From Pseudomonadales bacterium (GTDB taxonomy: Bacteria > Patescibacteriota > Microgenomatia > UBA1400 > PJMF01): DNA of 64,000 nt. Within the stretch, counting starts at the first letter, position 1. Each line of letters starts with the position of its first letter. A model generated the notes under the pieces. That model did no database searches, was not told the DNA's origin, and saw only the letters and a list, made by a program, of their open reading frames with translations. Below are positions 1 through 64,000 of the stretch, piece after piece. The stretch lies in contig JACKFW010000001.1 of NCBI GenBank assembly GCA_020632265.1, positions 218,981-282,980 of the forward strand, in the 5' to 3' direction. The translations under genes were made by a program, and so were the position numbers.

Positions 1-930
1 CTTGAAGAGAATTTTGTGCTAACATTCCTAAAATTACAATATAAGGGCCACTAGTACATGGAAGTAAAATTAAACTAACTATAAACCCAACACAAAAAGC
101 ACCAATAGGTCCTGATACAGATTTAATTAATTTTTTAAGATTTGGTCTCCAAGTCATTGGCACTTCTAATAAAAAACCTTTTCCGTACCAAAAATAATCC
201 TTCAAATTAAATAATCCTAAAAAGAATGCTAACCAACCTATTACTTTATAAAATATGCCGGAAAATCCACCAACTGCCAAAGCCTTATATAATCCTAGTC
301 CCATTAAAAAATAAGAAATAAAAATTGAAGAAGCAAATGCTATTCCTGATTTTAAAGCTTTTTTTCCATCGCCTGTGGCCAATATTGTAGTCATTAAAAT
401 TATTAGAACTGCAAATGCGCAAGGATTAATAGCGTCTACAATACTAGCACCAATTACAACTAATAAAGTTAAGTCAGATTCGAATTTCGGCTCGGACTTT
501 TCTTTAATTTCAATTTCTTCCAGAGCATTTTCATTAATAAAAACCTCATCAGTTCTAGTTAGATTGGACTGTTCCAAGAATCGATCTGACTCTGCAACAA
601 AGTTATCTAAAATTGGTTTGTCACCAATAAAAACCTTGTCACCGATAATTACAGTTGGAACTCCTCTCTCTTGAGTTGGAATTCCTTTTTCATCTAAAAT
701 TTTATTAAAGAAAATTGCGTTATCTTTGTTAAAATATATTTCTTTTTTTTCAATAGGATATTTCTCTAATAAATGTTGCTTCTCAAAAAAATCTTCTACT
801 ACTACACAATGTGGGCAACCTGTACCATAAAAAAAATAAATTTGAGAATTTTCTTGAGCTTTAACATAATTCACTATTCCAAATAAGAAAAAAATAATGA
901 AAAATAAATAAATATGGTGATTTTTATTCA
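1..930 (-). CDS. 3'-partial CDS (start at 930, runs off the window). Secreted thioredoxin-fold domain (GTGCPHC) fused to a CcdA/DsbD-type thiol:disulfide transporter membrane domain.
   Basis: My translation of the minus strand from the ATG at 930 gives MNKNHHIYLFFIIFFLFGIVNYVKAQENSQIYFFYGTGCPHCVVVEDFF..., followed by DAINPCAFAVL and LLPCTSGPY. These are the two conserved Cys of CcdA/DsbD membrane domains. The ORF-track entry at 375..674 (+) is antisense to this gene and is low-complexity. Confidence 0.55.
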
Positions 931-986
931 TAGGTTAAAAATTAATTATATACATAATAATTACAGAAATTAAAAAATCCATATAT

Positions 987-1096
987 ATATTTATAAAAGG
1001 CTCTTTGATAATTTATTCATTAATCTTTCTAATCTATTGGTAATTTTACAATTTGAATTGCTTTTCCATTAACTATGGCATCTGCTAAATTTTTAT
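987..1096. repeat. Copy A of an approximately 110-bp direct repeat. It covers the 3' end of the DUF134 gene plus its 3' flank.
   Basis: tttataaaaggctctttgataatttattcattaatctttctaatc... aligns with 2281-2390. The first 45 nt are nearly identical, and identity is about 80% over the rest. Confidence 0.6.
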
Positions 1097-1316
1097 ACGC
1101 TTTGTCTAGAACCCTAGCAAAAGTTGATTGAGATATTTTCATACTTTTTGCCGCTTGAATATGATCTAAACCATCGCAATCGTGCAGTTTTAGAGCCTCT
1201 AATTCATCATGCTCTAAAATAACTTCTTCTAATAAACTCAATGGAATACCTTGAGGTTTGAAATAATAAACATTTGGTTTAAAACGTAAGCAACGATATT
1301 TTTTTGGTCTAGGCAT
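1029..1316 (-). CDS. DUF134 (UPF0251) family predicted DNA-binding protein.
   Basis: The N-terminus MPRPKKYRCLRFKPNVYYFKPQGIP matches the conserved MPRPxKxRxV...FKPxG start of DUF134 proteins. The C-terminal half is helical and HTH-like. Confidence 0.6.
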   Translation of the reverse strand: MPRPKKYRCLRFKPNVYYFKPQGIPLSLLEEVILEHDELEALKLHDCDGLDHIQAAKSMKISQSTFARVLDKAYKNLADAIVNGKAIQIVKLPID

Positions 1317-1323
1317 TATAGTT

Positions 1324-1339
1324 ATGAGTATATACTCAT
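1324..1339. promoter_or_regulatory. Perfect 16-bp palindrome atgagtatatactcat, 8 nt upstream of the DUF134 start codon. Candidate operator.
   Basis: The sequence is its own reverse complement. It sits in the 5' region of the 1029..1316 gene. Confidence 0.3.
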
Positions 1340-1502
1340 ATGTAAAATTTTTCTATAAAGAAATTAGTTATTTCCAAAAAGATCACAATAAATCTAACTT
1401 AATTCAATAATATCATTGAGCAAGGAGTTGGGGATAAAACAACGCGAAGTTATTCACAATAAACAAAAAAGCATTGACAAATTATTTTTGGTATAAATAT
1501 TA

Positions 1503-2204
1503 TTAATTTAAATCCAATATCTTCTCAACAATTCTTAAAATATTTTTTCTATCTACAAGAGTTATTTTGTGTTTTTTTGCAATTTTAATTATATTTTTTT
1601 CAAATGGTTCAAATAAAAATCCATAATTCACGGCCTTAAGCATTTCAATATCTCCCGAGCTATCACCAAAGCCAATCGAAAATACTTGAGTTTTTGAATT
1701 ATTTGAGATTTTTTTTACAATCTTAGCCTTTTCACCCTCATTCATCAACTGCTTAATCCTACCAGTAAATAGATTATCATTAACAAATAAATTAGATGAA
1801 TATGATTTAACGCCAAATATATTTGCGAAAGCGGAAACCACAGGTTCGATTGAAGCAGAAATAATGAAAATTTCGTAATTTTTCTGTTCAAGCAAAAAAA
1901 ACAATTTCGAAACATAAGAATAGGTACGTTTTTTTGTAAAAAAGTTATGTAACCAACTATCAACTTCAGATACTGATTTTCCAGCTAATACTTTCGCAGA
2001 CATTTCTATGGTTTTTTTAGAAGCTTGATTATGTGAAATCAATCTAAACTTATATCTAAATATTAAAACAAATGTCTCAATTAGTTCTATAAATCTAATT
2101 TTTCTGTTGGGGATTAAATACTCAAATAGAAATGACTCCATCGATGAGCCGTTATAAATAGTTTTATCCAAATCAAAAAAAGCGATTTTTTTCATAAATT
2201 GCAA
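1503..2204 (-). CDS. HAD-superfamily hydrolase, subfamily IB-like (phosphoserine-phosphatase-like fold).
   Basis: Motif I FFDLDKTI (DxDxT). C-terminal motif GFGDSSGDIEML (GDSxxD). Length 233 aa. Confidence 0.65.
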   Translation of the reverse strand: MQFMKKIAFFDLDKTIYNGSSMESFLFEYLIPNRKIRFIELIETFVLIFRYKFRLISHNQASKKTIEMSAKVLAGKSVSEVDSWLHNFFTKKRTYSYVSKLFFLLEQKNYEIFIISASIEPVVSAFANIFGVKSYSSNLFVNDNLFTGRIKQLMNEGEKAKIVKKISNNSKTQVFSIGFGDSSGDIEMLKAVNYGFLFEPFEKNIIKIAKKHKITLVDRKNILRIVEKILDLN

Positions 2205-2280
2205 AAAATATATAAATATCAGTTTTTACATTCATAACCCGATAATTCACTACATTCATAATACTTACAATAACAAAAAA

Positions 2281-2390
2281 ATACAAACATATTTATAAAA
2301 GCTCTTTGATAATTTATTCATTAATCTTTCAAATCTTTTGGTATTCTTATAATTTGAATCACTTTTCCATTAACTATAGCATTAGTTAAA
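2281..2390. repeat. Copy B of the approximately 110-bp direct repeat (see 987-1096).
   Basis: atttataaaagctctttgataatttattcattaatctttcaaatc...ttttccattaactatagcattagttaaattttta. Confidence 0.6.
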
Positions 2391-2395
2391 TTTTT
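2321..2395 (-). pseudogene. Remnant of a second DUF134 gene, C-terminal approximately 25 codons only. It is fused in frame to unrelated sequence in the ORF-track entry 2321..2506.
   Basis: The encoded ...KNLTNAIVNGKVIQIIRIPKDLKD matches the C-terminus ...KNLADAIVNGKAIQIVKLPID of the 1029..1316 protein. Similarity stops abruptly at about 2395. Confidence 0.45.
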
Positions 2396-2448
2396 AAAAG
2401 ACTTAATACTGTAATAAATATCTATTTGATATAAACTATTTTCTAACC

Positions 2449-4716
2449 ATGAAACAAAAAAAATCACTAATTTCTTTTTTAACTGCTCCTTTTTTAGTAG
2501 TTGCAATGATTTTTATTAGTTATATTTCTTTATTTCATAATGATGCAGGAAGCAATATTCAATATCTTCAATCAACTTTTGGAACAAACGCTGTAATTCT
2601 TATCAACGTTCTGTTATTAGTTTTAGTGATTCCTGTTTCTTTAACTTTAATGGAAATTATCACCGGTGAATTTGGCCTCGAGCGTTTCAAACGCATTGCA
2701 GCAATTAGTATTGGTATGACAACTTTGGGTTTTGCTACACTCCAATTTATCGGAGCAATTGCCACCTCATCCGCTGAAGGAGCAACGGTTGTAGTTGAAA
2801 TAGTCCAACAAATAGCTCATTTTTCTACTCAAGGAACTTTGGAACAATATGGTCTGGTGGGAATGCTAACATCAGATGCTTCTGGACCTTGGAATTCTAG
2901 CGTCTTTCCTCTTCTAATTTTAATAGTTTGGTTTATAAAAAGAAAAAAGGTTGGAATTGAGACAAAACAACTGCATATACCTATGATAGTTCAATGGATA
3001 CTTTATGCAGAACAATTTCTGTTTGGTTTGGATTTGCAATACACACTTTTAGAAATTATTCTCATGTTTATTACAGGAAGTATCTTTGTTTGGGGCATGA
3101 TTAGCTTCTTAGTTTCGATGTTTAGAGATGCTGAAAAAGCTGAAAAAAGCGCGGCTCAATTGGTAACTAAGACTGAAATTACTCAAAAAAAACAAAACCT
3201 TTACTCACGTTTTATCAATTTTCTTGCACATACTTCATTTAAAATTTTAACATTTAATCCATTGAATACACACGTAAATTCTGCAGACTCAAAAATAAAA
3301 AATAAAAAAGGAGGTTTTGGAAATATAGGTCGAGGCTATGTAATGGCTAATGCCCTTCAACTTACTATTGCCATGACCATAGCAATGTTTGCCCTGGTTT
3401 CTTCTATGCAGTTATTTGCAGTGCAAATTAGAATGAGTGATGCAGAAGCTGCTCTTTTTGGAACAGCAGGACTAACTAGCGCTCCAGAAGCTTTTGTAGC
3501 TTTTGCGGCTGGACCGTATATCAATGCACTGTTGCTTGTTGGCAGCAATATAATTGATGGCTGGATGTCAGCTATAGGTCAAATAATACTACTGGGTTAT
3601 GCTGAAATCGCAAGTAATGGAGCAATCGCTGCAATTCCACTACACCCAGCAATTAGATTCTTAACTTTTCTCTCATGGACTCAAGGCATGATTGTTTGGG
3701 CAACACTTGCGCTTTATGCTCATAAAATTAATTCAACCAAAAATAAAAAGCTTCTTAATTTTATCGTAATTGGAATGTTAATTTTTTCTATATTTTATTA
3801 TTTTGGAGGAGCATGGTACAGCGCACAAGCACTTGGATATGGTGCACAATATGCACAACAAAGCTATGTTTTCAGAGCTTTAGATAAAATTATTATGTTC
3901 TTAGCCAATCATCCAACCCAACAAATAGCACTCACGTTAAACATCTTTGGACTTGTCGGAATGTTTATTTTCTGGTCAGGTATTTCTACAAAATTATCAA
4001 ATCTTTTTTTTAATTCTGAAAAAGAAATTAATTCAAGCATTTCTGAACTACAATCAAAAATTAGCACCCGACTTAAAAGATTGGATCAACAAGTAATTAT
4101 TGTTTTAGATATAAGTGAAGATATGGATAAAGCTGGCAATTTCTTTAAGAATAAGTGGATTGATTTAGTATTCAGACAAGCCGCTGCACTTGGACTAATA
4201 TTGGACGATGATTCATATGTACCAGTTTATTCAACTCATGGAAAATTTGTTACAAAAATTAATCATCTTTTAACCAACAAAAATGCAGACGAATTTATTG
4301 AAAAATATATTGGTAGAGATACAGAAGGTATTATTGAATACGCTCCAGTCATCAAATCTATTTTCGAAGAATATCAAAACACACTAACTAAAGATCATGA
4401 CCCAATATTAGTACTTTTTATTACAGCTGGTGGTGGCACCGACACTCAAGAAACAATTGATACCTTTATTAAATTTGAAAAAACTCCAGTTTTTGTACAA
4501 TTTCTAGAAATTTTTGGTGAAAAAAGACATACAAACATTTCAAATCTTGAAAAGATCTCTAAACACCCTGGAAAATCGATTGATAATTCTGGATTATCTT
4601 CCCTACCTTTATATAGGATCACTGATGCAGGTCAAATTGTTGAAGAAGTGCTTAATAAATATCCTGAATATTTATCAAATGCATCCAAATTGGGAATAAC
4701 GAAAGAAAATACTTAA
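2449..4716 (+). CDS. Large polytopic membrane protein (755 aa) with a C-terminal cytoplasmic vWA-like domain.
   Basis: Many hydrophobic segments lie between residues 10-520. The C-terminal region QVIIVLDISEDMD ... ILVLFITAGGGTDTQET resembles a vWA fold, with a DxSxD-type MIDAS start and a hydrophobic strand ending in TDG-like residues. No close family recognised. Confidence 0.4.
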   Translation: MKQKKSLISFLTAPFLVVAMIFISYISLFHNDAGSNIQYLQSTFGTNAVILINVLLLVLVIPVSLTLMEIITGEFGLERFKRIAAISIGMTTLGFATLQFIGAIATSSAEGATVVVEIVQQIAHFSTQGTLEQYGLVGMLTSDASGPWNSSVFPLLILIVWFIKRKKVGIETKQLHIPMIVQWILYAEQFLFGLDLQYTLLEIILMFITGSIFVWGMISFLVSMFRDAEKAEKSAAQLVTKTEITQKKQNLYSRFINFLAHTSFKILTFNPLNTHVNSADSKIKNKKGGFGNIGRGYVMANALQLTIAMTIAMFALVSSMQLFAVQIRMSDAEAALFGTAGLTSAPEAFVAFAAGPYINALLLVGSNIIDGWMSAIGQIILLGYAEIASNGAIAAIPLHPAIRFLTFLSWTQGMIVWATLALYAHKINSTKNKKLLNFIVIGMLIFSIFYYFGGAWYSAQALGYGAQYAQQSYVFRALDKIIMFLANHPTQQIALTLNIFGLVGMFIFWSGISTKLSNLFFNSEKEINSSISELQSKISTRLKRLDQQVIIVLDISEDMDKAGNFFKNKWIDLVFRQAAALGLILDDDSYVPVYSTHGKFVTKINHLLTNKNADEFIEKYIGRDTEGIIEYAPVIKSIFEEYQNTLTKDHDPILVLFITAGGGTDTQETIDTFIKFEKTPVFVQFLEIFGEKRHTNISNLEKISKHPGKSIDNSGLSSLPLYRITDAGQIVEEVLNKYPEYLSNASKLGITKENT

Positions 4717-4814
4717 TTTAAAGTTTTCACAACCTTATTAAACATATTTTTACCAAAACTTTATTCCGTACATTTATTTGACATATTTCTCTCATTTATA
4801 TCACTTCATATATA

Positions 4815-4843
4815 TTGATAGGTAGAATTTTACCGTCTATGAT
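4815..4843 (+). promoter_or_regulatory. Sigma70-like promoter. TTGATA, N17, TATGAT, ending 6 nt before the ATG at 4850. Candidate leaderless transcript.
   Basis: ttgata ggtagaattttaccgtc tatgat agatat ATG. There is no Shine-Dalgarno sequence between the -10 hexamer and the start. Confidence 0.3.
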
Positions 4844-4849
4844 AGATAT

Positions 4850-7381
4850 ATGGCCAAAAATAAACAATTATTTGAAAATTATCTGACAATCGGAACAGAT
4901 GATATTTTAAATCAACTTAATTCAAATAAAAATGGTCTAACGAGCTTGAGTGCCCAGGAAAAACTTTTAAAATTTGGCCCAAATCTTTTAAAAATTAATA
5001 AGATTAGCTGGCTTAATATATTCATTAGACAATTCAAATCACCATTTATATATTTATTAATTGGAGCTGCATTACTCGCATTCTTTTTAAAAGAATTTAT
5101 CGATGGAATAATGATTTTTGCTTTTATCTTCATAAACTCAATTCTTGGATTTTTTCAAGAATTTCACTCTGAAAAAGCTTTAAGAGTTCTAAAAAAATAC
5201 ACTACTAAACATGCAAATGTTTTTAGAGATAATAAAGAAACAGTCATCTCAGTAGATCAACTCGTTCCAGGAGATATTGTCAAACTCCATCCTGGAGATA
5301 TTGTTCCTGCAGATTTAAGACTTATAGAAACACATAATTTACAAATCGACGAGTCAATACTCACAGGAGAATCGGAACCTAGTTATAAATCAACAAATGC
5401 TCTTTCTTCAAAATCCATACCGATTCACAAAGCTACTAACATTGCCTTTGCGTCTACTAATATTACGGGTGGCCACGGATTAGGATTAGTCTTTGCCACA
5501 GGTACTCTTTCCTATATTGGATCAATTGCCAAGCTTACTGTTGAAACACATTCAGAGAGTAACTTTGAAAAAGGAATGACTAAATTTAGCACATTTGTAC
5601 TTAAATTAGTTGGAGTGACACTTTCCCTAGTTATCTTAGCAAATCTATTGATCAAAGGTGATTCGTCAAGCCTAGGAGATTTAATTATTTTTGCAATCGC
5701 TCTTGCAACAGCAGTAGTTCCCGAAGCACTTCCGCTAGTGATTACATTTTCTTTATCTCGTGGAGCTGTCAAACTTGCCAAAAATAAAGTAGTAGTCAAG
5801 CGTCTTTCTGCCATTGAAGATTTGGGCAGTATCCAAGTCCTTTGCACAGACAAAACCGGTACAATCACCGAAAATAAATTGGAAGTTTCTGAAATATTTG
5901 GCGACGAAGATGAAGTAGTTTCACAAGCTATCATGGCAATCAGTCAAAAGAACTCTCTCAAAGATCCTTTTGATACTGCTTTTGAAACATTTTATAAAAA
6001 AGTTAGTAACCAAAATAAATCGTGGAGTATTGAACAAGAAATACCTTTTGATCCTGATAGGAAAAGAAATAGCGTACTTATTAAAAAAGATTCGAAAAAC
6101 ATGTTGATTGTGCGTGGTGCGGCCGAATCAATTTTATCTCATTTAAAAAATCATACTGACGAAAAATTAAAACATTGGATTTTAAAACAAGAAAATCAAG
6201 GTAAAAGAGTTATCATTATTGCTCATAAGTTTCTACCAAATCTAAAAGAATACTCTAAAAAAACTGAGGAAGGCGATTTATATTTAACAGGAGCTATTTC
6301 ATTACTTGATCCTCTCAAAAAAAGTGCATCTGAAGCTATTAAAAAAGCTCAAAAACTTGGGGTAGCAATTAAAATAATTACAGGTGATAGCCCAATAGTG
6401 GCTGGTTCAATTGGATTTCAAGTGGGATTAATTACAACTCCAACAGATGTAATAACTGCAGAAGAATTTTATAAATTGTCTGCTCTAGAACAAAAAAGAA
6501 AAGCTGCGTCATTCAATATTTTCGCGCGTTTCTCCCCACATGAAAAATTTCAATTAATCAACTTGCTCAAAGAACAATTCGAAGTTGGATACCTGGGTGA
6601 AGGCATTAATGATGCTCCGGCATTAAAAAGCGCAAATGTAGCCTTAGTTGTCCAAGGTGCAAGTGATATCGCAAGGGAATCAGCAGATATTATTTTATTA
6701 AACAAAAGCTTGAGAGTCATTATTGACGGAATTCAAGAAGGCAGAGAAGTTTTTGCCAATACAACCAAATATGTAAAAATGACCTTAGCATCAAATTTTG
6801 GCAATTTTTACGCAGTTGCTATCGTATCTTTATTGATAGATTACTTGCCAATGCTACCTATTCAAATACTGTTAGTTAATTTACTTTCAGACTTTCCTTT
6901 AATTGCTATTGCCACCGATTCAGTGGATATTGAAGAAATTAGAACTCCCGAATCATATAATTTGAAGGATTTTGCAATTATTGCAACTTTAATTGGAGTA
7001 GTTAGCACAGTTTTTGACTTTATCTATTTTTCAATATTTTACAGAATTTCACCAGAAGCTTTGCAAACAAATTGGTTTATGGGAAGCATATTAACCGAAC
7101 TAGCTTTATTATATTCACTCAGAACTAAATTGCCTTTTTTCAAAACAAAAGCTCCATCAAAAACTATACTTTGGATGACATTGACCGCAGCTCTAATTAC
7201 CGTAACTGTTCCATATACTACTTTTGGTCAAAATCTATTCAAGTTTATTCCTCCTACCATCAACCAAATGACTGTTGTGATCGTCGTAGCCATTTTATAT
7301 TTTATCGCTACCGAAATTACCAAAAACATCTATTACCAAAGTTCTAGAAAAAAAATTATTTCCAATAAAAGTCTGATATAA
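4850..7381 (+). CDS. P-type cation-transporting ATPase, MgtA/Ca-ATPase-like.
   Basis: Motifs LCTDKTGTITENK (phosphorylation site DKTGT), PEALPLVITFSLSRGAVKLAKNKVVVK and [19 protein letters not shown]. Length 843 aa with 10 predicted TM segments. Confidence 0.85.
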   Translation: MAKNKQLFENYLTIGTDDILNQLNSNKNGLTSLSAQEKLLKFGPNLLKINKISWLNIFIRQFKSPFIYLLIGAALLAFFLKEFIDGIMIFAFIFINSILGFFQEFHSEKALRVLKKYTTKHANVFRDNKETVISVDQLVPGDIVKLHPGDIVPADLRLIETHNLQIDESILTGESEPSYKSTNALSSKSIPIHKATNIAFASTNITGGHGLGLVFATGTLSYIGSIAKLTVETHSESNFEKGMTKFSTFVLKLVGVTLSLVILANLLIKGDSSSLGDLIIFAIALATAVVPEALPLVITFSLSRGAVKLAKNKVVVKRLSAIEDLGSIQVLCTDKTGTITENKLEVSEIFGDEDEVVSQAIMAISQKNSLKDPFDTAFETFYKKVSNQNKSWSIEQEIPFDPDRKRNSVLIKKDSKNMLIVRGAAESILSHLKNHTDEKLKHWILKQENQGKRVIIIAHKFLPNLKEYSKKTEEGDLYLTGAISLLDPLKKSASEAIKKAQKLGVAIKIITGDSPIVAGSIGFQVGLITTPTDVITAEEFYKLSALEQKRKAASFNIFARFSPHEKFQLINLLKEQFEVGYLGEGINDAPALKSANVALVVQGASDIARESADIILLNKSLRVIIDGIQEGREVFANTTKYVKMTLASNFGNFYAVAIVSLLIDYLPMLPIQILLVNLLSDFPLIAIATDSVDIEEIRTPESYNLKDFAIIATLIGVVSTVFDFIYFSIFYRISPEALQTNWFMGSILTELALLYSLRTKLPFFKTKAPSKTILWMTLTAALITVTVPYTTFGQNLFKFIPPTINQMTVVIVVAILYFIATEITKNIYYQSSRKKIISNKSLI

Positions 7382-7413
7382 TTATTTAGTATCTATATAT
7401 AAAGGAGATTGGC

Positions 7414-7764
7414 ATGCAAGAAACAGAAAAAGTCAAAACTGGTCTGAGTACAGATTCTAAAAATAAAGCAACTATTGCATATATTTTAGGCTTTATCACT
7501 GGATTAATCATGTTATTAACTAATCCAAAAGATAAGTTTGTTAGATTCCACGCAATTCAATCAATAGGACTATCGGTCATCTCAATGATTTTCAGTCTGC
7601 TTATTTCCCAATTACTATTTCTATGGACCTTAGGATCACTTTTGAATTTTATAGTAATTGTGTTTTTCGTCATCTCAGCTGTTAAAGCTTATCAAGGAGA
7701 AAAATACTTAGTACCACTAGTGGGTGAGCAAATTCAAAAAATAGGCGAATCAATTAAAATTTAA
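7414..7764 (+). CDS. Small membrane protein, DUF4870-like.
   Basis: Two hydrophobic helices flank a VRFHAIQS motif resembling the FHxxQS signature of DUF4870. SD AAGGAGA lies upstream. Confidence 0.4.
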   Translation: MQETEKVKTGLSTDSKNKATIAYILGFITGLIMLLTNPKDKFVRFHAIQSIGLSVISMIFSLLISQLLFLWTLGSLLNFIVIVFFVISAVKAYQGEKYLVPLVGEQIQKIGESIKI

Positions 7765-7866
7765 CAATTTACAATTTTATCTTCGTTTAATCGAACTTTA
7801 ATTAGTGTCATTACGTAGAGTGTTATCTCTTGTTTAAGGAATTTTTTCTGGCATAATCTACTGTCT

Positions 7867-8631
7867 ATGTTACGACCAAGCGACAGACCTCTCATTGCCA
7901 TTACTGGAGCAAATATTATTCTTGATAAAGATGAAAGAGCACCTATTTCAGGAGTTAGAAAAGCATATTTAGATCTTGTTATAAATGCAGGTGGTATTCC
8001 TGTGCTTATCTCAAATACAACTGATCTCGAAGTTTTAGCAGCTATTGTTAAAAAATTTGACGGACTACTACTCACTGGTGGCGGTGATATTCACCCCTCC
8101 AGATACAAGGCCTATCCGAAAAAGGAATCGGGGAAAAATGGCCACACTTTTGATCCAAATCGCGATGTAGCAGAAATGTTTTTGGCTCAAGCCTTCATTA
8201 AAGATGGAAAAGCAGTGCTGGGAATTTGTAGGGGACTACAAATGATTAACGTTGCTTCAGGAGGCACGCTTAAACAACACGTTGAAGGACATTTTAATCC
8301 AAAAGAAAATGATTATTGGTATAATAAAATACATCCAGTTTTATTTCTTAATGATACATATTTGAGAAGACTAGCACAGAATGAAAGCTCAGCGGATATT
8401 ATCAGGGTAAATAGTCAACATCATCAAGCCATCGATAAAGTAGGTAGTGGTCTAAAAATTGCTGGAATTAATCCTGAAGATAATGTAATAGAAGCAATGG
8501 AGGGATTACAAATGCCCGAAAAATTTTTGTTAGGTGTTCAATGGCATCCAGAACTCTTTCCAGAAGACCCAATTACAAAAGCAATTTTAAATTTATTTGT
8601 CAAAAGTGCCACTGACCAAAAGAAGCAATAA
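7867..8631 (+). CDS. Class I glutamine amidotransferase-like hydrolase (peptidase C26, gamma-glutamyl hydrolase PuuD-like).
   Basis: GICRGLQMINVASGG contains the catalytic Cys in the GxCxGxQ context. A His-containing C-terminal motif is VQWHPE. Length 254 aa. Confidence 0.7.
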   Translation: MLRPSDRPLIAITGANIILDKDERAPISGVRKAYLDLVINAGGIPVLISNTTDLEVLAAIVKKFDGLLLTGGGDIHPSRYKAYPKKESGKNGHTFDPNRDVAEMFLAQAFIKDGKAVLGICRGLQMINVASGGTLKQHVEGHFNPKENDYWYNKIHPVLFLNDTYLRRLAQNESSADIIRVNSQHHQAIDKVGSGLKIAGINPEDNVIEAMEGLQMPEKFLLGVQWHPELFPEDPITKAILNLFVKSATDQKKQ

Positions 8632-8648
8632 ACACAAAGTTAGTTGAG

Positions 8649-9338
8649 TTATTGTTCCATCATGCTTTTCACGTCTTCAGGAATTTGAAAGTTTTCATTT
8701 ACTTCTGGAATTCCATTCTCTTCTTGCATCTTAGAAAAACTTTCTTGCATTTGCGTTGCAAAATCGGTAAATACCACATTTGTTGGTGGAACAAACATCT
8801 CATCTCCAAATGAATCTTTTTGACAGTCAACTTTGTAACCTGTCTTTTCGTATTCAGCAATAGCTTCAGGATTATAAAAATCGGGATAATCTCTTGAATA
8901 GTCCTCTACCTGCTCAACGGTTTTAGCCATTTCCTCTTCAGTTGGAAGCGCAGTTTTAATACCTTCTAGTGATCCCTCCTGCCATACATATGTGTAATCT
9001 CCATCATTAATCATATAATTAAACGTTTCATCTTGAAAAAAGGTTGTCTTCATTTTAGAACCCTTCAGATAATATACTAGTTCTGAATTATCTGGATTGG
9101 TAATCAAACAACGCAAAGGTTGGTCTTTGGCAATGGCTTGAGCCATCTCTTGGGCTTCTTGTTGCAATTCTTGAGTCGGAGTTTTTGGAGAAAACTTATT
9201 TAAAGCAAACACTAATAAAAGAATTCCTAAAATTGCAATAATTGCAATATTGGTAGGTTTTTTCATAAAATCCCTTTCAATCATTATTTTCTTGATTCTA
9301 TGCAAAAGATGATCGAAAAGCAATAGAAAATTTTCCAT
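8649..9338 (-). CDS. Hypothetical N-terminally membrane-anchored extracytoplasmic acidic protein. The likely true start is the internal Met at 9266.
   Basis: MKKPTNIAIIAILGILLLVFAL is a signal or anchor, and the remainder is hydrophilic and D/E-rich. No family recognised. Confidence 0.35.
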   Translation of the reverse strand: MENFLLLFDHLLHRIKKIMIERDFMKKPTNIAIIAILGILLLVFALNKFSPKTPTQELQQEAQEMAQAIAKDQPLRCLITNPDNSELVYYLKGSKMKTTFFQDETFNYMINDGDYTYVWQEGSLEGIKTALPTEEEMAKTVEQVEDYSRDYPDFYNPEAIAEYEKTGYKVDCQKDSFGDEMFVPPTNVVFTDFATQMQESFSKMQEENGIPEVNENFQIPEDVKSMMEQ

Positions 9339-9379
9339 TTCACTAAAGTCAAAATAATATCAAAATTTTGATCATCAAC

Positions 9380-9679
9380 TTATTTCTTCTTATCAAGCTT
9401 ATCTAAGCCTAAAATTGTAACGCCATAATATACAACCAAAGCAATTACTAGAAAATCAATTAAAACTCCAAGAAAACTTCCAATCATTATTTCTACTGAA
9501 CCAATCTTAATAATTGCAGTTTCAAGACCGCCCGCTGCACCAAGAACTATTCCCAAAAGCGGATTGATAATGTCACCAACAAGCGAAGCAACAACTTTAG
9601 AAACTGCTCCTCCCAAAATAAAACCAGTGGCCAAACCAACGACGCCTTGCTCTCTAATAAAATTCATGAAACCCTTCAT
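9380..9679 (-). CDS. mscL: Large-conductance mechanosensitive channel MscL.
   Basis: MKGFMNFIREQGVVGLATGFILGGAVSKVVASLVGDIINPLLG matches the MscL N-terminus and TM1 consensus. Length 99 aa with two TM segments. Confidence 0.75.
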   Translation of the reverse strand: MKGFMNFIREQGVVGLATGFILGGAVSKVVASLVGDIINPLLGIVLGAAGGLETAIIKIGSVEIMIGSFLGVLIDFLVIALVVYYGVTILGLDKLDKKK

Positions 9680-9828
9680 ATTATTTTCTCCTCAAGTATA
9701 GTTGTCACTATTATGTTATTAAAATGCCTAAGCATCAACTTAATAATACAATAGTTATAAAATAAATCAAAATGAAAATAAATAAATTAGTTCTTTATAC
9801 TTGCGCGTTTATTGTTTATGATTAATAC

Positions 9829-11520
9829 ATGTCTCTGCCTGACGAAAAATTAAAAAAACTCATCTTAAAAGCTGGAATCATTTCTAAAATTGATTTGCCT
9901 AAAATATCTCGATATGCAAAACGAGAAAACCTTACTTTAGAAGAAGCAATTATCAAAAAAGAGTTAATTACAGATTCTGATCTTGGCGTACTGATTGCTA
10001 GTAATTTAAAAATTCCTTTTGTTGATTTGTCTAAAATTGAACTAAATAATGAACTTTTATCAATAATTCCCGAAAGAATTGCCCATACCAGAAAAATAAT
10101 TGTTTTTGGAAGAGATGATAAAACTGTTAAAGTTGCCCTTTCTGATCCAGAAAATATTGAGTTATTAAAGATGATTGCTCATAAAACTGGTTTAGAGGTC
10201 TCGGTATATTATGCAACCAATAAAGATCTTGAAAAATCATTTATCCACTATAAAACTGATTATCAACAACTTTTTGAAAAACTTTTAAAAGAAGATAGAG
10301 CTCAAATAATTACAACAGTTGCGTATGATCCTCCAGTTAGAAAAATGGTTGATCTTTTGGTGGCCACTGCTTATCGAGAGAATGCCTCCGATATTCATAT
10401 AGAACCTAAAAAAAATAATTTTTTAATTAGATTTAGAATTGATGGAATTTTGCGTGACATGGCAACATTGCCCAAAGAAATTCATGAACGTGTTGTGACA
10501 AGAATAAAGGTCATGTCTAGATTAAGAATTGATGAACATTTTTCTTCTCAAGATGGAAAAATTTCAACTCAGGTGGATAATGAAAATTTGGATTTACGTA
10601 TCTCAATTCTTCCAATTGCAGATGGTGAAAAGATAGTCATACGTTTATTAGCTTCAAAATCCAATTTTTTCTCATTATCGGAACTTGGCATGAATGAGTC
10701 GGATCTAATGAAAGTTACTAAGGCATTCCAAAGTTCTTTTGGAATGATTATTTGCACGGGACCAACGGGATCTGGAAAAACAACAACAATTTATACGGTA
10801 ATCAAAAACATTAACACTAGAGACGTCAACATTACATCAATCGAAGACCCAATTGAATATAGAATTCAGGGTGCAAATCAAGTTCAAGTCAATGAAAAAA
10901 CAAACCTAACATTTGCAAATGGACTAAGATCTATCTTAAGACAAGATCCAGACAAAATTTTCGTCGGAGAAATACGAGATTCAGAAACTGCTAATATTGC
11001 TGTCAATGCTGCCCTAACAGGTCATTTAGTTCTTTCAACACTTCACACTAACAACGCAGCAACAGCCCTACCACGTCTTTTTGACATGGATGTTGAACCA
11101 TTTTTAGTTGTCTCCACAGTCAATTTAATTATCGCCCAGCGTCTAGTAAGAAAGATTTGTCAACACTGTAAAATTAGTAAAAAAACTCCAATGGCTGAGT
11201 TCTCAAAATTTTTCTCAAAAGAAATAATTAATAAATATTTTAAGTCAAATGGAAAAACTAATGAAATTGAAACATTCATGGGTAAAGGTTGCAGATTTTG
11301 TCATGACAGTGGATATTCTGGTCGAATTGGAATATACGAAATATTAGAAGTTAATGACAAAAATAAAGACTTAATTGCCTCAAAAGCTAGTGCTGAAGAC
11401 ATTGAGAATCAAGCAATAAAAGATGGTATGACGACAATGATTGACGACGGTGTTCAAAAAATTAAAGACGGTATGACGACAATGGAAGAAGTATTTAGAG
11501 TTACATCTGTTGCCAAATAA
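9829..11520 (+). CDS. pilB: Type IV pilus assembly ATPase PilB (GspE family).
   Basis: Walker A GPTGSGKTT, Asp box, His box LSTLHTNNAA. The N-terminal GSPII_E N-domain is about 150 aa. Length 563 aa. Confidence 0.9.
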   Translation: MSLPDEKLKKLILKAGIISKIDLPKISRYAKRENLTLEEAIIKKELITDSDLGVLIASNLKIPFVDLSKIELNNELLSIIPERIAHTRKIIVFGRDDKTVKVALSDPENIELLKMIAHKTGLEVSVYYATNKDLEKSFIHYKTDYQQLFEKLLKEDRAQIITTVAYDPPVRKMVDLLVATAYRENASDIHIEPKKNNFLIRFRIDGILRDMATLPKEIHERVVTRIKVMSRLRIDEHFSSQDGKISTQVDNENLDLRISILPIADGEKIVIRLLASKSNFFSLSELGMNESDLMKVTKAFQSSFGMIICTGPTGSGKTTTIYTVIKNINTRDVNITSIEDPIEYRIQGANQVQVNEKTNLTFANGLRSILRQDPDKIFVGEIRDSETANIAVNAALTGHLVLSTLHTNNAATALPRLFDMDVEPFLVVSTVNLIIAQRLVRKICQHCKISKKTPMAEFSKFFSKEIINKYFKSNGKTNEIETFMGKGCRFCHDSGYSGRIGIYEILEVNDKNKDLIASKASAEDIENQAIKDGMTTMIDDGVQKIKDGMTTMEEVFRVTSVAK

Positions 11521-11535
11521 CAAAGAAATTAAAAA

Positions 11536-12582
11536 ATGAAAAATCTAAGAATTTCTGGAAATGAGAAAATAAGTTTAATAGGTAATATGGCTACTATGCT
11601 TGGGGCTGGTATTCCCATGTTTGAAGCAGTTGAGGCATTGTTAGTTGATTCAAAAGGAGGGACAAAAAAAATTCTTGAGCAATTACAAGAGGATTTAACC
11701 GCCGGCCATCACATACATACAAATTTTGCTCGATTTCCGCGAGTTTTTGATAAGATCTCTGTAAATTTAATCAAAGCAGCTGAGGAGGCTGGAAAATTAG
11801 AGGTAATTCTCTTGGACCTTAGAAATAATCTCCAGAAAGAAATGGAATTTACCGATAGAATTAGGTCTGCTCTAACCTATCCAATACTAGTCTTAATTGT
11901 CTTTATTTTAGTAATATTCACTATGTTGATTGTGGTTATACCTAAGATTTCAACAGTATTTTCCCGTTTAAAGATGGATCTGCCTTTGCCTACGAAAATC
12001 TTAATTTTTGTATCTAATGCATTGCTAACATATTGGCCATTGATTTTAACTTTCTCAATAATCTCATTAGTGACAGTGTATTTTTTATACAGACAAAAAA
12101 AAGAGGTATTTTTATCTATGGTATTTTCTTTACCACTTGTTTCCAGACTTATGCAAGAAATCGATGTTACTCGCTTTACCAGAAGCATGCATCTTTTATT
12201 ATCATCTGGAATTCCATTCGTCTATGCTCTTGAACTTGCTCAAGAAGTGGTCTTAAAAAAGGAAGTATCTCAAATTATTAGAAGTGCCCGTGAACTTGCG
12301 CAGGAAGGAAAACAATTTTCTCAAGCTCTGAGAACTAAGGTAGGAGTCTTCCCAAGTGTTGCCGTAAAATTAATCGAAGTTGGTGAAAAAACTGGTCAAC
12401 TTGATAAATCTATGGGTGATATTTCAGAACAAATGGACTACACCGTCAGCAGAACTTTAGCATCTGTGACATCTTTGCTCGAACCACTCATGTTGGTTTT
12501 CGTAGGAATTTCTGTTGGGGCAATGATGATGGCTATTATCGCACCAATTTATGGATTAATCGGTCAAGTTGGTCAAAGATAA
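11536..12582 (+). CDS. pilC: Type IV pilus inner-membrane platform protein PilC (GspF family).
   Basis: Two GspF-type repeats with 3-4 TM segments. Immediately follows pilB. Confidence 0.8.
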   Translation: MKNLRISGNEKISLIGNMATMLGAGIPMFEAVEALLVDSKGGTKKILEQLQEDLTAGHHIHTNFARFPRVFDKISVNLIKAAEEAGKLEVILLDLRNNLQKEMEFTDRIRSALTYPILVLIVFILVIFTMLIVVIPKISTVFSRLKMDLPLPTKILIFVSNALLTYWPLILTFSIISLVTVYFLYRQKKEVFLSMVFSLPLVSRLMQEIDVTRFTRSMHLLLSSGIPFVYALELAQEVVLKKEVSQIIRSARELAQEGKQFSQALRTKVGVFPSVAVKLIEVGEKTGQLDKSMGDISEQMDYTVSRTLASVTSLLEPLMLVFVGISVGAMMMAIIAPIYGLIGQVGQR

Positions 12583-13108
12583 ATATTTATCATTACTAAG
12601 AAAAAGTATTATGGATAAAACCCAATTTTTAAAAAAATATAATGCTGGTTTTACCTTAATCGAATTAATTGTGGTAATTGCAGTTTTTTCAATTTTATTT
12701 TCAATTTCTTCAATTAGTTTGAGTGGATTAATTCCTAAAGCAAATTTTGTGACTCATTATGAATCCCTACTGTCAGATATAAAAGGACAACAACTTCGAT
12801 CAATGATAGGTGATACAAATGGCTCGGGTGATGGAAGTGCATATGGAATATATTTTGAAAGTAATCAATATACACTTTTCACTGGTCCTGCTTACAATCC
12901 AGTAGCAACTGATAATTATGTCATCGAACTTAGTCCTGGAATAAATATCACTGAAAATGTCCTTCCCTCTAGTAGTGTTGTTTTCTTACAAAATAGTGGT
13001 GAAATATCTGGATTTAATATTTTAACTTCTTCATTTAAATTAACTTCAGATTCGGGAGATGAAAAGCTAATCAATTTTAATGCGCTAGGGGTAGTGGTAT
13101 CAAATTAA
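12569..13108 (+). CDS. Minor pilin or pseudopilin (prepilin-type N-terminal cleavage/methylation domain).
   Basis: AGFTLIELIVVIAVFSILF has the G/FTLIE class III signal. The probable start is an internal Met that gives a shorter leader. Confidence 0.6.
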   Translation: MVKDKYLSLLRKSIMDKTQFLKKYNAGFTLIELIVVIAVFSILFSISSISLSGLIPKANFVTHYESLLSDIKGQQLRSMIGDTNGSGDGSAYGIYFESNQYTLFTGPAYNPVATDNYVIELSPGINITENVLPSSSVVFLQNSGEISGFNILTSSFKLTSDSGDEKLINFNALGVVVSN

Positions 13109-13109
13109 T

Positions 13110-15014
13110 ATGCAAAACCAAAAAGGACAATCAATTATTGAAGTATTACTAGCTTCAGCATTACTAATAATATTAATGCCAGCAATTTTTGCTGGATTAT
13201 TATCAACTCGCGAGGGTCGTGCACAACAACAAAAAAGAATTGATGCTTCATATTTTTTAAAAGAAACCCAAGAGGAAGTTAGAATTATTAGAGAGCGAGG
13301 TTGGTCACTTTTTGCCAACAATGGTGTATATCACCCAGAAAAGTCAGCTAATACGTGGATTTTATCTTCAGGTCCTGAAAGTGCTAATGGACTGATAAGA
13401 AGAGTTACAATTTCTGACGTATATCGTGATGAAACAGGAAAAATTAATGATGTGGGCGAAGTCGACAGCTCAACCAAATTAATCAATATTCTAGTAACCT
13501 GGACTGACCCATTTTATTCTAGCGTTGAAACATCATTTTATTTAACTAGGTATTTAGAAAATATTGCCTACATCGAAACATTAGAAAATGATTTTCTTCT
13601 TGGTGAAACTAACGGCACGACTGTTATTAATGAATCTGGAGGAGAAATTGTTCTAGGTGCGGGAGGAGAAGGCAACTGGTGCAATCCAAATGAATCAATA
13701 GTAGCTGAGCTAGATTTACCCAAAAATGGAGAAGCACTAGCTATTTCAGCAGTTGAAGGCCAAATCACAGCTGGCACCGGCGCAAATTCTTCTGGAGTTT
13801 CATTGGCAAATGTATCAATAAGTAATAGTAATCCTCCAATCGCCACGCTCGTTGGAACCTTTGATGGCTATAAAACTAACGATATTTTTTCAGAATTAGA
13901 TTATGCATATATTAGTACGGATACAAACAGCAAAGAAGTATCGATTATTAATATTAATAGCACTCCATATTCAGAGATAGGTTATGTTGATTTACCGGGA
14001 AATACAAATGCTGATGCTATTACAGTATCTGGACAAATTGGATATGTAGTTCAAGGAAGCATACTTTGGAACTTTGATTTAAGTAGTAAATCTGGATCAA
14101 GACCACTTTTAGATAATAATGGAGTCACGCTTGCTGGCAATGGAACCGAGGTTATTGTTGTCGGAAACTATGCTTATATTTCACTCATTGGAAATGTGGA
14201 AATGCAAATAGTTGATATTAGCAACTCTTCTAATCTAACCATCGTCGGTCAAGCCAACCTAAATGGAAATAATGGCCAGGACATTGCTGTCAATAGTACG
14301 GGTACCAGAGCTTATTTAATTACCAGTAAGTATGCTGGAAAATCAGAATTTTTTGTAATCGATACCACATCAAAAAATGGTGAACAACCGGTTTTAGGTT
14401 CATTAGATACGGGTGATATGAATCCAAAAGCAGTCATCATTGTTCCAGGTAATATTGCAATTGCAGCTGGACACGGCGGAGAACAATACCAAATTATTAA
14501 TATTTCACAGGATAATAATCCAAATTTGTGTGGAAGCTTAAACATTGGTAGTGATATTAATGATCTTGAAGCCATACTAGAAGCAGATGGCAATGCGTTT
14601 TCATATGTGTTAACAACAGATAGCTCTAGTGAACTTAAAATTATTGAGGGAGGCCCGGGAGGTCAATTTTCAACTGAAGGAACATTTGAATCTAATATAT
14701 TTGATGCAAACTACGATACAGTTTTCAATCGATTCGAAGCAAACACATATGAGCCTAGCTTAACAGCAATCAATTATCAATTTGCTGTTGCAGATGACAT
14801 CTCAGGCAGTTGTATTGGAGCCAATTATGTTTATGTCGGACCTGATGGTACTAATAGTACCTTTTTTTCTGGAACTGGCGCCATTCCTCTAGATAATGAT
14901 GGAATAGGATATGAAAATCCTGCTCAGTGTTTTCGCTATAAAGTATTTTTTACGTCTGAAAATAGCTTTACTTCGCCAATATTTGAAGATATAAGCATAA
15001 ATTATTCACCATGA
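13110..15014 (+). CDS. Large minor pilin (634 aa) with a prepilin N-terminus and an extended beta-propeller-like repeat domain (LVIVD-repeat-like).
   Basis: N-terminus KGQSIIEVLLASALLIIL has G at -1 and E at +5. Internal repeats include YAYISLIGNVEMQIVDISNSSNLTIVGQANL, AYLITSKYAGKSEFFVIDTTS and AVIIVPGNIAIAAGHGGEQYQIINIS. Two Cys near the C-terminus. Ends with TGA, which overlaps the next ATG. Confidence 0.5.
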   Translation: MQNQKGQSIIEVLLASALLIILMPAIFAGLLSTREGRAQQQKRIDASYFLKETQEEVRIIRERGWSLFANNGVYHPEKSANTWILSSGPESANGLIRRVTISDVYRDETGKINDVGEVDSSTKLINILVTWTDPFYSSVETSFYLTRYLENIAYIETLENDFLLGETNGTTVINESGGEIVLGAGGEGNWCNPNESIVAELDLPKNGEALAISAVEGQITAGTGANSSGVSLANVSISNSNPPIATLVGTFDGYKTNDIFSELDYAYISTDTNSKEVSIININSTPYSEIGYVDLPGNTNADAITVSGQIGYVVQGSILWNFDLSSKSGSRPLLDNNGVTLAGNGTEVIVVGNYAYISLIGNVEMQIVDISNSSNLTIVGQANLNGNNGQDIAVNSTGTRAYLITSKYAGKSEFFVIDTTSKNGEQPVLGSLDTGDMNPKAVIIVPGNIAIAAGHGGEQYQIINISQDNNPNLCGSLNIGSDINDLEAILEADGNAFSYVLTTDSSSELKIIEGGPGGQFSTEGTFESNIFDANYDTVFNRFEANTYEPSLTAINYQFAVADDISGSCIGANYVYVGPDGTNSTFFSGTGAIPLDNDGIGYENPAQCFRYKVFFTSENSFTSPIFEDISINYSP

Positions 15015-15559
15015 TGCATAACAAAAATCTAACTAAAAATATTTTTCAAAAAGGCTTTAACATTCGCAAAAGTTTTTCCCTTCAAAAAGGCTTCACTCTC
15101 GTGGAATTATTAATTTACATGGGTCTTTCAATGATTTTGCTGGCAATTATTTCCGGAATATTTATATCAGTACTAAGTGTTAGAAACGAATCAATCAAAT
15201 CTTCAAGTTTGGAAAGGGAAGGAAGATATATTTTAGCCCGCCTTTCCCACGATGTTTACTCTGCTCAAGATATTATTGAGCCAGCTACGTTGGGCGAAAG
15301 CTCAACAACACTTCAATTATTAGTTAATTCTGACCTTTTTACCTACTCAATAAATGATGATAAACTATATTTAACAAATACATCTGGAACTCATTTACTC
15401 AGTGGTGAATCTGTGAATGTAATGAGTTTTAATGTTACTAGATTAGGTAACGAAGGTGGTAAAAATGCTGTTGAAATTGAACTCACTACTCAAAGTCAAA
15501 ATGTTTCAGAGGGTAAAATAGAAAATCGTAATTACCAATTTATTTTAGCGTTAAGATGA
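15011..15559 (+). CDS. Minor pilin or pseudopilin.
   Basis: KGFTLVELLIYMGLSMILLAI prepilin signal. Overlaps its neighbours by 4 nt. Confidence 0.6.
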   Translation: MMHNKNLTKNIFQKGFNIRKSFSLQKGFTLVELLIYMGLSMILLAIISGIFISVLSVRNESIKSSSLEREGRYILARLSHDVYSAQDIIEPATLGESSTTLQLLVNSDLFTYSINDDKLYLTNTSGTHLLSGESVNVMSFNVTRLGNEGGKNAVEIELTTQSQNVSEGKIENRNYQFILALR

Positions 15560-15945
15560 AAAATAACCATACTAAATCATCATCTGGACATATTTTAATT
15601 ACTTTGTTAATTGTAATGGTGGTGGGAATGATAATTAGTACTGCAGCAATTTCTTGGGTAATTGACAATACAATTGGCAACTCACAAACTCACCAAGGAC
15701 TTACTGCTCTAACTGCTGCCGAAAGTGGTATTGAAAATGCTATGCTATTACTACTAAGAAATCCTGATTATTCTGGAGAGGTATTGGAAATTGCAGACGC
15801 AACAGTTACCGTTACTGTTTCTGGATCAGATGAGAAGACTATTATTTCTCAATCAATCGAAAACAATTACTCAAGAAAAATTGAAGTAACTGCGACATAT
15901 ATCAATAATATTTTAACTATCACTTCTTGGAAAGAATCGATTTAA
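15556..15945 (+). CDS. Minor pilin-like protein (PilX-like, atypical signal).
   Basis: SSGHILITLLIVMVVGMIISTAAI has G followed by a hydrophobic helix but no Glu at +5. Operon position is between the pilins. Confidence 0.4.
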   Translation: MKNNHTKSSSGHILITLLIVMVVGMIISTAAISWVIDNTIGNSQTHQGLTALTAAESGIENAMLLLLRNPDYSGEVLEIADATVTVTVSGSDEKTIISQSIENNYSRKIEVTATYINNILTITSWKESI

Positions 15946-15949
15946 AAAC

Positions 15950-17065
15950 ATGAATAAAAGCAGCCACCAAATTATCTTCATTTATAAAAATAAATTGTTT
16001 TTTTGTCATCCTGAAAAAAAAGAGAGCTTAGAATTTCCCTTAAGTAGCGATATTATTAAAGATCTGACTATTATTGATGAAGCAAAGCTAAAAAAATCCC
16101 TAGAATCGTTTTTAAGCAAAACTCAAATAACTGATAATGAAACATTGATTATCTTAAATAAGAATACTTATTTTAGAACTACAATTGAAAGTCCTGAGCT
16201 AAACCCGGAAAACAATAAAGTTATAATTGATCAATTTTCTGATTTAGTACCTTTTGATGATATCTTTGTCAAACAATTTAACCTGCATAAAAAGTTAGAA
16301 GTTGTCGCTATTAATAGAGAATTTTACGAACCAATTTTAAGTGTTTTGCAAAAATTAAAATTTAATATAACTATGATTCTTCCAGATCTAGTAGTAAAAG
16401 ACTATATCGGCGAAGCTAGTTGCACACCAGAAGAAAACAGTGCGTTATTAAAAGTTTTAAATAAGCTTGGTCAATATGATCTCCTTGGATCGGGTCACAT
16501 ATTATTAAGTAAAACTAAAATTGATCTTGCTCCAATCAAAGCAGAAAACAAACGTCTATATATTTTGGTTGGTCTTTTTGCAATTTTAATTATAATGTTA
16601 GTTGGAGTAATTATTTTTAACTCTAATAGAACCTATGGTCCTCCAATCATAGATAAAATTCCACCGGAATTAGAGACAATAATTGAAACGAAAAAACCTA
16701 GTATTGCATCTGACTCATCTCAAGCTTCCAATTCAGGTGAGTTAAGTGAAGGAATTTCCAGTAGCTCATCTGCTCTTTTAGATTTAGATCAATACACATT
16801 GAGAGTCTTAAATGGTTCGGGAATAAGCGGACAAGCAAACGTTGTCAAAAGTGATTTGCAAAAAGCTGGTTTTAAAAATATTGATATTGGAAATGCGCAA
16901 AAAATTTCCTCTAATAAAACTCAAATACTACTAAATCCTAAATTACCTAGCGAAGTCAGAGCGCTACTTTTAAATGTTTTAGAAAATTTTGGACAAGAAT
17001 ACACTATCCAAGAAAATAGTGAATTAAACTATGACGTAGTGATAACAACTACCTCAGCCAATTAA
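15950..17065 (+). CDS. Pilus-operon protein of three parts: an approximately 190-aa cytoplasmic domain (possibly PilM N-terminal-like), a single TM, and a C-terminal extracytoplasmic LytR_C-like domain.
   Basis: TM segment LYILVGLFAILIIMLVGVIIF. C-terminal YTLRVLNGSGISGQANVVKSDLQKAGFKNIDIGNAQK...TQILLNP...DVVITT matches the LytR_C consensus VxVLNGxGxxGlA...L...GF.v...gNA. Confidence 0.4.
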   Translation: MNKSSHQIIFIYKNKLFFCHPEKKESLEFPLSSDIIKDLTIIDEAKLKKSLESFLSKTQITDNETLIILNKNTYFRTTIESPELNPENNKVIIDQFSDLVPFDDIFVKQFNLHKKLEVVAINREFYEPILSVLQKLKFNITMILPDLVVKDYIGEASCTPEENSALLKVLNKLGQYDLLGSGHILLSKTKIDLAPIKAENKRLYILVGLFAILIIMLVGVIIFNSNRTYGPPIIDKIPPELETIIETKKPSIASDSSQASNSGELSEGISSSSSALLDLDQYTLRVLNGSGISGQANVVKSDLQKAGFKNIDIGNAQKISSNKTQILLNPKLPSEVRALLLNVLENFGQEYTIQENSELNYDVVITTTSAN

Positions 17066-17149
17066 CATATATCTACTTGACCTATAAACAAAAAATGATC
17101 TATTATTAATGTATATATAGTAAATTATTAATTATAAGAAGGTCAACTT

Positions 17150-17611
17150 ATGAAACTGCCATCATTAAAAAAACTAAATAAAGGTTTCACCCTTATTGAG
17201 CTATTAGTTGTTATAGGTATTCTAGCTATTTTATTAGCTATAGTTCTTATTGCTATTAATCCGGCTAGACAATTTGCTCAAGCAAATAATACTCAGCGTC
17301 GAAGTGATGTTAATGCTATCCTAAATGCAATACATCAATATGCAGCTGATAACTCGGGTGCACTTCCGGCAGGTATAACAACTACCGCTACAAATGTATC
17401 TGACACAGGTGCTGATATTTGTGCATTACTAGTTTCTGATTATTTAGCAGCATTGCCAGTTGATCCAACTGCCGGAGAACCCGTTGATGAGGCAGGATGT
17501 GCACTCGAATATGACACAGGATACACAGTCGTTACCAGTGCAACAAATAATAGAGTCACTGTAACTGCTCCATCAGCAGAGTTGGGTGATGTTATTTCTG
17601 CAACAAGATAA
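17150..17611 (+). CDS. pilA: Major type IV pilin (PilA-like).
   Basis: MKLPSLKKLNKGFTLIELLVVIGILAILLAIVLIAINP is a classic type IVa prepilin signal plus alpha1 helix. SD AAGAAGG lies upstream. Length 153 aa. Confidence 0.8.
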   Translation: MKLPSLKKLNKGFTLIELLVVIGILAILLAIVLIAINPARQFAQANNTQRRSDVNAILNAIHQYAADNSGALPAGITTTATNVSDTGADICALLVSDYLAALPVDPTAGEPVDEAGCALEYDTGYTVVTSATNNRVTVTAPSAELGDVISATR

Positions 17612-17640
17612 TATTATTAATTAATAAATTAATTAACATT

Positions 17641-17671
17641 AAAAAAGGACCAATTAAATTGGTCCTTTTTT
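17641..17671. terminator. Bidirectional rho-independent terminator between convergent pilA and the RRM-protein gene.
   Basis: aaaaaa GGACCAA ttaaa TTGGTCC tttttt. This is a 7-bp perfect stem and a 5-nt loop, flanked by an A-run and a T-run. Confidence 0.6.
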
Positions 17672-17715
17672 CTTAGATAACTTTAAATTTTATAATTTAA
17701 AGAGATTGCAGCTGA

Positions 17716-18066
17716 TTAATATCTACCGCCACCTCTATTGTTATTACCTTGGCTATCATTTCTTCTGTTGTTGTAACCACCAGAATTGTCTCTAGGAACT
17801 CTTGGTCTTGCAACGTTAACAACGATTTCTCTGCCTTCAAGTACGTAACCATTAAGTGCCTTTGTGGCAGCCTCTGCTTCTTCTACAGTATCGTAAGTAA
17901 TGAAAGCAATACCTTTTGATCGACCACTCATGCGGTCAACAATCAATACTCCATCAACAACTTTTCCATATTGAGAAAAGAGATTTACTATTGTTTCTTC
18001 CGTTGTACTAAACGGAATGCTCCCAACGAAAAGTTTCTTTGGGTTTTCTTGTGGTGCATCTTGCAT
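17716..18066 (-). CDS. RRM-domain RNA-binding protein with a Gly/Asn/Arg-rich C-terminal tail.
   Basis: RNP-1-like KGIAFITY and RNP-2-like KLFVGSIPF. The tail is ...GGYNNRRNDSQGNNNRGGGRY. SD AAAGGAGG lies upstream on the minus strand. Confidence 0.8.
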   Translation of the reverse strand: MQDAPQENPKKLFVGSIPFSTTEETIVNLFSQYGKVVDGVLIVDRMSGRSKGIAFITYDTVEEAEAATKALNGYVLEGREIVVNVARPRVPRDNSGGYNNRRNDSQGNNNRGGGRY

Positions 18067-18214
18067 GCGCCTCCTTTAATCATGCTCGATAAATCGAGCT
18101 TACTTAATGCTCAGAATAAACCGAGCTTATATACTCAGTCAAGAACAATGATAACTCAATAAGTGAAATACTGTTCAAAACTGTGTATAGTATAACATAG
18201 TTTGGAAAATAAGT

Positions 18215-18802
18215 ATGAAGATAATATATTTAGTTCGACATGGACAGAAAATTAAAGAAATTGGTGATCCTGGATTAACTCAATTGGGAATCGAACAAGC
18301 AAAGCTTGCTGGAAAATTTCTCAGTCAATTTCCAATTAATTATATCTTTTCAAGCCCACTCAAAAGAACTGTCGAAACAGCAATACATATTTCAAAAATA
18401 TTAAATTTAAATCATCAAATAGATGATGATTTAACTGAAAGAATGAATTGGAGCGATCCAAAAATTTCTAAAGATGAATTTATACAAGAATGGATTGAGT
18501 CATCTAATAATCGGTCTTATATTCCTAAGTTTGGTGATTCATCTTTAATAACAGGCTCAAGAATTGAAAGATTAATCAACAAGGTTCCAGAAGAAAGTCA
18601 TATTTTATTAGTATCTCATGGAGGAGCAATCGTTGATTATTTGAGAAATGTATTTGGAGATCATAAACTCAACAAATTGAGAAGTCAATTTGACTATGGA
18701 ATGGATTATAAAATGCATAACTGCTCAATAAACTGCGTAACTTTAGATGCAAATTCTAAAATTAATCTTCTAAATTATACAAAACATCTTGAGAAAAAAT
18801 AA
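18215..18802 (+). CDS. Histidine phosphatase superfamily (phosphoglycerate-mutase-like) protein.
   Basis: IIYLVRHGQ contains the RHG catalytic motif. LLVSHGGAI is the second His motif. Confidence 0.7.
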   Translation: MKIIYLVRHGQKIKEIGDPGLTQLGIEQAKLAGKFLSQFPINYIFSSPLKRTVETAIHISKILNLNHQIDDDLTERMNWSDPKISKDEFIQEWIESSNNRSYIPKFGDSSLITGSRIERLINKVPEESHILLVSHGGAIVDYLRNVFGDHKLNKLRSQFDYGMDYKMHNCSINCVTLDANSKINLLNYTKHLEKK

Positions 18803-18829
18803 TTATATCAATATTGATTGAAAATTATT

Positions 18830-19309
18830 TTACATTATTAAAATTTCATACTTAAGTTTTTTTGTAATATTTGGATCTTTATCACTTGGAAAGGTATCGT
18901 AAAACTCTAAAAATTTTTTGGACAATTTTCTTCCTTTAATAGTATGAGATCTCCTTTTTTCGTCTTCATAACTTCCTGAGAAATTTTCTGAGTCCTTGTA
19001 AAGAGTAAACTCTTCGTGTACATAAGTATGTCGGTGTTTAATAAATTCAAATTTCTCAAACATTGAATCATATCTGACTTTTAAGAAACATATATAATCC
19101 TTACCCACTTGAAAATCCAATTCTCTTGAGATTTGATTATTAGAAACTGTACGAACTAAATGATATTTATAATAAATGAAGCTTCCGCTTGAAGAATAAA
19201 TAGTTGTTTTAATATCAAAAGTTTGTCCTCCAAAACTGAGTGGATTTTCCAAAATACTTTCGGTCAAATAACTAATTAATGTAAGAACTGCTCCTGTATG
19301 AGGTTGCAT
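18830..19309 (-). CDS. Hypothetical protein, last gene of the putative copper operon.
   Basis: 159-aa ORF. No family recognised. Confidence 0.3.
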   Translation of the reverse strand: MQPHTGAVLTLISYLTESILENPLSFGGQTFDIKTTIYSSSGSFIYYKYHLVRTVSNNQISRELDFQVGKDYICFLKVRYDSMFEKFEFIKHRHTYVHEEFTLYKDSENFSGSYEDEKRRSHTIKGRKLSKKFLEFYDTFPSDKDPNITKKLKYEILIM

Positions 19310-19384
19310 ATTTTTTCGTAATTGTAAAATAGTAACCTGATAATTATACCTTAATTTAACATTTTATGGTAATAAATCTGGAAT

Positions 19385-19624
19385 TCATAAAACCTTATAT
19401 CCAAGACCTTCAATTTTTTTCTTTATTTGAATTTCATCAACCTTAGTATGATCAAAAATTATGATTGTTTTCTGCTTAGCATAACTTGTTTTTACTTCTA
19501 AAATCCCCATTAAATCCTCTAATTCGCCATCAATATTCATACTACAACTACTGCAATGCATACCCCGAATTTTCAACTCTAGCGTTGTTCCTTCAATTTT
19601 TTTGTTTTTAAACAATCTGAACAT
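19385..19624 (-). CDS. copZ: CopZ-like copper chaperone (HMA domain).
   Basis: GMHCSSCSMNI is the metal-binding loop, a CxxC variant of GMxCxxC. Length 79 aa with a ferredoxin-like fold. Confidence 0.7.
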   Translation of the reverse strand: MFRLFKNKKIEGTTLELKIRGMHCSSCSMNIDGELEDLMGILEVKTSYAKQKTIIIFDHTKVDEIQIKKKIEGLGYKVL

Positions 19625-19649
19625 ATCTTTAATAACTTTCTGTGTTTTT

Positions 19650-20762
19650 TTATATTACTTCTAAAATACCGGTATACATTCCCATTGAACAAGAATAAGT
19701 AAATTTACCTCTTTTTGTTGGAGTAAACATAAAAGTTTGTGAATCAGTAGGTTTCAAAAATACAGAAATCCCAAATTCTTTAAAAATAAAAGCCGATGCA
19801 CAAGAATATGTATCATTTGTTGAAACTGTTAATTCGACGGGAACACCAGATTTAACAACTACATAGTTTGGTGAATAGCCAGAACTCAAGGCTTTAATAT
19901 TAATTTTTTGTACTCCATTAGTAATTGAAGCTAAATCTAAGGAATTGGCAAATCTGTCATCCGAAAAAAAATAGGTAATTGGGCTAACTAGCTTGTTTAT
20001 TGTAAATGATGAATCCATAACTATTAAAACTCCATTAATGCTATAAATCGCCATACCAATTAATACAACTGCTGCAAATTTCATAAATTTTTCATGCCAA
20101 CCTTCTGAAAGTTTAGCTGTAGCTATACCAATAATTGCAAATAATGGGGTAGTGCCTAAAATAAATGAGAACATAATTAGAGCACCTAAAAAGGGATTAC
20201 CGGAACTTATTGCAAGAACTTCCATTGCCTGAGTAATTCCACAAGGAATAAATACTGTTAAAAAACCTAGTAAAGCGGGTGCGAAAAGTGCCTTGCTTTT
20301 TGTAGAATTTCTCACAATTTTTTGAATAAATTTTGGTGGCTGAAAAACCATATATCTAAATATTGGATGAACATCTAATAAATTCATGGCTGTACCAAAC
20401 ATAAATAGTGCAGTGAAAACTTGAAAAACTAGTCTTACCCCCAAGCTTAAGGATAATGTTGATCCCAGCCATCCAAGTAAAAAACCTAAAATAACGTGTG
20501 CAACAACCTTTGTCAATAAAAACATACCCACAGGCATCCAATCGAGATCATCAAAAGATTTTAAAGAAAAATTGCTTTGTTGTAATGTTTTTGCATATTT
20601 CTTTCGCTTGTTTTTTTTGTCTTTATCCTTATCTGAAATTGACTCATCAAATTCTCGATCCTTTTGATTGGCAATAATGCTTGTCAATAATCCACCTTGC
20701 ATAGCCAAACAAGACAAACCCCCGGTAGTTAAACCAGTTAAAAATATGACCCATAAATTCAT
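19650..20762 (-). CDS. DsbD_2/UreH-like two-Cys membrane permease fused to a C-terminal cupredoxin-like domain.
   Basis: N-terminus FLTGLTTGGLSCLAMQGGLL. Second Cys in a TM helix: FIPCGITQAMEVL. The C-terminal approximately 90 aa, NYVVVKSGVPVELTVSTNDTYSCASAFIFKEFGISVFLKP...FTYSCSMGMYTGILEVI, has a cupredoxin-like strand pattern with Cys/Met candidate ligands. Confidence 0.45.
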   Translation of the reverse strand: MNLWVIFLTGLTTGGLSCLAMQGGLLTSIIANQKDREFDESISDKDKDKKNKRKKYAKTLQQSNFSLKSFDDLDWMPVGMFLLTKVVAHVILGFLLGWLGSTLSLSLGVRLVFQVFTALFMFGTAMNLLDVHPIFRYMVFQPPKFIQKIVRNSTKSKALFAPALLGFLTVFIPCGITQAMEVLAISSGNPFLGALIMFSFILGTTPLFAIIGIATAKLSEGWHEKFMKFAAVVLIGMAIYSINGVLIVMDSSFTINKLVSPITYFFSDDRFANSLDLASITNGVQKINIKALSSGYSPNYVVVKSGVPVELTVSTNDTYSCASAFIFKEFGISVFLKPTDSQTFMFTPTKRGKFTYSCSMGMYTGILEVI

Positions 20763-20822
20763 AATACTATTCCATTGTAAACTTATTAATTTATATTATC
20801 TTAACACTCTTTGTACTACGCA

Positions 20823-23093
20823 TTATAGTTTAATTTTTCTAAGCCTTAAAGCATTAGATACAACTGAAAGACTTGAAAATGCCATAGCAGCTGATGCTAA
20901 CATAGGATTCAATTGAATGCCCCAAATTGGATAAAGTGCCCCCATTGCTACTGGAATTAACAAAATGTTGTAACCAAATGCCCAAGCTAAATTTTGTTTT
21001 ATATTTTGCATGGTTAATTTGGATAAGTGAATGGCCTGTGGCACCAATGAGATATCACTTCGAAGTAAAGTTATTCCCGCAGATTCAATGGCAACATCTG
21101 TTCCCAAGCCCATTGCTATCCCAACATCGGCTGCAGCAAGAGCTGGAGCATCATTAATACCATCTCCTATGAACCCAACTACATCGCCATTTTTTCTCAA
21201 TTCTTTTACTTTCTGCTCTTTATCATCAGGTAATACTTCAGCAATATACTCTGAAAGTCCAATAGAATTTGCAATGTATTTGGCAGTTCCAGCGTTATCA
21301 CCCGTCATCATAAGTACTTTAACACCGATATCCGACAACTTCTTGATAACATTTCTTGATTCCTCTTTAACCGCATCAGCTATACCCAAAGACAATAAGT
21401 GTATATTATTTACTGATATGTAGGTAACTGTATGTCCATTATTCTGCCAATCTTGTGATTTTTGATCTAGCTTCTTATTTGGTTCAGTACCATTTTCTAC
21501 TAAAAACTTACGATTTCCTACTAAAACATCCTTACCGTCAACAACTCCCATAACTCCTTTTCCCGGAATATCTTTAAAATTTTTAACCTCAAATTTTTGA
21601 CCTTTATTCTTTGCAAAATATTTTACAACTGCATCAGCTAAAGGATGATGTGACTTTGTTTCAACAGACATAATTAAAGATTGTAAATAGGTCTTAAAGT
21701 TCAAATTATCTGGTAAAGTCCAATTAAAAGCTTTTTCGATTAAAGCTAAATCATCTGAAAATTCTGCTTTTTGAACCTCTGGTTTTCCTTTCGTTAAAGT
21801 TCCAGTTTTATCGAAAATTATTGTGGTGATCTTATTAGCTGTCTCCAGTGCCTCAGCATTCTTGATTAAAATACCAATTTGTGCCCCTTTACCAATACCA
21901 ACCATTAAAGATGTGGGTGTCGCCAAACCTAAGGCACATGGACAAGCAATAATTAAAACTGAAATCATACTAACAAGCGCTCTAATTAATTTTGGTTCAG
22001 GACCAAAGAAAAACCATATCCCAAAAGTAAGAATTGATAGCACTATTACTACTGGAACAAAATATGATGACACAACGTCTACTAATTTTTGAATTGGAGG
22101 TCTTGAACCTTGAGCTGATTTAACTAATTGAATAATGTTTGCTAACATAGTATCGGAACCAATTTTCTCAGTTTTCATTTCAAAAGACCCAGATTTATTT
22201 ATAGTCGATCCAATAACTCGATCTCCCTTAATTTTTTCAACTGGCAAACTCTCACCAGTAACCATACTTTCATCTAAATAACTTGTTCCAGAAAACACTA
22301 CTCCGTCAACTGGAACTTTCTCACCTGGCTTAACCAATAAAATGTCTCCAACTTTAAGCTTAGAAATTTGGACATCTTTGACAGTTTTCCCAATAACTAA
22401 ATGTGCAACCTTTGCTTGCAGTCCAATTAACTTTTTGATTGCTAAAGAGGTTTGGCCTTTTGCTCTAGTTTCAAAGTATTTACCAAGTAATATCAGGGTA
22501 ATAATTGTTGCTGATGTTTCAAAATATACATGTGTCTGAATTCCATTACTTTCAAATGAATTCTTAAATATCAAAACTATGATCGAAAAAAAATAAGCCA
22601 CGGAAGTGCCAAGTACGATTAATGTATCCATGTTGGTAGTTTTATTTAGAAAAGCAGACCAAGCACTTTTATAATAATTTTTACCAACCCAAAACTGAAT
22701 TGGTGTTGCAAGTAAAAACATCACCCATGGATTCATTAAAATTTTTGGTGAAAACGGAATCATTGATCCAATCAATAAAAATATGGTTAAAAAAACACTA
22801 AGAAACAATCTATTTTTAAGACTTGCTATTTCAACATTTCTTTCTTTCTCCGCCAAATCGGTGGTGTCTTCAACTCCAATATGAGCTTGATAACCTAGGG
22901 ACTCAACAGCTTTAGATGCTAGAAAAGCATTAAATTTATGTTCATTAATTACGAGAGTGGCTTGCTCATTAGCATAATTTACATTTGATGAGATTACTCC
23001 GTGAGTTTTAGTTAGCTTTCTTTGAACGTTAGAAGCACAACTTGCGCAATGCATACCTGAAACATGAAATGAGATGGTTTTATTGCCCGACAT
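20823..23093 (-). CDS. copA: Copper-translocating P1B-type ATPase CopA.
   Basis: N-terminal [14 protein letters not shown]. Membrane CPC motif [18 protein letters not shown] and [10 protein letters not shown] motifs. Length 756 aa. Confidence 0.9.
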
Positions 23094-23445
23094 ATTTTAA
23101 TGGCTTTTTTTTAAATTTTTCTAAACATCCAGACGCGCAAAAATAATAAATAATATTCATGTATTTATATCTAAATCCTGCTGTTTTTGGTGAAACGCGC
23201 ATTTTGCACACTGGATCGTGTGTTAAAGGAACTAAATCTTTCATATTATAAATAAATTTGTCACTATCTATTTGATTTGAAAATTTATCAAAAATTATTG
23301 CTCTACTAAGATCATTAATTTTAACGAATTTTTTTTCACCAAGTTTATAAAATACCTGTTTGCCATTTTTTTGTTGTACCACAATGCCAGCATCGCGAAG
23401 AATTTGTAAATGTTGACTAACATTAGCCTGAGGTAAATCTAGCAT
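23080..23445 (-). CDS. ArsR/SmtB-family winged-HTH regulator fused to a C-terminal YHS/TRASH metal-binding domain. The annotated ATG at 23445 falls inside the HTH. The reading frame stays open upstream to 23622 and encodes the rest of the ArsR domain, but has no ATG, GTG or TTG.
   Basis: The recognition helix and wing are [28 protein letters not shown]. The YHS motif is [35 protein letters not shown]. My upstream in-frame translation gives ...IFKLQEEILKALAHSRRLEIINLLRESELNVSEIYT before the Met. The gene overlaps the copA start by 14 nt. Confidence 0.6.
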
Positions 23446-23685
23446 AGTATAAATCTCACTTACATTTAACTCAGATTCTCTTAATAAATTAATAATCTCT
23501 AATCTTCTCGAATGAGCAAGAGCTTTTAATATTTCCTCTTGTAGTTTAAAAATTGTATTGTAAATATCATTATTAATATATTCGTATTTTCGAATATAAT
23601 CAAGAGCAATATATTTGGATATCTATTTATTTGAATACTTTAAATTTAATTGTAATTAGTGGAAAAAATAATGTATATTTAAAAC

Positions 23686-23928
23686 ATGCCTAAAATAGAT
23701 TTAAAAGCAATTCTAGTGTGTCCAGAATGCGGAACTAAACAAACTGCAATCATGCCAGTCGAAAATAAGCAGCATTTTTACAAATGTGCCAATGAACAAT
23801 GTGGTGCAAATATTGCGACTAAGGAAAATGATTGCTGTGTTTTTTGTTCACATTCGAACAAATTGTGTCCCGCTAAACAACTAGAACCAAAATTAAAAGA
23901 AGAATCAAAACTGCGTTCGTTGATTTAG
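23686..23928 (+). CDS. Small Cys-rich (8 Cys) zinc-ribbon-like protein, divergent from the ArsR-YHS regulator.
   Basis: CPECG ... CANEQC ... CCVFCS ... CP. Length 80 aa. Confidence 0.4.
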   Translation: MPKIDLKAILVCPECGTKQTAIMPVENKQHFYKCANEQCGANIATKENDCCVFCSHSNKLCPAKQLEPKLKEESKLRSLI

Positions 23929-23946
23929 TGAAGCCTAATTTTTCAA

Positions 23947-24642
23947 CTATTTATAAGGCTTGGCAACTACAATGAAAAGACGAGTTCTAATTAAATTTTT
24001 TGATTTATAAATGATTAATGTATTTTCTTCCTTAGCAATTACATGTGGTAAATACTGAGCATCAGTTTCTCTTGTTTCTATAACGTGATATTTGTAAATT
24101 CCATTGTTATTTCCAGTTAGAATTATTTCGGTTCCAATTTCAATTTCTTCAATGTTTTTAATGATATCTTTAGAACTCAAGTCAGCAATAACTATTGGTT
24201 TATTTTGACCCAAATACCCAGATCCTTTTAGATGGATCAATTCATTTGAAATAACATTTTCAACAAAACTTGTTAGTTCATCACTTTTAACGCTAGCATA
24301 TAAATCTAATGCAGGAATTTTAATTTCTTTAGCTTGTACTCCTTCAATATTTGCGTTCATTAAAATTGGAAATGCCTGAAGTGCGTCTGGTCTTTGAGTT
24401 ACTATTATGCTTAATCCTAATCCAATTCCAAGACCAACGCCACTTACCACCAATTTTCTCTTTTCAGCCAATTTATCAAAAAACGAAAAAATTGGAAAAA
24501 ATAAAATAAGAATCAACTTCATTAAAACTTTAGCAATATTTTTGGGCGAAAATAAAGAAATGCTTGGACAAATTTCAAAAATTATGTCACCAGTTCTATC
24601 CTTTTTTATTTTAAGAAGATTTCTTGAATTATATATAATCAT
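23947..24642 (-). CDS. Membrane-anchored sortase-fold-like protein lacking the catalytic His and Cys (possible pseudo-sortase).
   Basis: The by-eye alignment to the class A sortase core rests on three segments. EIKIPALDLY resembles the beta-strand IEIPDADI. IVIADLSS sits where IAGHT carries the catalytic His. TLIIYKS sits where TLITC carries the catalytic Cys. RTRLFIVVA retains the conserved Arg. The N-terminus has hydrophobic anchor segments. Confidence 0.3.
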   Translation of the reverse strand: MIIYNSRNLLKIKKDRTGDIIFEICPSISLFSPKNIAKVLMKLILILFFPIFSFFDKLAEKRKLVVSGVGLGIGLGLSIIVTQRPDALQAFPILMNANIEGVQAKEIKIPALDLYASVKSDELTSFVENVISNELIHLKGSGYLGQNKPIVIADLSSKDIIKNIEEIEIGTEIILTGNNNGIYKYHVIETRETDAQYLPHVIAKEENTLIIYKSKNLIRTRLFIVVAKPYK

Positions 24643-24734
24643 ATTATATCAAAGTAGTATAACAGAAAACTTTTTACTATCTAATAAGAATTTATTCTGA
24701 TATCTTTTATATAATCGTAGATAATATTCAAAGT

Positions 24735-25886
24735 ATGAACAAATTATTAATTAAACTTGGATTTTTTCTTTTAATAGTGTCTGTCTCATGTACAACTGGT
24801 TTTTTTATAAGTCAATATTTTTTTTCAGAAAACTCTGAATTAATTAGTCCTTTTGTTTCGTTACAAGAAAATATTAGCTATCCACTACTCACTTATTCGA
24901 TTAATAATTTAAGAACAAGAACCTATCTACCTAGTAATATCAAAATTGAAAAATTAATATCAAAAGAAGATAAATTCGATTCTTATCTTTTTTCATATAT
25001 CACTCAAGGAAAAAGAATGACAGGACAACTGAATATTCCTGATATTATCACCGCTTCTCCGCTTCAAAAACATTCGGTAATAATTATGATTCGTGGATAT
25101 GTGCCAGAGGAAATTTACACCACCGGGGTTGGCACCAAATCTGCCGCTGCTGAATTAGCCAATAATGGATTTATCACAATCGCCCCTGACTTTTTTGGTT
25201 ATGGAGAAAGTGATCCAGAACCCAACGATAGTTGGCAAACTAGATTTGAAAAACCAATTTTAATTATTGAATTAATTAAATCACTGGAACAAAATGGCAT
25301 TCCTAGAGATTTGTCTGAAAATACAATTTCAAATGACCAAAATCTTAAAGTTGATAACATAGGAATATGGGCACACAGCAATGGAGGCCAAATTGCTCTG
25401 GAAACATTGGAAATTCTTGATCAAAAAATTCCAACAACCCTTTGGGCGCCAGTAACTGCACCATTTCCATACTCTGTGCTTTACTTTGGGGATGAGCTTG
25501 AGGACGAAGGAAAGGAACAGAGAAAATGGATATCTATGTTTGAAGAAAAGTATGATGCTTTTGATTTTTCTTTAACAAAACATTTGAACTTTTTGCAAGG
25601 CCCAATTCAAATCCAGCATGGAGATGCTGATGACGCAGCTCTAATTTATTGGAGCCAAGAATTTATAAATAAAATTAATCTTGAAAATAAAAGAAGAGAA
25701 AAACTTTCTTTAGAATTAGAATCAATTAAAAATTCAAGCTCTAGCACTAAAAAAAAATCAATGCAAAATTTAGAAGAGATTGAAATTTCTTTACAAAAGT
25801 ATCCTGACACCAACCACAACATGATTCCTAGCTGGAACAAAGCAATCGCGAAAGATATACAATTTTTTAATAAATACCTCAATTAA
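24735..25886 (+). CDS. Secreted or membrane-anchored alpha/beta-hydrolase-fold protein (serine hydrolase).
   Basis: N-terminal signal/TM. Nucleophile elbow GIWAHSNGGQIA. HGDAD lies near the C-terminus as a candidate catalytic His. Confidence 0.5.
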   Translation: MNKLLIKLGFFLLIVSVSCTTGFFISQYFFSENSELISPFVSLQENISYPLLTYSINNLRTRTYLPSNIKIEKLISKEDKFDSYLFSYITQGKRMTGQLNIPDIITASPLQKHSVIIMIRGYVPEEIYTTGVGTKSAAAELANNGFITIAPDFFGYGESDPEPNDSWQTRFEKPILIIELIKSLEQNGIPRDLSENTISNDQNLKVDNIGIWAHSNGGQIALETLEILDQKIPTTLWAPVTAPFPYSVLYFGDELEDEGKEQRKWISMFEEKYDAFDFSLTKHLNFLQGPIQIQHGDADDAALIYWSQEFINKINLENKRREKLSLELESIKNSSSSTKKKSMQNLEEIEISLQKYPDTNHNMIPSWNKAIAKDIQFFNKYLN

Positions 25887-25920
25887 ATGAGGGTCTAAAT
25901 TAACAAAAACTTTATGGCAA

Positions 25921-27372
25921 TTACCACCATCTTATAGTTTGTTCTCTCTTAGGACCGGTGGTTACAACTAGTAACTTCACATTCAAACATTGAGTAATAA
26001 ATGCTAAATACTGAAGTGCCTCCTTAGGCAAATCTCCAATAGTATTCGTATTCTGAGTTTTTGCACCATCCCAGGCAGGTAATTCCAAATATTCCGGTTT
26101 TACCTTGTTTAAATATTCTTGATCTGGCCTGTATCCAACCTCTTTACCACTTATTTTATAACCAATACATACTTTTACTGGAATATCTGAATAGGCAATA
26201 TCTAAATGTGTGGCTGCTAAATATTCAACTCTCCCTACTTTAAATAAATATGACATCATTGGTAAATCAATATAAGCAATATCCCTAGGTCTTTTAGTTG
26301 TGGCTCCATATTCATTAGCATCTTCGCGAATTCTATGAGCAAGACTACCTTTCATTGCCGTTGGTAGGACTCTTGAACCTACACTTGAAGAATAAGTGGC
26401 TTTAATAGTTGCAATCTTAACTGCAATATTATTATGATCAACCACACCTTCGGTTGATGAAAAAATACCATCAAAACCACAGTTTGACGCAGTAACATCA
26501 GGGTATACTCCCCACCTTTTATCTAAACCTAAAGCTTGAGCTTTTTCAAATACAACTGGAGAGTCTGAATTCCAGGACTTTTCCATTAAGTTATAAGTGG
26601 AAGCAACTAAAGGTTTAATCACTTTTCTTGATTCTTCCAATCTAGCCAGCATTTTATTTAAGGAACCAACTTTAATATTACTTTTGCCTAATCTTGGAAC
26701 ATCCACCGAACTTAAAGTATAACCAAATCCTTTTACTAATAATTGATAATGCTTGTAGTGTTTAGAAAATTTTTCTTTCCAATTTTTGGAAACAAGATCT
26801 CTTATTCTTAATGGATTGCGATAAATAACATCTGCATACGCTGGTGAAATACCTCTACCTGTGGCCCCTTTACTACCAGAAGTTTTGTTTTTAAGTACAG
26901 CTTCAAATGCTCGATGAGTATCTAAACATAAAAATGCCATTTCATCGATTACTAATGTTGAAGGTAATTTTTTCTTGCCAATTGCTAACTTAGATTCTTC
27001 TATTTCTGCCACTAAATCTTCGGGATGCAAAACCATTTCTTTTCCTAATACAGCGGTGCAACCTTTTTGTAAAACCCCAGCCCCTAATTGATGAAGTGCA
27101 ATTCTCACATCACCAATTTCAACAGTATGTCCAGCATTTGAACCACCGTTATCTCGATAATGTAATACTTTTTTGTAGTTTTTGAGAAAATCAGCTGTCA
27201 ATTCATCTGCAATTCTTCCTTTTCCTTCATCGCCCAACATTCCTCCCAAAATTGCAACGGAATTTTTTCTTTTACTGCTTACTAACAAGGGATTTTTATT
27301 TAATTTTTTGTTAATTTTATATAAATTGCCTCTCTTGTAAACCTCATTGTATATATTTTTAAAATCATTCAT
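25921..27372 (-). CDS. purA: Adenylosuccinate synthetase PurA, with an approximately 35-aa N-terminal extension.
   Basis: GDEGKGRIAD P-loop and GGSNAGHTV motifs. Length 483 aa. Confidence 0.9.
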   Translation of the reverse strand: MNDFKNIYNEVYKRGNLYKINKKLNKNPLLVSSKRKNSVAILGGMLGDEGKGRIADELTADFLKNYKKVLHYRDNGGSNAGHTVEIGDVRIALHQLGAGVLQKGCTAVLGKEMVLHPEDLVAEIEESKLAIGKKKLPSTLVIDEMAFLCLDTHRAFEAVLKNKTSGSKGATGRGISPAYADVIYRNPLRIRDLVSKNWKEKFSKHYKHYQLLVKGFGYTLSSVDVPRLGKSNIKVGSLNKMLARLEESRKVIKPLVASTYNLMEKSWNSDSPVVFEKAQALGLDKRWGVYPDVTASNCGFDGIFSSTEGVVDHNNIAVKIATIKATYSSSVGSRVLPTAMKGSLAHRIREDANEYGATTKRPRDIAYIDLPMMSYLFKVGRVEYLAATHLDIAYSDIPVKVCIGYKISGKEVGYRPDQEYLNKVKPEYLELPAWDGAKTQNTNTIGDLPKEALQYLAFITQCLNVKLLVVTTGPKREQTIRWW

Positions 27373-27392
27373 ATGAAAACCTTTCCAATTTG

Positions 27393-28760
27393 TTATAATA
27401 TTTTAATAAATTTTTCAACTTTTTTACAACTCTCTCTAGCAAGTTTAATTGTTAATCCAAGATAGTTCTCCGGATTAAGACTAGATAAATTATTACTTAT
27501 TGATTTTGTCAAATTTTTCCAATCATTTTTTGAGATAGTTTTATTTTTCCCCATCCGGGCGGCTTTCTCATATGCAGAACTATCTCCAATTTTTCTAAGT
27601 TCAGTCTGCCAAGCCTCTAATAATATATTAAAATTTTCATTTAATGAGGCACTAATGTGAAACCTGTCTACTCCAAGATTTTTGACTCCAGAAATTAAAC
27701 TTTTATAAGCAATTAAACAATAACCAAATGCACTACCAAAATTTCTTAAGACAGTGCTCTCTGATAAATCTCTTTGTAATCTACTCATAGGTAATTTTCT
27801 TATAAATCCTTCAAACAAAGAATTAGCAACTGATAAGTTTCCTTCAGAATTTTCAAATTCTATAGGATTGATTTTTTGAGGCATTGTTGATGAACCAACA
27901 AACTTTTCTTTATTAGCTTGAATTAACCAACCGTCACTAATATATCTCCATATATCTTGATTCAAACCAATTAATATATTGTTAAATCGATGAAAAATAG
28001 AAAACAATTTTACAAAATCATCTGCAGGGGCAATTTGAGTTGTTAGATCAATATGCTCAAAATTAAATCCCGTTACAATATCTTTGCTGAGATTCTTCCA
28101 ATTAATTTTTGGATACGAAAAATGCATTGCATGATATCCTCCAACTGCGCCATTAAATTTGCCTTTAAATTTAAACTCTTTTAGTTCGCTTAATATCTCA
28201 ATAAGACGAAGTTCGAAAACCACAAATTCCTTTCCAAGAGTAGTTGGAATTGCTGCCTGACCATGCGTTCTAGCTAGCATTGCAAGAGACGAGTGATGGC
28301 TTGAAAATGAATTCAAATCAATTAAAATATTTTTCATTTCCGGAACAATGACTTCTTTTAATGAATCTGAAATCATCATGCGATATGATAAATTATTAAT
28401 ATCTTCAGAAGTAATTGCGAAATGAATATATTGAGAAATATTTTTTAAACTTGTTTTTTGAAAAGTATCTCTGAGAAAATATTCGATAGCCTTAACATCG
28501 TGATGAGTTTGATTCTCAAACTTTTTAATACTTTTTAACTTTTTAAGATCTAATATATGAAGCTGATTTAAAAAATTAAGCTCACTTTTTGTAAGTGATC
28601 TTAAAACATTATATTTGGAAAGAAGTTTTATATAAGCAATTTCAACCTTAATTCTATATGAAATTAATGCAGCTTCAGAAAAAAATTTTCTAAGTAAAAC
28701 CGTCTTATTTTTATAACGGCCATCAAGAGGAGATAAAGACTGTAGATCATCAATAATCAT
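27393..28760 (-). CDS. purB: Adenylosuccinate lyase PurB.
   Basis: SSTMPQKINPIEFENSEG is the fumarate-lyase signature SSxMPxKxNP. Length 455 aa. Confidence 0.9.
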   Translation of the reverse strand: MIIDDLQSLSPLDGRYKNKTVLLRKFFSEAALISYRIKVEIAYIKLLSKYNVLRSLTKSELNFLNQLHILDLKKLKSIKKFENQTHHDVKAIEYFLRDTFQKTSLKNISQYIHFAITSEDINNLSYRMMISDSLKEVIVPEMKNILIDLNSFSSHHSSLAMLARTHGQAAIPTTLGKEFVVFELRLIEILSELKEFKFKGKFNGAVGGYHAMHFSYPKINWKNLSKDIVTGFNFEHIDLTTQIAPADDFVKLFSIFHRFNNILIGLNQDIWRYISDGWLIQANKEKFVGSSTMPQKINPIEFENSEGNLSVANSLFEGFIRKLPMSRLQRDLSESTVLRNFGSAFGYCLIAYKSLISGVKNLGVDRFHISASLNENFNILLEAWQTELRKIGDSSAYEKAARMGKNKTISKNDWKNLTKSISNNLSSLNPENYLGLTIKLARESCKKVEKFIKIL

Positions 28761-28811
28761 ACTTATATCAACTGTATTATATTATCTTATACAGCAACTA
28801 CCAATACTAAT

Positions 28812-30308
28812 CTAGTGAGTATTTTGAGACCACGTACCCTGAGGAGTGTTCTGTCTAATTGGCGAAGGATCGAGTGCTTGAAATTGTGGAATATCTTCAA
28901 CACCTCTAAAAACCAGTGACAAAATAATATCTTCAGTCAAATTATGAACATGGAACGGGATTGTTGGAACACCATAAGGCAGATGATTCATATAAGATCT
29001 TCTGGTTTCACCTTCTACAAATGATGGCATATCAAATGGCAACATTTTATTATCTAAATATTTTGTTCTCGCTGAAGCTTCGCCTCCATATGGTTTAAAA
29101 TGCTTGCCATCCTCATCAATATAATAAAGCATCCCGCCCGGAGATTCAATTGTACCTCCAGCCACAATTCTAGAAACACCAATGCCTGTGGCACCCAAAG
29201 CCAAAGTTGTAGCAATGTGGTCACTAGCACCACCTTCAACAATTACTGGAATATTAATTTCACCTCTCATTTCCCACAATAAAATTGGCCAATCAATCAC
29301 AGACCCACTTCTCACGCCCGTAATACATCTTCCTCCACCACCTATGCCAACATAAAGGCCATCGGCTCCTGCCTCATCTAATTGCTTAGCTTGTAGAACA
29401 TCTACTACCTGACCGGCAAATAATTCAACTTCCTCGCCAAATTCTTTTCTCATTGCTTTTATTGTTTGAACTGGTCCTTGCCCCGGCTCAGGAGAATAAA
29501 TTCTGAATGTTCTAACGCCTACTTTATATAATGCATTTGCGCGTTCAAGTGCTTTTTCTGGATCTGCATCTACAACTCCCATTACATTTCTTTTCCAGGT
29601 TGTAAGAAGAAATGTTTTTTGATAATGACTTCTGCCAATTAAAACTTCACTTTCATCTAAAGCATTAAATGCTTCTTTTGCCAAAGCAACTTGTCTTTTA
29701 ATTTCATTGAAAGGACCATTTCTAGGTACTCCAACTAATGATAAACATTGAGCCATTGTTGAAATTGCATATACACTTCCCCAAACATCGGGCATTGCAG
29801 AACCAACTAATACAGATCTTGCATATTTACCTAGTTTAACAAATGGACCATGATTTAAACGCGTTTTTCTTGAAACTCTTCTTCTTTGTGATCCTACCAC
29901 TCTTATTCCTAAATCGGAAATTGAAGCTCCAATACCATTTTTAATGTTTTCTTCCATTACCTTACTTTTAATTTTTTGAGGTGCTAGGAAATCTTTTTTT
30001 TGAATTTTCTTAATTTCAGCAATTCGCTCAGGATGGTTAAACAATTCTAAGAAATATTGTCTAATTCTCAAAATTTTCATCATCTTTTCAAAAGGAATCA
30101 TACCTTTTTGTTCATTCTTTAAATAATCAAATGGTGTTTTGAGAAGTCCCTGACTTGGATATGAATTGCTATTTTCTTGACTCTCTATATACCAATATTG
30201 CAAATATGCAGAAATATCTTTTTCAAACGGACTGAGTTTATCTTTAATATATTTTTCCCAAAGATCTTTATCTCTAAATGATGAAAATGGTAATTTTTTT
30301 ATATCCAT
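28812..30308 (-). CDS. IMPDH/GMP-reductase family TIM-barrel oxidoreductase. It has no CBS pair and is probably GuaC-like. It carries an approximately 150-aa N-terminal extension.
   Basis: Catalytic-Cys loop VGIGGGGRCITGVRSGS, compared with GIGPGSICTTR. LVGSAMPDVWGSVYAISTM and IPVIVEGGASDHIATTLALGATGIGV match IMPDH/GMPR core motifs. Only about 45 aa sit where the CBS insert would be. Confidence 0.55.
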   Translation of the reverse strand: MDIKKLPFSSFRDKDLWEKYIKDKLSPFEKDISAYLQYWYIESQENSNSYPSQGLLKTPFDYLKNEQKGMIPFEKMMKILRIRQYFLELFNHPERIAEIKKIQKKDFLAPQKIKSKVMEENIKNGIGASISDLGIRVVGSQRRRVSRKTRLNHGPFVKLGKYARSVLVGSAMPDVWGSVYAISTMAQCLSLVGVPRNGPFNEIKRQVALAKEAFNALDESEVLIGRSHYQKTFLLTTWKRNVMGVVDADPEKALERANALYKVGVRTFRIYSPEPGQGPVQTIKAMRKEFGEEVELFAGQVVDVLQAKQLDEAGADGLYVGIGGGGRCITGVRSGSVIDWPILLWEMRGEINIPVIVEGGASDHIATTLALGATGIGVSRIVAGGTIESPGGMLYYIDEDGKHFKPYGGEASARTKYLDNKMLPFDMPSFVEGETRRSYMNHLPYGVPTIPFHVHNLTEDIILSLVFRGVEDIPQFQALDPSPIRQNTPQGTWSQNTH

Positions 30309-30362
30309 ACGTTTATATATGGTAACAAAAAAATTAAATGTCGCAATGCGTATTAAATAATA

Positions 30363-31460
30363 TTAATCCACCCTCTCATTAAGCAAAGTCCCCGCACTGT
30401 ATCCCTTCACCTTAACAATTTTCTTTTCCATAACCCTAACTCTAGTTCCAGTCAAATCCTCATAATCTTTTTGCAAAACACTTATTGTTCGTCCATATTT
30501 TTCAAAACCAGTTTTAAATTTATCCCATTCAGTCACAAAATCATCAATATATCTGACAACTTCTTTAAGCTTGTCTCCAATCATGAAGTTTCGATAACTT
30601 TCCATCACAGTTCTTACAACAATTAAAAAAGTAAAGGGAGAAACTATGAGAACTCTTTTTCCCATTGCCATGTCTACAATATTTGGAAGAGACTGATTAA
30701 TGATTGAAAAAACAGCTTCATTTGGAACAAACATAATCGCATAGTCCAAAGTATTTTGGGCAGGGTCAATATATTCTGCTACTTTATAGATTTTTGCTTT
30801 TAGATCTTGTTCAAATTGCTTTAAATGAGCTTTTTTATCATTTTTATTTTCAGCTAAACTCATTTTTTGCATTTCTGCATATGGAAATTTAACATCAACT
30901 GGAACGGTTCTTTGATTGGGAAGTAAAATCAAAATATCAGGTTTTAATAATGTGTCTCCCAATTTTTTTTGCTTTGTAAAATGAACGCCTTCAACCAGTC
31001 CATTTGAAATCATAATATCTTCAATAATTCTTTCCCCCCACTCTCCTCGTCTTTGATTATTGGACAAAACTCTAGAAAGAATATCAGTTGAGTTTTTCAA
31101 CTCTCCTGTTAATTCACGATAATGATCGATTGATTTGGATAATTCACCAAATTCTCTCATTCGATCTTTTTCGACATCTCTGATTTCTTTTTGGTGAACA
31201 CCCATTTCTTCACGCAACTGTTGAACCAATTTTTCCATCACTTGTTGTTTATTTTGCAAATCAACTTTTATCAATTCCTTGTCACCCTGTAATATCCTAC
31301 TAGATTGTTCTGCAATTTTTTCAACACTCATGCCAAAAACACGATCAACTAGTTCTTCAATTTGCTGACTTTTTTGATTTAATATTGAATTTTTAATGGA
31401 AAAATATATCAAAATAAAACCTAAAATTAGTACAACCAAAATTATTGATTCAAATAACAT
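30363..31460 (-). CDS. rmuC: DNA recombination protein RmuC.
   Basis: N-terminal TM, long coiled coil, and a C-terminal RmuC domain PDILILLPNQRTVPVDVKFP. Length 365 aa. Confidence 0.7.
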   Translation of the reverse strand: MLFESIILVVLILGFILIYFSIKNSILNQKSQQIEELVDRVFGMSVEKIAEQSSRILQGDKELIKVDLQNKQQVMEKLVQQLREEMGVHQKEIRDVEKDRMREFGELSKSIDHYRELTGELKNSTDILSRVLSNNQRRGEWGERIIEDIMISNGLVEGVHFTKQKKLGDTLLKPDILILLPNQRTVPVDVKFPYAEMQKMSLAENKNDKKAHLKQFEQDLKAKIYKVAEYIDPAQNTLDYAIMFVPNEAVFSIINQSLPNIVDMAMGKRVLIVSPFTFLIVVRTVMESYRNFMIGDKLKEVVRYIDDFVTEWDKFKTGFEKYGRTISVLQKDYEDLTGTRVRVMEKKIVKVKGYSAGTLLNERVD

Positions 31461-31492
31461 ATTTCTAGTATACTGGAAATATTAAATAAAAA

Positions 31493-33193
31493 CTATTTAT
31501 TTTTTAAAGATTTTTCTCTATCACTTATTTCCCTTAAAGCTAGATTTGCTTTTTTAAAAATGTTCTCCTTGCCTATTATCTCATCTAAATTAATTTTTCT
31601 AATAAATTGCTCCAAACTTGGCTTAACACTTACCATAATAAAAGTAATATTGTTTTTCCTTAAAATTCCAACTAAATCTTCAAGCATTAGGACAGCAGTA
31701 GAATCCAAAAAATTGATATTTCTTGATAAAAACATAATGTACCTAATACCCTTTCTACATTTAATTTCATTAAGAATCTCATTCTGTATAGCTTCAACAT
31801 TTGAAAACATTAAACTATGATCAATTGATATAACTAATACTGCATTATTAGATTGAAAAAATTTAAATCTAATCCTTCTTTTTTCTTGTTCCAAAATATC
31901 GCTTGCTTTAAAAAACTCAATTGGAGATGCATAAGCTCGATGTACATAAATTCCAATAGAAAAAATTATTCCTAAAATAATTCCATAGTCTAAGTGAGGA
32001 GCAAATATTAATGTCGATAAAAATGAAAAAATAGCAATATATCCATCGTACTTGTGATGTATTAACAATTTCCTTATTTGCTTAAAATCTATTAAATTAA
32101 TAACAGTTCCTCCAATAATTGCTGCTAAAACAGTTTTTGGCAAAAAATACAAGGTATCCATGAAAAAGATTGAGGTTATAGCTAATACAATTCCTACAAC
32201 TAAAGCAGATAGACCAGTTTTCGAATTACTTTCCAAATTTATAGCCGATCTACTAAAAGAACCTCCAACAGGAATTGTCCCAGAAATACCTGCGCTAATA
32301 TTTGCCAAACCCTGACCAATTAATTCTTGATTTGGATTAATAATTTCTTTTGAATGAAGTGAGAGGGTTTTAGAAATTGAGATACTATTAACATAAGCAA
32401 CTATAGCTACAATAAATGCTGGCAAAAATAATTTTTTTAATAAATCAAAACTATATAAAGGTATAGAAAAATCTGGTAAACCTGTAGGGATGTTTCCAAT
32501 AATACTACCCGAATAACCAGAATATTTACTAAAAATTGTTGATAAAATTACAATTAACAAGATCACTGGAAATTTTTTAAAATATTTTTTTCCAATTATT
32601 ATAATCAGCAATGATGTAAGACCTAAAAACAACGACTGATAATTAATACTATGATATTGACTAAAAATATTTTTAATAATGATGATTAAATGATCATTAT
32701 TATTCACAACTATTCCTAGAATTTTTGGAATTTGGTCAATTATTATTAAAACTACCGCGCCATTAACAAAACCTAATATCACAGATTGCGCAATATATCT
32801 AATCAAATTCCCAACCTTAATTAATCCAAAAATTAATTGAATAATTCCCACCATTAATGCTAGCAAGGCGACTAAAGAAATAAATTCTACGGATCCAGGA
32901 ACAGCAAATTTTGAAATAGAAGTTAATGTCAGTAATGAAACAACTACCGCAGGTCCTGTTGAAAGTTGTTTTGAAGACCCCCAAAGAGAAGCTATGATCA
33001 CGGGTAAAAAACTCGCATACAGTCCAAAACGCGCAGGCATGCCAGCAATTTGCGCATATGCTAATGACTGAGGAATCAAAATAATTGCAATAAGAATACC
33101 CGAAATTAAATCATTTTTCCAGCTATATCTAAGTTCTTTAATCCAACTTAAAAATGGAAATATACTTTTTAACATAACAAGATCCTTATTCAA
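31493..33193 (-). CDS. SulP-family anion permease (sulfate/bicarbonate transporter) with a C-terminal STAS domain.
   Basis: SLAYAQIAGMP SulP signature, about 10-12 TM segments, and a C-terminal STAS-like domain (NAVLVISIDHSLMFSNVEAIQ...). Length 566 aa. Confidence 0.85.
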   Translation of the reverse strand: MNKDLVMLKSIFPFLSWIKELRYSWKNDLISGILIAIILIPQSLAYAQIAGMPARFGLYASFLPVIIASLWGSSKQLSTGPAVVVSLLTLTSISKFAVPGSVEFISLVALLALMVGIIQLIFGLIKVGNLIRYIAQSVILGFVNGAVVLIIIDQIPKILGIVVNNNDHLIIIIKNIFSQYHSINYQSLFLGLTSLLIIIIGKKYFKKFPVILLIVILSTIFSKYSGYSGSIIGNIPTGLPDFSIPLYSFDLLKKLFLPAFIVAIVAYVNSISISKTLSLHSKEIINPNQELIGQGLANISAGISGTIPVGGSFSRSAINLESNSKTGLSALVVGIVLAITSIFFMDTLYFLPKTVLAAIIGGTVINLIDFKQIRKLLIHHKYDGYIAIFSFLSTLIFAPHLDYGIILGIIFSIGIYVHRAYASPIEFFKASDILEQEKRRIRFKFFQSNNAVLVISIDHSLMFSNVEAIQNEILNEIKCRKGIRYIMFLSRNINFLDSTAVLMLEDLVGILRKNNITFIMVSVKPSLEQFIRKINLDEIIGKENIFKKANLALREISDREKSLKNK

Positions 33194-33296
33194 TATAGTA
33201 AATATATTTCGAAAAACATAACAAATTATCTCTAATAGATGTAAATGAAATAAATTTTAGTATACTTTAATTATTGATATTAGATATGAATAATAT

Positions 33297-33314
33297 TAAA
33301 ATTTCGAAATTTTA
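33297..33314. promoter_or_regulatory. Perfect 18-bp palindrome taaaatttcgaaatttta, 30 nt upstream of the 33344 start. A second tttcgaaa core lies at 33207-33214.
   Basis: Self-complementary. Sits in the divergent sulP / 33344 intergenic region. Confidence 0.3.
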
Positions 33315-33343
33315 ATATTATTTACCTAAAAAAATTATTTTAT

Positions 33344-33838
33344 ATGACTGCAAAATCTCGTCTCAAATCTGAAATTAAAAGAGAACTGCTCATAAATAAT
33401 GATACTAATATTTTAAGCTCTTCTACATTTACCAACCATCCAATTTTCAGCAAGTCTCATCTTTACATCAAACACTTGCCTTTATTAGTGCTCGGTTTAA
33501 TATGTTATTTTTTTGTTTTTTTTATAATTATTAATATTTATCCAAAACAAATAGCTAACTTTCCAATTACCAACTCATATTTAATATTACAATTACCGCT
33601 ATTTTTTGCTAACACTTTTTTAATAAGCTATCTTCTGTTAAATATTAATAGAGGAATAAATTTTTCTTTATTTGTTTCAATCGTAGTCTATCTTAAATTA
33701 CAAAGATTTATTTTTGAGTATTGGTGGTTTGTTCCTATTGTGATATCTTTTGTTATAGTTGATTATTACATAAAAATTAGACCAAAAAATGAGAAAATCT
33801 CAGATAAATTTGTCAAACCAAAAAGAAAAAGAAATTAA
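33344..33838 (+). CDS. Hypothetical polytopic membrane protein.
   Basis: Four hydrophobic segments. No family recognised. Confidence 0.3.
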   Translation: MTAKSRLKSEIKRELLINNDTNILSSSTFTNHPIFSKSHLYIKHLPLLVLGLICYFFVFFIIINIYPKQIANFPITNSYLILQLPLFFANTFLISYLLLNINRGINFSLFVSIVVYLKLQRFIFEYWWFVPIVISFVIVDYYIKIRPKNEKISDKFVKPKRKRN

Positions 33839-34145
33839 GTTAATTTTAGCAACATTGCTAGCTGACATCAAAGATCCAAAAGAAATGTATATTTTTTTAG
33901 ATTCATTTCTTAAAAAAAATGAATATTTAGCTTTGAGTAAAAGAATCGCTATTTTAAAATATCTCGCAAAAGGTTTTTCCTACAAAAAGATACACAAAGA
34001 TCTGTCCGTTTCCAGTTCAACAATATCTGCCATGACAAATTTTAAAAATGAAAAAATTTTATCAAAGATTTTAGAAAAATTTGATGTGGATGACTGGTCA
34101 GCAAGAATTACTAAAAAAATATTTAATATTTTTAAATTCAAGTAG
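33789..34145 (+). CDS. Small HTH protein, TrpR/YerC-YecD-like.
   Basis: LALSKRIAILKYLAKGFSYKKIHKDLSVSSSTISAMTN resembles the TrpR-related YerC/YecD helix-turn-helix. Confidence 0.35.
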   Translation: MRKSQINLSNQKEKEIKLILATLLADIKDPKEMYIFLDSFLKKNEYLALSKRIAILKYLAKGFSYKKIHKDLSVSSSTISAMTNFKNEKILSKILEKFDVDDWSARITKKIFNIFKFK

Positions 34146-34183
34146 TTTAGTATATATAAATAGTCTGGTACAATAGTTTCTTA

Positions 34184-35608
34184 ATGACCGAAACTTTCTA
34201 TATTACAACCACCCTTCCTTATGTGAACGCAGATCCACATATTGGCTTTGCTTTAGAAATTATTGCAGCTGATGTCATTGCAAGATATCAAAAATTATCA
34301 GGAAAAGAAGTCATTTTTAACACAGGTACGGATGAGCATGGACAAAAAATTTATCAAAAAGCATTGGAATCTGAAAAAAATATTCATGATTATGTAAATT
34401 TCTATGCCGAGAAATTTTCAAATTTAAAAGAAATATTAAATCTTGATTACACAAATTTTATTAGAACAACCGATCAGAATCATATTGAGGCTGCCCAAGT
34501 ATTTTGGTCAAAATGTCAAAAAAATGGCGATATTTATAAAAAAATGTATACAATTTCATATTGTGTAGGATGCGAATTAGAAAAAAATGTTTCCGACCTT
34601 GTTGACGGAAAATGTCCACTCCACCCAACAGAAAAAATTGAATTGATTGAAGAGGAGAATTATTTTTTTAAATTTTCTAAATACCAAAATGAACTACTCA
34701 ATTTATACGAATTAAATAAGGAATTTGTTAAGCCAGAAGGAAAATTGTCTGAAATTTCATCTTTTGTATCGGGTGGTTTAAAAGACTTTAGTATTTCAAG
34801 ATTAAAAGAAAAAATGTCGTGGGGAGTTCCAATTCCCAATGATGACAAACATGTTATGTATGTTTGGTTCGACGCATTAGTAAATTACGTATCAACTATC
34901 GGTTGGCCAAAAAATATTAATAATTTTAATAAATTCTGGCCCGTAATTCAAATTGCAGGAAAAGACAACTTGAGGCAACAAGCTGCAATGTGGCAAGCAA
35001 TGCTTATATCTGCTGGAATTTCAAATAGTAAGCAAATTTTAATTAATGGCTTTATTAATGTCGAAGGTCAAAAAATGAGTAAATCATTGGGCAATGTTAT
35101 CTCTCCATCAGAAATGTTTAATAGATACGGCACAGACGGAACAAGATATTTATTGATGAATCTTGGCCCATTTGGATCTGACATGGATGTGTCGTGGGAT
35201 AAATTTGATTCTACATTTAATTCAGCACTTTCAAACGGCCTTGGAAATCTTTGTTCAAGAGTTGCAAAAATGTGTGAACAAAGTAATGAGAAATTCAACA
35301 TTAATTCTGCAAACCCGCAATTCTCGTCAGTATTTCATGAAAGTATGAATAACTTTGATTTAAAAAACGCTTTGAATCAAATTAATGATTTAATTTCAAA
35401 TACTGATAAATATCTAAGCGACACTCAACCATGGACAAAATCTGGCAATGAACAAAAGGAAATTTTACAAAATGCAATTTCTAACATTCTTACAATTGCA
35501 TCAAATCTCCAATCATTTACTCCTTTAACAGCTAAAAAGATTAATGATCATTTTAATCAAGAAAAAATAAGTAGCATAAAACCATTATTTCCAAGACTAC
35601 CTAAATAA
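34184..35608 (+). CDS. metG: Methionyl-tRNA synthetase (short form).
   Basis: HIGH-type PYVNADPHIGFA. KMSKS motif KMSKSLGN. Zn-knuckle region CVGCELE...CPLH. Length 474 aa. Confidence 0.9.
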   Translation: MTETFYITTTLPYVNADPHIGFALEIIAADVIARYQKLSGKEVIFNTGTDEHGQKIYQKALESEKNIHDYVNFYAEKFSNLKEILNLDYTNFIRTTDQNHIEAAQVFWSKCQKNGDIYKKMYTISYCVGCELEKNVSDLVDGKCPLHPTEKIELIEEENYFFKFSKYQNELLNLYELNKEFVKPEGKLSEISSFVSGGLKDFSISRLKEKMSWGVPIPNDDKHVMYVWFDALVNYVSTIGWPKNINNFNKFWPVIQIAGKDNLRQQAAMWQAMLISAGISNSKQILINGFINVEGQKMSKSLGNVISPSEMFNRYGTDGTRYLLMNLGPFGSDMDVSWDKFDSTFNSALSNGLGNLCSRVAKMCEQSNEKFNINSANPQFSSVFHESMNNFDLKNALNQINDLISNTDKYLSDTQPWTKSGNEQKEILQNAISNILTIASNLQSFTPLTAKKINDHFNQEKISSIKPLFPRLPK

Positions 35609-35623
35609 AATCTTTTAGATGAT

Positions 35624-36505
35624 ATGATTATCGATACTCATTGCCACTATAATTTGGAACCACTTTCCGAAAATGTTGTAAAACACTGGAAAAAAGCACA
35701 AGAAAGCGGGGTTGAAGCATCTATTGTAATAGGAACTGATTTAGAAAATAGCAAGCTTGCAATTGAAATTGCAAGCAACAATCAAGGCTTATATGCAAGC
35801 ATCGGCCTGCATCCTGGAAATTGCCAAGAAGACATTAAGAAACTGCTCATTGGTGATACATATTCTCAAGTTAATATTGATAAATCAATTGATAATCATT
35901 TAAATTTATTTGAAGTCTTGCTCAATCAACAATTGTCAAATCATAACTTAAAGTTACTGGCAGTTGGAGAAATTGGTTTAGATTATTATCGTCTTAAAAC
36001 TAAAGGTCTCAAGCGTCAATTGGTGGTTGAAATGCAAAAAAGAATGTTTCAATTTCAATTAAACCTCGCCTTTAAAAATAATTTGCTTGCAATCATTCAT
36101 GTAAGAGACCAAAATGATCGACATCTTCAAAATGCTTATCAAGACACTATTAATATTTTAGAAGATACTATTCAAAGCTTAAACGTATCTCCAAGATTTA
36201 TTCTTCACTGTGCATCTGGCAGTTTAGACTATATAAAAAAAGGGTTGAAATTAGGTGCTTACATTGGTGTTGCTGGAAATGTAACTTATGACAATGCAGA
36301 AAATATTAGAGCAATCATTGATCATACTCCATCAAATCGAATATTATTAGAAACTGATGCCCCATATCTTGTTCCTAAAGGATATAAAACGCAAATTTGT
36401 GAACCCTATATGATAAAAACAACTGCTGAATTTTTACAACAAAAAATGAAGATAAATCTTGATATAATCAGACAGAATGCAAATAACTTTTTATTCAACA
36501 AATAA
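35624..36505 (+). CDS. tatD: TatD-family metal-dependent DNase/hydrolase.
   Basis: MIIDTHCHYN. Conserved His/Glu/Asp at positions typical of TatD (GEIGLDY, HVRD, ETDAPYL). Confidence 0.85.
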   Translation: MIIDTHCHYNLEPLSENVVKHWKKAQESGVEASIVIGTDLENSKLAIEIASNNQGLYASIGLHPGNCQEDIKKLLIGDTYSQVNIDKSIDNHLNLFEVLLNQQLSNHNLKLLAVGEIGLDYYRLKTKGLKRQLVVEMQKRMFQFQLNLAFKNNLLAIIHVRDQNDRHLQNAYQDTINILEDTIQSLNVSPRFILHCASGSLDYIKKGLKLGAYIGVAGNVTYDNAENIRAIIDHTPSNRILLETDAPYLVPKGYKTQICEPYMIKTTAEFLQQKMKINLDIIRQNANNFLFNK

Positions 36506-36508
36506 ACT

Positions 36509-38029
36509 GTGAAAAACAATACTATGGGTAACTTTGTAAGAAATTATTTTAAAATTCATCCCGTCAGAACTCAGCGTGCTCTAGAGATAATTCCAGGTCT
36601 CTTTTCCTGGGGACTAATTCTTTTTCCTTTTTGGGGATCACTAATTATACCCGATATAGTTGCTTATTATATTATTGCATTTGCAATCTATTGGCTATAT
36701 AAATCATTGCTTTTATCAGTCCTTGCAATTGCAGCTCACTTCAAAATTCAAGCCGCGAGTAAATTTGACTGGATTGCTGATATAAAAAAAGATTATCCAG
36801 ATACCTGGAACAAAATTCACCACTTAATTATTATCCCAACTTACAAAGAGCCTTTGACCACATTAAAACGAACCTTAAAAGCATTAAAAAATCAAAAAAT
36901 CCCTCTAAAAAATATTCATGTGATGTTATCATTTGAAGAGCGCGAAGGATCAGATGCTAGAGAAAAATCTAAATTGCTCTTAGAAGAATTCCGGGGAATT
37001 TTTGGAAACATGTGGACCACCTACCATCCTGATATCTTAGGAGAGGTAAAAGGCAAATCGTCCAATACTTGTTGGGGCGCTAAACAAGCAAAAAAAATTC
37101 TGATTGATGAACAAGGTCTTGATTTAAATATGGTCACAATTACTAGCGAAGACGCTGATGCGGTATTTCATCCCAATTATTTTGCAGCAGTTACTCAGGA
37201 CTTCTTGTTCGTAGAAGAACCTTACAACAAAATCTGGCAAGGAGCAGTAGTTTTTTATAATAACATTTGGAAAGTACCATCGGCAGTTAGAGTGCTTTCT
37301 TCTATGTATTCGGTAATTCAAATGCATTTACTAATGCGCTCAGATAGATTAATCAACTTTTCAACCTACACGACATCACTCAAGCACGTTGTGGACATTG
37401 ACTATTGGGATACTGATGTTATTCCCGAAGATTATCGACTATTTTTTAAATCTTATTTTGCTAAAAAAGGTAATTTTGATGTCAGACCAATATTTTTACC
37501 AATTCTTTCTGACGCCGCTGAATCTCATAATACCTGGTCCACTTATAATAATCTCTATCAACAACTTACTAGATGGGCTTGGGGCGTAAGTGATGATGCC
37601 TACATAATAAAACAATATGTTAAGGCCACTGAAATTCCTTTTTGGGATAAAACTATTAGAGTTTTTAAAACTATTCAAGATCATTTTTTATGGCCAGTGA
37701 ATTGGTTTGCAGTAACTATCTCAGCATTTTTACCTCCATTACTCAATCCAGTATTTAATAGAACAGTCTTGGGCAAAACTCTTCCTCAAGTTACTTCAAC
37801 ATTACTCACACTTTCATTAGTCTCAATGATCGTCGTATTTGTAATTGATGCAATGAATCGACCGCAAAGACCAAACCGATACAATCCACTTTCATATATC
37901 ATGCAACCACTGGAATTTTTACTTTTACCAATCATTGGCTTCTTCTTTTCTGCATTACCAGGAATAGATGCTCATACTAGACTTATGTTTGGAAAATATA
38001 TTGAATATAAGGTTACTGAAAAAGTATAG
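36509..38029 (+). CDS. Membrane-embedded processive family-2 glycosyltransferase (cellulose/chitin/hyaluronan-synthase-like).
   Basis: IIIPTYKEP (GT2 start), TSEDADAVFHPNYF (DxD region), QQLTRWAWG (QxxRW processivity motif), and N- and C-terminal TM helices. Confidence 0.65.
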   Translation: MKNNTMGNFVRNYFKIHPVRTQRALEIIPGLFSWGLILFPFWGSLIIPDIVAYYIIAFAIYWLYKSLLLSVLAIAAHFKIQAASKFDWIADIKKDYPDTWNKIHHLIIIPTYKEPLTTLKRTLKALKNQKIPLKNIHVMLSFEEREGSDAREKSKLLLEEFRGIFGNMWTTYHPDILGEVKGKSSNTCWGAKQAKKILIDEQGLDLNMVTITSEDADAVFHPNYFAAVTQDFLFVEEPYNKIWQGAVVFYNNIWKVPSAVRVLSSMYSVIQMHLLMRSDRLINFSTYTTSLKHVVDIDYWDTDVIPEDYRLFFKSYFAKKGNFDVRPIFLPILSDAAESHNTWSTYNNLYQQLTRWAWGVSDDAYIIKQYVKATEIPFWDKTIRVFKTIQDHFLWPVNWFAVTISAFLPPLLNPVFNRTVLGKTLPQVTSTLLTLSLVSMIVVFVIDAMNRPQRPNRYNPLSYIMQPLEFLLLPIIGFFFSALPGIDAHTRLMFGKYIEYKVTEKV

Positions 38030-38092
38030 TTGATGCAATTCTTTTCAAGATAACGTATACTTATTTTATAGTAATTAAGTCAAACAAATTCT

Positions 38093-39739
38093 GTGATAAA
38101 ACTCAAAAATCTTATTAAAAAAATAATTAAAACTGATAAAGTTTTAGATAAACAAACACCAATATTTTTGCTTTCAATTTTAGTATTAGTTTTAAGAATT
38201 CCAAATTTATTTGAACCATATTGGTATGGAGACGAAGGAATATATTTAACTATTGGGCAAAGCCTTAATAAGGGGGCAAAACTTTACTCTGAAATTATCG
38301 ATCATAAAACTCCGATTATCTATTATTTAGCACGAGTTCAAACACAACTTAATTTTCGTCTTCTAAACATAGGATGGATGATTTTTACAACCATAGCATT
38401 TTACTATTTTGCAAAAAAATTATTTAAGTCTGTAAAACAGACAACTTTAGCAACATTTATTTTTATCATTTTTACCTCCTTACCTTGGCTTGAAGGAAAT
38501 ATTCCCAATGGAGAATTGTTTGTTTTGGGTTTTGTGATGACTGGAGCAATAATAATCTCAAATACCGATTATTTTAAAGATTTTTTAAAATCTAATTTGA
38601 AGATTAAAGCTAATTGGCATAGTGTTCTAAAAAATTCAATAAACCTGATCACAGCTGGATTTTTTCTGGGATTAGGAATATTAACCAAAATCCCCGCAAT
38701 TTTAGACCTCGCCGTATTTTTTACCATCGGATACTTTACATTTACAAATAATCTTTTAGTTAACAGTTTTTCAAACAATTTAAAATTATTGGGCAAAAAA
38801 ATAGTTGAAATTGGTTTGCTTTCTCTTGGTGTATTAATTCCAATTTTAATTTCAATCATTTATTTTGTTTCCATAGGATCTGGACAAGAATACCTAGATT
38901 TTGGTCTTTTATATAATTTTAGATATGCTTCAAGTTGGCAATTACCATTTTCAAATCAATTATTAATATTTGCCTTTACCCTTCATGGAAAATTCATAAT
39001 CCTAACTGGAATCATATTATTTATTACTTTACTAAAAAAATACTTTAAACCTCATGTTCAATTTATTTTAAGTTGGTTTGGTTTATCACTTTTTGCTTCC
39101 TTGCTTTCAAATAGACCATACCCACATTATTTTATACAATTAGTTCCACCTCTTTCCTTACTTTTAACTTTAATTATTAAAAATAAATTTCTAATTTTAA
39201 AAAACTTCTTAAAATCCAAAAGACCAGAAATTAATGTAATTTTTCTCAATTTATTTACTGAGTCATTTTTATTAGTTGGGTTTATTGTAGTGATGATTTT
39301 ATTAAATTTTGCACCATATTCGACATCAAAATATTATTTAAATTGGTACAAATTAGTTACAAATAAAATTAACAATCAAGAATATAGACAAACATTTGAT
39401 TATCTAATGACTGATAATTACCTTGCGGCTGAAATTATTAAAGCTTCAGGATCAAAAAACATGTTTATTTGGGGTACAAACCCCATGCTATATGCCCTAA
39501 CTCAGACTCAACCAACTGGAAGATTTACTGTTTCATTTCACATAAAAGATTTTGATGCTTTTGGAGAAACTGTTAGAGATGTAATCAAAAAAGAACCAAC
39601 TTTTATAGTAGTAATGAAGAATGAGGATAATAACTTTCCTATATTTAAATCATATTTAAACCAATATTATCTGCCAAACAACCTTCAATTTGAGCACTTC
39701 ACTCTCTGGAAAAGAAAATATGATAGCCACAACAATTAA
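38093..39739 (+). CDS. GT-C fold glycosyltransferase (ArnT/PMT-like, polyprenyl-phosphate-sugar dependent).
   Basis: The first extracytoplasmic loop YWYGDEGIYLTIGQSL has a DE motif. Twelve or more TM segments over 548 aa. Confidence 0.5.
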   Translation: MIKLKNLIKKIIKTDKVLDKQTPIFLLSILVLVLRIPNLFEPYWYGDEGIYLTIGQSLNKGAKLYSEIIDHKTPIIYYLARVQTQLNFRLLNIGWMIFTTIAFYYFAKKLFKSVKQTTLATFIFIIFTSLPWLEGNIPNGELFVLGFVMTGAIIISNTDYFKDFLKSNLKIKANWHSVLKNSINLITAGFFLGLGILTKIPAILDLAVFFTIGYFTFTNNLLVNSFSNNLKLLGKKIVEIGLLSLGVLIPILISIIYFVSIGSGQEYLDFGLLYNFRYASSWQLPFSNQLLIFAFTLHGKFIILTGIILFITLLKKYFKPHVQFILSWFGLSLFASLLSNRPYPHYFIQLVPPLSLLLTLIIKNKFLILKNFLKSKRPEINVIFLNLFTESFLLVGFIVVMILLNFAPYSTSKYYLNWYKLVTNKINNQEYRQTFDYLMTDNYLAAEIIKASGSKNMFIWGTNPMLYALTQTQPTGRFTVSFHIKDFDAFGETVRDVIKKEPTFIVVMKNEDNNFPIFKSYLNQYYLPNNLQFEHFTLWKRKYDSHNN

Positions 39740-40085
39740 CCCAATAAAAAATAGTTTTGTACCAGAAATTGCAAAAAAGCCTATCTATTTATCATGGATT
39801 GTGGCATTATCTATCTCATTAATTTCGGTAATATTTTATTTTATTTCCCAACCACAGCTTCCAATCTTCTATTCACTTGCAACAAAAAGAGATCAATTAG
39901 CACCAAAAGAATTTATATTTGTTTTTCCGGTAGTATCCTTATGGATGAACGCCTCGCATTTATTCGTCATTAAAATTTTAAAAAACTACTCTCTTTTAAT
40001 GCTGAAACTTTTTGCAATAACCACCGCATTTTTACAAATTATCTTCCTGATATCATTACTAAGAATTATTCTGATAACCATTTGA
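39690..40085 (+). CDS. Small membrane protein (3-4 TM) between glycosyltransferases. Probably starts at the internal Met near 39720.
   Basis: Hydrophobic ORF. It overlaps the preceding gene and resembles the small subunits found in some polyprenyl-glycosyltransferase operons. Confidence 0.3.
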   Translation: MSTSLSGKENMIATTINPIKNSFVPEIAKKPIYLSWIVALSISLISVIFYFISQPQLPIFYSLATKRDQLAPKEFIFVFPVVSLWMNASHLFVIKILKNYSLLMLKLFAITTAFLQIIFLISLLRIILITI

Positions 40086-40086
40086 T

Positions 40087-41142
40087 ATGATTCCATTTCT
40101 AATTGCATTATTATCAAGCTTTATTATTACTCCGATAATTATTAGTATTTATACCAAAAAAAATTGGTTAGATAATCCTATTCAAACTATTCATGTAAAA
40201 AAAACTCACTCAAAGCCTATTCCTAGAGGAGGAGGTTTAGTAATTTTTTTTGGGATTCTTGTAACATCTTTGATATTTTTACAATTTGATCAGCATTTAA
40301 TTGCAATTTTTATAGGAGCATTTTTATTAACTCTAGTTGGTACGTTGGATGATATTTATGATCTGCATCCAGCAATTAGGCTAGCTACCGGGCTAGTGGC
40401 GTCCCTCATTGTAGTTGGTTCTGGTATTGGAGTAGCATATATTACAAATCCTTTTGGACCTGGAGTAATTCATTTAAATCAACCTCAAATTTTACTAAAT
40501 TTATTTGGTACAACAAAATCAATTTGGGTATTAGCTGATATTTTTGCTTTATTTTTTATCATCTGGAATATGAATATTGTTAATTGGTCAAAAGGAGTTG
40601 ATGGACAAATGCCAGGATTTGTTAGTATCGCATTAATTTTTATTGGAATATTGTCAACGAGGTTTATAGATGATCCAACACAATTTAACACAGCCTATCT
40701 ATCTTTTATTGTTGCAGGAGCATTTGCTGGATTATTAATTTGGAATTGGTACCCTCAACGAATTTTGCCCGGTTATGGAGCTGGTTCATTAGCAGGATAC
40801 TTCCTTGCAATTCTAGCCATTCTTTCGGGTGCAAAAATTGCCACAGTTTTTATGGTATTAGGTTTACCTACTGCAGATGCAATTTTTACAATTATGAGAA
40901 GAATAATCGCTGGCAAATCACCTCTTTGGGGTGATCGTGGTCACATGCATCACAAAATGCTGGATGTTTTAAAATGGGGACGACGCAGAATTGCAGTTTT
41001 TTATTGGGCAAGTAGTTTTTTTCTTGGATTTTTATCGCTGTACTTGAATACTTCTGGAAAGTTAGTTACAATGTCAATAGTTTTTATTTTAGTTTTTGGC
41101 TTTTTAATTTGGGTTAAGATAAATAAAAAAGGATTAAGATAA
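40087..41142 (+). CDS. Polyprenyl-phosphate N-acetylhexosamine-1-phosphate transferase (WecA/MraY/WbcO family, GT4).
   Basis: NMNIVNWSKGVDGQMPG resembles NxxNxxDGxDG. C-terminal GDRGHMHHKMLDV resembles the DRxHxHH motif of WecA/TagO. Ten to eleven TM segments. Confidence 0.75.
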   Translation: MIPFLIALLSSFIITPIIISIYTKKNWLDNPIQTIHVKKTHSKPIPRGGGLVIFFGILVTSLIFLQFDQHLIAIFIGAFLLTLVGTLDDIYDLHPAIRLATGLVASLIVVGSGIGVAYITNPFGPGVIHLNQPQILLNLFGTTKSIWVLADIFALFFIIWNMNIVNWSKGVDGQMPGFVSIALIFIGILSTRFIDDPTQFNTAYLSFIVAGAFAGLLIWNWYPQRILPGYGAGSLAGYFLAILAILSGAKIATVFMVLGLPTADAIFTIMRRIIAGKSPLWGDRGHMHHKMLDVLKWGRRRIAVFYWASSFFLGFLSLYLNTSGKLVTMSIVFILVFGFLIWVKINKKGLR

Positions 41143-41156
41143 AAATTATTCATAAT

Positions 41157-42137
41157 ATGATCAGCATTCCTTTAAAAAAACCCTTTAATCAATCATTCGT
41201 ATATCTTGTTGCTAAAACCGCTAGACCACAACAATGGATAAAAAATCTAGCACTTTACGCAGCGTTAGTATTTTCTGGATTTTTTTTCTACCATCCGGCA
41301 GGAGAACCTTCATATTTTATGACGGTATCTTATGCATTTGTAGTTTTTAGTATTCTCACTTCAAGTATTTATTTTATAAATGATATTGTTGATTTTGAAT
41401 CTGACAAGCAACATCCTTTCAAAAAGAAAAGACCCATTGCGTCTGAATTGCTTAGCAGAAGTTCAGCCCTGAAGATTTCTTTACTTGGTCTATTTTTAGT
41501 TTTTATTTTATCAACTGGTTTAGCGCTATTTTTCAGAATCTTACTTCTAGCATATTTTTTACTTCAAATATTGTATTCCAAAAAACTCAAACATATTCCT
41601 ATCATTGATGTTGTTTCCATTGCCTCAGGGTTTTTGATAAGAATATATGCAGGAGCGGTTGTCATTAATCTTCATATGAGTGTTTGGTTTTTACTCACAG
41701 TGGTTTCTGCTTCATTATTTTTAGCAGTTGGAAAAAGACAGAGCGAAAGAACTTTGTTGGGAAATGAAAGTAATATTGGAACGACTCGACAATCTCTCAA
41801 ACGCTATAGCCAAAGACTTCTTGACCAGTATACTGGAATGTTTGCAAATGCTACTTGGCTCACTTATGCTCTCTTTGCATTTCAAAATGAAATCAGTGCA
41901 CCTAGACAAAAAATAGAATTAATTTACACATTCTTGCCCAAAGCACTTCACTCTCAAAAACTTTTAATGCTCACTATACCATTTGTAATTTTTGGCGTCA
42001 TGAGATATCTACAACTTGTCTACGAAAACAACCAAGGAGAATCACCTGAAAAAGTACTTTTAAACGATAAACCACTTTTAATCACGGTTGGATTATTTGG
42101 TGCAATAGTAATGTTTGTTACCTATATCCTAACTTAA
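41157..42137 (+). CDS. UbiA-family prenyl/phosphoribosyl transferase, decaprenyl-phosphate phosphoribosyltransferase (DPPR synthase)-like.
   Basis: YFINDIVDFESDKQHPFKKKRPIAS has the Asp-rich motif NDxxDxExD followed by HPxKxxRPIA, as in the Rv3806c-type subgroup. Eight to nine TM segments. Confidence 0.55.
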   Translation: MISIPLKKPFNQSFVYLVAKTARPQQWIKNLALYAALVFSGFFFYHPAGEPSYFMTVSYAFVVFSILTSSIYFINDIVDFESDKQHPFKKKRPIASELLSRSSALKISLLGLFLVFILSTGLALFFRILLLAYFLLQILYSKKLKHIPIIDVVSIASGFLIRIYAGAVVINLHMSVWFLLTVVSASLFLAVGKRQSERTLLGNESNIGTTRQSLKRYSQRLLDQYTGMFANATWLTYALFAFQNEISAPRQKIELIYTFLPKALHSQKLLMLTIPFVIFGVMRYLQLVYENNQGESPEKVLLNDKPLLITVGLFGAIVMFVTYILT

Positions 42138-42140
42138 ATT

Positions 42141-43493
42141 ATGAAGAAATTTGTTTCAAAGTACTACCCTCAATTATTACTGATAATTTTAGCCTTCTCA
42201 TTTTTTACTCGAATTTATAATCTTCACTTACCAGAAAAATATGTCTTTGATGAAGTCTACCATGCTGTGACAGCTAAATTAATTGCCGACAACAATCCAA
42301 TGGCATTTGAATGGAATAACACACCACCAGAACCCAATACTGCCATAGATTGGTTGCATCCTCCAATTGCAAAATATACTCAAGCTCTATCAATGAATTT
42401 ACTTTCAAAGAATTCATTTGGCTGGAGATTTAGCTCGGCAATCTTTGGAGTAATTGCAATTTTTTTAACAGCCAAACTTGCATATAATCTTTTTCATTCT
42501 AAATCGGTTGCATTAATTGCGGCACTTATAACATCATTGGATGGTTTGGTCCTAACAATGTCTAGAATTGCTATGAATGACATCCATGTAACAGTGTTCA
42601 TCCTCATGACTTTAAACTTCTATATTATTTATCTAAATACAAAGAGAACCGATAAAAAATTTCTTTTCTTTTCTGCAGCTTTTTCAGGAATAGCCATGGG
42701 CACAAAATGGTCTGGATTTTTTGCCTTAATAATAATCGGATTTTTTGAAACCATTAATTTACTTATAACTTTTTTTCATCGAGAAAAAATGGAAAAATTA
42801 AGTACAAAAATTCGCACATTTTTTAAAGAATTTTTATTTTTATTTACTTTGTTAATTATTTTACCCGGAACAATTTACATACTTTCATATAGTCAAATGT
42901 TTTTACAAGGAAAGAACTTCAATCATTTTATTGGATTGCATAAGAATATCTGGTCATATCAAACATCTCTTGTTGCTACCCACCCCGCACAATCAAAACC
43001 TATTGAATGGTTCTTAAACACTAAACCTGTTTGGATTTATGCTAATTGGCAAACAAATAAACGAGCAGATATATATGCTGTCGGTAATCCTATTCTTTTC
43101 TGGATTTCAGACATCTTTGTATTTATTAGTTTAATTTACAGTATATTTATTATTAAACACTATTATCAATCTAAAAAAATTGATTCAAAAAACTTAAATT
43201 TTTTACATTTAATAATTATGTATTTCGCTGTCTGGATTCCTTGGCAGTTTTCTCCCAGAATAATGTTCTTCTATCACTATCTCCCAGCAGTACCATTGCT
43301 TTGTATAAATACAGCCTACTGGCTAAATAAAATGATGCAAAAATCAAAGAATCAAAAAAAACTAGCAATATTAATTATCATGAGTTTTCTGATTACATTT
43401 ATAATTTGGTATCCTCATTGGACAGGCATATTTGTATCAGATGAGCTAAAAGAGTCCTTGTATTTTGCGCTTGATTCTTGGCAGCAAAAATAA
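42141..43493 (+). CDS. GT-C fold glycosyltransferase, GT39 (PMT-like)/ArnT-like.
   Basis: Loop-1 motif YVFDEVYHAV, as in the PMT DE motif FDEVHF. Polytopic, 450 aa. Confidence 0.55.
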   Translation: MKKFVSKYYPQLLLIILAFSFFTRIYNLHLPEKYVFDEVYHAVTAKLIADNNPMAFEWNNTPPEPNTAIDWLHPPIAKYTQALSMNLLSKNSFGWRFSSAIFGVIAIFLTAKLAYNLFHSKSVALIAALITSLDGLVLTMSRIAMNDIHVTVFILMTLNFYIIYLNTKRTDKKFLFFSAAFSGIAMGTKWSGFFALIIIGFFETINLLITFFHREKMEKLSTKIRTFFKEFLFLFTLLIILPGTIYILSYSQMFLQGKNFNHFIGLHKNIWSYQTSLVATHPAQSKPIEWFLNTKPVWIYANWQTNKRADIYAVGNPILFWISDIFVFISLIYSIFIIKHYYQSKKIDSKNLNFLHLIIMYFAVWIPWQFSPRIMFFYHYLPAVPLLCINTAYWLNKMMQKSKNQKKLAILIIMSFLITFIIWYPHWTGIFVSDELKESLYFALDSWQQK

Positions 43494-43501
43494 ATTAATT
43501 T

Positions 43502-44200
43502 TTAATTCCAATATTCAGGATATTCATTTAGAATATTATTAATTTCTTCGTTATCTGCATTTGGAATTAATGGTAAATAATTGTGCAAATGAATTTTATC
43601 CTGAGCAAATAATATCACAACTTTATTAATAAATTTTTGAATTATTTTAACATTATCGATATTTTTAATACAAATTAGATTATCAATCAAAGAATTTGAA
43701 TGTTGGCTACTTAAATCAGATTGCCGATTTATTCTAATATTGAGATTTCCTAAATTAAATTTTTTTTGGAAGAACATTTTTTTGGCAACTGTTACACTTT
43801 TTATAGCTTCTAAAGGAAGTAAAGTAATTTTATAACTAAGCGGAAACTTCGTAGTAATATTGATAATTTTGTCAGAACTAATAATACATATATTCTTCAT
43901 CCAAATAGATTTCAACCACCACCATCCCAAAAATAAAATAAGCGAAGAAATCGCTGTGATAAATAGATTCACTGCTTCTAAATTTTTGATTATAAAATAT
44001 TTACTCAGTACCTTCACAAAATAATATCCAAAATTTAAAAATATAAACGAGAAAAAAAACAATAATGCTCTTTTTAAATTCAAATAAGCTTTGCTTTGCC
44101 TAAATACATATAAGATTGACTCATTTTCATATTGATAGGGAAAATTATAACTGTATGGAAAACTAAATGATTCAGTTAAAATAATATTTTTCTTTTTCAT
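43502..44200 (-). CDS. Membrane protein with two N-terminal TM helices and a possible bacterial PH-like (YdbS/YdbT-type) domain.
   Basis: Hydrophobic segments LLFFFSFIFLNFGYYFV and ITAISSLILFLGWWWL are followed by a soluble domain. The start is 1 nt after the stop of the helicase-nuclease gene. Confidence 0.3.
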   Translation of the reverse strand: MKKKNIILTESFSFPYSYNFPYQYENESILYVFRQSKAYLNLKRALLFFFSFIFLNFGYYFVKVLSKYFIIKNLEAVNLFITAISSLILFLGWWWLKSIWMKNICIISSDKIINITTKFPLSYKITLLPLEAIKSVTVAKKMFFQKKFNLGNLNIRINRQSDLSSQHSNSLIDNLICIKNIDNVKIIQKFINKVVILFAQDKIHLHNYLPLIPNADNEEINNILNEYPEYWN

Positions 44201-44201
44201 A

Positions 44202-47200
44202 TTATTTTTGATTTAAAAAACCTAGCTCCCTGATCTCCCTCATTACTTCAATAATTACGACTTTTAGGTCTTCTACTGCTTGAGTTGAAATAGTAAATTG
44301 TCTCTGTATGTGCTTTTCGTCACCATTGCTAGAAATTGATGGCTCAACAAAATCAAAAACAGCCTGAGCTACATTGTATTTAAATGTTTTATCAAGCATA
44401 GTGAGCAATTTATAAAATACTAATTGTCGCTTATACCTACCTCTAATGGTTTCGGGAAGTTTAAGCTCTCTGTCTGAATAATCATCAATATATGTTTTTC
44501 CCTCAATTTGAGCATCTGTTTTTGACTTTCCAGTTTTATAATGAATAATTCTGACCAACTTATTATCAGCATCAATTAAATCTACTCTATCAATTCTTCC
44601 TGATAATTTAATTTCATTTTCAGCATCCATTAAAACTGCTTTACAAAAATTACCACCAAAATACCTTTCAATAAATAATGGTTTTGATACATTGTTTTTA
44701 ATTTCTTCATAATAAAAGCTTAGAACTTTAATGCCTCTTTCTTTTCTTTCTTCAAAATCTAATGACGATAGATTTTCATTTTTTAATGATCTCATAAAAT
44801 CATTTTGAAATTCTGTCAAACTAATAACTTGATTATTAATTGTAAATTTTTTATAAAATTGTTCTAAAGCATAATGAACTGAGGTTCCAAAAGACATAAC
44901 AGGATTTTTTTCTCTAGGAACCCTCAACAATGTATTTAGTATAAATTCATTTTTATCTTTCAAATAATTATTGAGAGCAGTAACTGACATCTTAAATTCG
45001 CTAACCAGCTGTCTAAAAAATTCAATTTCTAAGTCAGTTGAAGAAGTTCCATCAGCTGTCACTTGAAGCATTTCTTCTATTAACTTTTCTGCTTTAACAT
45101 TCAATTTATCTTTATAATTTGAGTCAACAACTGTGATGAAGTCCGCTATTTCTTTTATGAACATACTCATTATGAGTTCACGATTTTTTCCACCAGAAAT
45201 CTTTGTCTGAGGGTAAGAAATAAAAACTTGTTTTTTGGCTCTTGTAATTGCAACGTAGAATAATCGGCGATCATCTTCATTTTTTTCTTTTTTTGAAATA
45301 TCAGTATTAGTTAAAATATGCGTTGGAAGAGGAATCATATCCCGTTTCTGTTTATTTCCCCATTTTTTATCAACACAATTTAAAATAAAAACATACTGCC
45401 ATTCTTGACCTTTGGCCTTATGAACTGTTGACAATTTAATTCGCCCACGAGCAATATTTAACATTTCAGTTTTAAGAACAATGTTATGCTCTCGCATTAT
45501 CTGAATATTCAACAAAAATTTACTTAAATTTAATTCAACATCCTGAGAAAGGGTTTGCTTGATATGAGAGAACAAAGTATTTAATGCAATTAAGTGATTA
45601 ACTTTCGTTGGTTTTGACAAAATATTATCCAAGAATCCAAAGCCACTTTTATCATTTTCTTGTACATCAGGCTTCTGATCGTCCCAATCTTTTGATATAA
45701 AATTTGAATTAATTACTAAACTAAACCACTTATTAAATAAAAGATTGTGACTATTTTTTTGCCAATAAATTAATTTGTCCCTAAATTCAACTATTTTTTC
45801 AAATTCATGCTGATTAAGATCATACTTTTTGTCTAAATTTTCATATTTTGTGCTGATAATCGTAAATATTTCTTCTTTTTCTTTAGCTGCTATTCTCGCA
45901 ACTTTCATGACAGTTAAACTATCTAAATTTATCCAATCAAACATCATTACTTCAAAAATTAAATCCGTTTCACTACCATTGGAAATTCCATTAATAACTT
46001 TAAAAAGTTTTAATAATTGAATAATTAACTTGTCCTTAAGAGCATTGTCCGCACTGTTTGAATCATGAACCACATTCTCTTTTTCCAATATTTCACTAAT
46101 CTCTAAAGAATCGGAATTATCTTTATACAAAACTGCAATTTCTTCTGGATTGACTCCGAGTTTAATTAATTTTTTTATTTCCTCAACTACAAAAAGTTTC
46201 TCTGTAAAAGATGAATTTGCTTCAAAAAGTCTAATTGGATCATTTTGATTGTTTACACTTTTTAATCTTGTTAGTAGCGAAGTTTTAATAGTTTTATCAG
46301 TAAATTGATTTACGGAATTATTTGAAAAATTTATTCCCAACTCATTATTTTCAATTAAATTATGAGCGGCGTCATAAATTATCTGGCTACATCGATATCC
46401 AGTTTGAAGAGTAATTACTTTTGCATTTGGATATTTATTTACAAATCCCAACATATTTTCCACCGAAGCACCTTGAAACCGATAAATTGATTGATGTGGA
46501 TCACCAACGACAAAAATATTAGGCTGATTATCCTGATCCGTGCACAATAAATCCACAATTTTATTTTGAGCAGAATTTGTATCTTGATATTCGTCAACTA
46601 ATACATACTGAAATTTCTCTTTGTAATCTAATAAAATTTCTTCATCTTTTTCGAATATCTCAACTATTAGAGAAATCATATCGTCAAAATCAAATCTTAA
46701 ATTAGCTCTTAATTCTGCTTCATACTTTACATATAGCAAATATAATTCCTTTTGCTTATTTAAATCTTTTGTTCTTTTAATTTTTTGAACTTTTTTTAAA
46801 TCATCAATTTCATTTTCTAAAATTTCTTCTTCAGCATTTAAAATACTTTCAAACTTTTCCAAACTTATATTTTCTCTTTTTAAATTTGAAATTTGAGAAA
46901 TAATATCTTTTAAATAACAGAGTGGATTGTTTAAAGGCTTAAGTATCTGTAAATTTGTCTCAAAAATAATTTTTTCAAATATTTCAAATCTCTCAATATC
47001 TGATAATGGTTTACTTCCTCTATCAATTGGAAACTTGTCCGGATATTGAGCAATTACTTCACTTGCAAAAGAATGAAAAGTACTGATTGCAACGTAGTAA
47101 CCTTCATTACCGATCATTTCAACAATACGCTCCCGCATATTTTTTGCAGCTGCCTCAGTAAAAGTAAGAGCTAAAATATTTGAAGGATCTACATCCTGAA

Positions 47201-47378
47201 TTTTTAAAATATTTGCAATTCTACTTGCTAAAACTTGAGTTTTACCGGTACCAGGTCCTGCAATCACCATTACTGGTCCTTCGATAGAATCAACTGCAAC
47301 TCTTTGGTCTGAATTGAGCTTTTGGTAGATGGAGGCGAAATTTTTGTATTCCTGCATTAAATGTCTAAGTAAAGCCAA
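44202..47378 (-). CDS. UvrD/PcrA/AddA-like SF1 helicase fused to a C-terminal RecB-family PD-(D/E)xK nuclease domain (1058 aa).
   Basis: Helicase motifs: Q (LNSDQRVAV), I (AGPGTGKT), II (VDEYQDTN), III (VGDPHQSIYRF), IV (GYRC), V (TVHKAKGQEWQYVFIL), VI (RRLFYVAITRAKKQVFISY). C-terminal nuclease motifs: GRIDRVDLID, IIHYKTGKS, YKRQLVFYKLL. Confidence 0.8.
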   Translation of the reverse strand: MALLRHLMQEYKNFASIYQKLNSDQRVAVDSIEGPVMVIAGPGTGKTQVLASRIANILKIQDVDPSNILALTFTEAAAKNMRERIVEMIGNEGYYVAISTFHSFASEVIAQYPDKFPIDRGSKPLSDIERFEIFEKIIFETNLQILKPLNNPLCYLKDIISQISNLKRENISLEKFESILNAEEEILENEIDDLKKVQKIKRTKDLNKQKELYLLYVKYEAELRANLRFDFDDMISLIVEIFEKDEEILLDYKEKFQYVLVDEYQDTNSAQNKIVDLLCTDQDNQPNIFVVGDPHQSIYRFQGASVENMLGFVNKYPNAKVITLQTGYRCSQIIYDAAHNLIENNELGINFSNNSVNQFTDKTIKTSLLTRLKSVNNQNDPIRLFEANSSFTEKLFVVEEIKKLIKLGVNPEEIAVLYKDNSDSLEISEILEKENVVHDSNSADNALKDKLIIQLLKLFKVINGISNGSETDLIFEVMMFDWINLDSLTVMKVARIAAKEKEEIFTIISTKYENLDKKYDLNQHEFEKIVEFRDKLIYWQKNSHNLLFNKWFSLVINSNFISKDWDDQKPDVQENDKSGFGFLDNILSKPTKVNHLIALNTLFSHIKQTLSQDVELNLSKFLLNIQIMREHNIVLKTEMLNIARGRIKLSTVHKAKGQEWQYVFILNCVDKKWGNKQKRDMIPLPTHILTNTDISKKEKNEDDRRLFYVAITRAKKQVFISYPQTKISGGKNRELIMSMFIKEIADFITVVDSNYKDKLNVKAEKLIEEMLQVTADGTSSTDLEIEFFRQLVSEFKMSVTALNNYLKDKNEFILNTLLRVPREKNPVMSFGTSVHYALEQFYKKFTINNQVISLTEFQNDFMRSLKNENLSSLDFEERKERGIKVLSFYYEEIKNNVSKPLFIERYFGGNFCKAVLMDAENEIKLSGRIDRVDLIDADNKLVRIIHYKTGKSKTDAQIEGKTYIDDYSDRELKLPETIRGRYKRQLVFYKLLTMLDKTFKYNVAQAVFDFVEPSISSNGDEKHIQRQFTISTQAVEDLKVVIIEVMREIRELGFLNQK

Positions 47379-47454
47379 AAATTTATAAACTGATTAATTA
47401 TTTTGATTCTTGGACTATATTTTTTCTAATTATTTTAGTTTTCAATCTCCTGAT

Positions 47455-48633
47455 CTAATTTTTATCTGCCAACTTTTTTAGTTGTTCATGTCCTTCATCT
47501 AATAATTCCAGTTGCTTTATAGTTGGCAAGCTACCGCCAATAATTCCTTGTAAATCTCCATACATACTAGAGGTACTTAAAATAACCTTTTCGATTTCTT
47601 TTTCTCGTTTACTCCAAATTCTTGAAAAAGATCTTTTCTCCGTTTCTAAATCCTGCTTCATATTCACAAAGGCCATTACAATATTTTCTATACGATTTTT
47701 GAACTGAGCTCCAGACAGATATTTATATAACATGTTCATTTTTTCATCTCTACCAACCAAAGATTGCTTAACTTTTGCAACTTCAATTAATTGAATACGC
47801 AATGCGTTTACCAACGGAATAATATAGGCATAAGAAACAATCCAAACACCATTTCTCAAACCAAATCCTTTAATATCTTCGGGAAAAATTTGAGTGACCA
47901 AAATTGCAATATCTGCTTTAACTAAACCTTGATCACTCTTGAGTTTGGAGATCCAACTTTCACTAAATGCCTTAGTATTTTTTGATTCCCAAATGATTGT
48001 TCCATCATGACTGCCAATTTTTGCATTGACTTTTTGTACTAAATCAGCGCCTTTAGCTCCAGTTGCAACATCACTAATTTCATCAGTTACAAATCTGGAA
48101 ATTAACAATGCTTTCAAATCATCTTCTTGAACTTCTCCTTGAATTTGTTGCGAACCCTGCTCCGCCTTTCTCTTCAACTCATTAATAGTTTTATTAAGCA
48201 TCTCCATTTGCTTATCTTTTTCTTGAATTTTAAAACGATATTGCTCTTCTTCAAACTTTTTAGTTGACTCAATAATTTTTTTTCGCTCTTCATCCATTTT
48301 TCGAGCCATTTCTAATTCAAAAGTTTTTTCTTTTGCTTCAAGTTCGCGAGCTTTTTTTCTTAGTTCCAATTCAAATTTTTCTGCTTCTTCAAGCTTTTGA
48401 GAGTTTATTTTTAATTCCTCTCTCAACTCCTTTAATTCTTTTGCTTGTAGATTTTTTTTAAGTAAATTCTCCTTTTCAAATTTTTCACTAGCCTTCTCTT
48501 GAGCAAGTTTCCATAATCTTTTTTTCTCAAGAGCAAGTTCTTCATCAAACTTATGTTTCATTTGTTCTGAAAGTGCTTTGCTTAGTGGAATTAATTTACC
48601 GCAATCTGGACATTTAATTTGTTGATCTGTCAT
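47455..48633 (-). CDS. Zn-ribbon, long coiled-coil and C-terminal PD-(D/E)xK-like domain protein (DUF2130-like).
   Basis: N-terminal IKCPDCGKLIP, then approximately 150 aa of E/K-rich heptad coiled coil. C-terminal ...GAKGADLVQKV...GTIIWESKNTK fits the D...(E/D)xK nuclease core. Confidence 0.45.
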   Translation of the reverse strand: MTDQQIKCPDCGKLIPLSKALSEQMKHKFDEELALEKKRLWKLAQEKASEKFEKENLLKKNLQAKELKELREELKINSQKLEEAEKFELELRKKARELEAKEKTFELEMARKMDEERKKIIESTKKFEEEQYRFKIQEKDKQMEMLNKTINELKRKAEQGSQQIQGEVQEDDLKALLISRFVTDEISDVATGAKGADLVQKVNAKIGSHDGTIIWESKNTKAFSESWISKLKSDQGLVKADIAILVTQIFPEDIKGFGLRNGVWIVSYAYIIPLVNALRIQLIEVAKVKQSLVGRDEKMNMLYKYLSGAQFKNRIENIVMAFVNMKQDLETEKRSFSRIWSKREKEIEKVILSTSSMYGDLQGIIGGSLPTIKQLELLDEGHEQLKKLADKN

Positions 48634-48638
48634 AAAGA

Positions 48639-48893
48639 TTATTTCTTTCTTGAATTTTCTCTTTCAAATTCTAAGCGACTTATTTTTCTATCAACCATTG
48701 ATCTTTTTGTTTGATACAAGTTTCCAAGAGTGGAATCAGCAGCATACTGAGCTCGAACAAGTTTTTTTCTTTCTTCTAATGCTTTCTTATACTTTAAATT
48801 TATATCCGAAACTTTTTTTTGAGCAAAAGTTTGTGACTTAGTCATAGTTAAGTCACTTTTAGGTCTAGATAACAGATTTTTTAACAAATTCAT
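48639..48893 (-). CDS. Small basic helical protein (84 aa), first gene of the putative operon.
   Basis: K/R-rich with no recognised family. Its stop is 5 nt before the next start. Confidence 0.3.
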   Translation of the reverse strand: MNLLKNLLSRPKSDLTMTKSQTFAQKKVSDINLKYKKALEERKKLVRAQYAADSTLGNLYQTKRSMVDRKISRLEFERENSRKK

Positions 48894-49089
48894 AACTTGT
48901 CTAGTATATCAAAATCCAACACCTAAATATCATACAATTAACGTAAGACTTAAAATGTATGGTATTTTTGATATATAAAAATCTGATAGTGAATTTAAAT
49001 AAAATTTAGTTTACTATAAATTATAGAAAAAACCCAAAACACTTTTTGTAACAAACTACAAACAATTAGTACTAACTAAAAGGAAAGAT

Positions 49090-50145
49090 ATGACAAAAAA
49101 ATCCAAAACAAATAATCCATCTGAGGAAGTCAAAGAACAGAGCGCAAAGAATCAAGCTGTTTCAATTGCAATGCAACAAATTGAAAAAGAATTTGGAAAA
49201 GGGTCTATTATGAAAATGGGCGACTCTTTAAAGAATATGGCCACAGTGCCTGTGATTTCTACTGGATCGCTCTCTTTAAACCTAGCGCTGGGAATAGGTG
49301 GTTTTCCAATAGGAAGAATCGTTGAAGTTTATGGTCCAGAAGCTTCTGGAAAAACCACCCTTTGTCTTCACGCTATTGCCGACGTTCAACAAAAAGGAGG
49401 AGTAGCAGCATTTATTGATGTTGAACATGCTTTAGACCCAATTCGAGCTCAAAAAATCGGTGTTAATCTTGAAGAAATGCTAATTTCTCAACCAGATTAT
49501 GGCGAACAAGCTTTGGAAATTGCCGAAACTTTAATTAGATCTGGTGGTGTTGGAATAGTAGTTATCGATTCCGTAGCCGCTCTCGTACCAAAATCTGAAA
49601 TAGAAGGAGAAATGGGTGATCATCAAATGGGAACTCAAGCTAGATTGATGTCTCAAGCGATGAGAAAACTTACTGCAGCCATTAGTAAAACCAAAACCCT
49701 AGTGATTTTTACAAATCAAATCAGACATAAAATTGGCGTGATGTTTGGAAGTCCAGAAACAACTACTGGAGGAAACGCTCTAAAGTTCTACGCATCTCAA
49801 AGATTAGATATTAGAAAAATTGGAAATATTCAAGAAGGTGATCAAATCGTTGGCACTAGACATAGAGTAAAAGTCAAAAAAAATAAATTAGCTCCTCCAT
49901 TTCAAATTGCAGAATTTGATATGGATGATAGTGGTATTTCAATTACGGGCGATGTTGTAGATATTGCTTCTAGAGAAAACATTATACAAAAAGCCGGTAG
50001 CTTTTATAAATATAATGGTGAAGTATTAGCTCAAGGGAGGGAAGCAACTAAACAATATCTCAAAGAAAATCCTCAATTCATGAAAAAAATTAGAAAAGAA
50101 ATTTGGGACTCCATTAAAACTGGAGCCCACAAGATAGAAGAATAA
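49090..50145 (+). CDS. recA: Recombinase RecA.
   Basis: [17 protein letters not shown] Walker A. Full RecA core and L1/L2 regions. SD AAAGGAAAG. Length 351 aa. Confidence 0.95.
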
Positions 50146-50455
50146 ATCACAATAATCTACATTTTCAGACTGGAGTCCAGATTAAAAATATGAGTTAATT
50201 TTGAGCAAATCATTGACTATCCGACCCCTCAAAGGTACAATTGATGTTGTAAGTGTTTTAGAATAATTTAAAGCATAAGCTAGTTACTTAAACTAACGGA
50301 GAAATTCAAGTGTATAAATTAGAAAACAAAAGTATTATTCAGGCGAGACATTAAAAACTGTCCAAATTTTCTATTTTATTTTTATTCCTCTATTCATAAA
50401 TCAACAGCTTATATTTAAATTTTCATACTCACTTTAATTAAAATAAAGGAGAATA

Positions 50456-52036
50456 ATGTCATTTTTTGGAAATTTATCAACCTTGTTTGGAAATCAAACA
50501 AAGGGTCCAAGGCCTGTTTTAAACAACACACGGCCTGATCAAACTGGAAAAAAACATAAAAAAGTCAGTAAAAAACCTCAAAAGCTTGAGGAAAAATCAG
50601 TAGTAAGTAGAGTCCAAATGCAAGATTTTGAACAAATGAAGCGAGATGCTCAATCAAAAGCTCGCGAAATTGTTGTCGAAGCAAAAGCCGAAGCCCTTGC
50701 AATTAGAAGTAAAGCTGAAAATGAATCAAGAGAGATTGCTAAAAATGCGGAACAATCACAAAGAAATCTAGAAAAACAATTGGACAGAGTTGAATCCAAG
50801 TTAGAGTGGATTGCAAAAAGAGAAGAAAATCTAACTGAACAGAGAAACAACATTCAAGAACTAAAAACTGAAATTGAAAAAGAGAAAAATAAAGTAATTA
50901 AGAAACTAGAAGAAGTTTCGCAACTTACTATTGACGAAGCAAAAGATATTCTTTTTGAAAGATTGGAAACCAAACTCAGTAAGGATATGGCTCAATTTAT
51001 AAGACAAAAAGAGGAAATTGCCGAAACTGAGGCAGATGAAAAAGTTAAAGAAATTCTTGTCGATGCCATGAAGCATGGGGCTACCGATTACGTTTCCGAA
51101 TATACAGTTTCTGTAGTTGAAATCCCTTCAGAAGATACCAAGGGAAAGATTATTGGAAAATCAGGTAGAAACATCAATGCTTTTGAGAGACGTACGGGAG
51201 TAGATGTTGATCTAGACATGTCTCCAACCGAAGTAAGATTGTCATGCTTTGATCCTGTCAGAAGGGAAATTGCCAGAATTTCTTTAGAGAAATTAATAAA
51301 AGATGGAAGAATTCAACCAACTAGAATTGAAGAAATCGTAGATAAAGTAGAACAAGACATTGCAAAGGTTACTTTAGAAGCTGGTAAGCAACTTTGCCAT
51401 GATGTTGGAGTTTACAATTTGCCAATAGAGTTGATGAGAATGCTAGGAAAATTTAAATATCGTTTCTCATATGGTCAAAATTTAATTGCTCACACTTTAG
51501 AAGAAACAAAAATCGGCATTAAAATTGCTCATGAACTCAATTTAGATGTCAAAATTGTTAAACTTGGTTGCTTGCTACATGATATTGGAAAGGTTTCTGA
51601 AGAAGTTGAAGGAAGTCACGTCGAGCTTGGTGTTAAAATTGCAAAAAAATTCAATCTGCCACAATCAGTGATAGATTGTATTGCTCAACATCATGAAGAT
51701 GAACCATTCTCAGGACCAGAACAAATGGCGGTTTATATTGCCGATGCAATTTCAGGTGCAAGACCTGGCGCTAGATATGAAAATCATGAGGAATATGTTC
51801 AAAGATTGCAAAAACTGGAAGATATTGCTATGGAATATAAGCAAGTAAAACAAGCTTATGCAATTCAAGCTGGAAGAGAAATTCGAGTTTTACTTGAACC
51901 TGAAAAATCTAAAGATAGTGATGTAAAAGTCCTAAGCTTGAAAATTAGAGATGAAATAAAAGAATCTGTTACCTATCCTGGAACGGTTACTGTCACAGTT
52001 ATTAGAGAAACAAGAGGACAAGAAGTAGCAAAATAA
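50456..52036 (+). CDS. rny: Ribonuclease Y.
   Basis: N-terminal TM/coiled coil. KH domain IGKSGRNINAFERRTGVDV. HD domain GCLLHDIGK. SD AAGGAG. Length 526 aa. Confidence 0.9.
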   Translation: MSFFGNLSTLFGNQTKGPRPVLNNTRPDQTGKKHKKVSKKPQKLEEKSVVSRVQMQDFEQMKRDAQSKAREIVVEAKAEALAIRSKAENESREIAKNAEQSQRNLEKQLDRVESKLEWIAKREENLTEQRNNIQELKTEIEKEKNKVIKKLEEVSQLTIDEAKDILFERLETKLSKDMAQFIRQKEEIAETEADEKVKEILVDAMKHGATDYVSEYTVSVVEIPSEDTKGKIIGKSGRNINAFERRTGVDVDLDMSPTEVRLSCFDPVRREIARISLEKLIKDGRIQPTRIEEIVDKVEQDIAKVTLEAGKQLCHDVGVYNLPIELMRMLGKFKYRFSYGQNLIAHTLEETKIGIKIAHELNLDVKIVKLGCLLHDIGKVSEEVEGSHVELGVKIAKKFNLPQSVIDCIAQHHEDEPFSGPEQMAVYIADAISGARPGARYENHEEYVQRLQKLEDIAMEYKQVKQAYAIQAGREIRVLLEPEKSKDSDVKVLSLKIRDEIKESVTYPGTVTVTVIRETRGQEVAK

Positions 52037-52073
52037 TGATAGAATAAAAGACATCAGTGCCCTAAGGAATAAA

Positions 52074-52295
52074 ATGAATAATAATATTTGGCTCATCATA
52101 CAATCAATTCTTTCAATCGTGATTGTAGTTTCAATTTTACTACAATCTCAAGGTAGTGGCTTAGGCTCAGCTTGGGGTGGTGGTGGAGAAACATATCATA
52201 CTAAAAGAGGAGTCGAAAAAGTACTTTTTAATTTAACAATAATTTTTATTGTACTTTTTGCGATTACTTCTATTGCATCACTAATAACAAAATAA
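52074..52295 (+). CDS. secG: Preprotein translocase subunit SecG.
   Basis: LLQSQGSGLGSAWGGGGETYHTKRG is the Gly-rich SecG loop between two TM helices. Length 73 aa. Confidence 0.7.
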   Translation: MNNNIWLIIQSILSIVIVVSILLQSQGSGLGSAWGGGGETYHTKRGVEKVLFNLTIIFIVLFAITSIASLITK

Positions 52296-52301
52296 GCTTT
52301 T

Positions 52302-53708
52302 TTGATGAGAAAATTTTACTGGTATCTTACTGGTTTTGCTAAAAAACATGGATTAGTTTTCATGATTTCCATTATTGGGGCCATAGCTTTTTTTTCATTT
52401 TTTGTTCCTTCGCTTTCATCAATATTTGAATTCAAAAATAGATACTATGTTGGCTTAGTTGGAGATTATACAATCGACAATCTTCCCAAAGAAATTACTG
52501 AAAAATTAAGCGCCGGACTCACAAGCATTAATAAAGATGGATCAGTATCCCCACTTTTATCTCAAAGATGGAGTATTGAGCAAGAAGGAAAAACATATAG
52601 GTTTATTATTAGAGATGATGTTACTTGGAAAGATGGTAAAAAACTTGAACCACAAGATATTAAATATAATTTTGAAGGCGTTGAAACTATAATTACTCCA
52701 AGCGACATTGTTTTTAAACTGCCTGATTCTTATTCCCCATTTCCGGCAATTGTATCAGAACCAATTGTGAGAAAAGAAAATATTAAATACCATTTTTTCT
52801 TTAACAGACCAATTCTAATTGGAGTTGGAAAGTACAAAATGAGTGATTATAAAATAAACGGTCAAAGAATTACTGAAGTAACTATGGACAGCATAGATGA
52901 TAGATATATCTATAGATTTTATTTAACTGAAGAAGATGCAGTTGCAGCTTTCAAACATGGTGAGGTTGATATCCTGCCTAATTTGTCAAAGAATCATGAT
53001 ATTGTTAATTGGCCAACAATTAAAATTCAAAGTACGCTCAACACCAATAAATATTTGGCAGTGTTTTTTAATATTCGAAACCCAATTTTTTCAAAAAATA
53101 TTCGTCAAGCACTTTCATATGCAATAGAGAAACCAAATGACGAAACAAGGGCTCTAGGTCCAATAAGCAGTGACTCCTGGGCATATCTTCCCGCTGGAAA
53201 AGCCTATGATAAAGATTTAGATCGAGCAATTGAACGTTTAATTGATGAGATTCCACAAGTAAAACTAGATTTAGAGCTTACTACAACTTCTCTTTATGAA
53301 GATGAAGCAGAGATTATTAAGAAAGAATGGGAAGAACTAGGATTAAAAGGATTTGATGAATGTCAAAAGGCAACAACTGTATCTGACAAAAGCATTTGTG
53401 AAAACTTAAAAATTTCAGTTACAATCAGAATTTCCAATTTTCCTGATACTAACAATTATCAATTAATGCTAATAGGCCAAGAGTCATTGCCAGATCCAGA
53501 CCAGTATTATCTTTGGCATTCAGAACAAAGCACTAATTTTTCAGGCTATAAAAATACTAGAATCGACAATCTGCTAGAAAAAGGTAGACAAACATTCGAT
53601 CAAAAAGAAAGGAAAGAAATTTATCAAGAATTTCAACAATTCTTTTTAGAAGATGCCCCAGTAATTTTTATCAAACATCTTTATACTTATGAAATTAGCC
53701 GTCAGTAA
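52302..53708 (+). CDS. Membrane-anchored extracellular solute-binding protein, family-5-like (peptide/nickel ABC-type SBP). No cognate permease or ATPase genes are adjacent.
   Basis: N-terminal TM anchor. RFIIRDDVTWKDGKKLEPQDIKYNF resembles the SBP_bac_5 core. Length 468 aa. Confidence 0.45.
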   Translation: MMRKFYWYLTGFAKKHGLVFMISIIGAIAFFSFFVPSLSSIFEFKNRYYVGLVGDYTIDNLPKEITEKLSAGLTSINKDGSVSPLLSQRWSIEQEGKTYRFIIRDDVTWKDGKKLEPQDIKYNFEGVETIITPSDIVFKLPDSYSPFPAIVSEPIVRKENIKYHFFFNRPILIGVGKYKMSDYKINGQRITEVTMDSIDDRYIYRFYLTEEDAVAAFKHGEVDILPNLSKNHDIVNWPTIKIQSTLNTNKYLAVFFNIRNPIFSKNIRQALSYAIEKPNDETRALGPISSDSWAYLPAGKAYDKDLDRAIERLIDEIPQVKLDLELTTTSLYEDEAEIIKKEWEELGLKGFDECQKATTVSDKSICENLKISVTIRISNFPDTNNYQLMLIGQESLPDPDQYYLWHSEQSTNFSGYKNTRIDNLLEKGRQTFDQKERKEIYQEFQQFFLEDAPVIFIKHLYTYEISRQ

Positions 53709-53740
53709 AATCAATGTTGGCTAGATATGATTTAAAATAG

Positions 53741-54760
53741 TTACAACTTTCTAAATTTTCTTCTCAGCATTTCAAAATAATAAGTTAAATGATAAAGAGG
53801 TGATAAAGAAATATCATGAGAAGGCAAATATTTAACTTCTTCGCCTCCAAATCCACGCTTGAATAATGAAACTCCCGTAAAACGATGATTTAGCTCGTTT
53901 TCAGGCGCAATTCCCCAAAAATTATACTTTATACACCCCCTTCTTTTAGCCTCTTTAATTGCAGCCCACTGACAAGCGTAACTACCTGCATACTTTCCAT
54001 TTTCAGGAGTAGAAATACCGTAATGATATACGGCTTCTTTATTATAAAAAATTATAAATGCTGTTGCTAACAATCTATTATTCAACTTTGAATGTATCAT
54101 CAGCACCTGATCATCTTCCAAAAATGAGATAAATTGATTATATAAAAAATCATATGTAAACGGTACAAACCCATGTTTTTTAGCAAGCTTGATTTGAAGA
54201 TCATAAAATTCTTTAATATCATTCTTATCTTTGGAAAAATTGATACTGATGCCTTCTCTATCAGATTTATTGATTGAATAACGCGTATTTTTCCTCATTT
54301 GCTTTAAAATTTCATCTTCAGAATTTTCTAAATTTAGTTGTAGAGTTAAATCTGCAGTCAAATGCATTTGTGAGGTTTTTGCACCAATTTTAGCAACAGT
54401 ATTTCTAAGTTCAATTGAATCTATTGCTTGAGGTCTAAATCTAATAAAGATAGCTCCTTTTTCTTTGGCAATTAATTTGATTTTTTCAAATACAAGATTG
54501 ATAAGCTCTTGATTGGTCCAATCAATTAATGGACCACCTGCAATTGAGATGTAAGTACCCCTTTTGGCTTTTTCACAAACAAGTAAAGCCATTCCCAAAG
54601 TAACGTTATTTTTTTGAATCAAAAGCCTGACAACTATCTTTCCCATTCTTTCTTGAAACAAACTCCAGTTCCAAGATTGCAAAAAATTTGCGTTCTTAAA
54701 TAATAAAATATTGCTTTCCCAAACATTTTTATCAGTAATATATAAAAAAGTAATATTCAT
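53741..54760 (-). CDS. FemAB-family (FemX-like) peptidoglycan-precursor aminoacyl/peptidyl transferase (GNAT-fold pair).
   Basis: N-terminal ...NANFLQSWNWSLF is typical of the FemABX start. Length 339 aa and operon context. Confidence 0.6.
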   Translation of the reverse strand: MNITFLYITDKNVWESNILLFKNANFLQSWNWSLFQERMGKIVVRLLIQKNNVTLGMALLVCEKAKRGTYISIAGGPLIDWTNQELINLVFEKIKLIAKEKGAIFIRFRPQAIDSIELRNTVAKIGAKTSQMHLTADLTLQLNLENSEDEILKQMRKNTRYSINKSDREGISINFSKDKNDIKEFYDLQIKLAKKHGFVPFTYDFLYNQFISFLEDDQVLMIHSKLNNRLLATAFIIFYNKEAVYHYGISTPENGKYAGSYACQWAAIKEAKRRGCIKYNFWGIAPENELNHRFTGVSLFKRGFGGEEVKYLPSHDISLSPLYHLTYYFEMLRRKFRKL

Positions 54761-54762
54761 AT

Positions 54763-55983
54763 TTAAAAATCGTTCAATGTTTTTATAATTTGGTTTGCCT
54801 GTTTGATTGATAAATTGATATGGGTTGGTAGATTTATAATCTCGCTTGAAAGTTTCTCAGCATTAGGGGCCAGTCCTTTCGTATAAAATGAGTCGCATTG
54901 ATATCTCCCACAGTCTACAGGATTTCGATACCATCTATCAGATAAAAATATTTTATTTTTCTTCATTAATTGAATAAATTTTTCAACTTCCTGAATTCTA
55001 ATTGAGAACCTAAGATTACTACCAAATAAGACATCCTCTTTTGAATTTATTATGCTAATTTTTTTATTAACAATTTTCTCAAGATACAAATTTGCAATTT
55101 TTCTTCGATGAATTATTTGCGATTCTAAATTACCTAAGGAAACTAGTGCTAAAGTGGAATAAGCTGGAGACATAGTACAAATATTTTTTATTTGACTAAT
55201 TGTTGGTGAGGTTATTAACTTTAAGGTTTTGGCTAATTTAATTATTAATTTTCCAGCCCAAACGTCATATAAATTGCGACCTAAATATGTCACTATTGGA
55301 TAAATTAAATCAATAAATAAATATTTTTTTGTTTGCTGAGATATTATGATTTCCTGAATTACTTTTAATTGATTATTCGTGAGTTCTTTAAAAACAACAG
55401 CTCCACCGGAAATTGAATCGATGACTTTATCTCTTCCAAATGAAAAAATTACCACATCGGCATTGTATCCCAATGACTGACCCAAACTATCTCTACCTCC
55501 AATTGATTGTGCCAAATCTTCAATCAATAATAAATTGTTTTTTTTACACCAAGCACTGATTTTTCCGATTTCTGCTGGAATTCCTAAGCTATGCTGAACT
55601 AACACCACCTTCGAATCTGGATTAGACTTAAAACTTGCTTGTAAAGTTTGAACGGTTAAATTTGTTGAATTTTCTGCAATATCCACATAAACTGGTTCAC
55701 CCCCGCCTCTCTTAATTCCTTCTTCAACGGCATAACAAGTAAAGGCTTGAGTTAAAATTTTTATGCGATCTTGAGATTTTTTTTGAGCTGATAAAACTCG
55801 AATGGAGAATTCAATTGCATCACGACCTTTATAAAATAAAAATGATTTGCCATGATAATTATCTTCTAAATATTGATTCAATTTTTGATGATCCTCGCTT
55901 GCGGAAACAAAAATCTGACTCAATGCGGTCAGTGCAAATTTAAATGTATAATTCGAACCCAAACTATTAAAAATTGATTTCAT
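54763..55983 (-). CDS. DegT/DnrJ/EryC1/StrS-family PLP-dependent sugar aminotransferase-like protein.
   Basis: KILTQAFTCYAVEEGIKRGGGEPVYVDI, LLLIEDLAQSIGG, and a Lys in VVIFSFGRDKVIDSISGGAVVF (compare SFHxxKxxxxGEGG). Confidence 0.6.
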   Translation of the reverse strand: MKSIFNSLGSNYTFKFALTALSQIFVSASEDHQKLNQYLEDNYHGKSFLFYKGRDAIEFSIRVLSAQKKSQDRIKILTQAFTCYAVEEGIKRGGGEPVYVDIAENSTNLTVQTLQASFKSNPDSKVVLVQHSLGIPAEIGKISAWCKKNNLLLIEDLAQSIGGRDSLGQSLGYNADVVIFSFGRDKVIDSISGGAVVFKELTNNQLKVIQEIIISQQTKKYLFIDLIYPIVTYLGRNLYDVWAGKLIIKLAKTLKLITSPTISQIKNICTMSPAYSTLALVSLGNLESQIIHRRKIANLYLEKIVNKKISIINSKEDVLFGSNLRFSIRIQEVEKFIQLMKKNKIFLSDRWYRNPVDCGRYQCDSFYTKGLAPNAEKLSSEIINLPTHINLSIKQANQIIKTLNDF

Positions 55984-55984
55984 A

Positions 55985-57457
55985 TTATTTTAAATATTCT
56001 TGCACCCATCCAGGCATTCTTCCTTCAATTATAACAACAAAGTTCTTATCTAAACTTAATAGATACTTAATAATTTTATCTTGATCACTTAATAGATTGT
56101 CACCAAATACTTGCGAAAATTCATTAATACCAGATAACCCTACAAATAAAACTTTATCAAAAGTTTTTTTAGACAATACAGCAAGCTCTCGATGAATTAT
56201 TGATGATTCTATTCCTAAATCAACAATTCCCGATGTAATTAAAACTTTTTTAGGTAAATTTAGTTCATTAGCTAGATCAATCACAGCACTAAATCCCTTT
56301 GGGTTAGTTGTTCCGCCATCATCAATAATTAAAAATTCATTTTTTGAAACAAATGAAAAGATAAATTTATCATCAGGAACAAAACTAGATAATGCATCAA
56401 CAATTTCCGAATCGGTCATATTAAATTTTTTTGCTATTAGTATCGCTATTTTAATTATTTCTAAATAATGTATTCCAATAAATTTTGTATTAACTTGCTG
56501 TCCATTCCAAACAAAATGTAACCTTCCAGATTTATTTAATCCAGTTTTTAAAATTTGAAGACCGCTAACCTCATTATCAGTTTTAATTATTTTTAAATCA
56601 TCTCTCTTTGAAGCCTGAATAATCTTTAATACGCCCATATCACTTCCATTTACAAATACTAGAGATTCTGGCGCCAAGGCTCGTAGTAGTTCGGATTTAG
56701 CTTGAATAATTGATTCCAGACTGCCAAATAGTCCTAAATGTTGACTTGTCAATCCAGTAATGACTGCTAAATTGGGCTTAAACCAATTTGCAAGTAGTCT
56801 AATTTCACCTATTTTATAAGCTGCGTACTCTATAATTGCGATTTTTTGATTTGAAAAATTATCATTAATGCTTTTAGCAACTGAAAATTTAGTGTTGTAA
56901 GATTTCGGTGTTTTAAAAACAGAATATTTTTTTCCTAAAACATGAGCTAAAAGAATTTTTGTGGAAGTTTTTCCATAACTGCCAGTAATACCAATAATAA
57001 TTGGTTTAACTTTATCAATTTTTCTTTTGGCTTTGAATAATTCGAATAATACTCTAATATAAACTAAAAATGAGGTTGGAGTTATTGCTAATATGACTAA
57101 AAGTGGCACAGCTAATAGAATAATAAATAAACTAGAAAGCAAATAAAATAATAGCGTTAAACCGTTAATTTGAAATGCAACTGCAACCAATAAATATACA
57201 ATTATCAACATTTCGACAAATATTATTGAACTAATAATTAAAATTCTGGGTGTAATTTTAGGACGCTTTAACCCAAACTTAGAAAAATCTTTTTTTTGTG
57301 GCAGTAATCGCAAAAATTCCCTTTGGCCTTCTGGAGTTTTCAAAAATAAAATAATTCGATCTAAACGATATTCTTTTTGTTGCACAATCGACAACCATCG
57401 CAATAATCTAATTCCATAAGATGAAAAAAATGCAAATAAAACTAATAAAGATTTCAT
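55985..57457 (-). CDS. MurF-like Mur ligase. The usual N-terminal domain is replaced by approximately 130 aa with 3 predicted TM helices.
   Basis: P-loop IIGITGSYGKTSTK. The central and C-terminal domains align with E. coli MurF over KPNLAVITGLTSQHLGLFGSLESIIQAKSEL and IIDDGGTTNPKGFSAVIDL. N-terminal hydrophobic segments include ILIISSIIFVEMLIIVYLLVAVAF and LFYLLSSLFIILLAVPLLVILAI. Confidence 0.65.
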   Translation of the reverse strand: MKSLLVLFAFFSSYGIRLLRWLSIVQQKEYRLDRIILFLKTPEGQREFLRLLPQKKDFSKFGLKRPKITPRILIISSIIFVEMLIIVYLLVAVAFQINGLTLLFYLLSSLFIILLAVPLLVILAITPTSFLVYIRVLFELFKAKRKIDKVKPIIIGITGSYGKTSTKILLAHVLGKKYSVFKTPKSYNTKFSVAKSINDNFSNQKIAIIEYAAYKIGEIRLLANWFKPNLAVITGLTSQHLGLFGSLESIIQAKSELLRALAPESLVFVNGSDMGVLKIIQASKRDDLKIIKTDNEVSGLQILKTGLNKSGRLHFVWNGQQVNTKFIGIHYLEIIKIAILIAKKFNMTDSEIVDALSSFVPDDKFIFSFVSKNEFLIIDDGGTTNPKGFSAVIDLANELNLPKKVLITSGIVDLGIESSIIHRELAVLSKKTFDKVLFVGLSGINEFSQVFGDNLLSDQDKIIKYLLSLDKNFVVIIEGRMPGWVQEYLK

Positions 57458-58164
57458 ATAATATAATCCGCAACTAAATCAGCAGTCTCCTTTGGATGAG
57501 TAAACTGCGGAGAATGCCTGGCATTTTTGATAAGATCTAATTCACTGTTTAAAATTGAATTGTTTATTAAAATTGCATTTTTTACTGGAGTTGTCGTATC
57601 GTTTTCACCCCAAATAATTTTTGTAGGACATTTTATTAAAATCAAATCATTGATAATTTGATCCTCTAGGATTTTTGACATTGTTTGTCTTAATAATGGA
57701 GATGCATTTTTGTAATCAGCTTCTCTAGCAATTTTATAAAGAATATTTCTAAAAAAGTCACCTTTAAAAATTGATTTTCCAAATTTACTTAATAATTTGA
57801 AAATCGATCTCTTAACTACTGCCCTAAATGACATATCCCTTATTCCAGAACTATCAATCAAAATAAGCTTTTCTACCTTTTGTGAATTTTGAGATGCAAA
57901 CCTGATTGCAAGTTGTCCTCCAAAGGAGTGTCCTAATAAAATTACTTTATCATTGCCGGTTTCTTGATATAAATAATTTTTCAACCAATTAGAATAATCA
58001 TTGAGATTCCAAACTTCATTTAATGGAGCTGTTAATCCCGGAATTTTTAAAAACTTAACTTTAATATGTTTTAATTCAAGCTCTTGAATAAAAGGCGTCC
58101 ACATTTCGTGACTTTTTTTTCCATCTCTGACAGCCCAACCATGTAAAATATATATTTTTTTCAT
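57454..58164 (-). CDS. Alpha/beta-hydrolase-fold protein (esterase/lipase-like).
   Basis: Nucleophile elbow LLGHSFGGQLA. Length 236 aa. A 4-nt ATGA overlap with the downstream MurF-like gene. Confidence 0.6.
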   Translation of the reverse strand: MKKIYILHGWAVRDGKKSHEMWTPFIQELELKHIKVKFLKIPGLTAPLNEVWNLNDYSNWLKNYLYQETGNDKVILLGHSFGGQLAIRFASQNSQKVEKLILIDSSGIRDMSFRAVVKRSIFKLLSKFGKSIFKGDFFRNILYKIAREADYKNASPLLRQTMSKILEDQIINDLILIKCPTKIIWGENDTTTPVKNAILINNSILNSELDLIKNARHSPQFTHPKETADLVADYII

Positions 58165-58259
58165 ATCATGTTATAGTATCCCAGTAGAATGCTTGGGAAT
58201 CAAGCTAATGATCAAAATTCTAAGTTGCATGGATCGTAATGATAAGTTAGTATCTAAAT

Positions 58260-58952
58260 ATGAAATTTTCAAATAAAAAGCTTTTTTTAGCATCCCTACT
58301 TATTATAGTTAGTGCAATTATTACCTCGGGCTGTACCAAACCGGATGCCGATCAACCAGAGGCAGATCTTTCAATTAATTTTGAGCCATCAAAAAATGAT
58401 TCTGGAATAAATCTATCAGATACAAAAATTACTGGAAAGGAAATCGAACCTCAAATGCAAAAAAATACATACAAAACTATTGATGATTTCAAAAAAATTG
58501 ACGCAACGCAAGCAGTTTTTGAAACTTCCAAAGGCACAATTGTACTAGATTTATTTAGAGAAAAAGCTCCATTGACCACCGCAAACTTTTTAGATTTAAT
58601 TGACAGCGGATTTTATGATGGCATAATTTTTCATCGAGTAATTCCTGGTTTCATGGCTCAAGTAGGTGATCCATTTACCAAAGAACCTGGTAGAGAAAAC
58701 GAATGGGGTATGGGTGGTCCTAATTATAGAATAATGGATGAATTTGATCCAGAACTTAAACATGACTCAGCCGGTATATTAAGTATGGCAAATTCTGGTC
58801 CAAATACGGGGGGAAGTCAAATTTTTATTACCTATGCTGCCACTCCTCATCTAGACGGCAAACATGCGGTCTTCGGAAAATTAGTTGAAGGCATGAAAGT
58901 TCTAGAATCTATAGAAGTTGGGGATAAAATTGTCAGAGCAAGCTATAGATAG
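58260..58952 (+). CDS. Cyclophilin-type peptidyl-prolyl cis-trans isomerase, lipoprotein.
   Basis: Lipobox [26 protein letters not shown] and the [17 protein letters not shown] cyclophilin signatures. Confidence 0.85.
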
Positions 58953-58965
58953 ATAAGTACATTTA

Positions 58966-60645
58966 ATGTGGAAAAAAGCCTTATTAATATTAGCCATTAT
59001 TTTTTTGGCAAGTATCCTAACAATTTGCTATCTCATTTCACAAACAGTTTCACAAATTAAACAAGGAAATTTTTTTAAAGCTAGTGAACTTGCAAAAAAA
59101 ACATTATTTTTTACTCAACCGGCTTCAATAATAACTCTTCACAAAAACCCAAATATTGAACTCCTAAATACTCTGTTGATATTTACATTGGAAATACCAC
59201 ACTACACACAAAAACTCAGCTTATCCTTTAATCAAAATGTCCAAGAAGAATATGTTTTTGACATTAAAAAATTTAATAATAGTTTAGAAGAAATCAATGG
59301 AAGAATTCAAAAAATCAGTAAATTAATTGATGAGGCTACCATTGCTAAAAAATTTATCAAATCAAATCAGATCCAAATTATTCGCAATGTTTCCAAAGAT
59401 TTGCCTGATTTAATTACAATTCTAGATAATTTTTCAAAAAAAGATCAAAACATTATAGTAATTTTTCAAAACTCAGATGAAATTAGAGCCACCGGTGGCT
59501 TTATGGGTTCGTACGCAATTATAGACATTAATGATGGTAAAGTAACCGAAATATCCATTGAGGACATTTACGATGCTGATGGGCAATTTGAGGGCTTTGT
59601 ACAAGCCCCAAGCGGTGTTCTTGAGTACTTGAGTGAAGGAAAAGGCTTGAGATTGCCCAATGCAAATTGGCATGCAAATTTTCCTTCAAGTGCAGAGCAA
59701 ATTTTACAATTTTTTGCACTTGGAAATAAAAAAAGCATTTCAACCTTAATTGCTGTCAACCTCGATTATGCGAAATTGCTATTAAACATCCTTGGGGATA
59801 TCACTTTAAAAGATTACAATACGGTTGTTGATAGTAATAATATTAATGAAGTATTAAGATCTAGAAGAAGCACATTTTTTCCTGGAAGTAAGCAAAAAAA
59901 ACATCTACTTTCGCAATTATTAACCCAACTTAAGATTGAATTTTTTAATCTTGATGAAAAATTGAAAGTTCAACTTGCTAAAGAAACCTTCAATCAATTA
60001 ATATTAAACAATATCCAATTGTATTCAACTGTTAATGAAATTGACTCAATATTTGCCAAAAATAATTTTAGACAAGAATTAAAATTTGATGTTAATTCTG
60101 AATATCTTTACTTAGTGGAATCCAATGTTGGAATTAACAAGGCAAACAAAAATATTTTAAGAGAAGTTACTTTGGAGCTTGGAAAAACTAGCAACAATTT
60201 AAAAATTAAATTTATAAATAATAATTTTCCTCCAACAATTTCCAATTTGTATAATTTAATTAAAACTGATTCAAATTTAGATCCAACTTTCAGCCCAGAA
60301 TCACCAACTGAAAATTTAAATTATATTAATTACCAGAGAATAATAATCAGGCCAAACTGGAAAATCAATTCTGTGAAATATAATAATCAAGAAATTACTG
60401 AATGGAATGAAAATATCATTACAAACTCAAAAAATGAACAATTTAAAGAAATAGGTTTTTTGATTACTCTAAAAGAGCAAGAAAGCTCTATCCTTGAAAT
60501 TGAATTTGAAAATAATAATTTAAATAATAATCAAATATATATTCAAAAACAGCCTGGACTAACTCCTATACCATACATAATAATCAAAGATGATTTTATG
60601 GTAAATTTTGTGCTAGAAAAAAATAGCTTGCTTGAATTATTTTAA
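58966..60645 (+). CDS. DUF4012-like membrane-anchored extracytoplasmic protein.
   Basis: N-terminal TM. IVIFQNSDEIRATGGFMGSYAIIDI resembles the QNNAExRxTGG(x)xGS motif of DUF4012. Length 559 aa. Confidence 0.45.
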   Translation: MWKKALLILAIIFLASILTICYLISQTVSQIKQGNFFKASELAKKTLFFTQPASIITLHKNPNIELLNTLLIFTLEIPHYTQKLSLSFNQNVQEEYVFDIKKFNNSLEEINGRIQKISKLIDEATIAKKFIKSNQIQIIRNVSKDLPDLITILDNFSKKDQNIIVIFQNSDEIRATGGFMGSYAIIDINDGKVTEISIEDIYDADGQFEGFVQAPSGVLEYLSEGKGLRLPNANWHANFPSSAEQILQFFALGNKKSISTLIAVNLDYAKLLLNILGDITLKDYNTVVDSNNINEVLRSRRSTFFPGSKQKKHLLSQLLTQLKIEFFNLDEKLKVQLAKETFNQLILNNIQLYSTVNEIDSIFAKNNFRQELKFDVNSEYLYLVESNVGINKANKNILREVTLELGKTSNNLKIKFINNNFPPTISNLYNLIKTDSNLDPTFSPESPTENLNYINYQRIIIRPNWKINSVKYNNQEITEWNENIITNSKNEQFKEIGFLITLKEQESSILEIEFENNNLNNNQIYIQKQPGLTPIPYIIIKDDFMVNFVLEKNSLLELF

Positions 60646-60654
60646 TTAAAATTC

Positions 60655-61767
60655 GTGATAAAATTACCTGATATGAACTCTGAAAAAGATTTTGAATTAG
60701 TGATTGCCGGCGCAAATGAATATCTTGCATTGGTAGATACAAATAAAATACAAGAAGAAATCGCATTGCTTGAAGAAAAATCATTTCAAGCTGATTTTTG
60801 GCAAACTAAAGATGCTAAAAAAATAATGAAAAAAATCTCAATGTTGCAAGAGCAATTCTCGAATTTTAATTTAATAAAAACTTTCAAAGAAGAGTTAACA
60901 ACCTATTTAGAGCTAATCTCAGAAGAAGAAGATCTAAACATTATCAAAAAAATCGAAGTTGAAGCAATCACAGTTGCCTCAAGATTATCAAAAAAACTTC
61001 AGGAATTACAATTAAAACAATACTTAAACGGCAAATATGATGGCTTTGGAGCTATTTTATCAATTCACTCTGGTCAAGGTGGCACTGAAGCAATGGACTG
61101 GGCCGAAATGTTAAAAAGAATGTATTCAAGGTTTTTTGAGAGAAAACATTGGAAAGCAACTATTAATTATGAATCCAGAGGTGAAGAAGCGGGTATTAAA
61201 GCCGTTGAGTTTCAAATTAATGCCCCATATTCATATGGATATCTCAAACACGAACAAGGTACTCATCGATTAGTCAGACAAAGTCCTTTTAATGCTGATA
61301 ATTTAAGACAAACTTCGTTTGCTCTTGTTGAAGTCTTACCTCTTTTAGACGAGTCTGATGATGAAATTGAGTTAAATGATGCTGATTTAGAATGGAACTT
61401 TACTAGAGCTGGTGGTGCTGGAGGACAAAATGTCAATAAAGTTAATACTGCCGTTGAATTGACTCATAAGCCCACTGGCATAGTCATGAAATGTCGTGAG
61501 GAGCGCACTCAAATTCAAAACAAAGAAAGAACTTTGATAAAGTTAAAAAGTAAATTGGCTCAGCTAGAGGCTCAAAAGATTCAGGAAGAACTAAGTAAAG
61601 AAAAGGGTGTTCATATAAATGCTAGTTTTGGAAACCAAATCAGAAATTATGTATTACATCCTTACAAATTAGTTAAAGATACAAGAACTCAAGTTGAAAC
61701 TTCCAATACTGAGGCGGTTTTAGATGGAGATATAGAGGAATTTATCCAAGAAGAAATCAGGCTTTAA
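60655..61767 (+). CDS. prfB: Peptide chain release factor 2. Apparent GTG start. A single contiguous frame with no programmed +1 frameshift.
   Basis: SPF motif [12 protein letters not shown] motif [17 protein letters not shown]. Length 370 aa. Confidence 0.85.
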
Positions 61768-61837
61768 TAATAAAATAATTTTGTGGCTAAAAAATAAATT
61801 AGTGGTAATTAAGTTTTAAATCAGTTATAATTTTATT

Positions 61838-62410
61838 ATGAAAAAAATTGATATTATTGAAGATTCAGAAAATAAAGCTGTGGTTGACGATGTTTTACTT
61901 CTAGAGCATAATCAAAATTCGTCAAGTTCTGACGTTAATCAAGATACTCAAATTAATAAGGAAAATTCAATGAAGAAAACTTCAAAATTATTTTTAATTT
62001 TAACAATAATTGCAGTTTTAGCTGGAGTAGGAACCGGTTTTGGTGCATTCAAACTTTCAGCAAAATCAGGACTAAATTTTAATGGTGAAGAACTTCAACA
62101 ACTTCCCTCTGCAGGAAAAGTCAAAGTTGGAGACGTTTTTGGGAGCAGCAGTGAATCTTTCAAAGACTCCGCAGAAGGATATTTGGAGGTTGGTGGCCTA
62201 GAAGGTGAAGGATCACATAAATTACTTAGACCTGGTGGTATATCACAAACTGTTTACCTTACTTCTTCTGTTACTGACTTGAATGAGCTAGCAGGTATGG
62301 ATGTAAAAGTGTGGGGAGAAACTTTTAAAGGTCAAAAGGCTGGATGGCTTATGGATGTTGGTCGGGTCGAAGTTTTGAAACTTGATGCAGAATCTCCTTT
62401 AGAAGAGTAA
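61838..62410 (+). CDS. Hypothetical single-TM extracytoplasmic protein.
   Basis: TM LFLILTIIAVLAGVGTGFGAF after an acidic N-terminus. No family recognised. Confidence 0.3.
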   Translation: MKKIDIIEDSENKAVVDDVLLLEHNQNSSSSDVNQDTQINKENSMKKTSKLFLILTIIAVLAGVGTGFGAFKLSAKSGLNFNGEELQQLPSAGKVKVGDVFGSSSESFKDSAEGYLEVGGLEGEGSHKLLRPGGISQTVYLTSSVTDLNELAGMDVKVWGETFKGQKAGWLMDVGRVEVLKLDAESPLEE

Positions 62411-62477
62411 AAAAACAATATCAGCCTCATTTATCTTGCATAATTACCTAGAAACAGGTTAAACTAAATGTTGAAAT

Positions 62478-63356
62478 ATGATTAAATTTTCTTCAGTCAG
62501 TAAATACTTTCCACCTGATACGTTTGCAATCAGTGATATCTCATTTGAGGTTGAACCAGGCGAACTAGTCTTACTCACTGGTCCTTCTGGATCGGGTAAA
62601 ACCACTATCATGAGACTACTTACCAGAGAATATATCGCCACAAAGGGCGATGTTATTTTTGCTGATATTGATTTAAATAAAGTGAAAAATTCAAAAGTTC
62701 ATGAAATCAGAAGAAAAATTGGAGTAATATTTCAAGATTATTTACTCCTTCCCGAATTAAATATCTGGGAAAACATCGCGTTACCACTATCGATTATTGG
62801 AAAACCACAAGCAGAAATTGAACAACGAGTTACGGACTTATTAACCTTGGTTTCTTTAACTGATAAAGCCTTTTTATTCCCAAAACAACTCTCTGGAGGT
62901 GAAGCACAAAGAATTAGTATTGCAAGAGCACTTTCAACAGCACCAGAGATAGTTTTTGCTGATGAACCAACTGGAAATCTTGATAGAGAAACTTCCTTGG
63001 AAATTGGAAAACTAATTAGAAAAATTAATTCATTTGGAACCACAGTTATTTTTGCCACTCATGATCATGACATAATGGATTTACTCAAGGATATTAGACA
63101 CATTGAGCTAGATAAAGGTAAAATAGTTCGAGATTCAAAGATTGCCAGATCTACTCAATCTGAAGCATCAACTGATAAAAATGAAATAACTACTAATAAC
63201 GATAAAAAAGATAAAGATGATAAAAAATCAAAAGAAGAAATAAAAGAAGCAACAAAGGAAGAAATAAAAAATAATAAGAACTCTGAGATGAATAAGGAAA
63301 ATTCAAAAAAAAGCGCTAAAAAAAGTAAAAAGATAAAGCCAAAAGAAGAAAAATAA
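62478..63356 (+). CDS. ftsE: Cell-division ABC ATPase FtsE, with an approximately 70-aa Lys/Glu/Asp-rich C-terminal tail.
   Basis: Walker A GPSGSGKTT. ABC signature LSGGEAQRISIARAL. Walker B IVFADEPTGNLD. The tail is ...KDKDDKKSKEEIKEATKEEIKNNKNSEMNKENSKKSAKKSKKIKPKEEK. Confidence 0.85.
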   Translation: MIKFSSVSKYFPPDTFAISDISFEVEPGELVLLTGPSGSGKTTIMRLLTREYIATKGDVIFADIDLNKVKNSKVHEIRRKIGVIFQDYLLLPELNIWENIALPLSIIGKPQAEIEQRVTDLLTLVSLTDKAFLFPKQLSGGEAQRISIARALSTAPEIVFADEPTGNLDRETSLEIGKLIRKINSFGTTVIFATHDHDIMDLLKDIRHIELDKGKIVRDSKIARSTQSEASTDKNEITTNNDKKDKDDKKSKEEIKEATKEEIKNNKNSEMNKENSKKSAKKSKKIKPKEEK

Positions 63357-63358
63357 AT

Positions 63359-64000
63359 ATGAGCTCATTCTCAACTGCTTTAACAACCATTAGACGCTCC
63401 CCCTACCAAGCAATGACTTCGATTTTAATGGTTGCAGTTACTTTTTTTGTTGGATTTTCTTTTTCGTTATTTGTTATTGGAGCAGGTAAAGTACTTCAAC
63501 ATTTTGAAACTCGACCTCAAATTATTGCTTTTTTTGAATTACAAACAACTGAAAATCAAATTAATGAAATTGTTGCTCAAGTAAAACAGAAATCTTACGT
63601 TGAGGCAATATCTGTTATTAATCAAGACCAAGCTTTAAAATTATATCAAGAAGAAAACAAAGATGATCCTTTATTGCTGGAATTAGTTACTGCAGATATT
63701 CTACCAGCAAGCATTGAAGTATCTTCAAATAACATTGAATCATTAGAATTAATTAAAAATGACTTGGAAAAGTTTGATACTGTGGAGGACGTGATTTTTC
63801 AAGAAGATGTTATTTCAACTTTATCGAAATGGATAAGAATTGCAGAAATTATTGGTTTAACAACTACTCTCATATTAGCAACAATTTCATTTTTAATTAT
63901 CATGACAATTATGGGTATGAAAGCAACCACTCAAAAAAAATCTATGACTATCATGAGAATGCTCGGCGCAACCAAAGGATATATAAAAGCTCCTTTCATG
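63359..64000 (+). CDS. ftsX: Cell-division permease-like protein FtsX, 5' portion. It runs off the window end and is not in the ORF track because no stop is reached.
   Basis: My translation from the ATG at 63359 gives MSSFSTALTTIRRSPYQAMTSILMVAVTFFVGFSF (TM1). A periplasmic domain follows, and ...MRMLGATKGYIKAPF matches the FtsX motif LVGATxxFIrxPF. It sits 2 nt after the ftsE stop. Confidence 0.6.
   Translation, partial: MSSFSTALTTIRRSPYQAMTSILMVAVTFFVGFSFSLFVIGAGKVLQHFETRPQIIAFFELQTTENQINEIVAQVKQKSYVEAISVINQDQALKLYQEENKDDPLLLELVTADILPASIEVSSNNIESLELIKNDLEKFDTVEDVIFQEDVISTLSKWIRIAEIIGLTTTLILATISFLIIMTIMGMKATTQKKSMTIMRMLGATKGYIKAPFM

Follow-up and report, generated by a model that had tools for sequence, protein, structure and literature searches.

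Next to recA, a 64,000-nucleotide stretch of Microgenomatia DNA (64 kb; the window) carries four closely spaced minus-strand genes, two of which encode proteins with PD-(D/E)xK nuclease domains. Do these genes form a dedicated multi-gene system, a candidate for defence or specialised repair as the first-pass annotation had suggested, or do they merely lie together? On balance, we consider it probable that this part of a Microgenomatia (Patescibacteria/CPR) genome is ordinary core chromosome, with no dedicated system, and that the neighborhood is most likely one of recombination and repair, ordinary for the lineage; the annotation's own caveat of possible plain recombinational repair beside recA was essentially right. 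Judged by synteny and distribution across relatives rather than by a complete gene inventory, the helicase-nuclease would be a housekeeping-type gene fixed beside recA in these tiny genomes, flanked here by an independently distributed, putative DUF2130 nuclease and a rare membrane protein.

Gene content of the locus

The open reading frames of all four genes, presumably cotranscribed, are present on the minus strand (Table 1) and, as claimed, are separated by only 5, 76 and 1 nt, the second gap becoming 97 nt rather than 76 nt if the helicase starts at the downstream ATG used by both NCBI and Logan. The gene and domain descriptions given earlier were likewise essentially right, as judged from the open reading frames and Pfam matches. 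Within the 64-kb window, we found no composition anomaly, flanking repeats, tRNA or Rfam matches. The divergent region between the first gene and recA contains no Rfam family and no palindrome common to relatives; a conserved AAAAACCCAAAAC box at approximately 49027 to 49040 belongs to the recA leader side.

Table 1. Features of the locus (coordinates within the window)
Feature	Coordinates	Strand	Basis or remark
232-aa protein: two TM helices (residues 37-68, 74-100), probable bPH-like domain	43502..44200	-	ORF
SF1A UvrD/PcrA-type helicase with C-terminal RecB-family nuclease, 1058 aa (1051 aa from ATG 47357)	44202..47378	-	Pfam
PDDEXK_1 nuclease domain of the helicase, residues 797-1050	44229..44990	-	PF12705, E = 9.4e-16
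His946 codon (CAT), in place of the catalytic Asp of nuclease motif III (D-Y-K)	44541..44543	-	Sequence read
392-aa DUF2130 protein (PF09903, COG4487): CxxC knuckle, ~164-aa helix, PD-(D/E)xK domain, C-terminal helical bundle	47455..48633	-	
PD-(D/E)xK core of the DUF2130 protein, residues 185-292	47758..48081	-	Putative catalytic D197, E216, K218 (WESKNTK)
Long single helix of the DUF2130 protein, residues 17-180, presumed coiled coil	48094..48585	-	AF2 secondary structure, H17-180
C8-P-x-C11 knuckle of the DUF2130 protein	48601..48612	-	C8, P9 and C11 invariant in 30 homologues
84-aa small basic helical protein (small84 family)	48639..48893	-	ORF
Divergent intergenic region, 196 nt, between the 84-aa gene and recA	48894..49089	.	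Sequence
recA, context gene and synteny anchor	49090..50145	+	ORF; RecA Pfam annotation

A single-chain helicase-nuclease

The motor of the 1058-aa protein matches UvrD-helicase (E = 5.5e-71) and UvrD_C (9e-29). All three nuclease motifs quoted in the annotation (GRIDRVD, HYKTGK and QLVFYKLL) were found in the sequence, and in 16 orthologues the corresponding positions align as GTxxHxxLE, GRIDRVD, (V/I)DYKTGK and QLxFYKxL. While their assignment to the RecB family holds for the nuclease domain, HYKTGK is not the normal RecB motif: 118 of 119 homologues have Asp at this position of motif III (DYK), and only the helicase of this genome has His, in a sequence that recurs in an independent assembly (L001). 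Among more than 7800 homologues, the best 120 all have the same architecture and belong to Patescibacteria. Its closest relatives of solved structure are PcrA (5.6e-60; PDB 1pjr) and UvrD, followed by AdnB (3e-22) and AddA (4e-18), and the protein falls far short of the curated cut-offs for AddA, RecB, PcrA and UvrD. Identification as a canonical AddA was rejected, with AddA models reaching 110 to 123 bits against cut-offs of 708 to 861. No paralogue of the motor or nuclease domain was present in the window or in the flanks of the gene in relatives, and no partner subunit is encoded nearby.

We propose that the anchor of the locus is this lineage-wide, single-chain fusion of an SF1A UvrD/PcrA-type helicase and a RecB-family PD-(D/E)xK nuclease, often preceded by a small basic protein of the 84-aa family, with probable translational coupling in some cases. 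As predicted from its domains, the enzyme would act in recombinational repair or in DNA-end or fork processing, the motor unwinding DNA 3'->5' and the C-terminal nuclease trimming the displaced strand, thereby feeding RecA. Alternatively, it might simply be the PcrA/UvrD of the lineage, a replication and repair accessory that removes RecA filaments, with a degenerate or structural nuclease domain and unrelated neighbors. The PcrA and UvrD matches noted above (296 bits with the NCBIfam PcrA model, TIGR01073), the JGI annotation of relatives as "DNA helicase II / PcrA" and the mutated motif III in this genome are all consistent with such a role; however, the score lies far under the PcrA cut-off of 911 bits, and nuclease motifs I to IV are strictly conserved in 118 of the 119 homologues, which indicates selection on the nuclease across the family. 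We consider this alternative quite unlikely.

The neighboring proteins

With a match to PF09903 over residues 135 to 377 (E = 7e-62), a score of 209 bits (cut-off, 26.7) and an invariant D...ExK, the 392-aa protein belongs fully to DUF2130, and the nuclease fold proposed for its D...ESK core is present. The N-terminal "CPDC zinc ribbon" stands in part: the CxxC is invariant and the structure model places a beta-hairpin at residues 5 to 16, but instead of a four-Cys ribbon this is a knuckle or UBZ-like finger, in which 41 of 118 homologues have a second ligand pair, H-x3-H, and the protein studied here has H..D. Coiled-coil-type sequence matches of the long helix are weak (Rad50, E = 0.17; LmuB, 7.8e-4). 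In the classification of Steczkiewicz et al. (2012), this is PD-(D/E)xK family 109; the protein encoded here does not differ from the family, is unusually well conserved and is encoded between the small84 and helicase genes. The protein probably acts as a dimeric DNA endonuclease, recognizing structures or ends and working independently of the helicase. The searchable literature contains no experimental study of any member of DUF2130 or of the helicase family.

The 84-aa protein had no match in Pfam, PADLOC or PHROG, and its relatives keep the motifs PxSFGxKR and ER(K/Q)KLxRAxYA. Homologues lie directly upstream of DUF2130 in 13 loci, and the small84 HMM also matches a small open reading frame that abuts or overlaps the start of the helicase gene in two loci without DUF2130 (L099, E = 1.8e-6; L098, E = 9e-5); the distribution of small84 follows the helicase rather than DUF2130.

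The possible bPH domain of the 232-aa protein finds only transitive support, in distant matches that carry bPH_2 or bPH_3 over the aligned stretch; its own bPH_3 score (14.1 bits) is below the cut-off of 23, and only the TM helices of a single-sequence AF2 model are informative. This family is rare, with 22 representatives among 1.84 billion proteins, and among some 16 syntenic loci homologues occur in only two (L006 and L010). The protein would best be seen as a rare, lineage-specific add-on.

Conservation and co-occurrence in relatives

The helicase occupies a constant position, between recA and RNase Y on one side and PMT, UbiA and MraY-like envelope genes on the other, in 21 related Microgenomatia loci (SecG–RNase Y–recA … helicase–PMT–UbiA–MraY-like), with RecA identities of 74 to 92% across syntenic loci; in Roizmanbacteria, it adjoins genes for DnaG, sigma-70, a RecF-like protein and a GIY-YIG protein. 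Between recA and the helicase is a slot of variable content, bounded by a tRNA-Pro in many relatives; in one subclade, this genome included, it holds a stand-alone DUF2130 gene. The block RNase Y, recA, small84, DUF2130, helicase, PMT, UbiA and MraY-like is kept in 16 DUF2130-containing loci. In five relatives (L084/85, L086, L098, L099 and L100), a helicase orthologue of 45 to 46% identity is found in the same block, DUF2130 is missing from the slot and no 232-aa homologue was detected, in a sample biased by its choice among helicase matches whose contig was missing from the top 120 DUF2130 matches. In two further loci (L004 and L005), no helicase gene lies within 10 kb.

The preset co-occurrence test went against a four-gene module, since the contiguous block was seen in this genome alone; the nearest approach is L006, where a Nudix gene interrupts the set of four. 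Moreover, approximately 55 DUF2130 loci of other Patescibacteria lineages have no such helicase as a partner and no recurrent neighbor, the genes found there including RecQ-Fic, a type IIG methyltransferase, an OLD-family ATPase, FtsZ, GlmS and MutL. DUF2130 also occurs alone and at full length on 46 plasmids, among them rhizobial conjugative plasmids, and in seven prophage records without such a helicase; Helicobacter prophage records are among its occurrences.

A smaller module might nevertheless exist, in which small84, DUF2130 and the helicase-nuclease jointly process double-strand-break ends, DUF2130 serving in this same reading as a second nuclease in the role of AddB or AdnA and offsetting the His946 site. 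Its three genes are codirectional and tightly spaced in the subclade, both larger proteins have PD-(D/E)xK domains, the locus adjoins recA, and in a Peregrinibacteria lineage DUF2130 is found near the recombination helicase RecQ. Since DUF2130 directly precedes the helicase in 10 loci (and is one to three genes away in four more), the genes may be functionally coupled in a lineage-specific manner, and the altered motif III, unique to this genome, leaves room for the neighboring nuclease to matter. However, this adjacency is indistinguishable from general synteny, as envelope genes with no relation to the pair show equal conservation in the block. The pair is also split by insertions in several genomes (Nudix, ABC-F and argG/argH genes in L003, L006, L010 and L053), each partner occurs without the other as described above, and an apparent DUF2130-helicase fusion in L008 proved to be an artefact of a run of N. 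We regard such a module as doubtful, if the most credible of the alternatives to an ordinary chromosomal neighborhood.

That the locus serves anti-phage or anti-plasmid defence by the helicase-plus-nuclease logic of Gabija, Hachiman or Nhi-like systems, with the membrane bPH protein as sensor or effector, seems highly improbable to us. The helicase does match PADLOC models of GajB and DRT helicases (1e-72 to 2e-69), and structural neighbors of the DUF2130 nuclease domain include the defence nucleases Can2, McrC, NucC, SPARDA and the nuclease domain of DdmD. DUF2130 also occasionally adjoins defence-like genes, the OLD-family ATPase in L068 and the type IIG methyltransferase in L095, its plasmid and prophage occurrences are suggestive, and the slot beside the tRNA is variable. 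However, the PADLOC matches, which only the helicase gave at strength, are confined to the generic UvrD motor, for which PcrA scores higher in NCBIfam, and the isolated nuclease domains and the 84-aa and 232-aa proteins had no significant PADLOC match; GajA, HamA and any other partner are absent. Across the order, the helicase keeps its place in the core synteny, and the 232-aa protein is almost never present. Between this genome and its nearest relatives, identities are 73 to 77% for DUF2130, 50 to 51% for the helicase, 56% for PMT and 85 to 90% for RecA, so that DUF2130 is as conserved as housekeeping genes, unlike fast-evolving defence genes. Finally, there were no PHROG matches, and only two DUF2130 matches were found among 2.9 million viral contigs.

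Comparison with known systems

Gabija (GajA plus GajB) shares with this locus the theme of helicase plus nuclease and the UvrD motor over which GajB profiles match. It differs in its OLD-family ATPase-TOPRIM protein, GajA, which is lacking here, and in the size of GajB, which at approximately 500 to 600 aa has no nuclease domain; the gene studied here, moreover, is core and syntenic rather than island borne.

In architecture, the DUF2130 protein presumably resembles RmuC (E. coli YigN), with a long coiled coil at the N terminus and a PD-(D/E)xK domain after it. RmuC limits recombination and is encoded by a stand-alone gene of poorly defined function, and in place of a CxxC knuckle it has a membrane anchor at its N terminus; when the DUF2130 profile was compared with E. 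coli RmuC by hhalign, no similarity was detectable (probability, 0.1%).

The helicase-nuclease has the layout of AddA (AddAB), AdnB (AdnAB) and RecB (RecBCD): an N-terminal SF1A UvrD-like motor followed by a RecB-family nuclease with the motifs GxxxHxxLE, GxIDRxD, DYK and QLxxY, a size of approximately 1000 to 1200 aa and a gene adjoining recA. It departs from them in having no second subunit nearby, in HYK instead of DYK in this genome, in scoring only 110 to 126 bits with curated AddA and RecB models (cut-offs, approximately 700 to 860) and in a motor closer to that of PcrA/UvrD than to that of AddA. Over the motor (residues 18 to 767), it is indeed PcrA, UvrD and Rep that match best, both in sequence and among solved structures; all helicase motifs are intact there, including Walker A (AGPGTGKT) and motif II (DEYQD); what sets the protein apart from PcrA and UvrD is the additional nuclease domain of approximately 260 aa, which both of them lack.

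Organization of the locus

Four minus-strand genes beside recA had been proposed, in a first-pass annotation made from the sequence alone, to form a defense or specialized repair module. The layout was confirmed exactly: the four ORFs, encoding proteins of 84, 392, 1,058, and 232 amino acids (aa), are separated by gaps of 5, 76, and 1 nt, at the positions collected in the table below. In public annotations, the helicase gene starts instead at an ATG at position 47357, which gives a protein of 1,051 aa and a gap of 97 nt. Two independent read-based assemblies contain all four genes with 100% identity. The GC content of the window is low (about 0.27 to 0.34), no distinctive composition was found at the locus, and neither tRNA genes nor Rfam families at the gathering threshold were present in the whole 64-kb window (1 to 64000). 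Candidate mobile-element boundaries at the locus were rejected, as they consisted of AT-rich chance repeats alone, with no tRNAs in the window. By its homologues and their record titles, the organism falls in the Patescibacteria, among Woesebacteria and Pacebacteria (Microgenomatia), and its NCBI name, "Pseudomonadales," looks like a mislabel from binning. Many Patescibacteria MAGs encountered in the comparison (related loci L006 to L010, L013, L017, and others, and P0001) bear the public labels "Pseudomonadales," "Gammaproteobacteria," or "Bdellovibrionales"; these look like taxonomic mislabels, with gene content and nearest relatives being those of CPR.

Taken together, the evidence makes it fairly probable, in our judgment, that the locus is a core-chromosome recombination/repair neighborhood in which the helicase-nuclease is the core gene, the DUF2130 protein is independent, and the bPH-like membrane protein is an add-on, all activities being predicted ones.

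Positions of the features discussed, in the window or in related loci (L numbers)
Feature	Sequence	Positions	Strand	Type
84-aa protein gene	Window	48639-48893	minus	ORF
392-aa protein gene (DUF2130)	Window	47455-48633	minus	ORF
1058-aa helicase-nuclease gene, TTG start	Window	44202-47378	minus	ORF
Codon CAT of His946 in the helicase	Window	44541-44543	minus	
232-aa protein gene	Window	43502-44200	minus	ORF
MraY-like, UbiA, and PMT family genes	Window	40087-43493	plus	flank
recA	Window	49090-50145	plus	flank
RNase Y	Window	50456-52036	plus	flank
Box upstream of recA, also a copy of the 10-mer	Window	49029-49038		
Other copies of the 10-mer	Window	2724, 18038, 38524, 59144		
tRNA-Pro(GGG)	L011	2085-2159		
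tRNA-Pro(GGG)	L013	6653-6727		
tRNA-Pro(GGG)	L018	2621-2695		
tRNA-Pro(GGG)	L086	3717-3791		
tRNA-Pro(GGG)	L098	5088-5163		
small84 match abutting helicase start	L098	5867-6001		ORF
small84 match overlapping helicase start	L099	5736-6008		ORF
Run of N in apparent fusion	L008	around 9990-10094		
Neighbor of DUF2130, defense-like or DNA transaction	L068	8173-9999		
Neighbor of DUF2130, defense-like or DNA transaction	L095	6358-8316		
Neighbor of DUF2130, defense-like or DNA transaction	L059	1850-3454		
Neighbor of DUF2130, defense-like or DNA transaction	L092	2250-5028		
DUF2130 gene, Mesorhizobium pMLa	L089	268052-269347		

A variable slot between recA and the helicase

Our comparison set comprised 80 genomic loci with DUF2130 homologues, every one from Patescibacteria; to these we mapped the nine local proteins of the window, and all neighbors were clustered. 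The helicase was found in 16 of these loci, all from the closest clade. There, wherever the contig reaches, RNase Y and recA read in one direction, the gene for the 84-aa protein family (small84), DUF2130, and the helicase read in the other, and PMT, UbiA, and MraY-like envelope genes converge on the helicase. Since the whole neighborhood is syntenic, the adjacency of DUF2130 and the helicase is kept no better than adjacency to unrelated envelope genes. Additionally, the two are separated by Nudix, ABC-F, and argG/argH genes in L006, L010, L053, and L003, and L004 and L005 have DUF2130 with no helicase within 10 kb. A reciprocal check took six helicase orthologues (45 to 46% identity), chosen nonrandomly, whose contigs were absent from the top DUF2130 matches. 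Five of the six showed the same synteny (SecG-RNase Y-recA ... helicase-PMT-UbiA-MraY-like) with DUF2130 missing at the locus; the 232-aa protein likewise had no detected homologue at these five loci, and the slot was filled instead by small membrane proteins, a Zn-ribbon protein, or UDG or GIY-YIG genes. In the sixth, from Roizmanbacteria, the helicase lies beside a GIY-YIG gene and genes for sigma-70, DnaG, and a RecF-like protein. Because the five orthologues keep their fixed synteny without DUF2130, we regard the helicase as an anchored core gene and the recA-helicase interval as a variable slot. The expected co-occurrence of the four genes as a block was therefore not borne out, with the DUF2130-helicase pair split or absent in relatives and homologues of the 232-aa protein recurring only in L006 and L010, at 28 to 29% identity. 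An apparent DUF2130-helicase fusion in L008 (an ORF of 1,189 aa and a potential Rosetta-stone link) was dismissed as an artifact of a run of N.

On the recA side, no SOS/LexA-type operator shared between recA and the 84-aa gene could be recognized, as no palindrome was common to 22 recA upstream regions; one recurrent GC-rich dyad, CGCA-N5-TGCG, proved in relatives to be part of a tRNA-Pro(GGG) gene. In many relatives this tRNA gene marks the border of the variable slot, divergent from the adjacent recA; it is missing from the window and from its closest relatives, L003 and L006. What fills the slot differs among genomes and includes UDG and GIY-YIG genes, a Zn-ribbon protein, and insertions reaching about 8 kb. 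A box, AAAAACCCAAA(A/G)C, is shared by roughly 19 of the 22 related recA leaders and lies about 50 nt upstream of recA; the 10-mer AAAACCCAAA is present in the window in 5 copies, versus 0.67 expected.

The 84-aa protein had no match to a database family in Pfam, PADLOC, PHROG, or the curated models and is a member of a small family of conserved proteins that are basic and helical. An HMM of this family matches a small ORF at the helicase start in L098 and L099, two genomes without DUF2130 at the locus, so that small84 goes with the helicase and, judging from this placement, appears to be its partner rather than that of DUF2130. Only in one subclade does DUF2130 lie between small84 and the helicase, which insertion or loss of DUF2130 could each explain.

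The DUF2130 protein

The 392-aa protein is a full member of DUF2130 (PF09903), matching profile positions 4 to 252 of 255 with an E value of 7e-62 and 209.4 bits (cutoff, 26.7), and a Pfam scan gave a DUF2130 match for 30 of 30 aligned homologues as well. The family is listed in the PD-(D/E)xK superfamily, with function unknown (PMC3424549), and no functional study of DUF2130, COG4487, or PF09903 was found in the searchable literature. In the AlphaFold model (pLDDT of 77.8 overall and about 90 in the catalytic domain), a beta-hairpin (residues 5 to 16) is followed by an uninterrupted helix (17 to 180), an alpha/beta domain (185 to 292), and a helical bundle (297 to 365). The alpha-beta-beta-beta-alpha-beta core by which the PD-(D/E)xK fold is recognized is present, with Asp opening beta2 and (D/E)xK lying in beta3, in agreement with the nuclease fold that had been predicted for this coiled-coil protein. 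Residues C8-P-x-C11, E170, D197, and W215-E-S-K-N-T220 are invariant in the alignment of 30 homologues. The N-terminal zinc ribbon that had also been suggested found no such support: a ribbon requires two knuckles supplying four conserved Zn ligands, and only C8 and C11 are invariant. Of 118 DUF2130 homologues, 41 have a second putative ligand pair, H-x3-H (the window protein has H..D there), and all zinc-ribbon and UBZ matches to the N terminus in Pfam were below threshold. Homology to RmuC was rejected as well, given a probability of 0.1% in an hhalign comparison of the DUF2130 profile with Escherichia coli RmuC and no RmuC (PF02646) among the Pfam matches of DUF2130 at an E value of ≤10; the likeness left is architectural analogy alone. 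A PADLOC match to LmuB (E value, 7.8e-4; 15.7 bits) lies across the coiled coil and was set aside as a composition effect.

Beyond the closest clade, no neighbor of DUF2130 recurred in about 55 loci, which belong to Peregrini-, Gracili-, Parcu-, Uhr-, Magasanik-, Nealson-, and Saccharibacteria; the contexts sampled included RecQ-Fic, a type IIG methyltransferase, an OLD-family ATPase, FtsZ, GlmS, and MutL. Recurrent neighbors of about 608 aa were rejected as a single family, being unrelated proteins (GlmS, MutL, OLD-family ATPase, UPF0259, and RecQ). Defense-like or DNA-transaction neighbors were seen in L068, L095, L059, and L092, the examples being an OLD-family AAA_15-TOPRIM protein, a type IIG N6_Mtase/Eco57I protein, an AAA_15/AAA_21 ATPase, and a RecQ-Fic pair; wide recurrence of such pairings with DUF2130 was not seen. 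Full-length DUF2130 also occurs alone on plasmids (46 of them, for the most part conjugative replicons of Bradyrhizobium and Mesorhizobium), near ParA, relaxase, DUF736, toxin-antitoxin, or RelE/HTH genes, and, again full-length and alone, in seven Helicobacter heilmannii prophage records, so that the family has mobile members; in IMG/VR it is nearly missing (2 loci). The DUF2130 proteins of pMLa, a Bradyrhizobium plasmid (L091), and H. heilmannii (L090) show 29 to 37% identity, and a ParA fragment adjoins DUF2130 in the Helicobacter prophage-like records. DUF2130 is a widespread putative nuclease, conserved here like a housekeeping gene yet also carried on conjugative plasmids, and at this locus it would be an independent coiled-coil PD-(D/E)xK endonuclease occupying the variable slot by chance.

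The helicase-nuclease

The 1,058-aa protein combines UvrD-helicase (PF00580), UvrD_C (PF13361), and PDDEXK_1 (PF12705) domains. The closest solved relatives of its motor are PcrA (PDB 1pjr; 5.6e-60) and UvrD, followed by AdnB (3e-22) and AddA (4e-18), and it passes none of the curated equivalog models (scores/cutoffs in bits: pcrA, 296/911; uvrD, 226/1144; addA_Gpos, 110/708; addA_alphas, 123/861; recB, 126/696). More than 7,800 homologues were detected, and the best 120 listed are all Patescibacteria proteins of 1,000 to 1,100 aa with the same architecture, usually annotated as "ATP-dependent helicase/PcrA." No experimental work on this family was found in the searchable literature. While the PDDEXK_1 domain bears out the RecB-family nuclease motifs noted earlier, the HYKTGK counted among them is an altered motif III (IIHYKTG) in which the catalytic acid is replaced by His946. 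The Asp of (V/I)DYKTG is kept in every one of the 16 syntenic orthologues and in 118 of the 119 homologues from databases; the Asp-to-His change, which recurs in an independent Logan assembly, is unique to the window genome among the homologues compared. A PcrA with a degenerate nuclease would match the affinity of the motor and the altered site, but we consider this reading very doubtful. Unlike PcrA and UvrD, whose architecture is two-domain and helicase-only, the window helicase carries an extra nuclease domain, and it scores below the equivalog cutoffs.

A search for a partner subunit or UvrD paralogue covered the 64-kb window and the neighbors in the related loci. It revealed no helicase-nuclease paralogue anywhere in the window, no second UvrD-helicase or PDDEXK_1 gene among the Pfam-annotated helicase neighbors in six related loci, and no recurrent neighbor of that kind in the clustered DUF2130 loci. 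We propose that the helicase-nuclease is the lineage's partner-less enzyme, AddA/AdnB-like but PcrA-related, and that it probably works upstream of RecA, together with the small basic protein, to process DNA ends or forks. This UvrD-type helicase-RecB nuclease fusion, encoded at a fixed place beside recA and often coupled to small84, is one on which Patescibacteria appear to depend and a candidate for their DNA-end-processing enzyme.

The main rival reading makes DUF2130 a second nuclease working with the helicase within the subclade, and the His946 change renders it slightly more attractive; given an adjacency no better kept than that to envelope genes and five relatives that do without DUF2130, we hold it to be unlikely. 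Quite improbable is its more elaborate form, in which small84, DUF2130, and the helicase of the subclade would constitute an undescribed two-nuclease DNA-end-processing machine, a DUF2130 dimer (with its long helix and CxxC knuckle) serving as an AddB/AdnA-like second nuclease that here replaces the mutated His946 site. If true, this would provide a first function for DUF2130 and reveal the apparatus with which CPR bacteria resect double-strand breaks. As found, the pairing has little significance, with both nuclease-bearing proteins in catalogued families and their adjacency explained by lineage synteny.

The membrane protein

The model of the 232-aa protein has two transmembrane helices, for which alone this single-sequence AF2 prediction (pLDDT of 44) is usable. 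Homologues amount to 22 representatives among 1.84 billion proteins, and a word-indexed homologue search returned only the query itself. In bPH_2/bPH_3 membrane proteins, a pair of N-terminal transmembrane helices precedes the bPH domain. The bPH_3 score of the 232-aa protein, 14.1 bits, is below the threshold of 23, and distant homologues (P0256, P0258, and P0259) have bPH_2/bPH_3 domains where they align with it, lending transitive support to a putative bPH assignment. The helicase directly abuts PMT in most relatives, and the bPH-like protein may be a rare add-on.

Comparison with known systems

The likeness to Gabija- or Hachiman-type defense logic suggested in the first-pass annotation was not sustained by PADLOC. 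The helicase matched GajB and a DRT helicase model (1e-72 to 2e-69) over the generic UvrD motor only; no meaningful PADLOC match was obtained with the remaining three proteins or with either nuclease domain taken in isolation, PHROG matches were absent, and the locus encodes neither GajA nor HamA nor any other partner. Moreover, DUF2130 is 73 to 77% identical to its nearest relatives, versus 50 to 51% for the helicase and 56% for PMT; by this measure, its conservation is at the housekeeping level, the opposite of typical defense genes. We therefore regard a true defense system as extremely unlikely.

Gabija pairs the GajB helicase with an adjacent GajA (ATPase-TOPRIM, OLD family), whereas the window has a GajB-model match over the motor and no GajA. 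In Hachiman, an SF2 helicase, HamB, accompanies the nuclease HamA; the window helicase is instead of the SF1 UvrD type, and HamA/HamB matches were found neither for the three nonhelicase proteins nor in the best 25 of the helicase's 47 PADLOC matches. In Nhi, one polypeptide joins an N-terminal nuclease to an SF1B-type helicase; here, the domain order is reversed and the motor is SF1A. No Nhi model was among the same best 25 of 47 matches, and the isolated nuclease domain had no significant match. From AddAB, RecBCD, and AdnAB, the window helicase differs in that an intact motif III (D/E-x-K) is missing, a partner subunit (AddB, RecC/RecD, or AdnA) is not encoded with it, and its scores lie under the curated equivalog cutoffs; what it shares with them is the combination of a UvrD-like SF1A motor and a C-terminal RecB-family nuclease in one chain.

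Follow-up and report, generated by a model that had tools for sequence, protein, structure and literature searches.

The Four-Gene Operon

Four tightly packed open reading frames, all on the minus strand, occupy positions 58164..53741 of the 64,000-nucleotide stretch of DNA analysed here (the window). From first to last, they encode a hydrolase, a Mur ligase, a DegT-family enzyme and a FemX-like transferase. The source genome, 1.08 Mb in size, belongs to the Patescibacteria (CPR) and is Microgenomates-like. The features are as follows:

57454..58164, minus strand: putative α/β-fold serine hydrolase, cytosolic, 236 aa, first gene of the operon (Pfam Abhydrolase_1)
55985..57457, minus strand: membrane-anchored MurF-type ligase, 490 aa (Pfam Mur_ligase_M, NCBIfam murF, Foldseek, gene order of orthologues)
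57008..57457, minus strand: predicted N-terminal membrane module of the ligase, residues 1–150 (hydropathy, AlphaFold2 helices)
57245..57409, minus strand: predicted cytosolic motifs of the membrane module, residues 17–71 (alignments of 22 and 80 sequences)
56966..56992, minus strand: P-loop of the ligase, GITGSYGKT, residues 156–164 (alignments)
54763..55983, minus strand: DegT/DnrJ/EryC1-family PLP enzyme, 406 aa (Pfam, Foldseek)
53741..54760, minus strand: FemX-like aminoacyl-transferase, short form, 339 aa (Pfam FemAB, PDB matches)
58165..58259, no strand assigned: divergent intergenic region of 95 bp between the operon and a cyclophilin gene, probable promoter region of the operon (gene layout)

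An earlier note on this DNA had listed four minus-strand genes with a 4-nt overlap and gaps of 1–2 nt, and both the coordinates and the junctions were confirmed. The stop codon of the hydrolase overlaps the start of the ligase by 4 nt (ATGA), the ligase and DegT genes are separated by 1 nt, and the DegT and Fem genes by 2 nt. From the layout, the operon promoter probably lies in the 95-bp intergenic region. One −35/−10-like site, matching at 9 of 12 positions, was found there on the minus strand (58245–58217); such sites were no more common in 58165..58259 than in shuffled sequence.

In this genome, no dcw cluster surrounds the operon, which is flanked by an SBP_bac_5 gene and the cyclophilin gene, with recA, rny, prfB and ftsEX near it. 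No ddl gene was found within 10 kb. Among Microgenomates, synteny extends over all four genes and into their flanks.

The Ligase Resembles MurF but Lacks Its N-Terminal Domain

The 490-aa ligase matched the Pfam family Mur_ligase_M (PF08245; 1.4e-26), and its best Mur-ligase match in NCBIfam was murF (TIGR01143) with 172.8 bits, compared to 57 for MurD, 46 for MurC, 38.5 for MurE and ≤28 for cyanophycin synthetase (CphA). In a PDB sequence search, seven of the nine matches were MurF and ranked first. The AlphaFold2 model (pLDDT 95.2, pTM 0.90) gave the same picture: the ten best PDB folds found by Foldseek were all MurF (E 1e-22 to 1e-18; identity to PDB MurFs 19–23%), followed by the next fold class at about 1e-15. 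The description of the protein as MurF-like in the earlier note was thus borne out.

The similarity does not extend over the whole protein. Residues 143–476 align to profile positions 65–402 of TIGR01143, and the MurF chains in the PDB align only from residue 142–154 onward, in agreement with the previous observation that the canonical N-terminal domain is missing. The ligase also remains below the curated whole-protein cutoff (172.8 vs. 288.6 bits), a shortfall that coincides with the missing domain; non-CPR members of the same subtype, which likewise lack it, score 204–263 bits. At the other end of the protein, Mur_ligase_C (PF02875) was sub-threshold in the sequence (19.2 vs. 28.4 bits), but the model superposes on MurF over 358–365 columns, C-terminal domain included, and the C-terminal motifs DDxxxxNP and GxxxLG...H are present. 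The catalytic residues are conserved in the alignments (the P-loop, E210, H240, K254, N270 and D379/D380). The ligase therefore has the central ATP-binding domain and the C-terminal domain of a Mur ligase, and is closer to MurF than to the other Mur families, but it has neither a curated-level murF score nor the soluble N-terminal domain.

Two positions separate groups of sequences. The P-loop carries a Tyr in the membrane-anchored subtype and a Ser in both canonical MurF sequences compared; as judged from these alignments, the Tyr in GSYGK is a signature of the subtype. At position 365, both canonical MurF sequences and all Ddl-linked members have the Arg of the GR motif, and the clade of the window ligase has a Phe. 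The window ligase and the copy in the dcw cluster of Poribacteria are 31% identical over 398 aa, including the last transmembrane (TM) helix.

The N-terminal domain of canonical MurF is the UDP-binding domain. The loss of this domain, like the Phe at position 365, speaks against the assignment as MurF, which would need another means of recognizing a UDP-linked substrate.

The N-Terminal Membrane Module

A membrane module of ~150 residues stands in place of the canonical N-terminal domain. No Pfam family matched residues 1–150. The Kyte–Doolittle mean over 19 residues (KD19) reaches 2.8–3.0 across residues 67–140, and the AlphaFold2 model has helices at residues 2–27, 70–94, 99–115 and 117–150. 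The first helix is moderately hydrophobic in the window ligase, below the threshold of 1.6, and above it in most orthologues. The previous description of three strongly hydrophobic helices is confirmed with this one nuance, and the conclusion that the ligase is membrane-anchored agrees with both hydropathy and predicted helices. We infer that the module has three TM helices: TM1, followed by a basic cytosolic loop, TM2, and a TM3 that would run on into a stalk helix.

The N-terminus could in principle have been an artefact, which the earlier note had named as grounds for refutation. An in-frame stop codon lies eight codons upstream of the ligase ATG, and more than 100 orthologues with 40–58% identity agree with it in start site and architecture. 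The hydrophobic N-terminus is confirmed as real, with conservation and synteny far beyond chance.

The predicted cytosolic part of the module carries the conserved motifs R..RW....QQKEYR.DR, then a G, then KRPK.T.R. In an alignment of 22 sequences, R17, R20, W21, Q26, Q27, E29, Y30, R31, D33, R34, G44, R65, P66 and R71 were invariant. When 80 sequences were aligned, Q26, E29, Y30, R31, R34, R65, P66 and R71 remained invariant and the other residues of this set were conserved at ≥90%. The distant non-CPR members examined keep both motifs (as LQxxxYxxxRF/Y, then KKPLxFTxRA), and the number of TM helices varies, from ~1 to 6 across the family. One member (L013) has both cytosolic motifs and no strongly hydrophobic helix.

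A profile of the module, searched against 1.84 billion representatives, retrieved only 171 clusters. Full-length matches were proteins of about 440–650 aa that carry the module N-terminally; shorter matches appear to be fragments. All ten of the module-bearing clusters scanned with Pfam were Mur ligases, and the module thus appears to occur essentially only on this type of enzyme.

These properties raise the possibility of a MurF homologue acting on a membrane-embedded acceptor, such as undecaprenyl-pyrophosphate-linked MurNAc-tripeptide, and completing the stem after MraY, with the module and its basic motifs binding the lipid pyrophosphate in place of the UDP-binding domain. Such a role would fit the family-wide loss of the canonical N-terminal domain, the presence in its stead of TM helices with conserved Arg/Lys-rich juxtamembrane motifs, and the restriction of the module to ligases of the subtype. 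However, a helix number that ranges from ~1 to 6, and a member with no strong helix at all, are more easily reconciled with an anchor than with lipid binding, and the gene order (see below) still puts the ligase before mraY. We consider a lipid-linked acceptor unlikely.

Relatives Occupy the murF Position of Peptidoglycan Clusters

Among GTDB species genomes, the pattern G[IV]TGSYGK[TS] combined with QQKEYRxDR brought up at least 585 relatives. We examined 80 relatives, all of which have hydrophobic N-termini. In six species of Poribacteria, the gene order is mraW-ftsI-murE-hydrolase-ligase-ddl-mraY-murD-ftsW-murG. In Gottesmanbacteria, it is pgeF-murC-murB-murA-glmU-hydrolase-ligase-DegT-..-Fem-mraY-ftsW-murG, and in Woesebacteria, mraY-ftsW-murG come after the module. 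Parcubacteria and Saccharibacteria have ftsI-lysS-serS-hydrolase-ligase-DegT-Fem-ftsQ, with lysS and serS immediately ahead of the module. Orthologues thus hold the murF slot of dcw and other peptidoglycan clusters, in line with the previous suggestion that the operon concerns the synthesis of a wall precursor. No second MurF-like sequence was found within 10 kb of the ligase in about 90 loci.

The earlier note had gone further and proposed an accessory system that would either decorate the precursor with a non-canonical peptide or an amino sugar or build a PgsB-like capsule polymer, which would imply a canonical murF elsewhere in the genome. The location of the operon outside a dcw cluster in the source genome, the sub-cutoff murF score, and a DegT-family enzyme that standard peptidoglycan synthesis does not obviously call for all point in this direction. 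However, the orthologues sit in the murF slot with no other murF nearby, the ten best folds are MurF, and no PgsB/CapB or FolC family was among the NCBIfam matches at E ≤ 0.01. In addition, genomes of about 1 Mb carry the ligase as a syntenic core gene, and neither the operon nor its conserved flanks contain a dehydratase or oxidoreductase gene to provide a keto-sugar substrate. Neither the decoration nor the capsule polymer is upheld by these results, and we regard an accessory role as very improbable.

Instead, we conclude, with a probability of about 0.75, that the 490-aa ligase is the organism's peptidoglycan MurF and belongs to a widespread membrane-anchored subtype. This corresponds to the outcome that the earlier note had named as its own refutation, a genuine housekeeping MurF, the evidence for a sole murF covering the 10 kb around the ligase in about 90 loci. 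Judging from the relatives, the source genome would contain no second, canonical murF and would carry ddl, murD, murE and mraY. The novelty lies in the subtype with its membrane-anchored build, for which our literature search found no descriptive paper; the role would be that of an ordinary peptidoglycan MurF.

The Upstream Hydrolase

The first gene of the operon encodes a protein that matches Abhydrolase_1 (PF00561; 3.2e-16) and contains the sequence GHSFGG. It has no hydrophobic segment (maximum KD19 0.86). Across 78 orthologues, drawn from CPR as well as non-CPR phyla, H79-S80-x-G82-G83, D189 and H217 are conserved at ≥90%; S80 of the nucleophile elbow (GxSxG), D189 and H217 make up the Ser-Asp-His triad of a serine hydrolase. 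Its best NCBIfam matches, EstV and BioH among them, are esterases of a generic kind, and all of them score far below cutoff.

In 75 of the 80 GTDB loci, the gene immediately upstream of the ligase encodes a homologue of this hydrolase. The adjacency is kept in CPR, Clostridia, Chloroflexota, Poribacteria, Bdellovibrionota, Omnitrophota and Cyanobacteria, while the remaining neighbourhood changes, and the pair appears to be a conserved module well beyond the source lineage. That the module crosses phyla is a point beyond those raised in the earlier note.

CPR genomes are compact and strongly syntenic, and it could be argued that the membrane module is a mere anchor and that compaction of housekeeping genes has brought the hydrolase, DegT and Fem genes together although they share no pathway, with the hydrolase unrelated to MurF function. 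Its generic, sub-cutoff esterase matches, from which no function can be read, are compatible with this. However, adjacency in 75 of 80 loci across phyla, the ATGA overlap between the two genes in the window and the existence of one natural ligase–Fem fusion (P0208) speak against this account, which we find improbable. We propose that the hydrolase and ligase genes are transcribed together and probably coupled in translation, and that the hydrolase could edit or trim, or act as another accessory enzyme on, the dipeptide or the precursor.

The DegT- and FemX-Like Enzymes

The third protein matches DegT_DnrJ_EryC1 (PF01041; 1.6e-32, 113.5 bits). The PLP ligands D156 and K186 are conserved at ≥90% in 26 locus-derived orthologues and invariant in an alignment of 58 sequences, and with this Schiff-base Lys and pyridine-N-binding Asp, the protein is a fold-type I PLP enzyme. 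It reached no NCBIfam equivalog cutoff, the best being PseC (86.7 vs. 423.5). The earlier note had suggested Foldseek as a means to pick the nearest characterized sugar aminotransferase. The top folds for the AlphaFold2 model (pLDDT 96) were all sugar aminotransferases (E 1e-22 to 1e-18, 14–22% identity), with none standing out among the PDB neighbours. The enzyme can thus not be assigned to a characterized NDP-keto-sugar specificity, and there is no keto-sugar-forming partner nearby. Most likely, it modifies a nucleotide-linked precursor.

The fourth protein matches FemAB (PF02388; 1.3e-38, 133.4 bits vs. a cutoff of 24), and its PDB matches are FemX and FemA of S. aureus and FemX of W. viridescens. 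At 339 aa, it is close in length to W. viridescens FemX (335 aa) and shorter than the S. aureus proteins (420–426 aa), and is a short form of the family that lacks the coiled-coil insertion. The catalytic motif F300-K301 is conserved. The FemX equivalog model (NF047883) gave 66.5 bits against a cutoff of 500, and the residues aligned to K36 and R211 of W. viridescens FemX are Gln (Q36) and Phe in a weak pairwise alignment; on both score and precursor-binding residues, the protein would fall outside the FemX equivalog. K36 and R211 bind the phosphates of the precursor. Because the alignment at these positions is weak, the acceptor substrate is uncertain. The FemX-like transferase would most likely add a branch residue derived from an aminoacyl-tRNA to the stem peptide.

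What follows the ligase differs between lineages. Ddl is directly next in 45 of the 80 loci, mostly non-CPR, and DegT and Fem in 23, nearly all CPR. The two arrangements are mutually exclusive (68 loci; never both), and in a crude tree, the ligases divide by partner type. The presence of DegT and Fem in the place of Ddl is a further observation beyond the earlier note.

An unlikely explanation is that in the CPR lineages where DegT and Fem hold the position of Ddl, they functionally replace it. A tRNA-dependent, Fem-type peptide synthase might make the dipeptide or other C-terminal unit used by MurF, and the PLP enzyme might then process it. The mutual exclusivity in 68 loci, the lysS and serS genes ahead of the module in several CPR lineages, the unconserved precursor-binding positions of FemX and the partner split in the ligase tree are all consistent with such a replacement. 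If true, much of CPR would complete the peptidoglycan stem without an ATP-grasp D-Ala-D-Ala ligase.

Proposed Role of the Operon

The domain identities, the intact catalytic residues, the conserved gene order and the position of the orthologues in peptidoglycan clusters are the observations on which the assignment as MurF is based, and they suggest the following arrangement. The membrane module takes the place of the soluble nucleotide-binding domain of canonical MurF. By the positive-inside rule, its two Arg/Lys-rich cytosolic motifs should face the catalytic domains. The last cytoplasmic step would thereby be tethered to the membrane, beside MraY. In most CPR lineages, including the source, genes for DegT-like and FemX-like enzymes that presumably act on the precursor follow MurF.

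Comparison with Known Systems

Canonical MurF (TIGR01143; EC 6.3.2.10; PDB 1GG4, 3ZL8, 4CVM, 4QF5) is the UDP-MurNAc-tripeptide:D-Ala-D-Ala ligase. The window ligase has the same central ATP-binding domain and C-terminal domain, with the motifs in the same order and the catalytic residues kept, and orthologues of the subtype hold the same position in the dcw cluster. The subtype differs in its N-terminus, a membrane module of about 100–240 residues with its own conserved motifs, and in the upstream hydrolase, which looks like an obligate partner.

The murF-ddl and ddl-murF pairs of dcw clusters and Firmicutes, such as the ddl-murF pair of B. subtilis, resemble the 45 of 80 subtype loci in which Ddl, the supplier of the dipeptide substrate, comes directly after the ligase. 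They differ from the window and 23 of the 80 loci, where DegT and Fem stand in the place of Ddl.

PgsB/CapB, the membrane-associated poly-γ-glutamate synthetase, likewise combines a Mur-ligase fold with a hydrophobic N-terminus. The window ligase, however, is specifically MurF-like, and in place of pgsC and pgsA it has the hydrolase, DegT and Fem genes around it; in other members of the subtype, Ddl and dcw genes are the neighbours.

W. viridescens FemX (UDP-MurNAc-pentapeptide:L-Ala transferase; PDB 1NE9) is like the window Fem protein in its size, the lack of a coiled-coil arm and the Phe-Lys motif. We count as a further likeness that the fem gene in the window follows the ligase, the enzyme that would make UDP-MurNAc-pentapeptide. 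Finally, the DegT/DnrJ/EryC1 sugar aminotransferases (ArnB, PseC, QdtB, WbpE and others) have the fold and the PLP ligands (Asp156, Lys186) in common with the DegT-like enzyme, which differs from them in lying within a peptidoglycan-precursor operon without a keto-sugar-forming partner gene.

Operon Layout and the N-Terminus of the Ligase

The operon consists of four genes on the minus strand, with Pfam assignments as follows.

58164..57454, minus strand: hydrolase, 236 aa (Abhydrolase_1)
57457..55985, minus strand: MurF-type ligase, 490 aa (Mur_ligase_M, with a weak Mur_ligase_C)
55983..54763, minus strand: DegT-like protein, 406 aa (DegT_DnrJ_EryC1)
54760..53741, minus strand: Fem protein, 339 aa (FemAB)

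The hydrolase and ligase genes overlap by ATGA, 1 nt separates the ligase gene from the DegT-like gene, and 2 nt separate the latter from Fem. The active-site residues are intact in all four proteins. The window (G+C ≈30%) contains no tRNA genes or Rfam elements, and promoter and terminator scans of this AT-rich DNA were uninformative.

MurF models and the sequences of MurF crystal structures align to the ligase only from about residue 143. The preceding part of the protein (residues 1–150, the membrane module) includes strongly hydrophobic stretches (KD19 up to 3.0). We considered the possibility that a small hydrophobic ORF had been fused artefactually to the ligase. The reading frame is unbroken, an in-frame stop precedes the ATG by eight codons, and over 100 orthologues with 40–58% identity share both the start and the length of the window ligase, which excludes such a fusion. 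The hydrophobic N-terminus is thus part of the ligase, as the earlier note had supposed, and neither a separate ORF nor a sequencing artefact.

Structure and Conservation of the Membrane Module

An AlphaFold2 model of the ligase, calculated with an alignment of 80 orthologues as input, reached a pLDDT of 95.2 and a pTM of 0.90. In the module, it has helices at residues 2–27, 32–49, 70–94, 99–115 and 117–150, the last of which is long and leads into strand 1 of the ATP domain. Residues 25–69, between hydrophobic helices 1 and 2, include 13 Lys/Arg. Since the ATP-dependent domain has to be cytoplasmic, this loop presumably lies in the cytoplasm, which would place the N-terminus outside.

The most conserved parts of the module in the ligase alignments are not the transmembrane helices, but two juxtamembrane motifs. 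The first comprises R17, R20, W21, Q26, Q27, (K28), E29, Y30, R31, D33 and R34, and the second K64, R65, P66, T69 and R71. In the distant members inspected (e.g., from Poribacteria, Clostridiaceae and Chamaesiphon), they appear as LQxxxYxxxRF/Y followed by KKPLxFTxRA. Pfam gave no domain match to the module, the sole entry being FA_desaturase with E = 3.5, and full-length non-CPR members matched only Mur_ligase_M and Mur_ligase_C. A profile built on residues 1–150, run against 1.84 billion representative proteins, found only 171 clusters. The full-length matches are ≈440–650 aa long, with the module at the N-terminus, and the shorter ones are apparently fragments; all ten of the more distant matches scanned with Pfam carried Mur-ligase domains. 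One of these ten, the metagenomic protein P0208 (649 aa), apparently joins the membrane-anchored ligase to a FemAB domain, without an intervening DegT.

Two ligases retain both cytosolic motifs with fewer membrane helices: that of locus L013 (9968–11341, from a Patescibacteria MAG) has no strongly hydrophobic helix and that of L076 has just one. They could represent soluble or peripheral variants of the subtype, which carries the P-loop GxTGSYGK.

Identity of the Ligase

Among the Mur-ligase models of NCBIfam, the ligase scored by far best against murF (172.8 bits), followed by MurD (57), MurC (46), MurE (38.5) and cyanophycin synthetase (≤28); PgsB and FolC were absent from the matches listed. 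When the model was compared with the PDB by Foldseek, the best ten structures were all MurF (E = 1e-22 to 1e-18), and MurC, MurE, pseudomurein ligases and cyanophycin synthetase followed at ≈1e-15. On these two rankings, a PgsB/CapB, FolC or cyanophycin-synthetase identity was rejected, and the PgsB-like polymer synthetase previously offered as an alternative was discarded.

Conserved residues include the P-loop, E210, H240, K254 (where Mur ligases have their carbamylated lysine), N270, DDxxxxNP, and GxxxLG with the His after it. The rankings and these catalytic residues argue that the ligase is, as judged from sequence, a catalytically intact MurF-type enzyme without the canonical N-terminal domain. 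Non-CPR members score 204–263 bits on the murF model and likewise lack this domain. Between the window ligase and the copy in the Poribacteria dcw cluster, identity is 31% over 398 residues.

Distribution and the Hydrolase Partner

Searching one GTDB genome per species for QQKEYRxDR and G[IV]TGSYGK[TS] yielded at least 585 confirmed relatives, of which 80 loci were kept for the locus comparisons. The subtype occurs in CPR, Clostridia, Chloroflexota, Poribacteria, Bdellovibrionota, Omnitrophota and some Cyanobacteria and Chlamydiia. In all 80 ligases, the P-loop is located at residue 100–250 and is preceded by hydrophobic helices, mostly two to six.

A homologue of the hydrolase lies directly upstream of the ligase at 75 of the 80 loci, and such pairs span CPR, Clostridia, Chloroflexota, Poribacteria, Bdellovibrionota, Omnitrophota, Methylomirabilota, Cyanobacteria and Chlamydiia. 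Across 78 hydrolase sequences, conservation is ≥90% at the nucleophile elbow (H79-S80-x-G-G), at D189 and at H217, so the partner is very likely catalytically active.

Genomic Position

In six Poribacteria species, the pair is embedded in the order mraW-ftsI-murE-hydrolase-ligase-ddl-mraY-murD-ftsW-murG-(murC), confirmed with Pfam at locus L025. A Gottesmanbacteria genome, belonging like the window organism to the Microgenomates, has pgeF-murC-murB-murA-glmU-like-hydrolase-ligase-DegT-(two genes)-Fem-mraY-ftsW-murG, and in a Woesebacteria genome mraY-ftsW-murG follow the four genes. The order in Parcubacteria, Saccharibacteria and related CPR is ftsI-lysS-serS-hydrolase-ligase-DegT-Fem-ftsQ. 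Thus, the orthologues hold the place of murF in peptidoglycan clusters, and the non-canonical decoration suggested in the earlier note most likely gives way to a housekeeping function.

No second MurF-like sequence was found within 10 kb at ≈90 loci, and the 64-kb window plus 10 kb past its right end contains no dcw cluster, other Mur ligase, ddl or mraY. On the most parsimonious view, this ligase is the MurF of these organisms, and in the window's own lineage the four-gene unit was relocated out of the dcw cluster. The operon now sits in a strongly syntenic housekeeping region, with these flanks:

One side: recA, rny, secG, SBP_bac_5
Other side: cyclophilin, DUF4012, prfB, ftsEX

Numerous genomes of Parcubacteria, Saccharibacteria and related CPR have lysS (LysRS, 539.7 bits) and serS immediately ahead of the hydrolase–MurF pair within the division and cell-wall cluster. 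Most of these loci have DegT and a presumably tRNA-dependent Fem transferase downstream; L054 has Ddl.

Loci with lysS-serS before the module: L012, L014, L017, L021–L023, L033, L054, L062, L065, L072, L074, L078 (at L078, serS alone, with no lysS seen)

Ddl versus DegT plus Fem

The genes 3′ of the ligase are of two types. Ddl is found downstream at 45 of the 80 loci, comprising all non-CPR phyla except L034 plus a few CPR (L054 and L066; also the extra loci L087 and L088, recovered through a Ddl search). DegT plus Fem, as in the window, is found at 23 loci, nearly all CPR. Neither was seen at the remaining 12, where several contigs stop near the ligase, and no locus had both arrangements within 10 kb. 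L034 (JBBING010000003.1, labelled Chloroflexota) has the CPR-type order hydrolase-ligase-DegT-Fem and is the only such locus among the 80 with a non-CPR label, which could reflect horizontal transfer or a mis-binned contig. At L087, a CPR locus of the Ddl type, the ligase and ddl are separated by the gene for a small GNAT acetyltransferase (9518–9985).

A CPR Ddl query returned only relatives that, in the few cases with a source name, were Parcubacteria-type CPR or unclassified, and ddl was immediately 3′ of the hydrolase–ligase pair in both contexts checked. When the ligase domains were placed in a crude neighbour-joining tree, the two partner types separated, with the Ddl-linked CPR copies in the Ddl-linked group; we give this split low weight. 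Comparison of ligase residues between the two groups gave no clear sign of an altered amino-acid substrate: in the Fem group, H422 and the EGR motif resemble the canonical state, and in the Ddl group R365 and N383 do. Nelson and Stegen (2015, PMC4508563) noted a “pentaglycine bridge” protein in the majority of OD1 genomes, though not in every one, a distribution that fits the dichotomy. That tRNA- and PLP-dependent enzymes replace Ddl in much of the CPR strikes us as quite improbable.

The Fem and DegT-Like Proteins

The Fem protein is of the short FemX form (339 aa, compared to 335 aa for W. viridescens FemX) and conserves the catalytic Phe-Lys motif. In a weak pairwise alignment, Gln and Phe take the places of FemX K36 and R211, residues that presumably bind the precursor phosphates, which leaves the acceptor substrate of Fem uncertain.

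In the DegT-like protein, whose model has a pLDDT of 96, the PLP ligands D156 and K186 are preserved. A nearest characterised sugar aminotransferase had been sought for it; Foldseek returned many (E = 1e-22 to 1e-18, 14–22% identity), among which no single one was nearest. The protein reached no NCBIfam equivalog cutoff, and no keto-sugar-forming enzyme is encoded near its gene. UDP-MurNAc-peptides are themselves nucleotide-sugars, which makes a PLP-dependent modification of the UDP-linked precursor plausible, although as a role for this enzyme it is only a guess.

Other Features of the Window and Source Genome

Further features are the following.

9829–17611, plus strand: type IV pilus cluster with a PilB-like ATPase, a PilC-like platform protein, three prepilin-type N-methylation-motif proteins, a 634-aa LVIVD-repeat protein and a LytR_C-domain protein
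36509–39739: GT2-like protein and a 548-aa protein without a Pfam match, upstream of the next module
40087–43493, plus strand: envelope-glycan module with a GT4 polyprenyl-phosphate sugar-phosphate transferase, a UbiA-family prenyltransferase and a PMT/GT-C glycosyltransferase
62478–63356 and the 10 kb past the right edge (10001–14683 of the extra locus L089): ftsE, ftsX, papain-like peptidase (Peptidase_C39_2), Lamin-tail-domain (LTD) protein and VanZ

The GT4 gene (40087–41142) was rejected as MraY, with only 22% identity to a CPR MraY (E = 0.017). The ftsE-ftsX-VanZ cluster lies 4 kb from the MurF operon, with which it is syntenic in relatives, and matches the patescibacterial VanZ-2/ABC/peptidase/LTD operon of the Lipocone paper (PMC12419801).

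The source MAG (NCBI H6772_01275; 1,082,363-bp contig) is labelled “Pseudomonadales bacterium”, and several MAGs among L007, L010–L012, L014 and L037 are labelled “uncultured Pseudomonadales” or “Gammaproteobacteria”. These labels look wrong, given the Patescibacteria gene content, 30% G+C, ≈1 Mb genome and closest homologues.

Discussion

A MurF-type catalytic core is joined to a conserved membrane module, the hydrolase–MurF pair is conserved, and in relatives this pair lies within peptidoglycan clusters. In the mechanism that we propose, MurF would join the dipeptide to UDP-MurNAc-tripeptide at the membrane, near MraY. The canonical N-terminal domain binds UDP in solved MurF structures; the basic juxtamembrane motifs may stand in for it by binding the nucleotide or pyrophosphate of the substrate, or else bind a partner. 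The hydrolase would work on the dipeptide or the precursor, one possibility being an editing role analogous to that of PgeF for MurC. Fem would attach a tRNA-derived branch residue, and the DegT-like enzyme might modify a UDP-linked intermediate.

The locus points to a MurF subtype, present in at least 585 species genomes, that is membrane-anchored, lacks the canonical N-terminal domain and is nearly always found beside an active-looking serine hydrolase. If the mechanism is confirmed, the cytoplasm-to-membrane hand-over in peptidoglycan synthesis would be organised differently across a large share of bacterial diversity, the hydrolase would add a new enzymatic step to the MurF/Ddl stage, and the alternation of Ddl with DegT plus Fem would offer a testable handle on CPR wall chemistry. 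Our literature search, in which full-text coverage was incomplete, found no description of a membrane-anchored MurF, the hydrolase–MurF pairing, the MurF–DegT–Fem operon or the Ddl versus DegT/Fem alternation; an earlier description may therefore exist elsewhere.

Textbooks describe Mur ligases as soluble enzymes of the cytoplasm, and they have long been antibiotic targets; for this family, neither the subtype nor the conserved partners would be expected. In genome annotation, proteins of the subtype score below the curated murF cutoff; the window gene carries the label “hypothetical protein” in the source genome. Compared to the curated MurF family, the ligase lacks two defining features, the N-terminal domain and a score above the cutoff. 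Departing from that definition, we class it as a MurF by probable function and ancestry.
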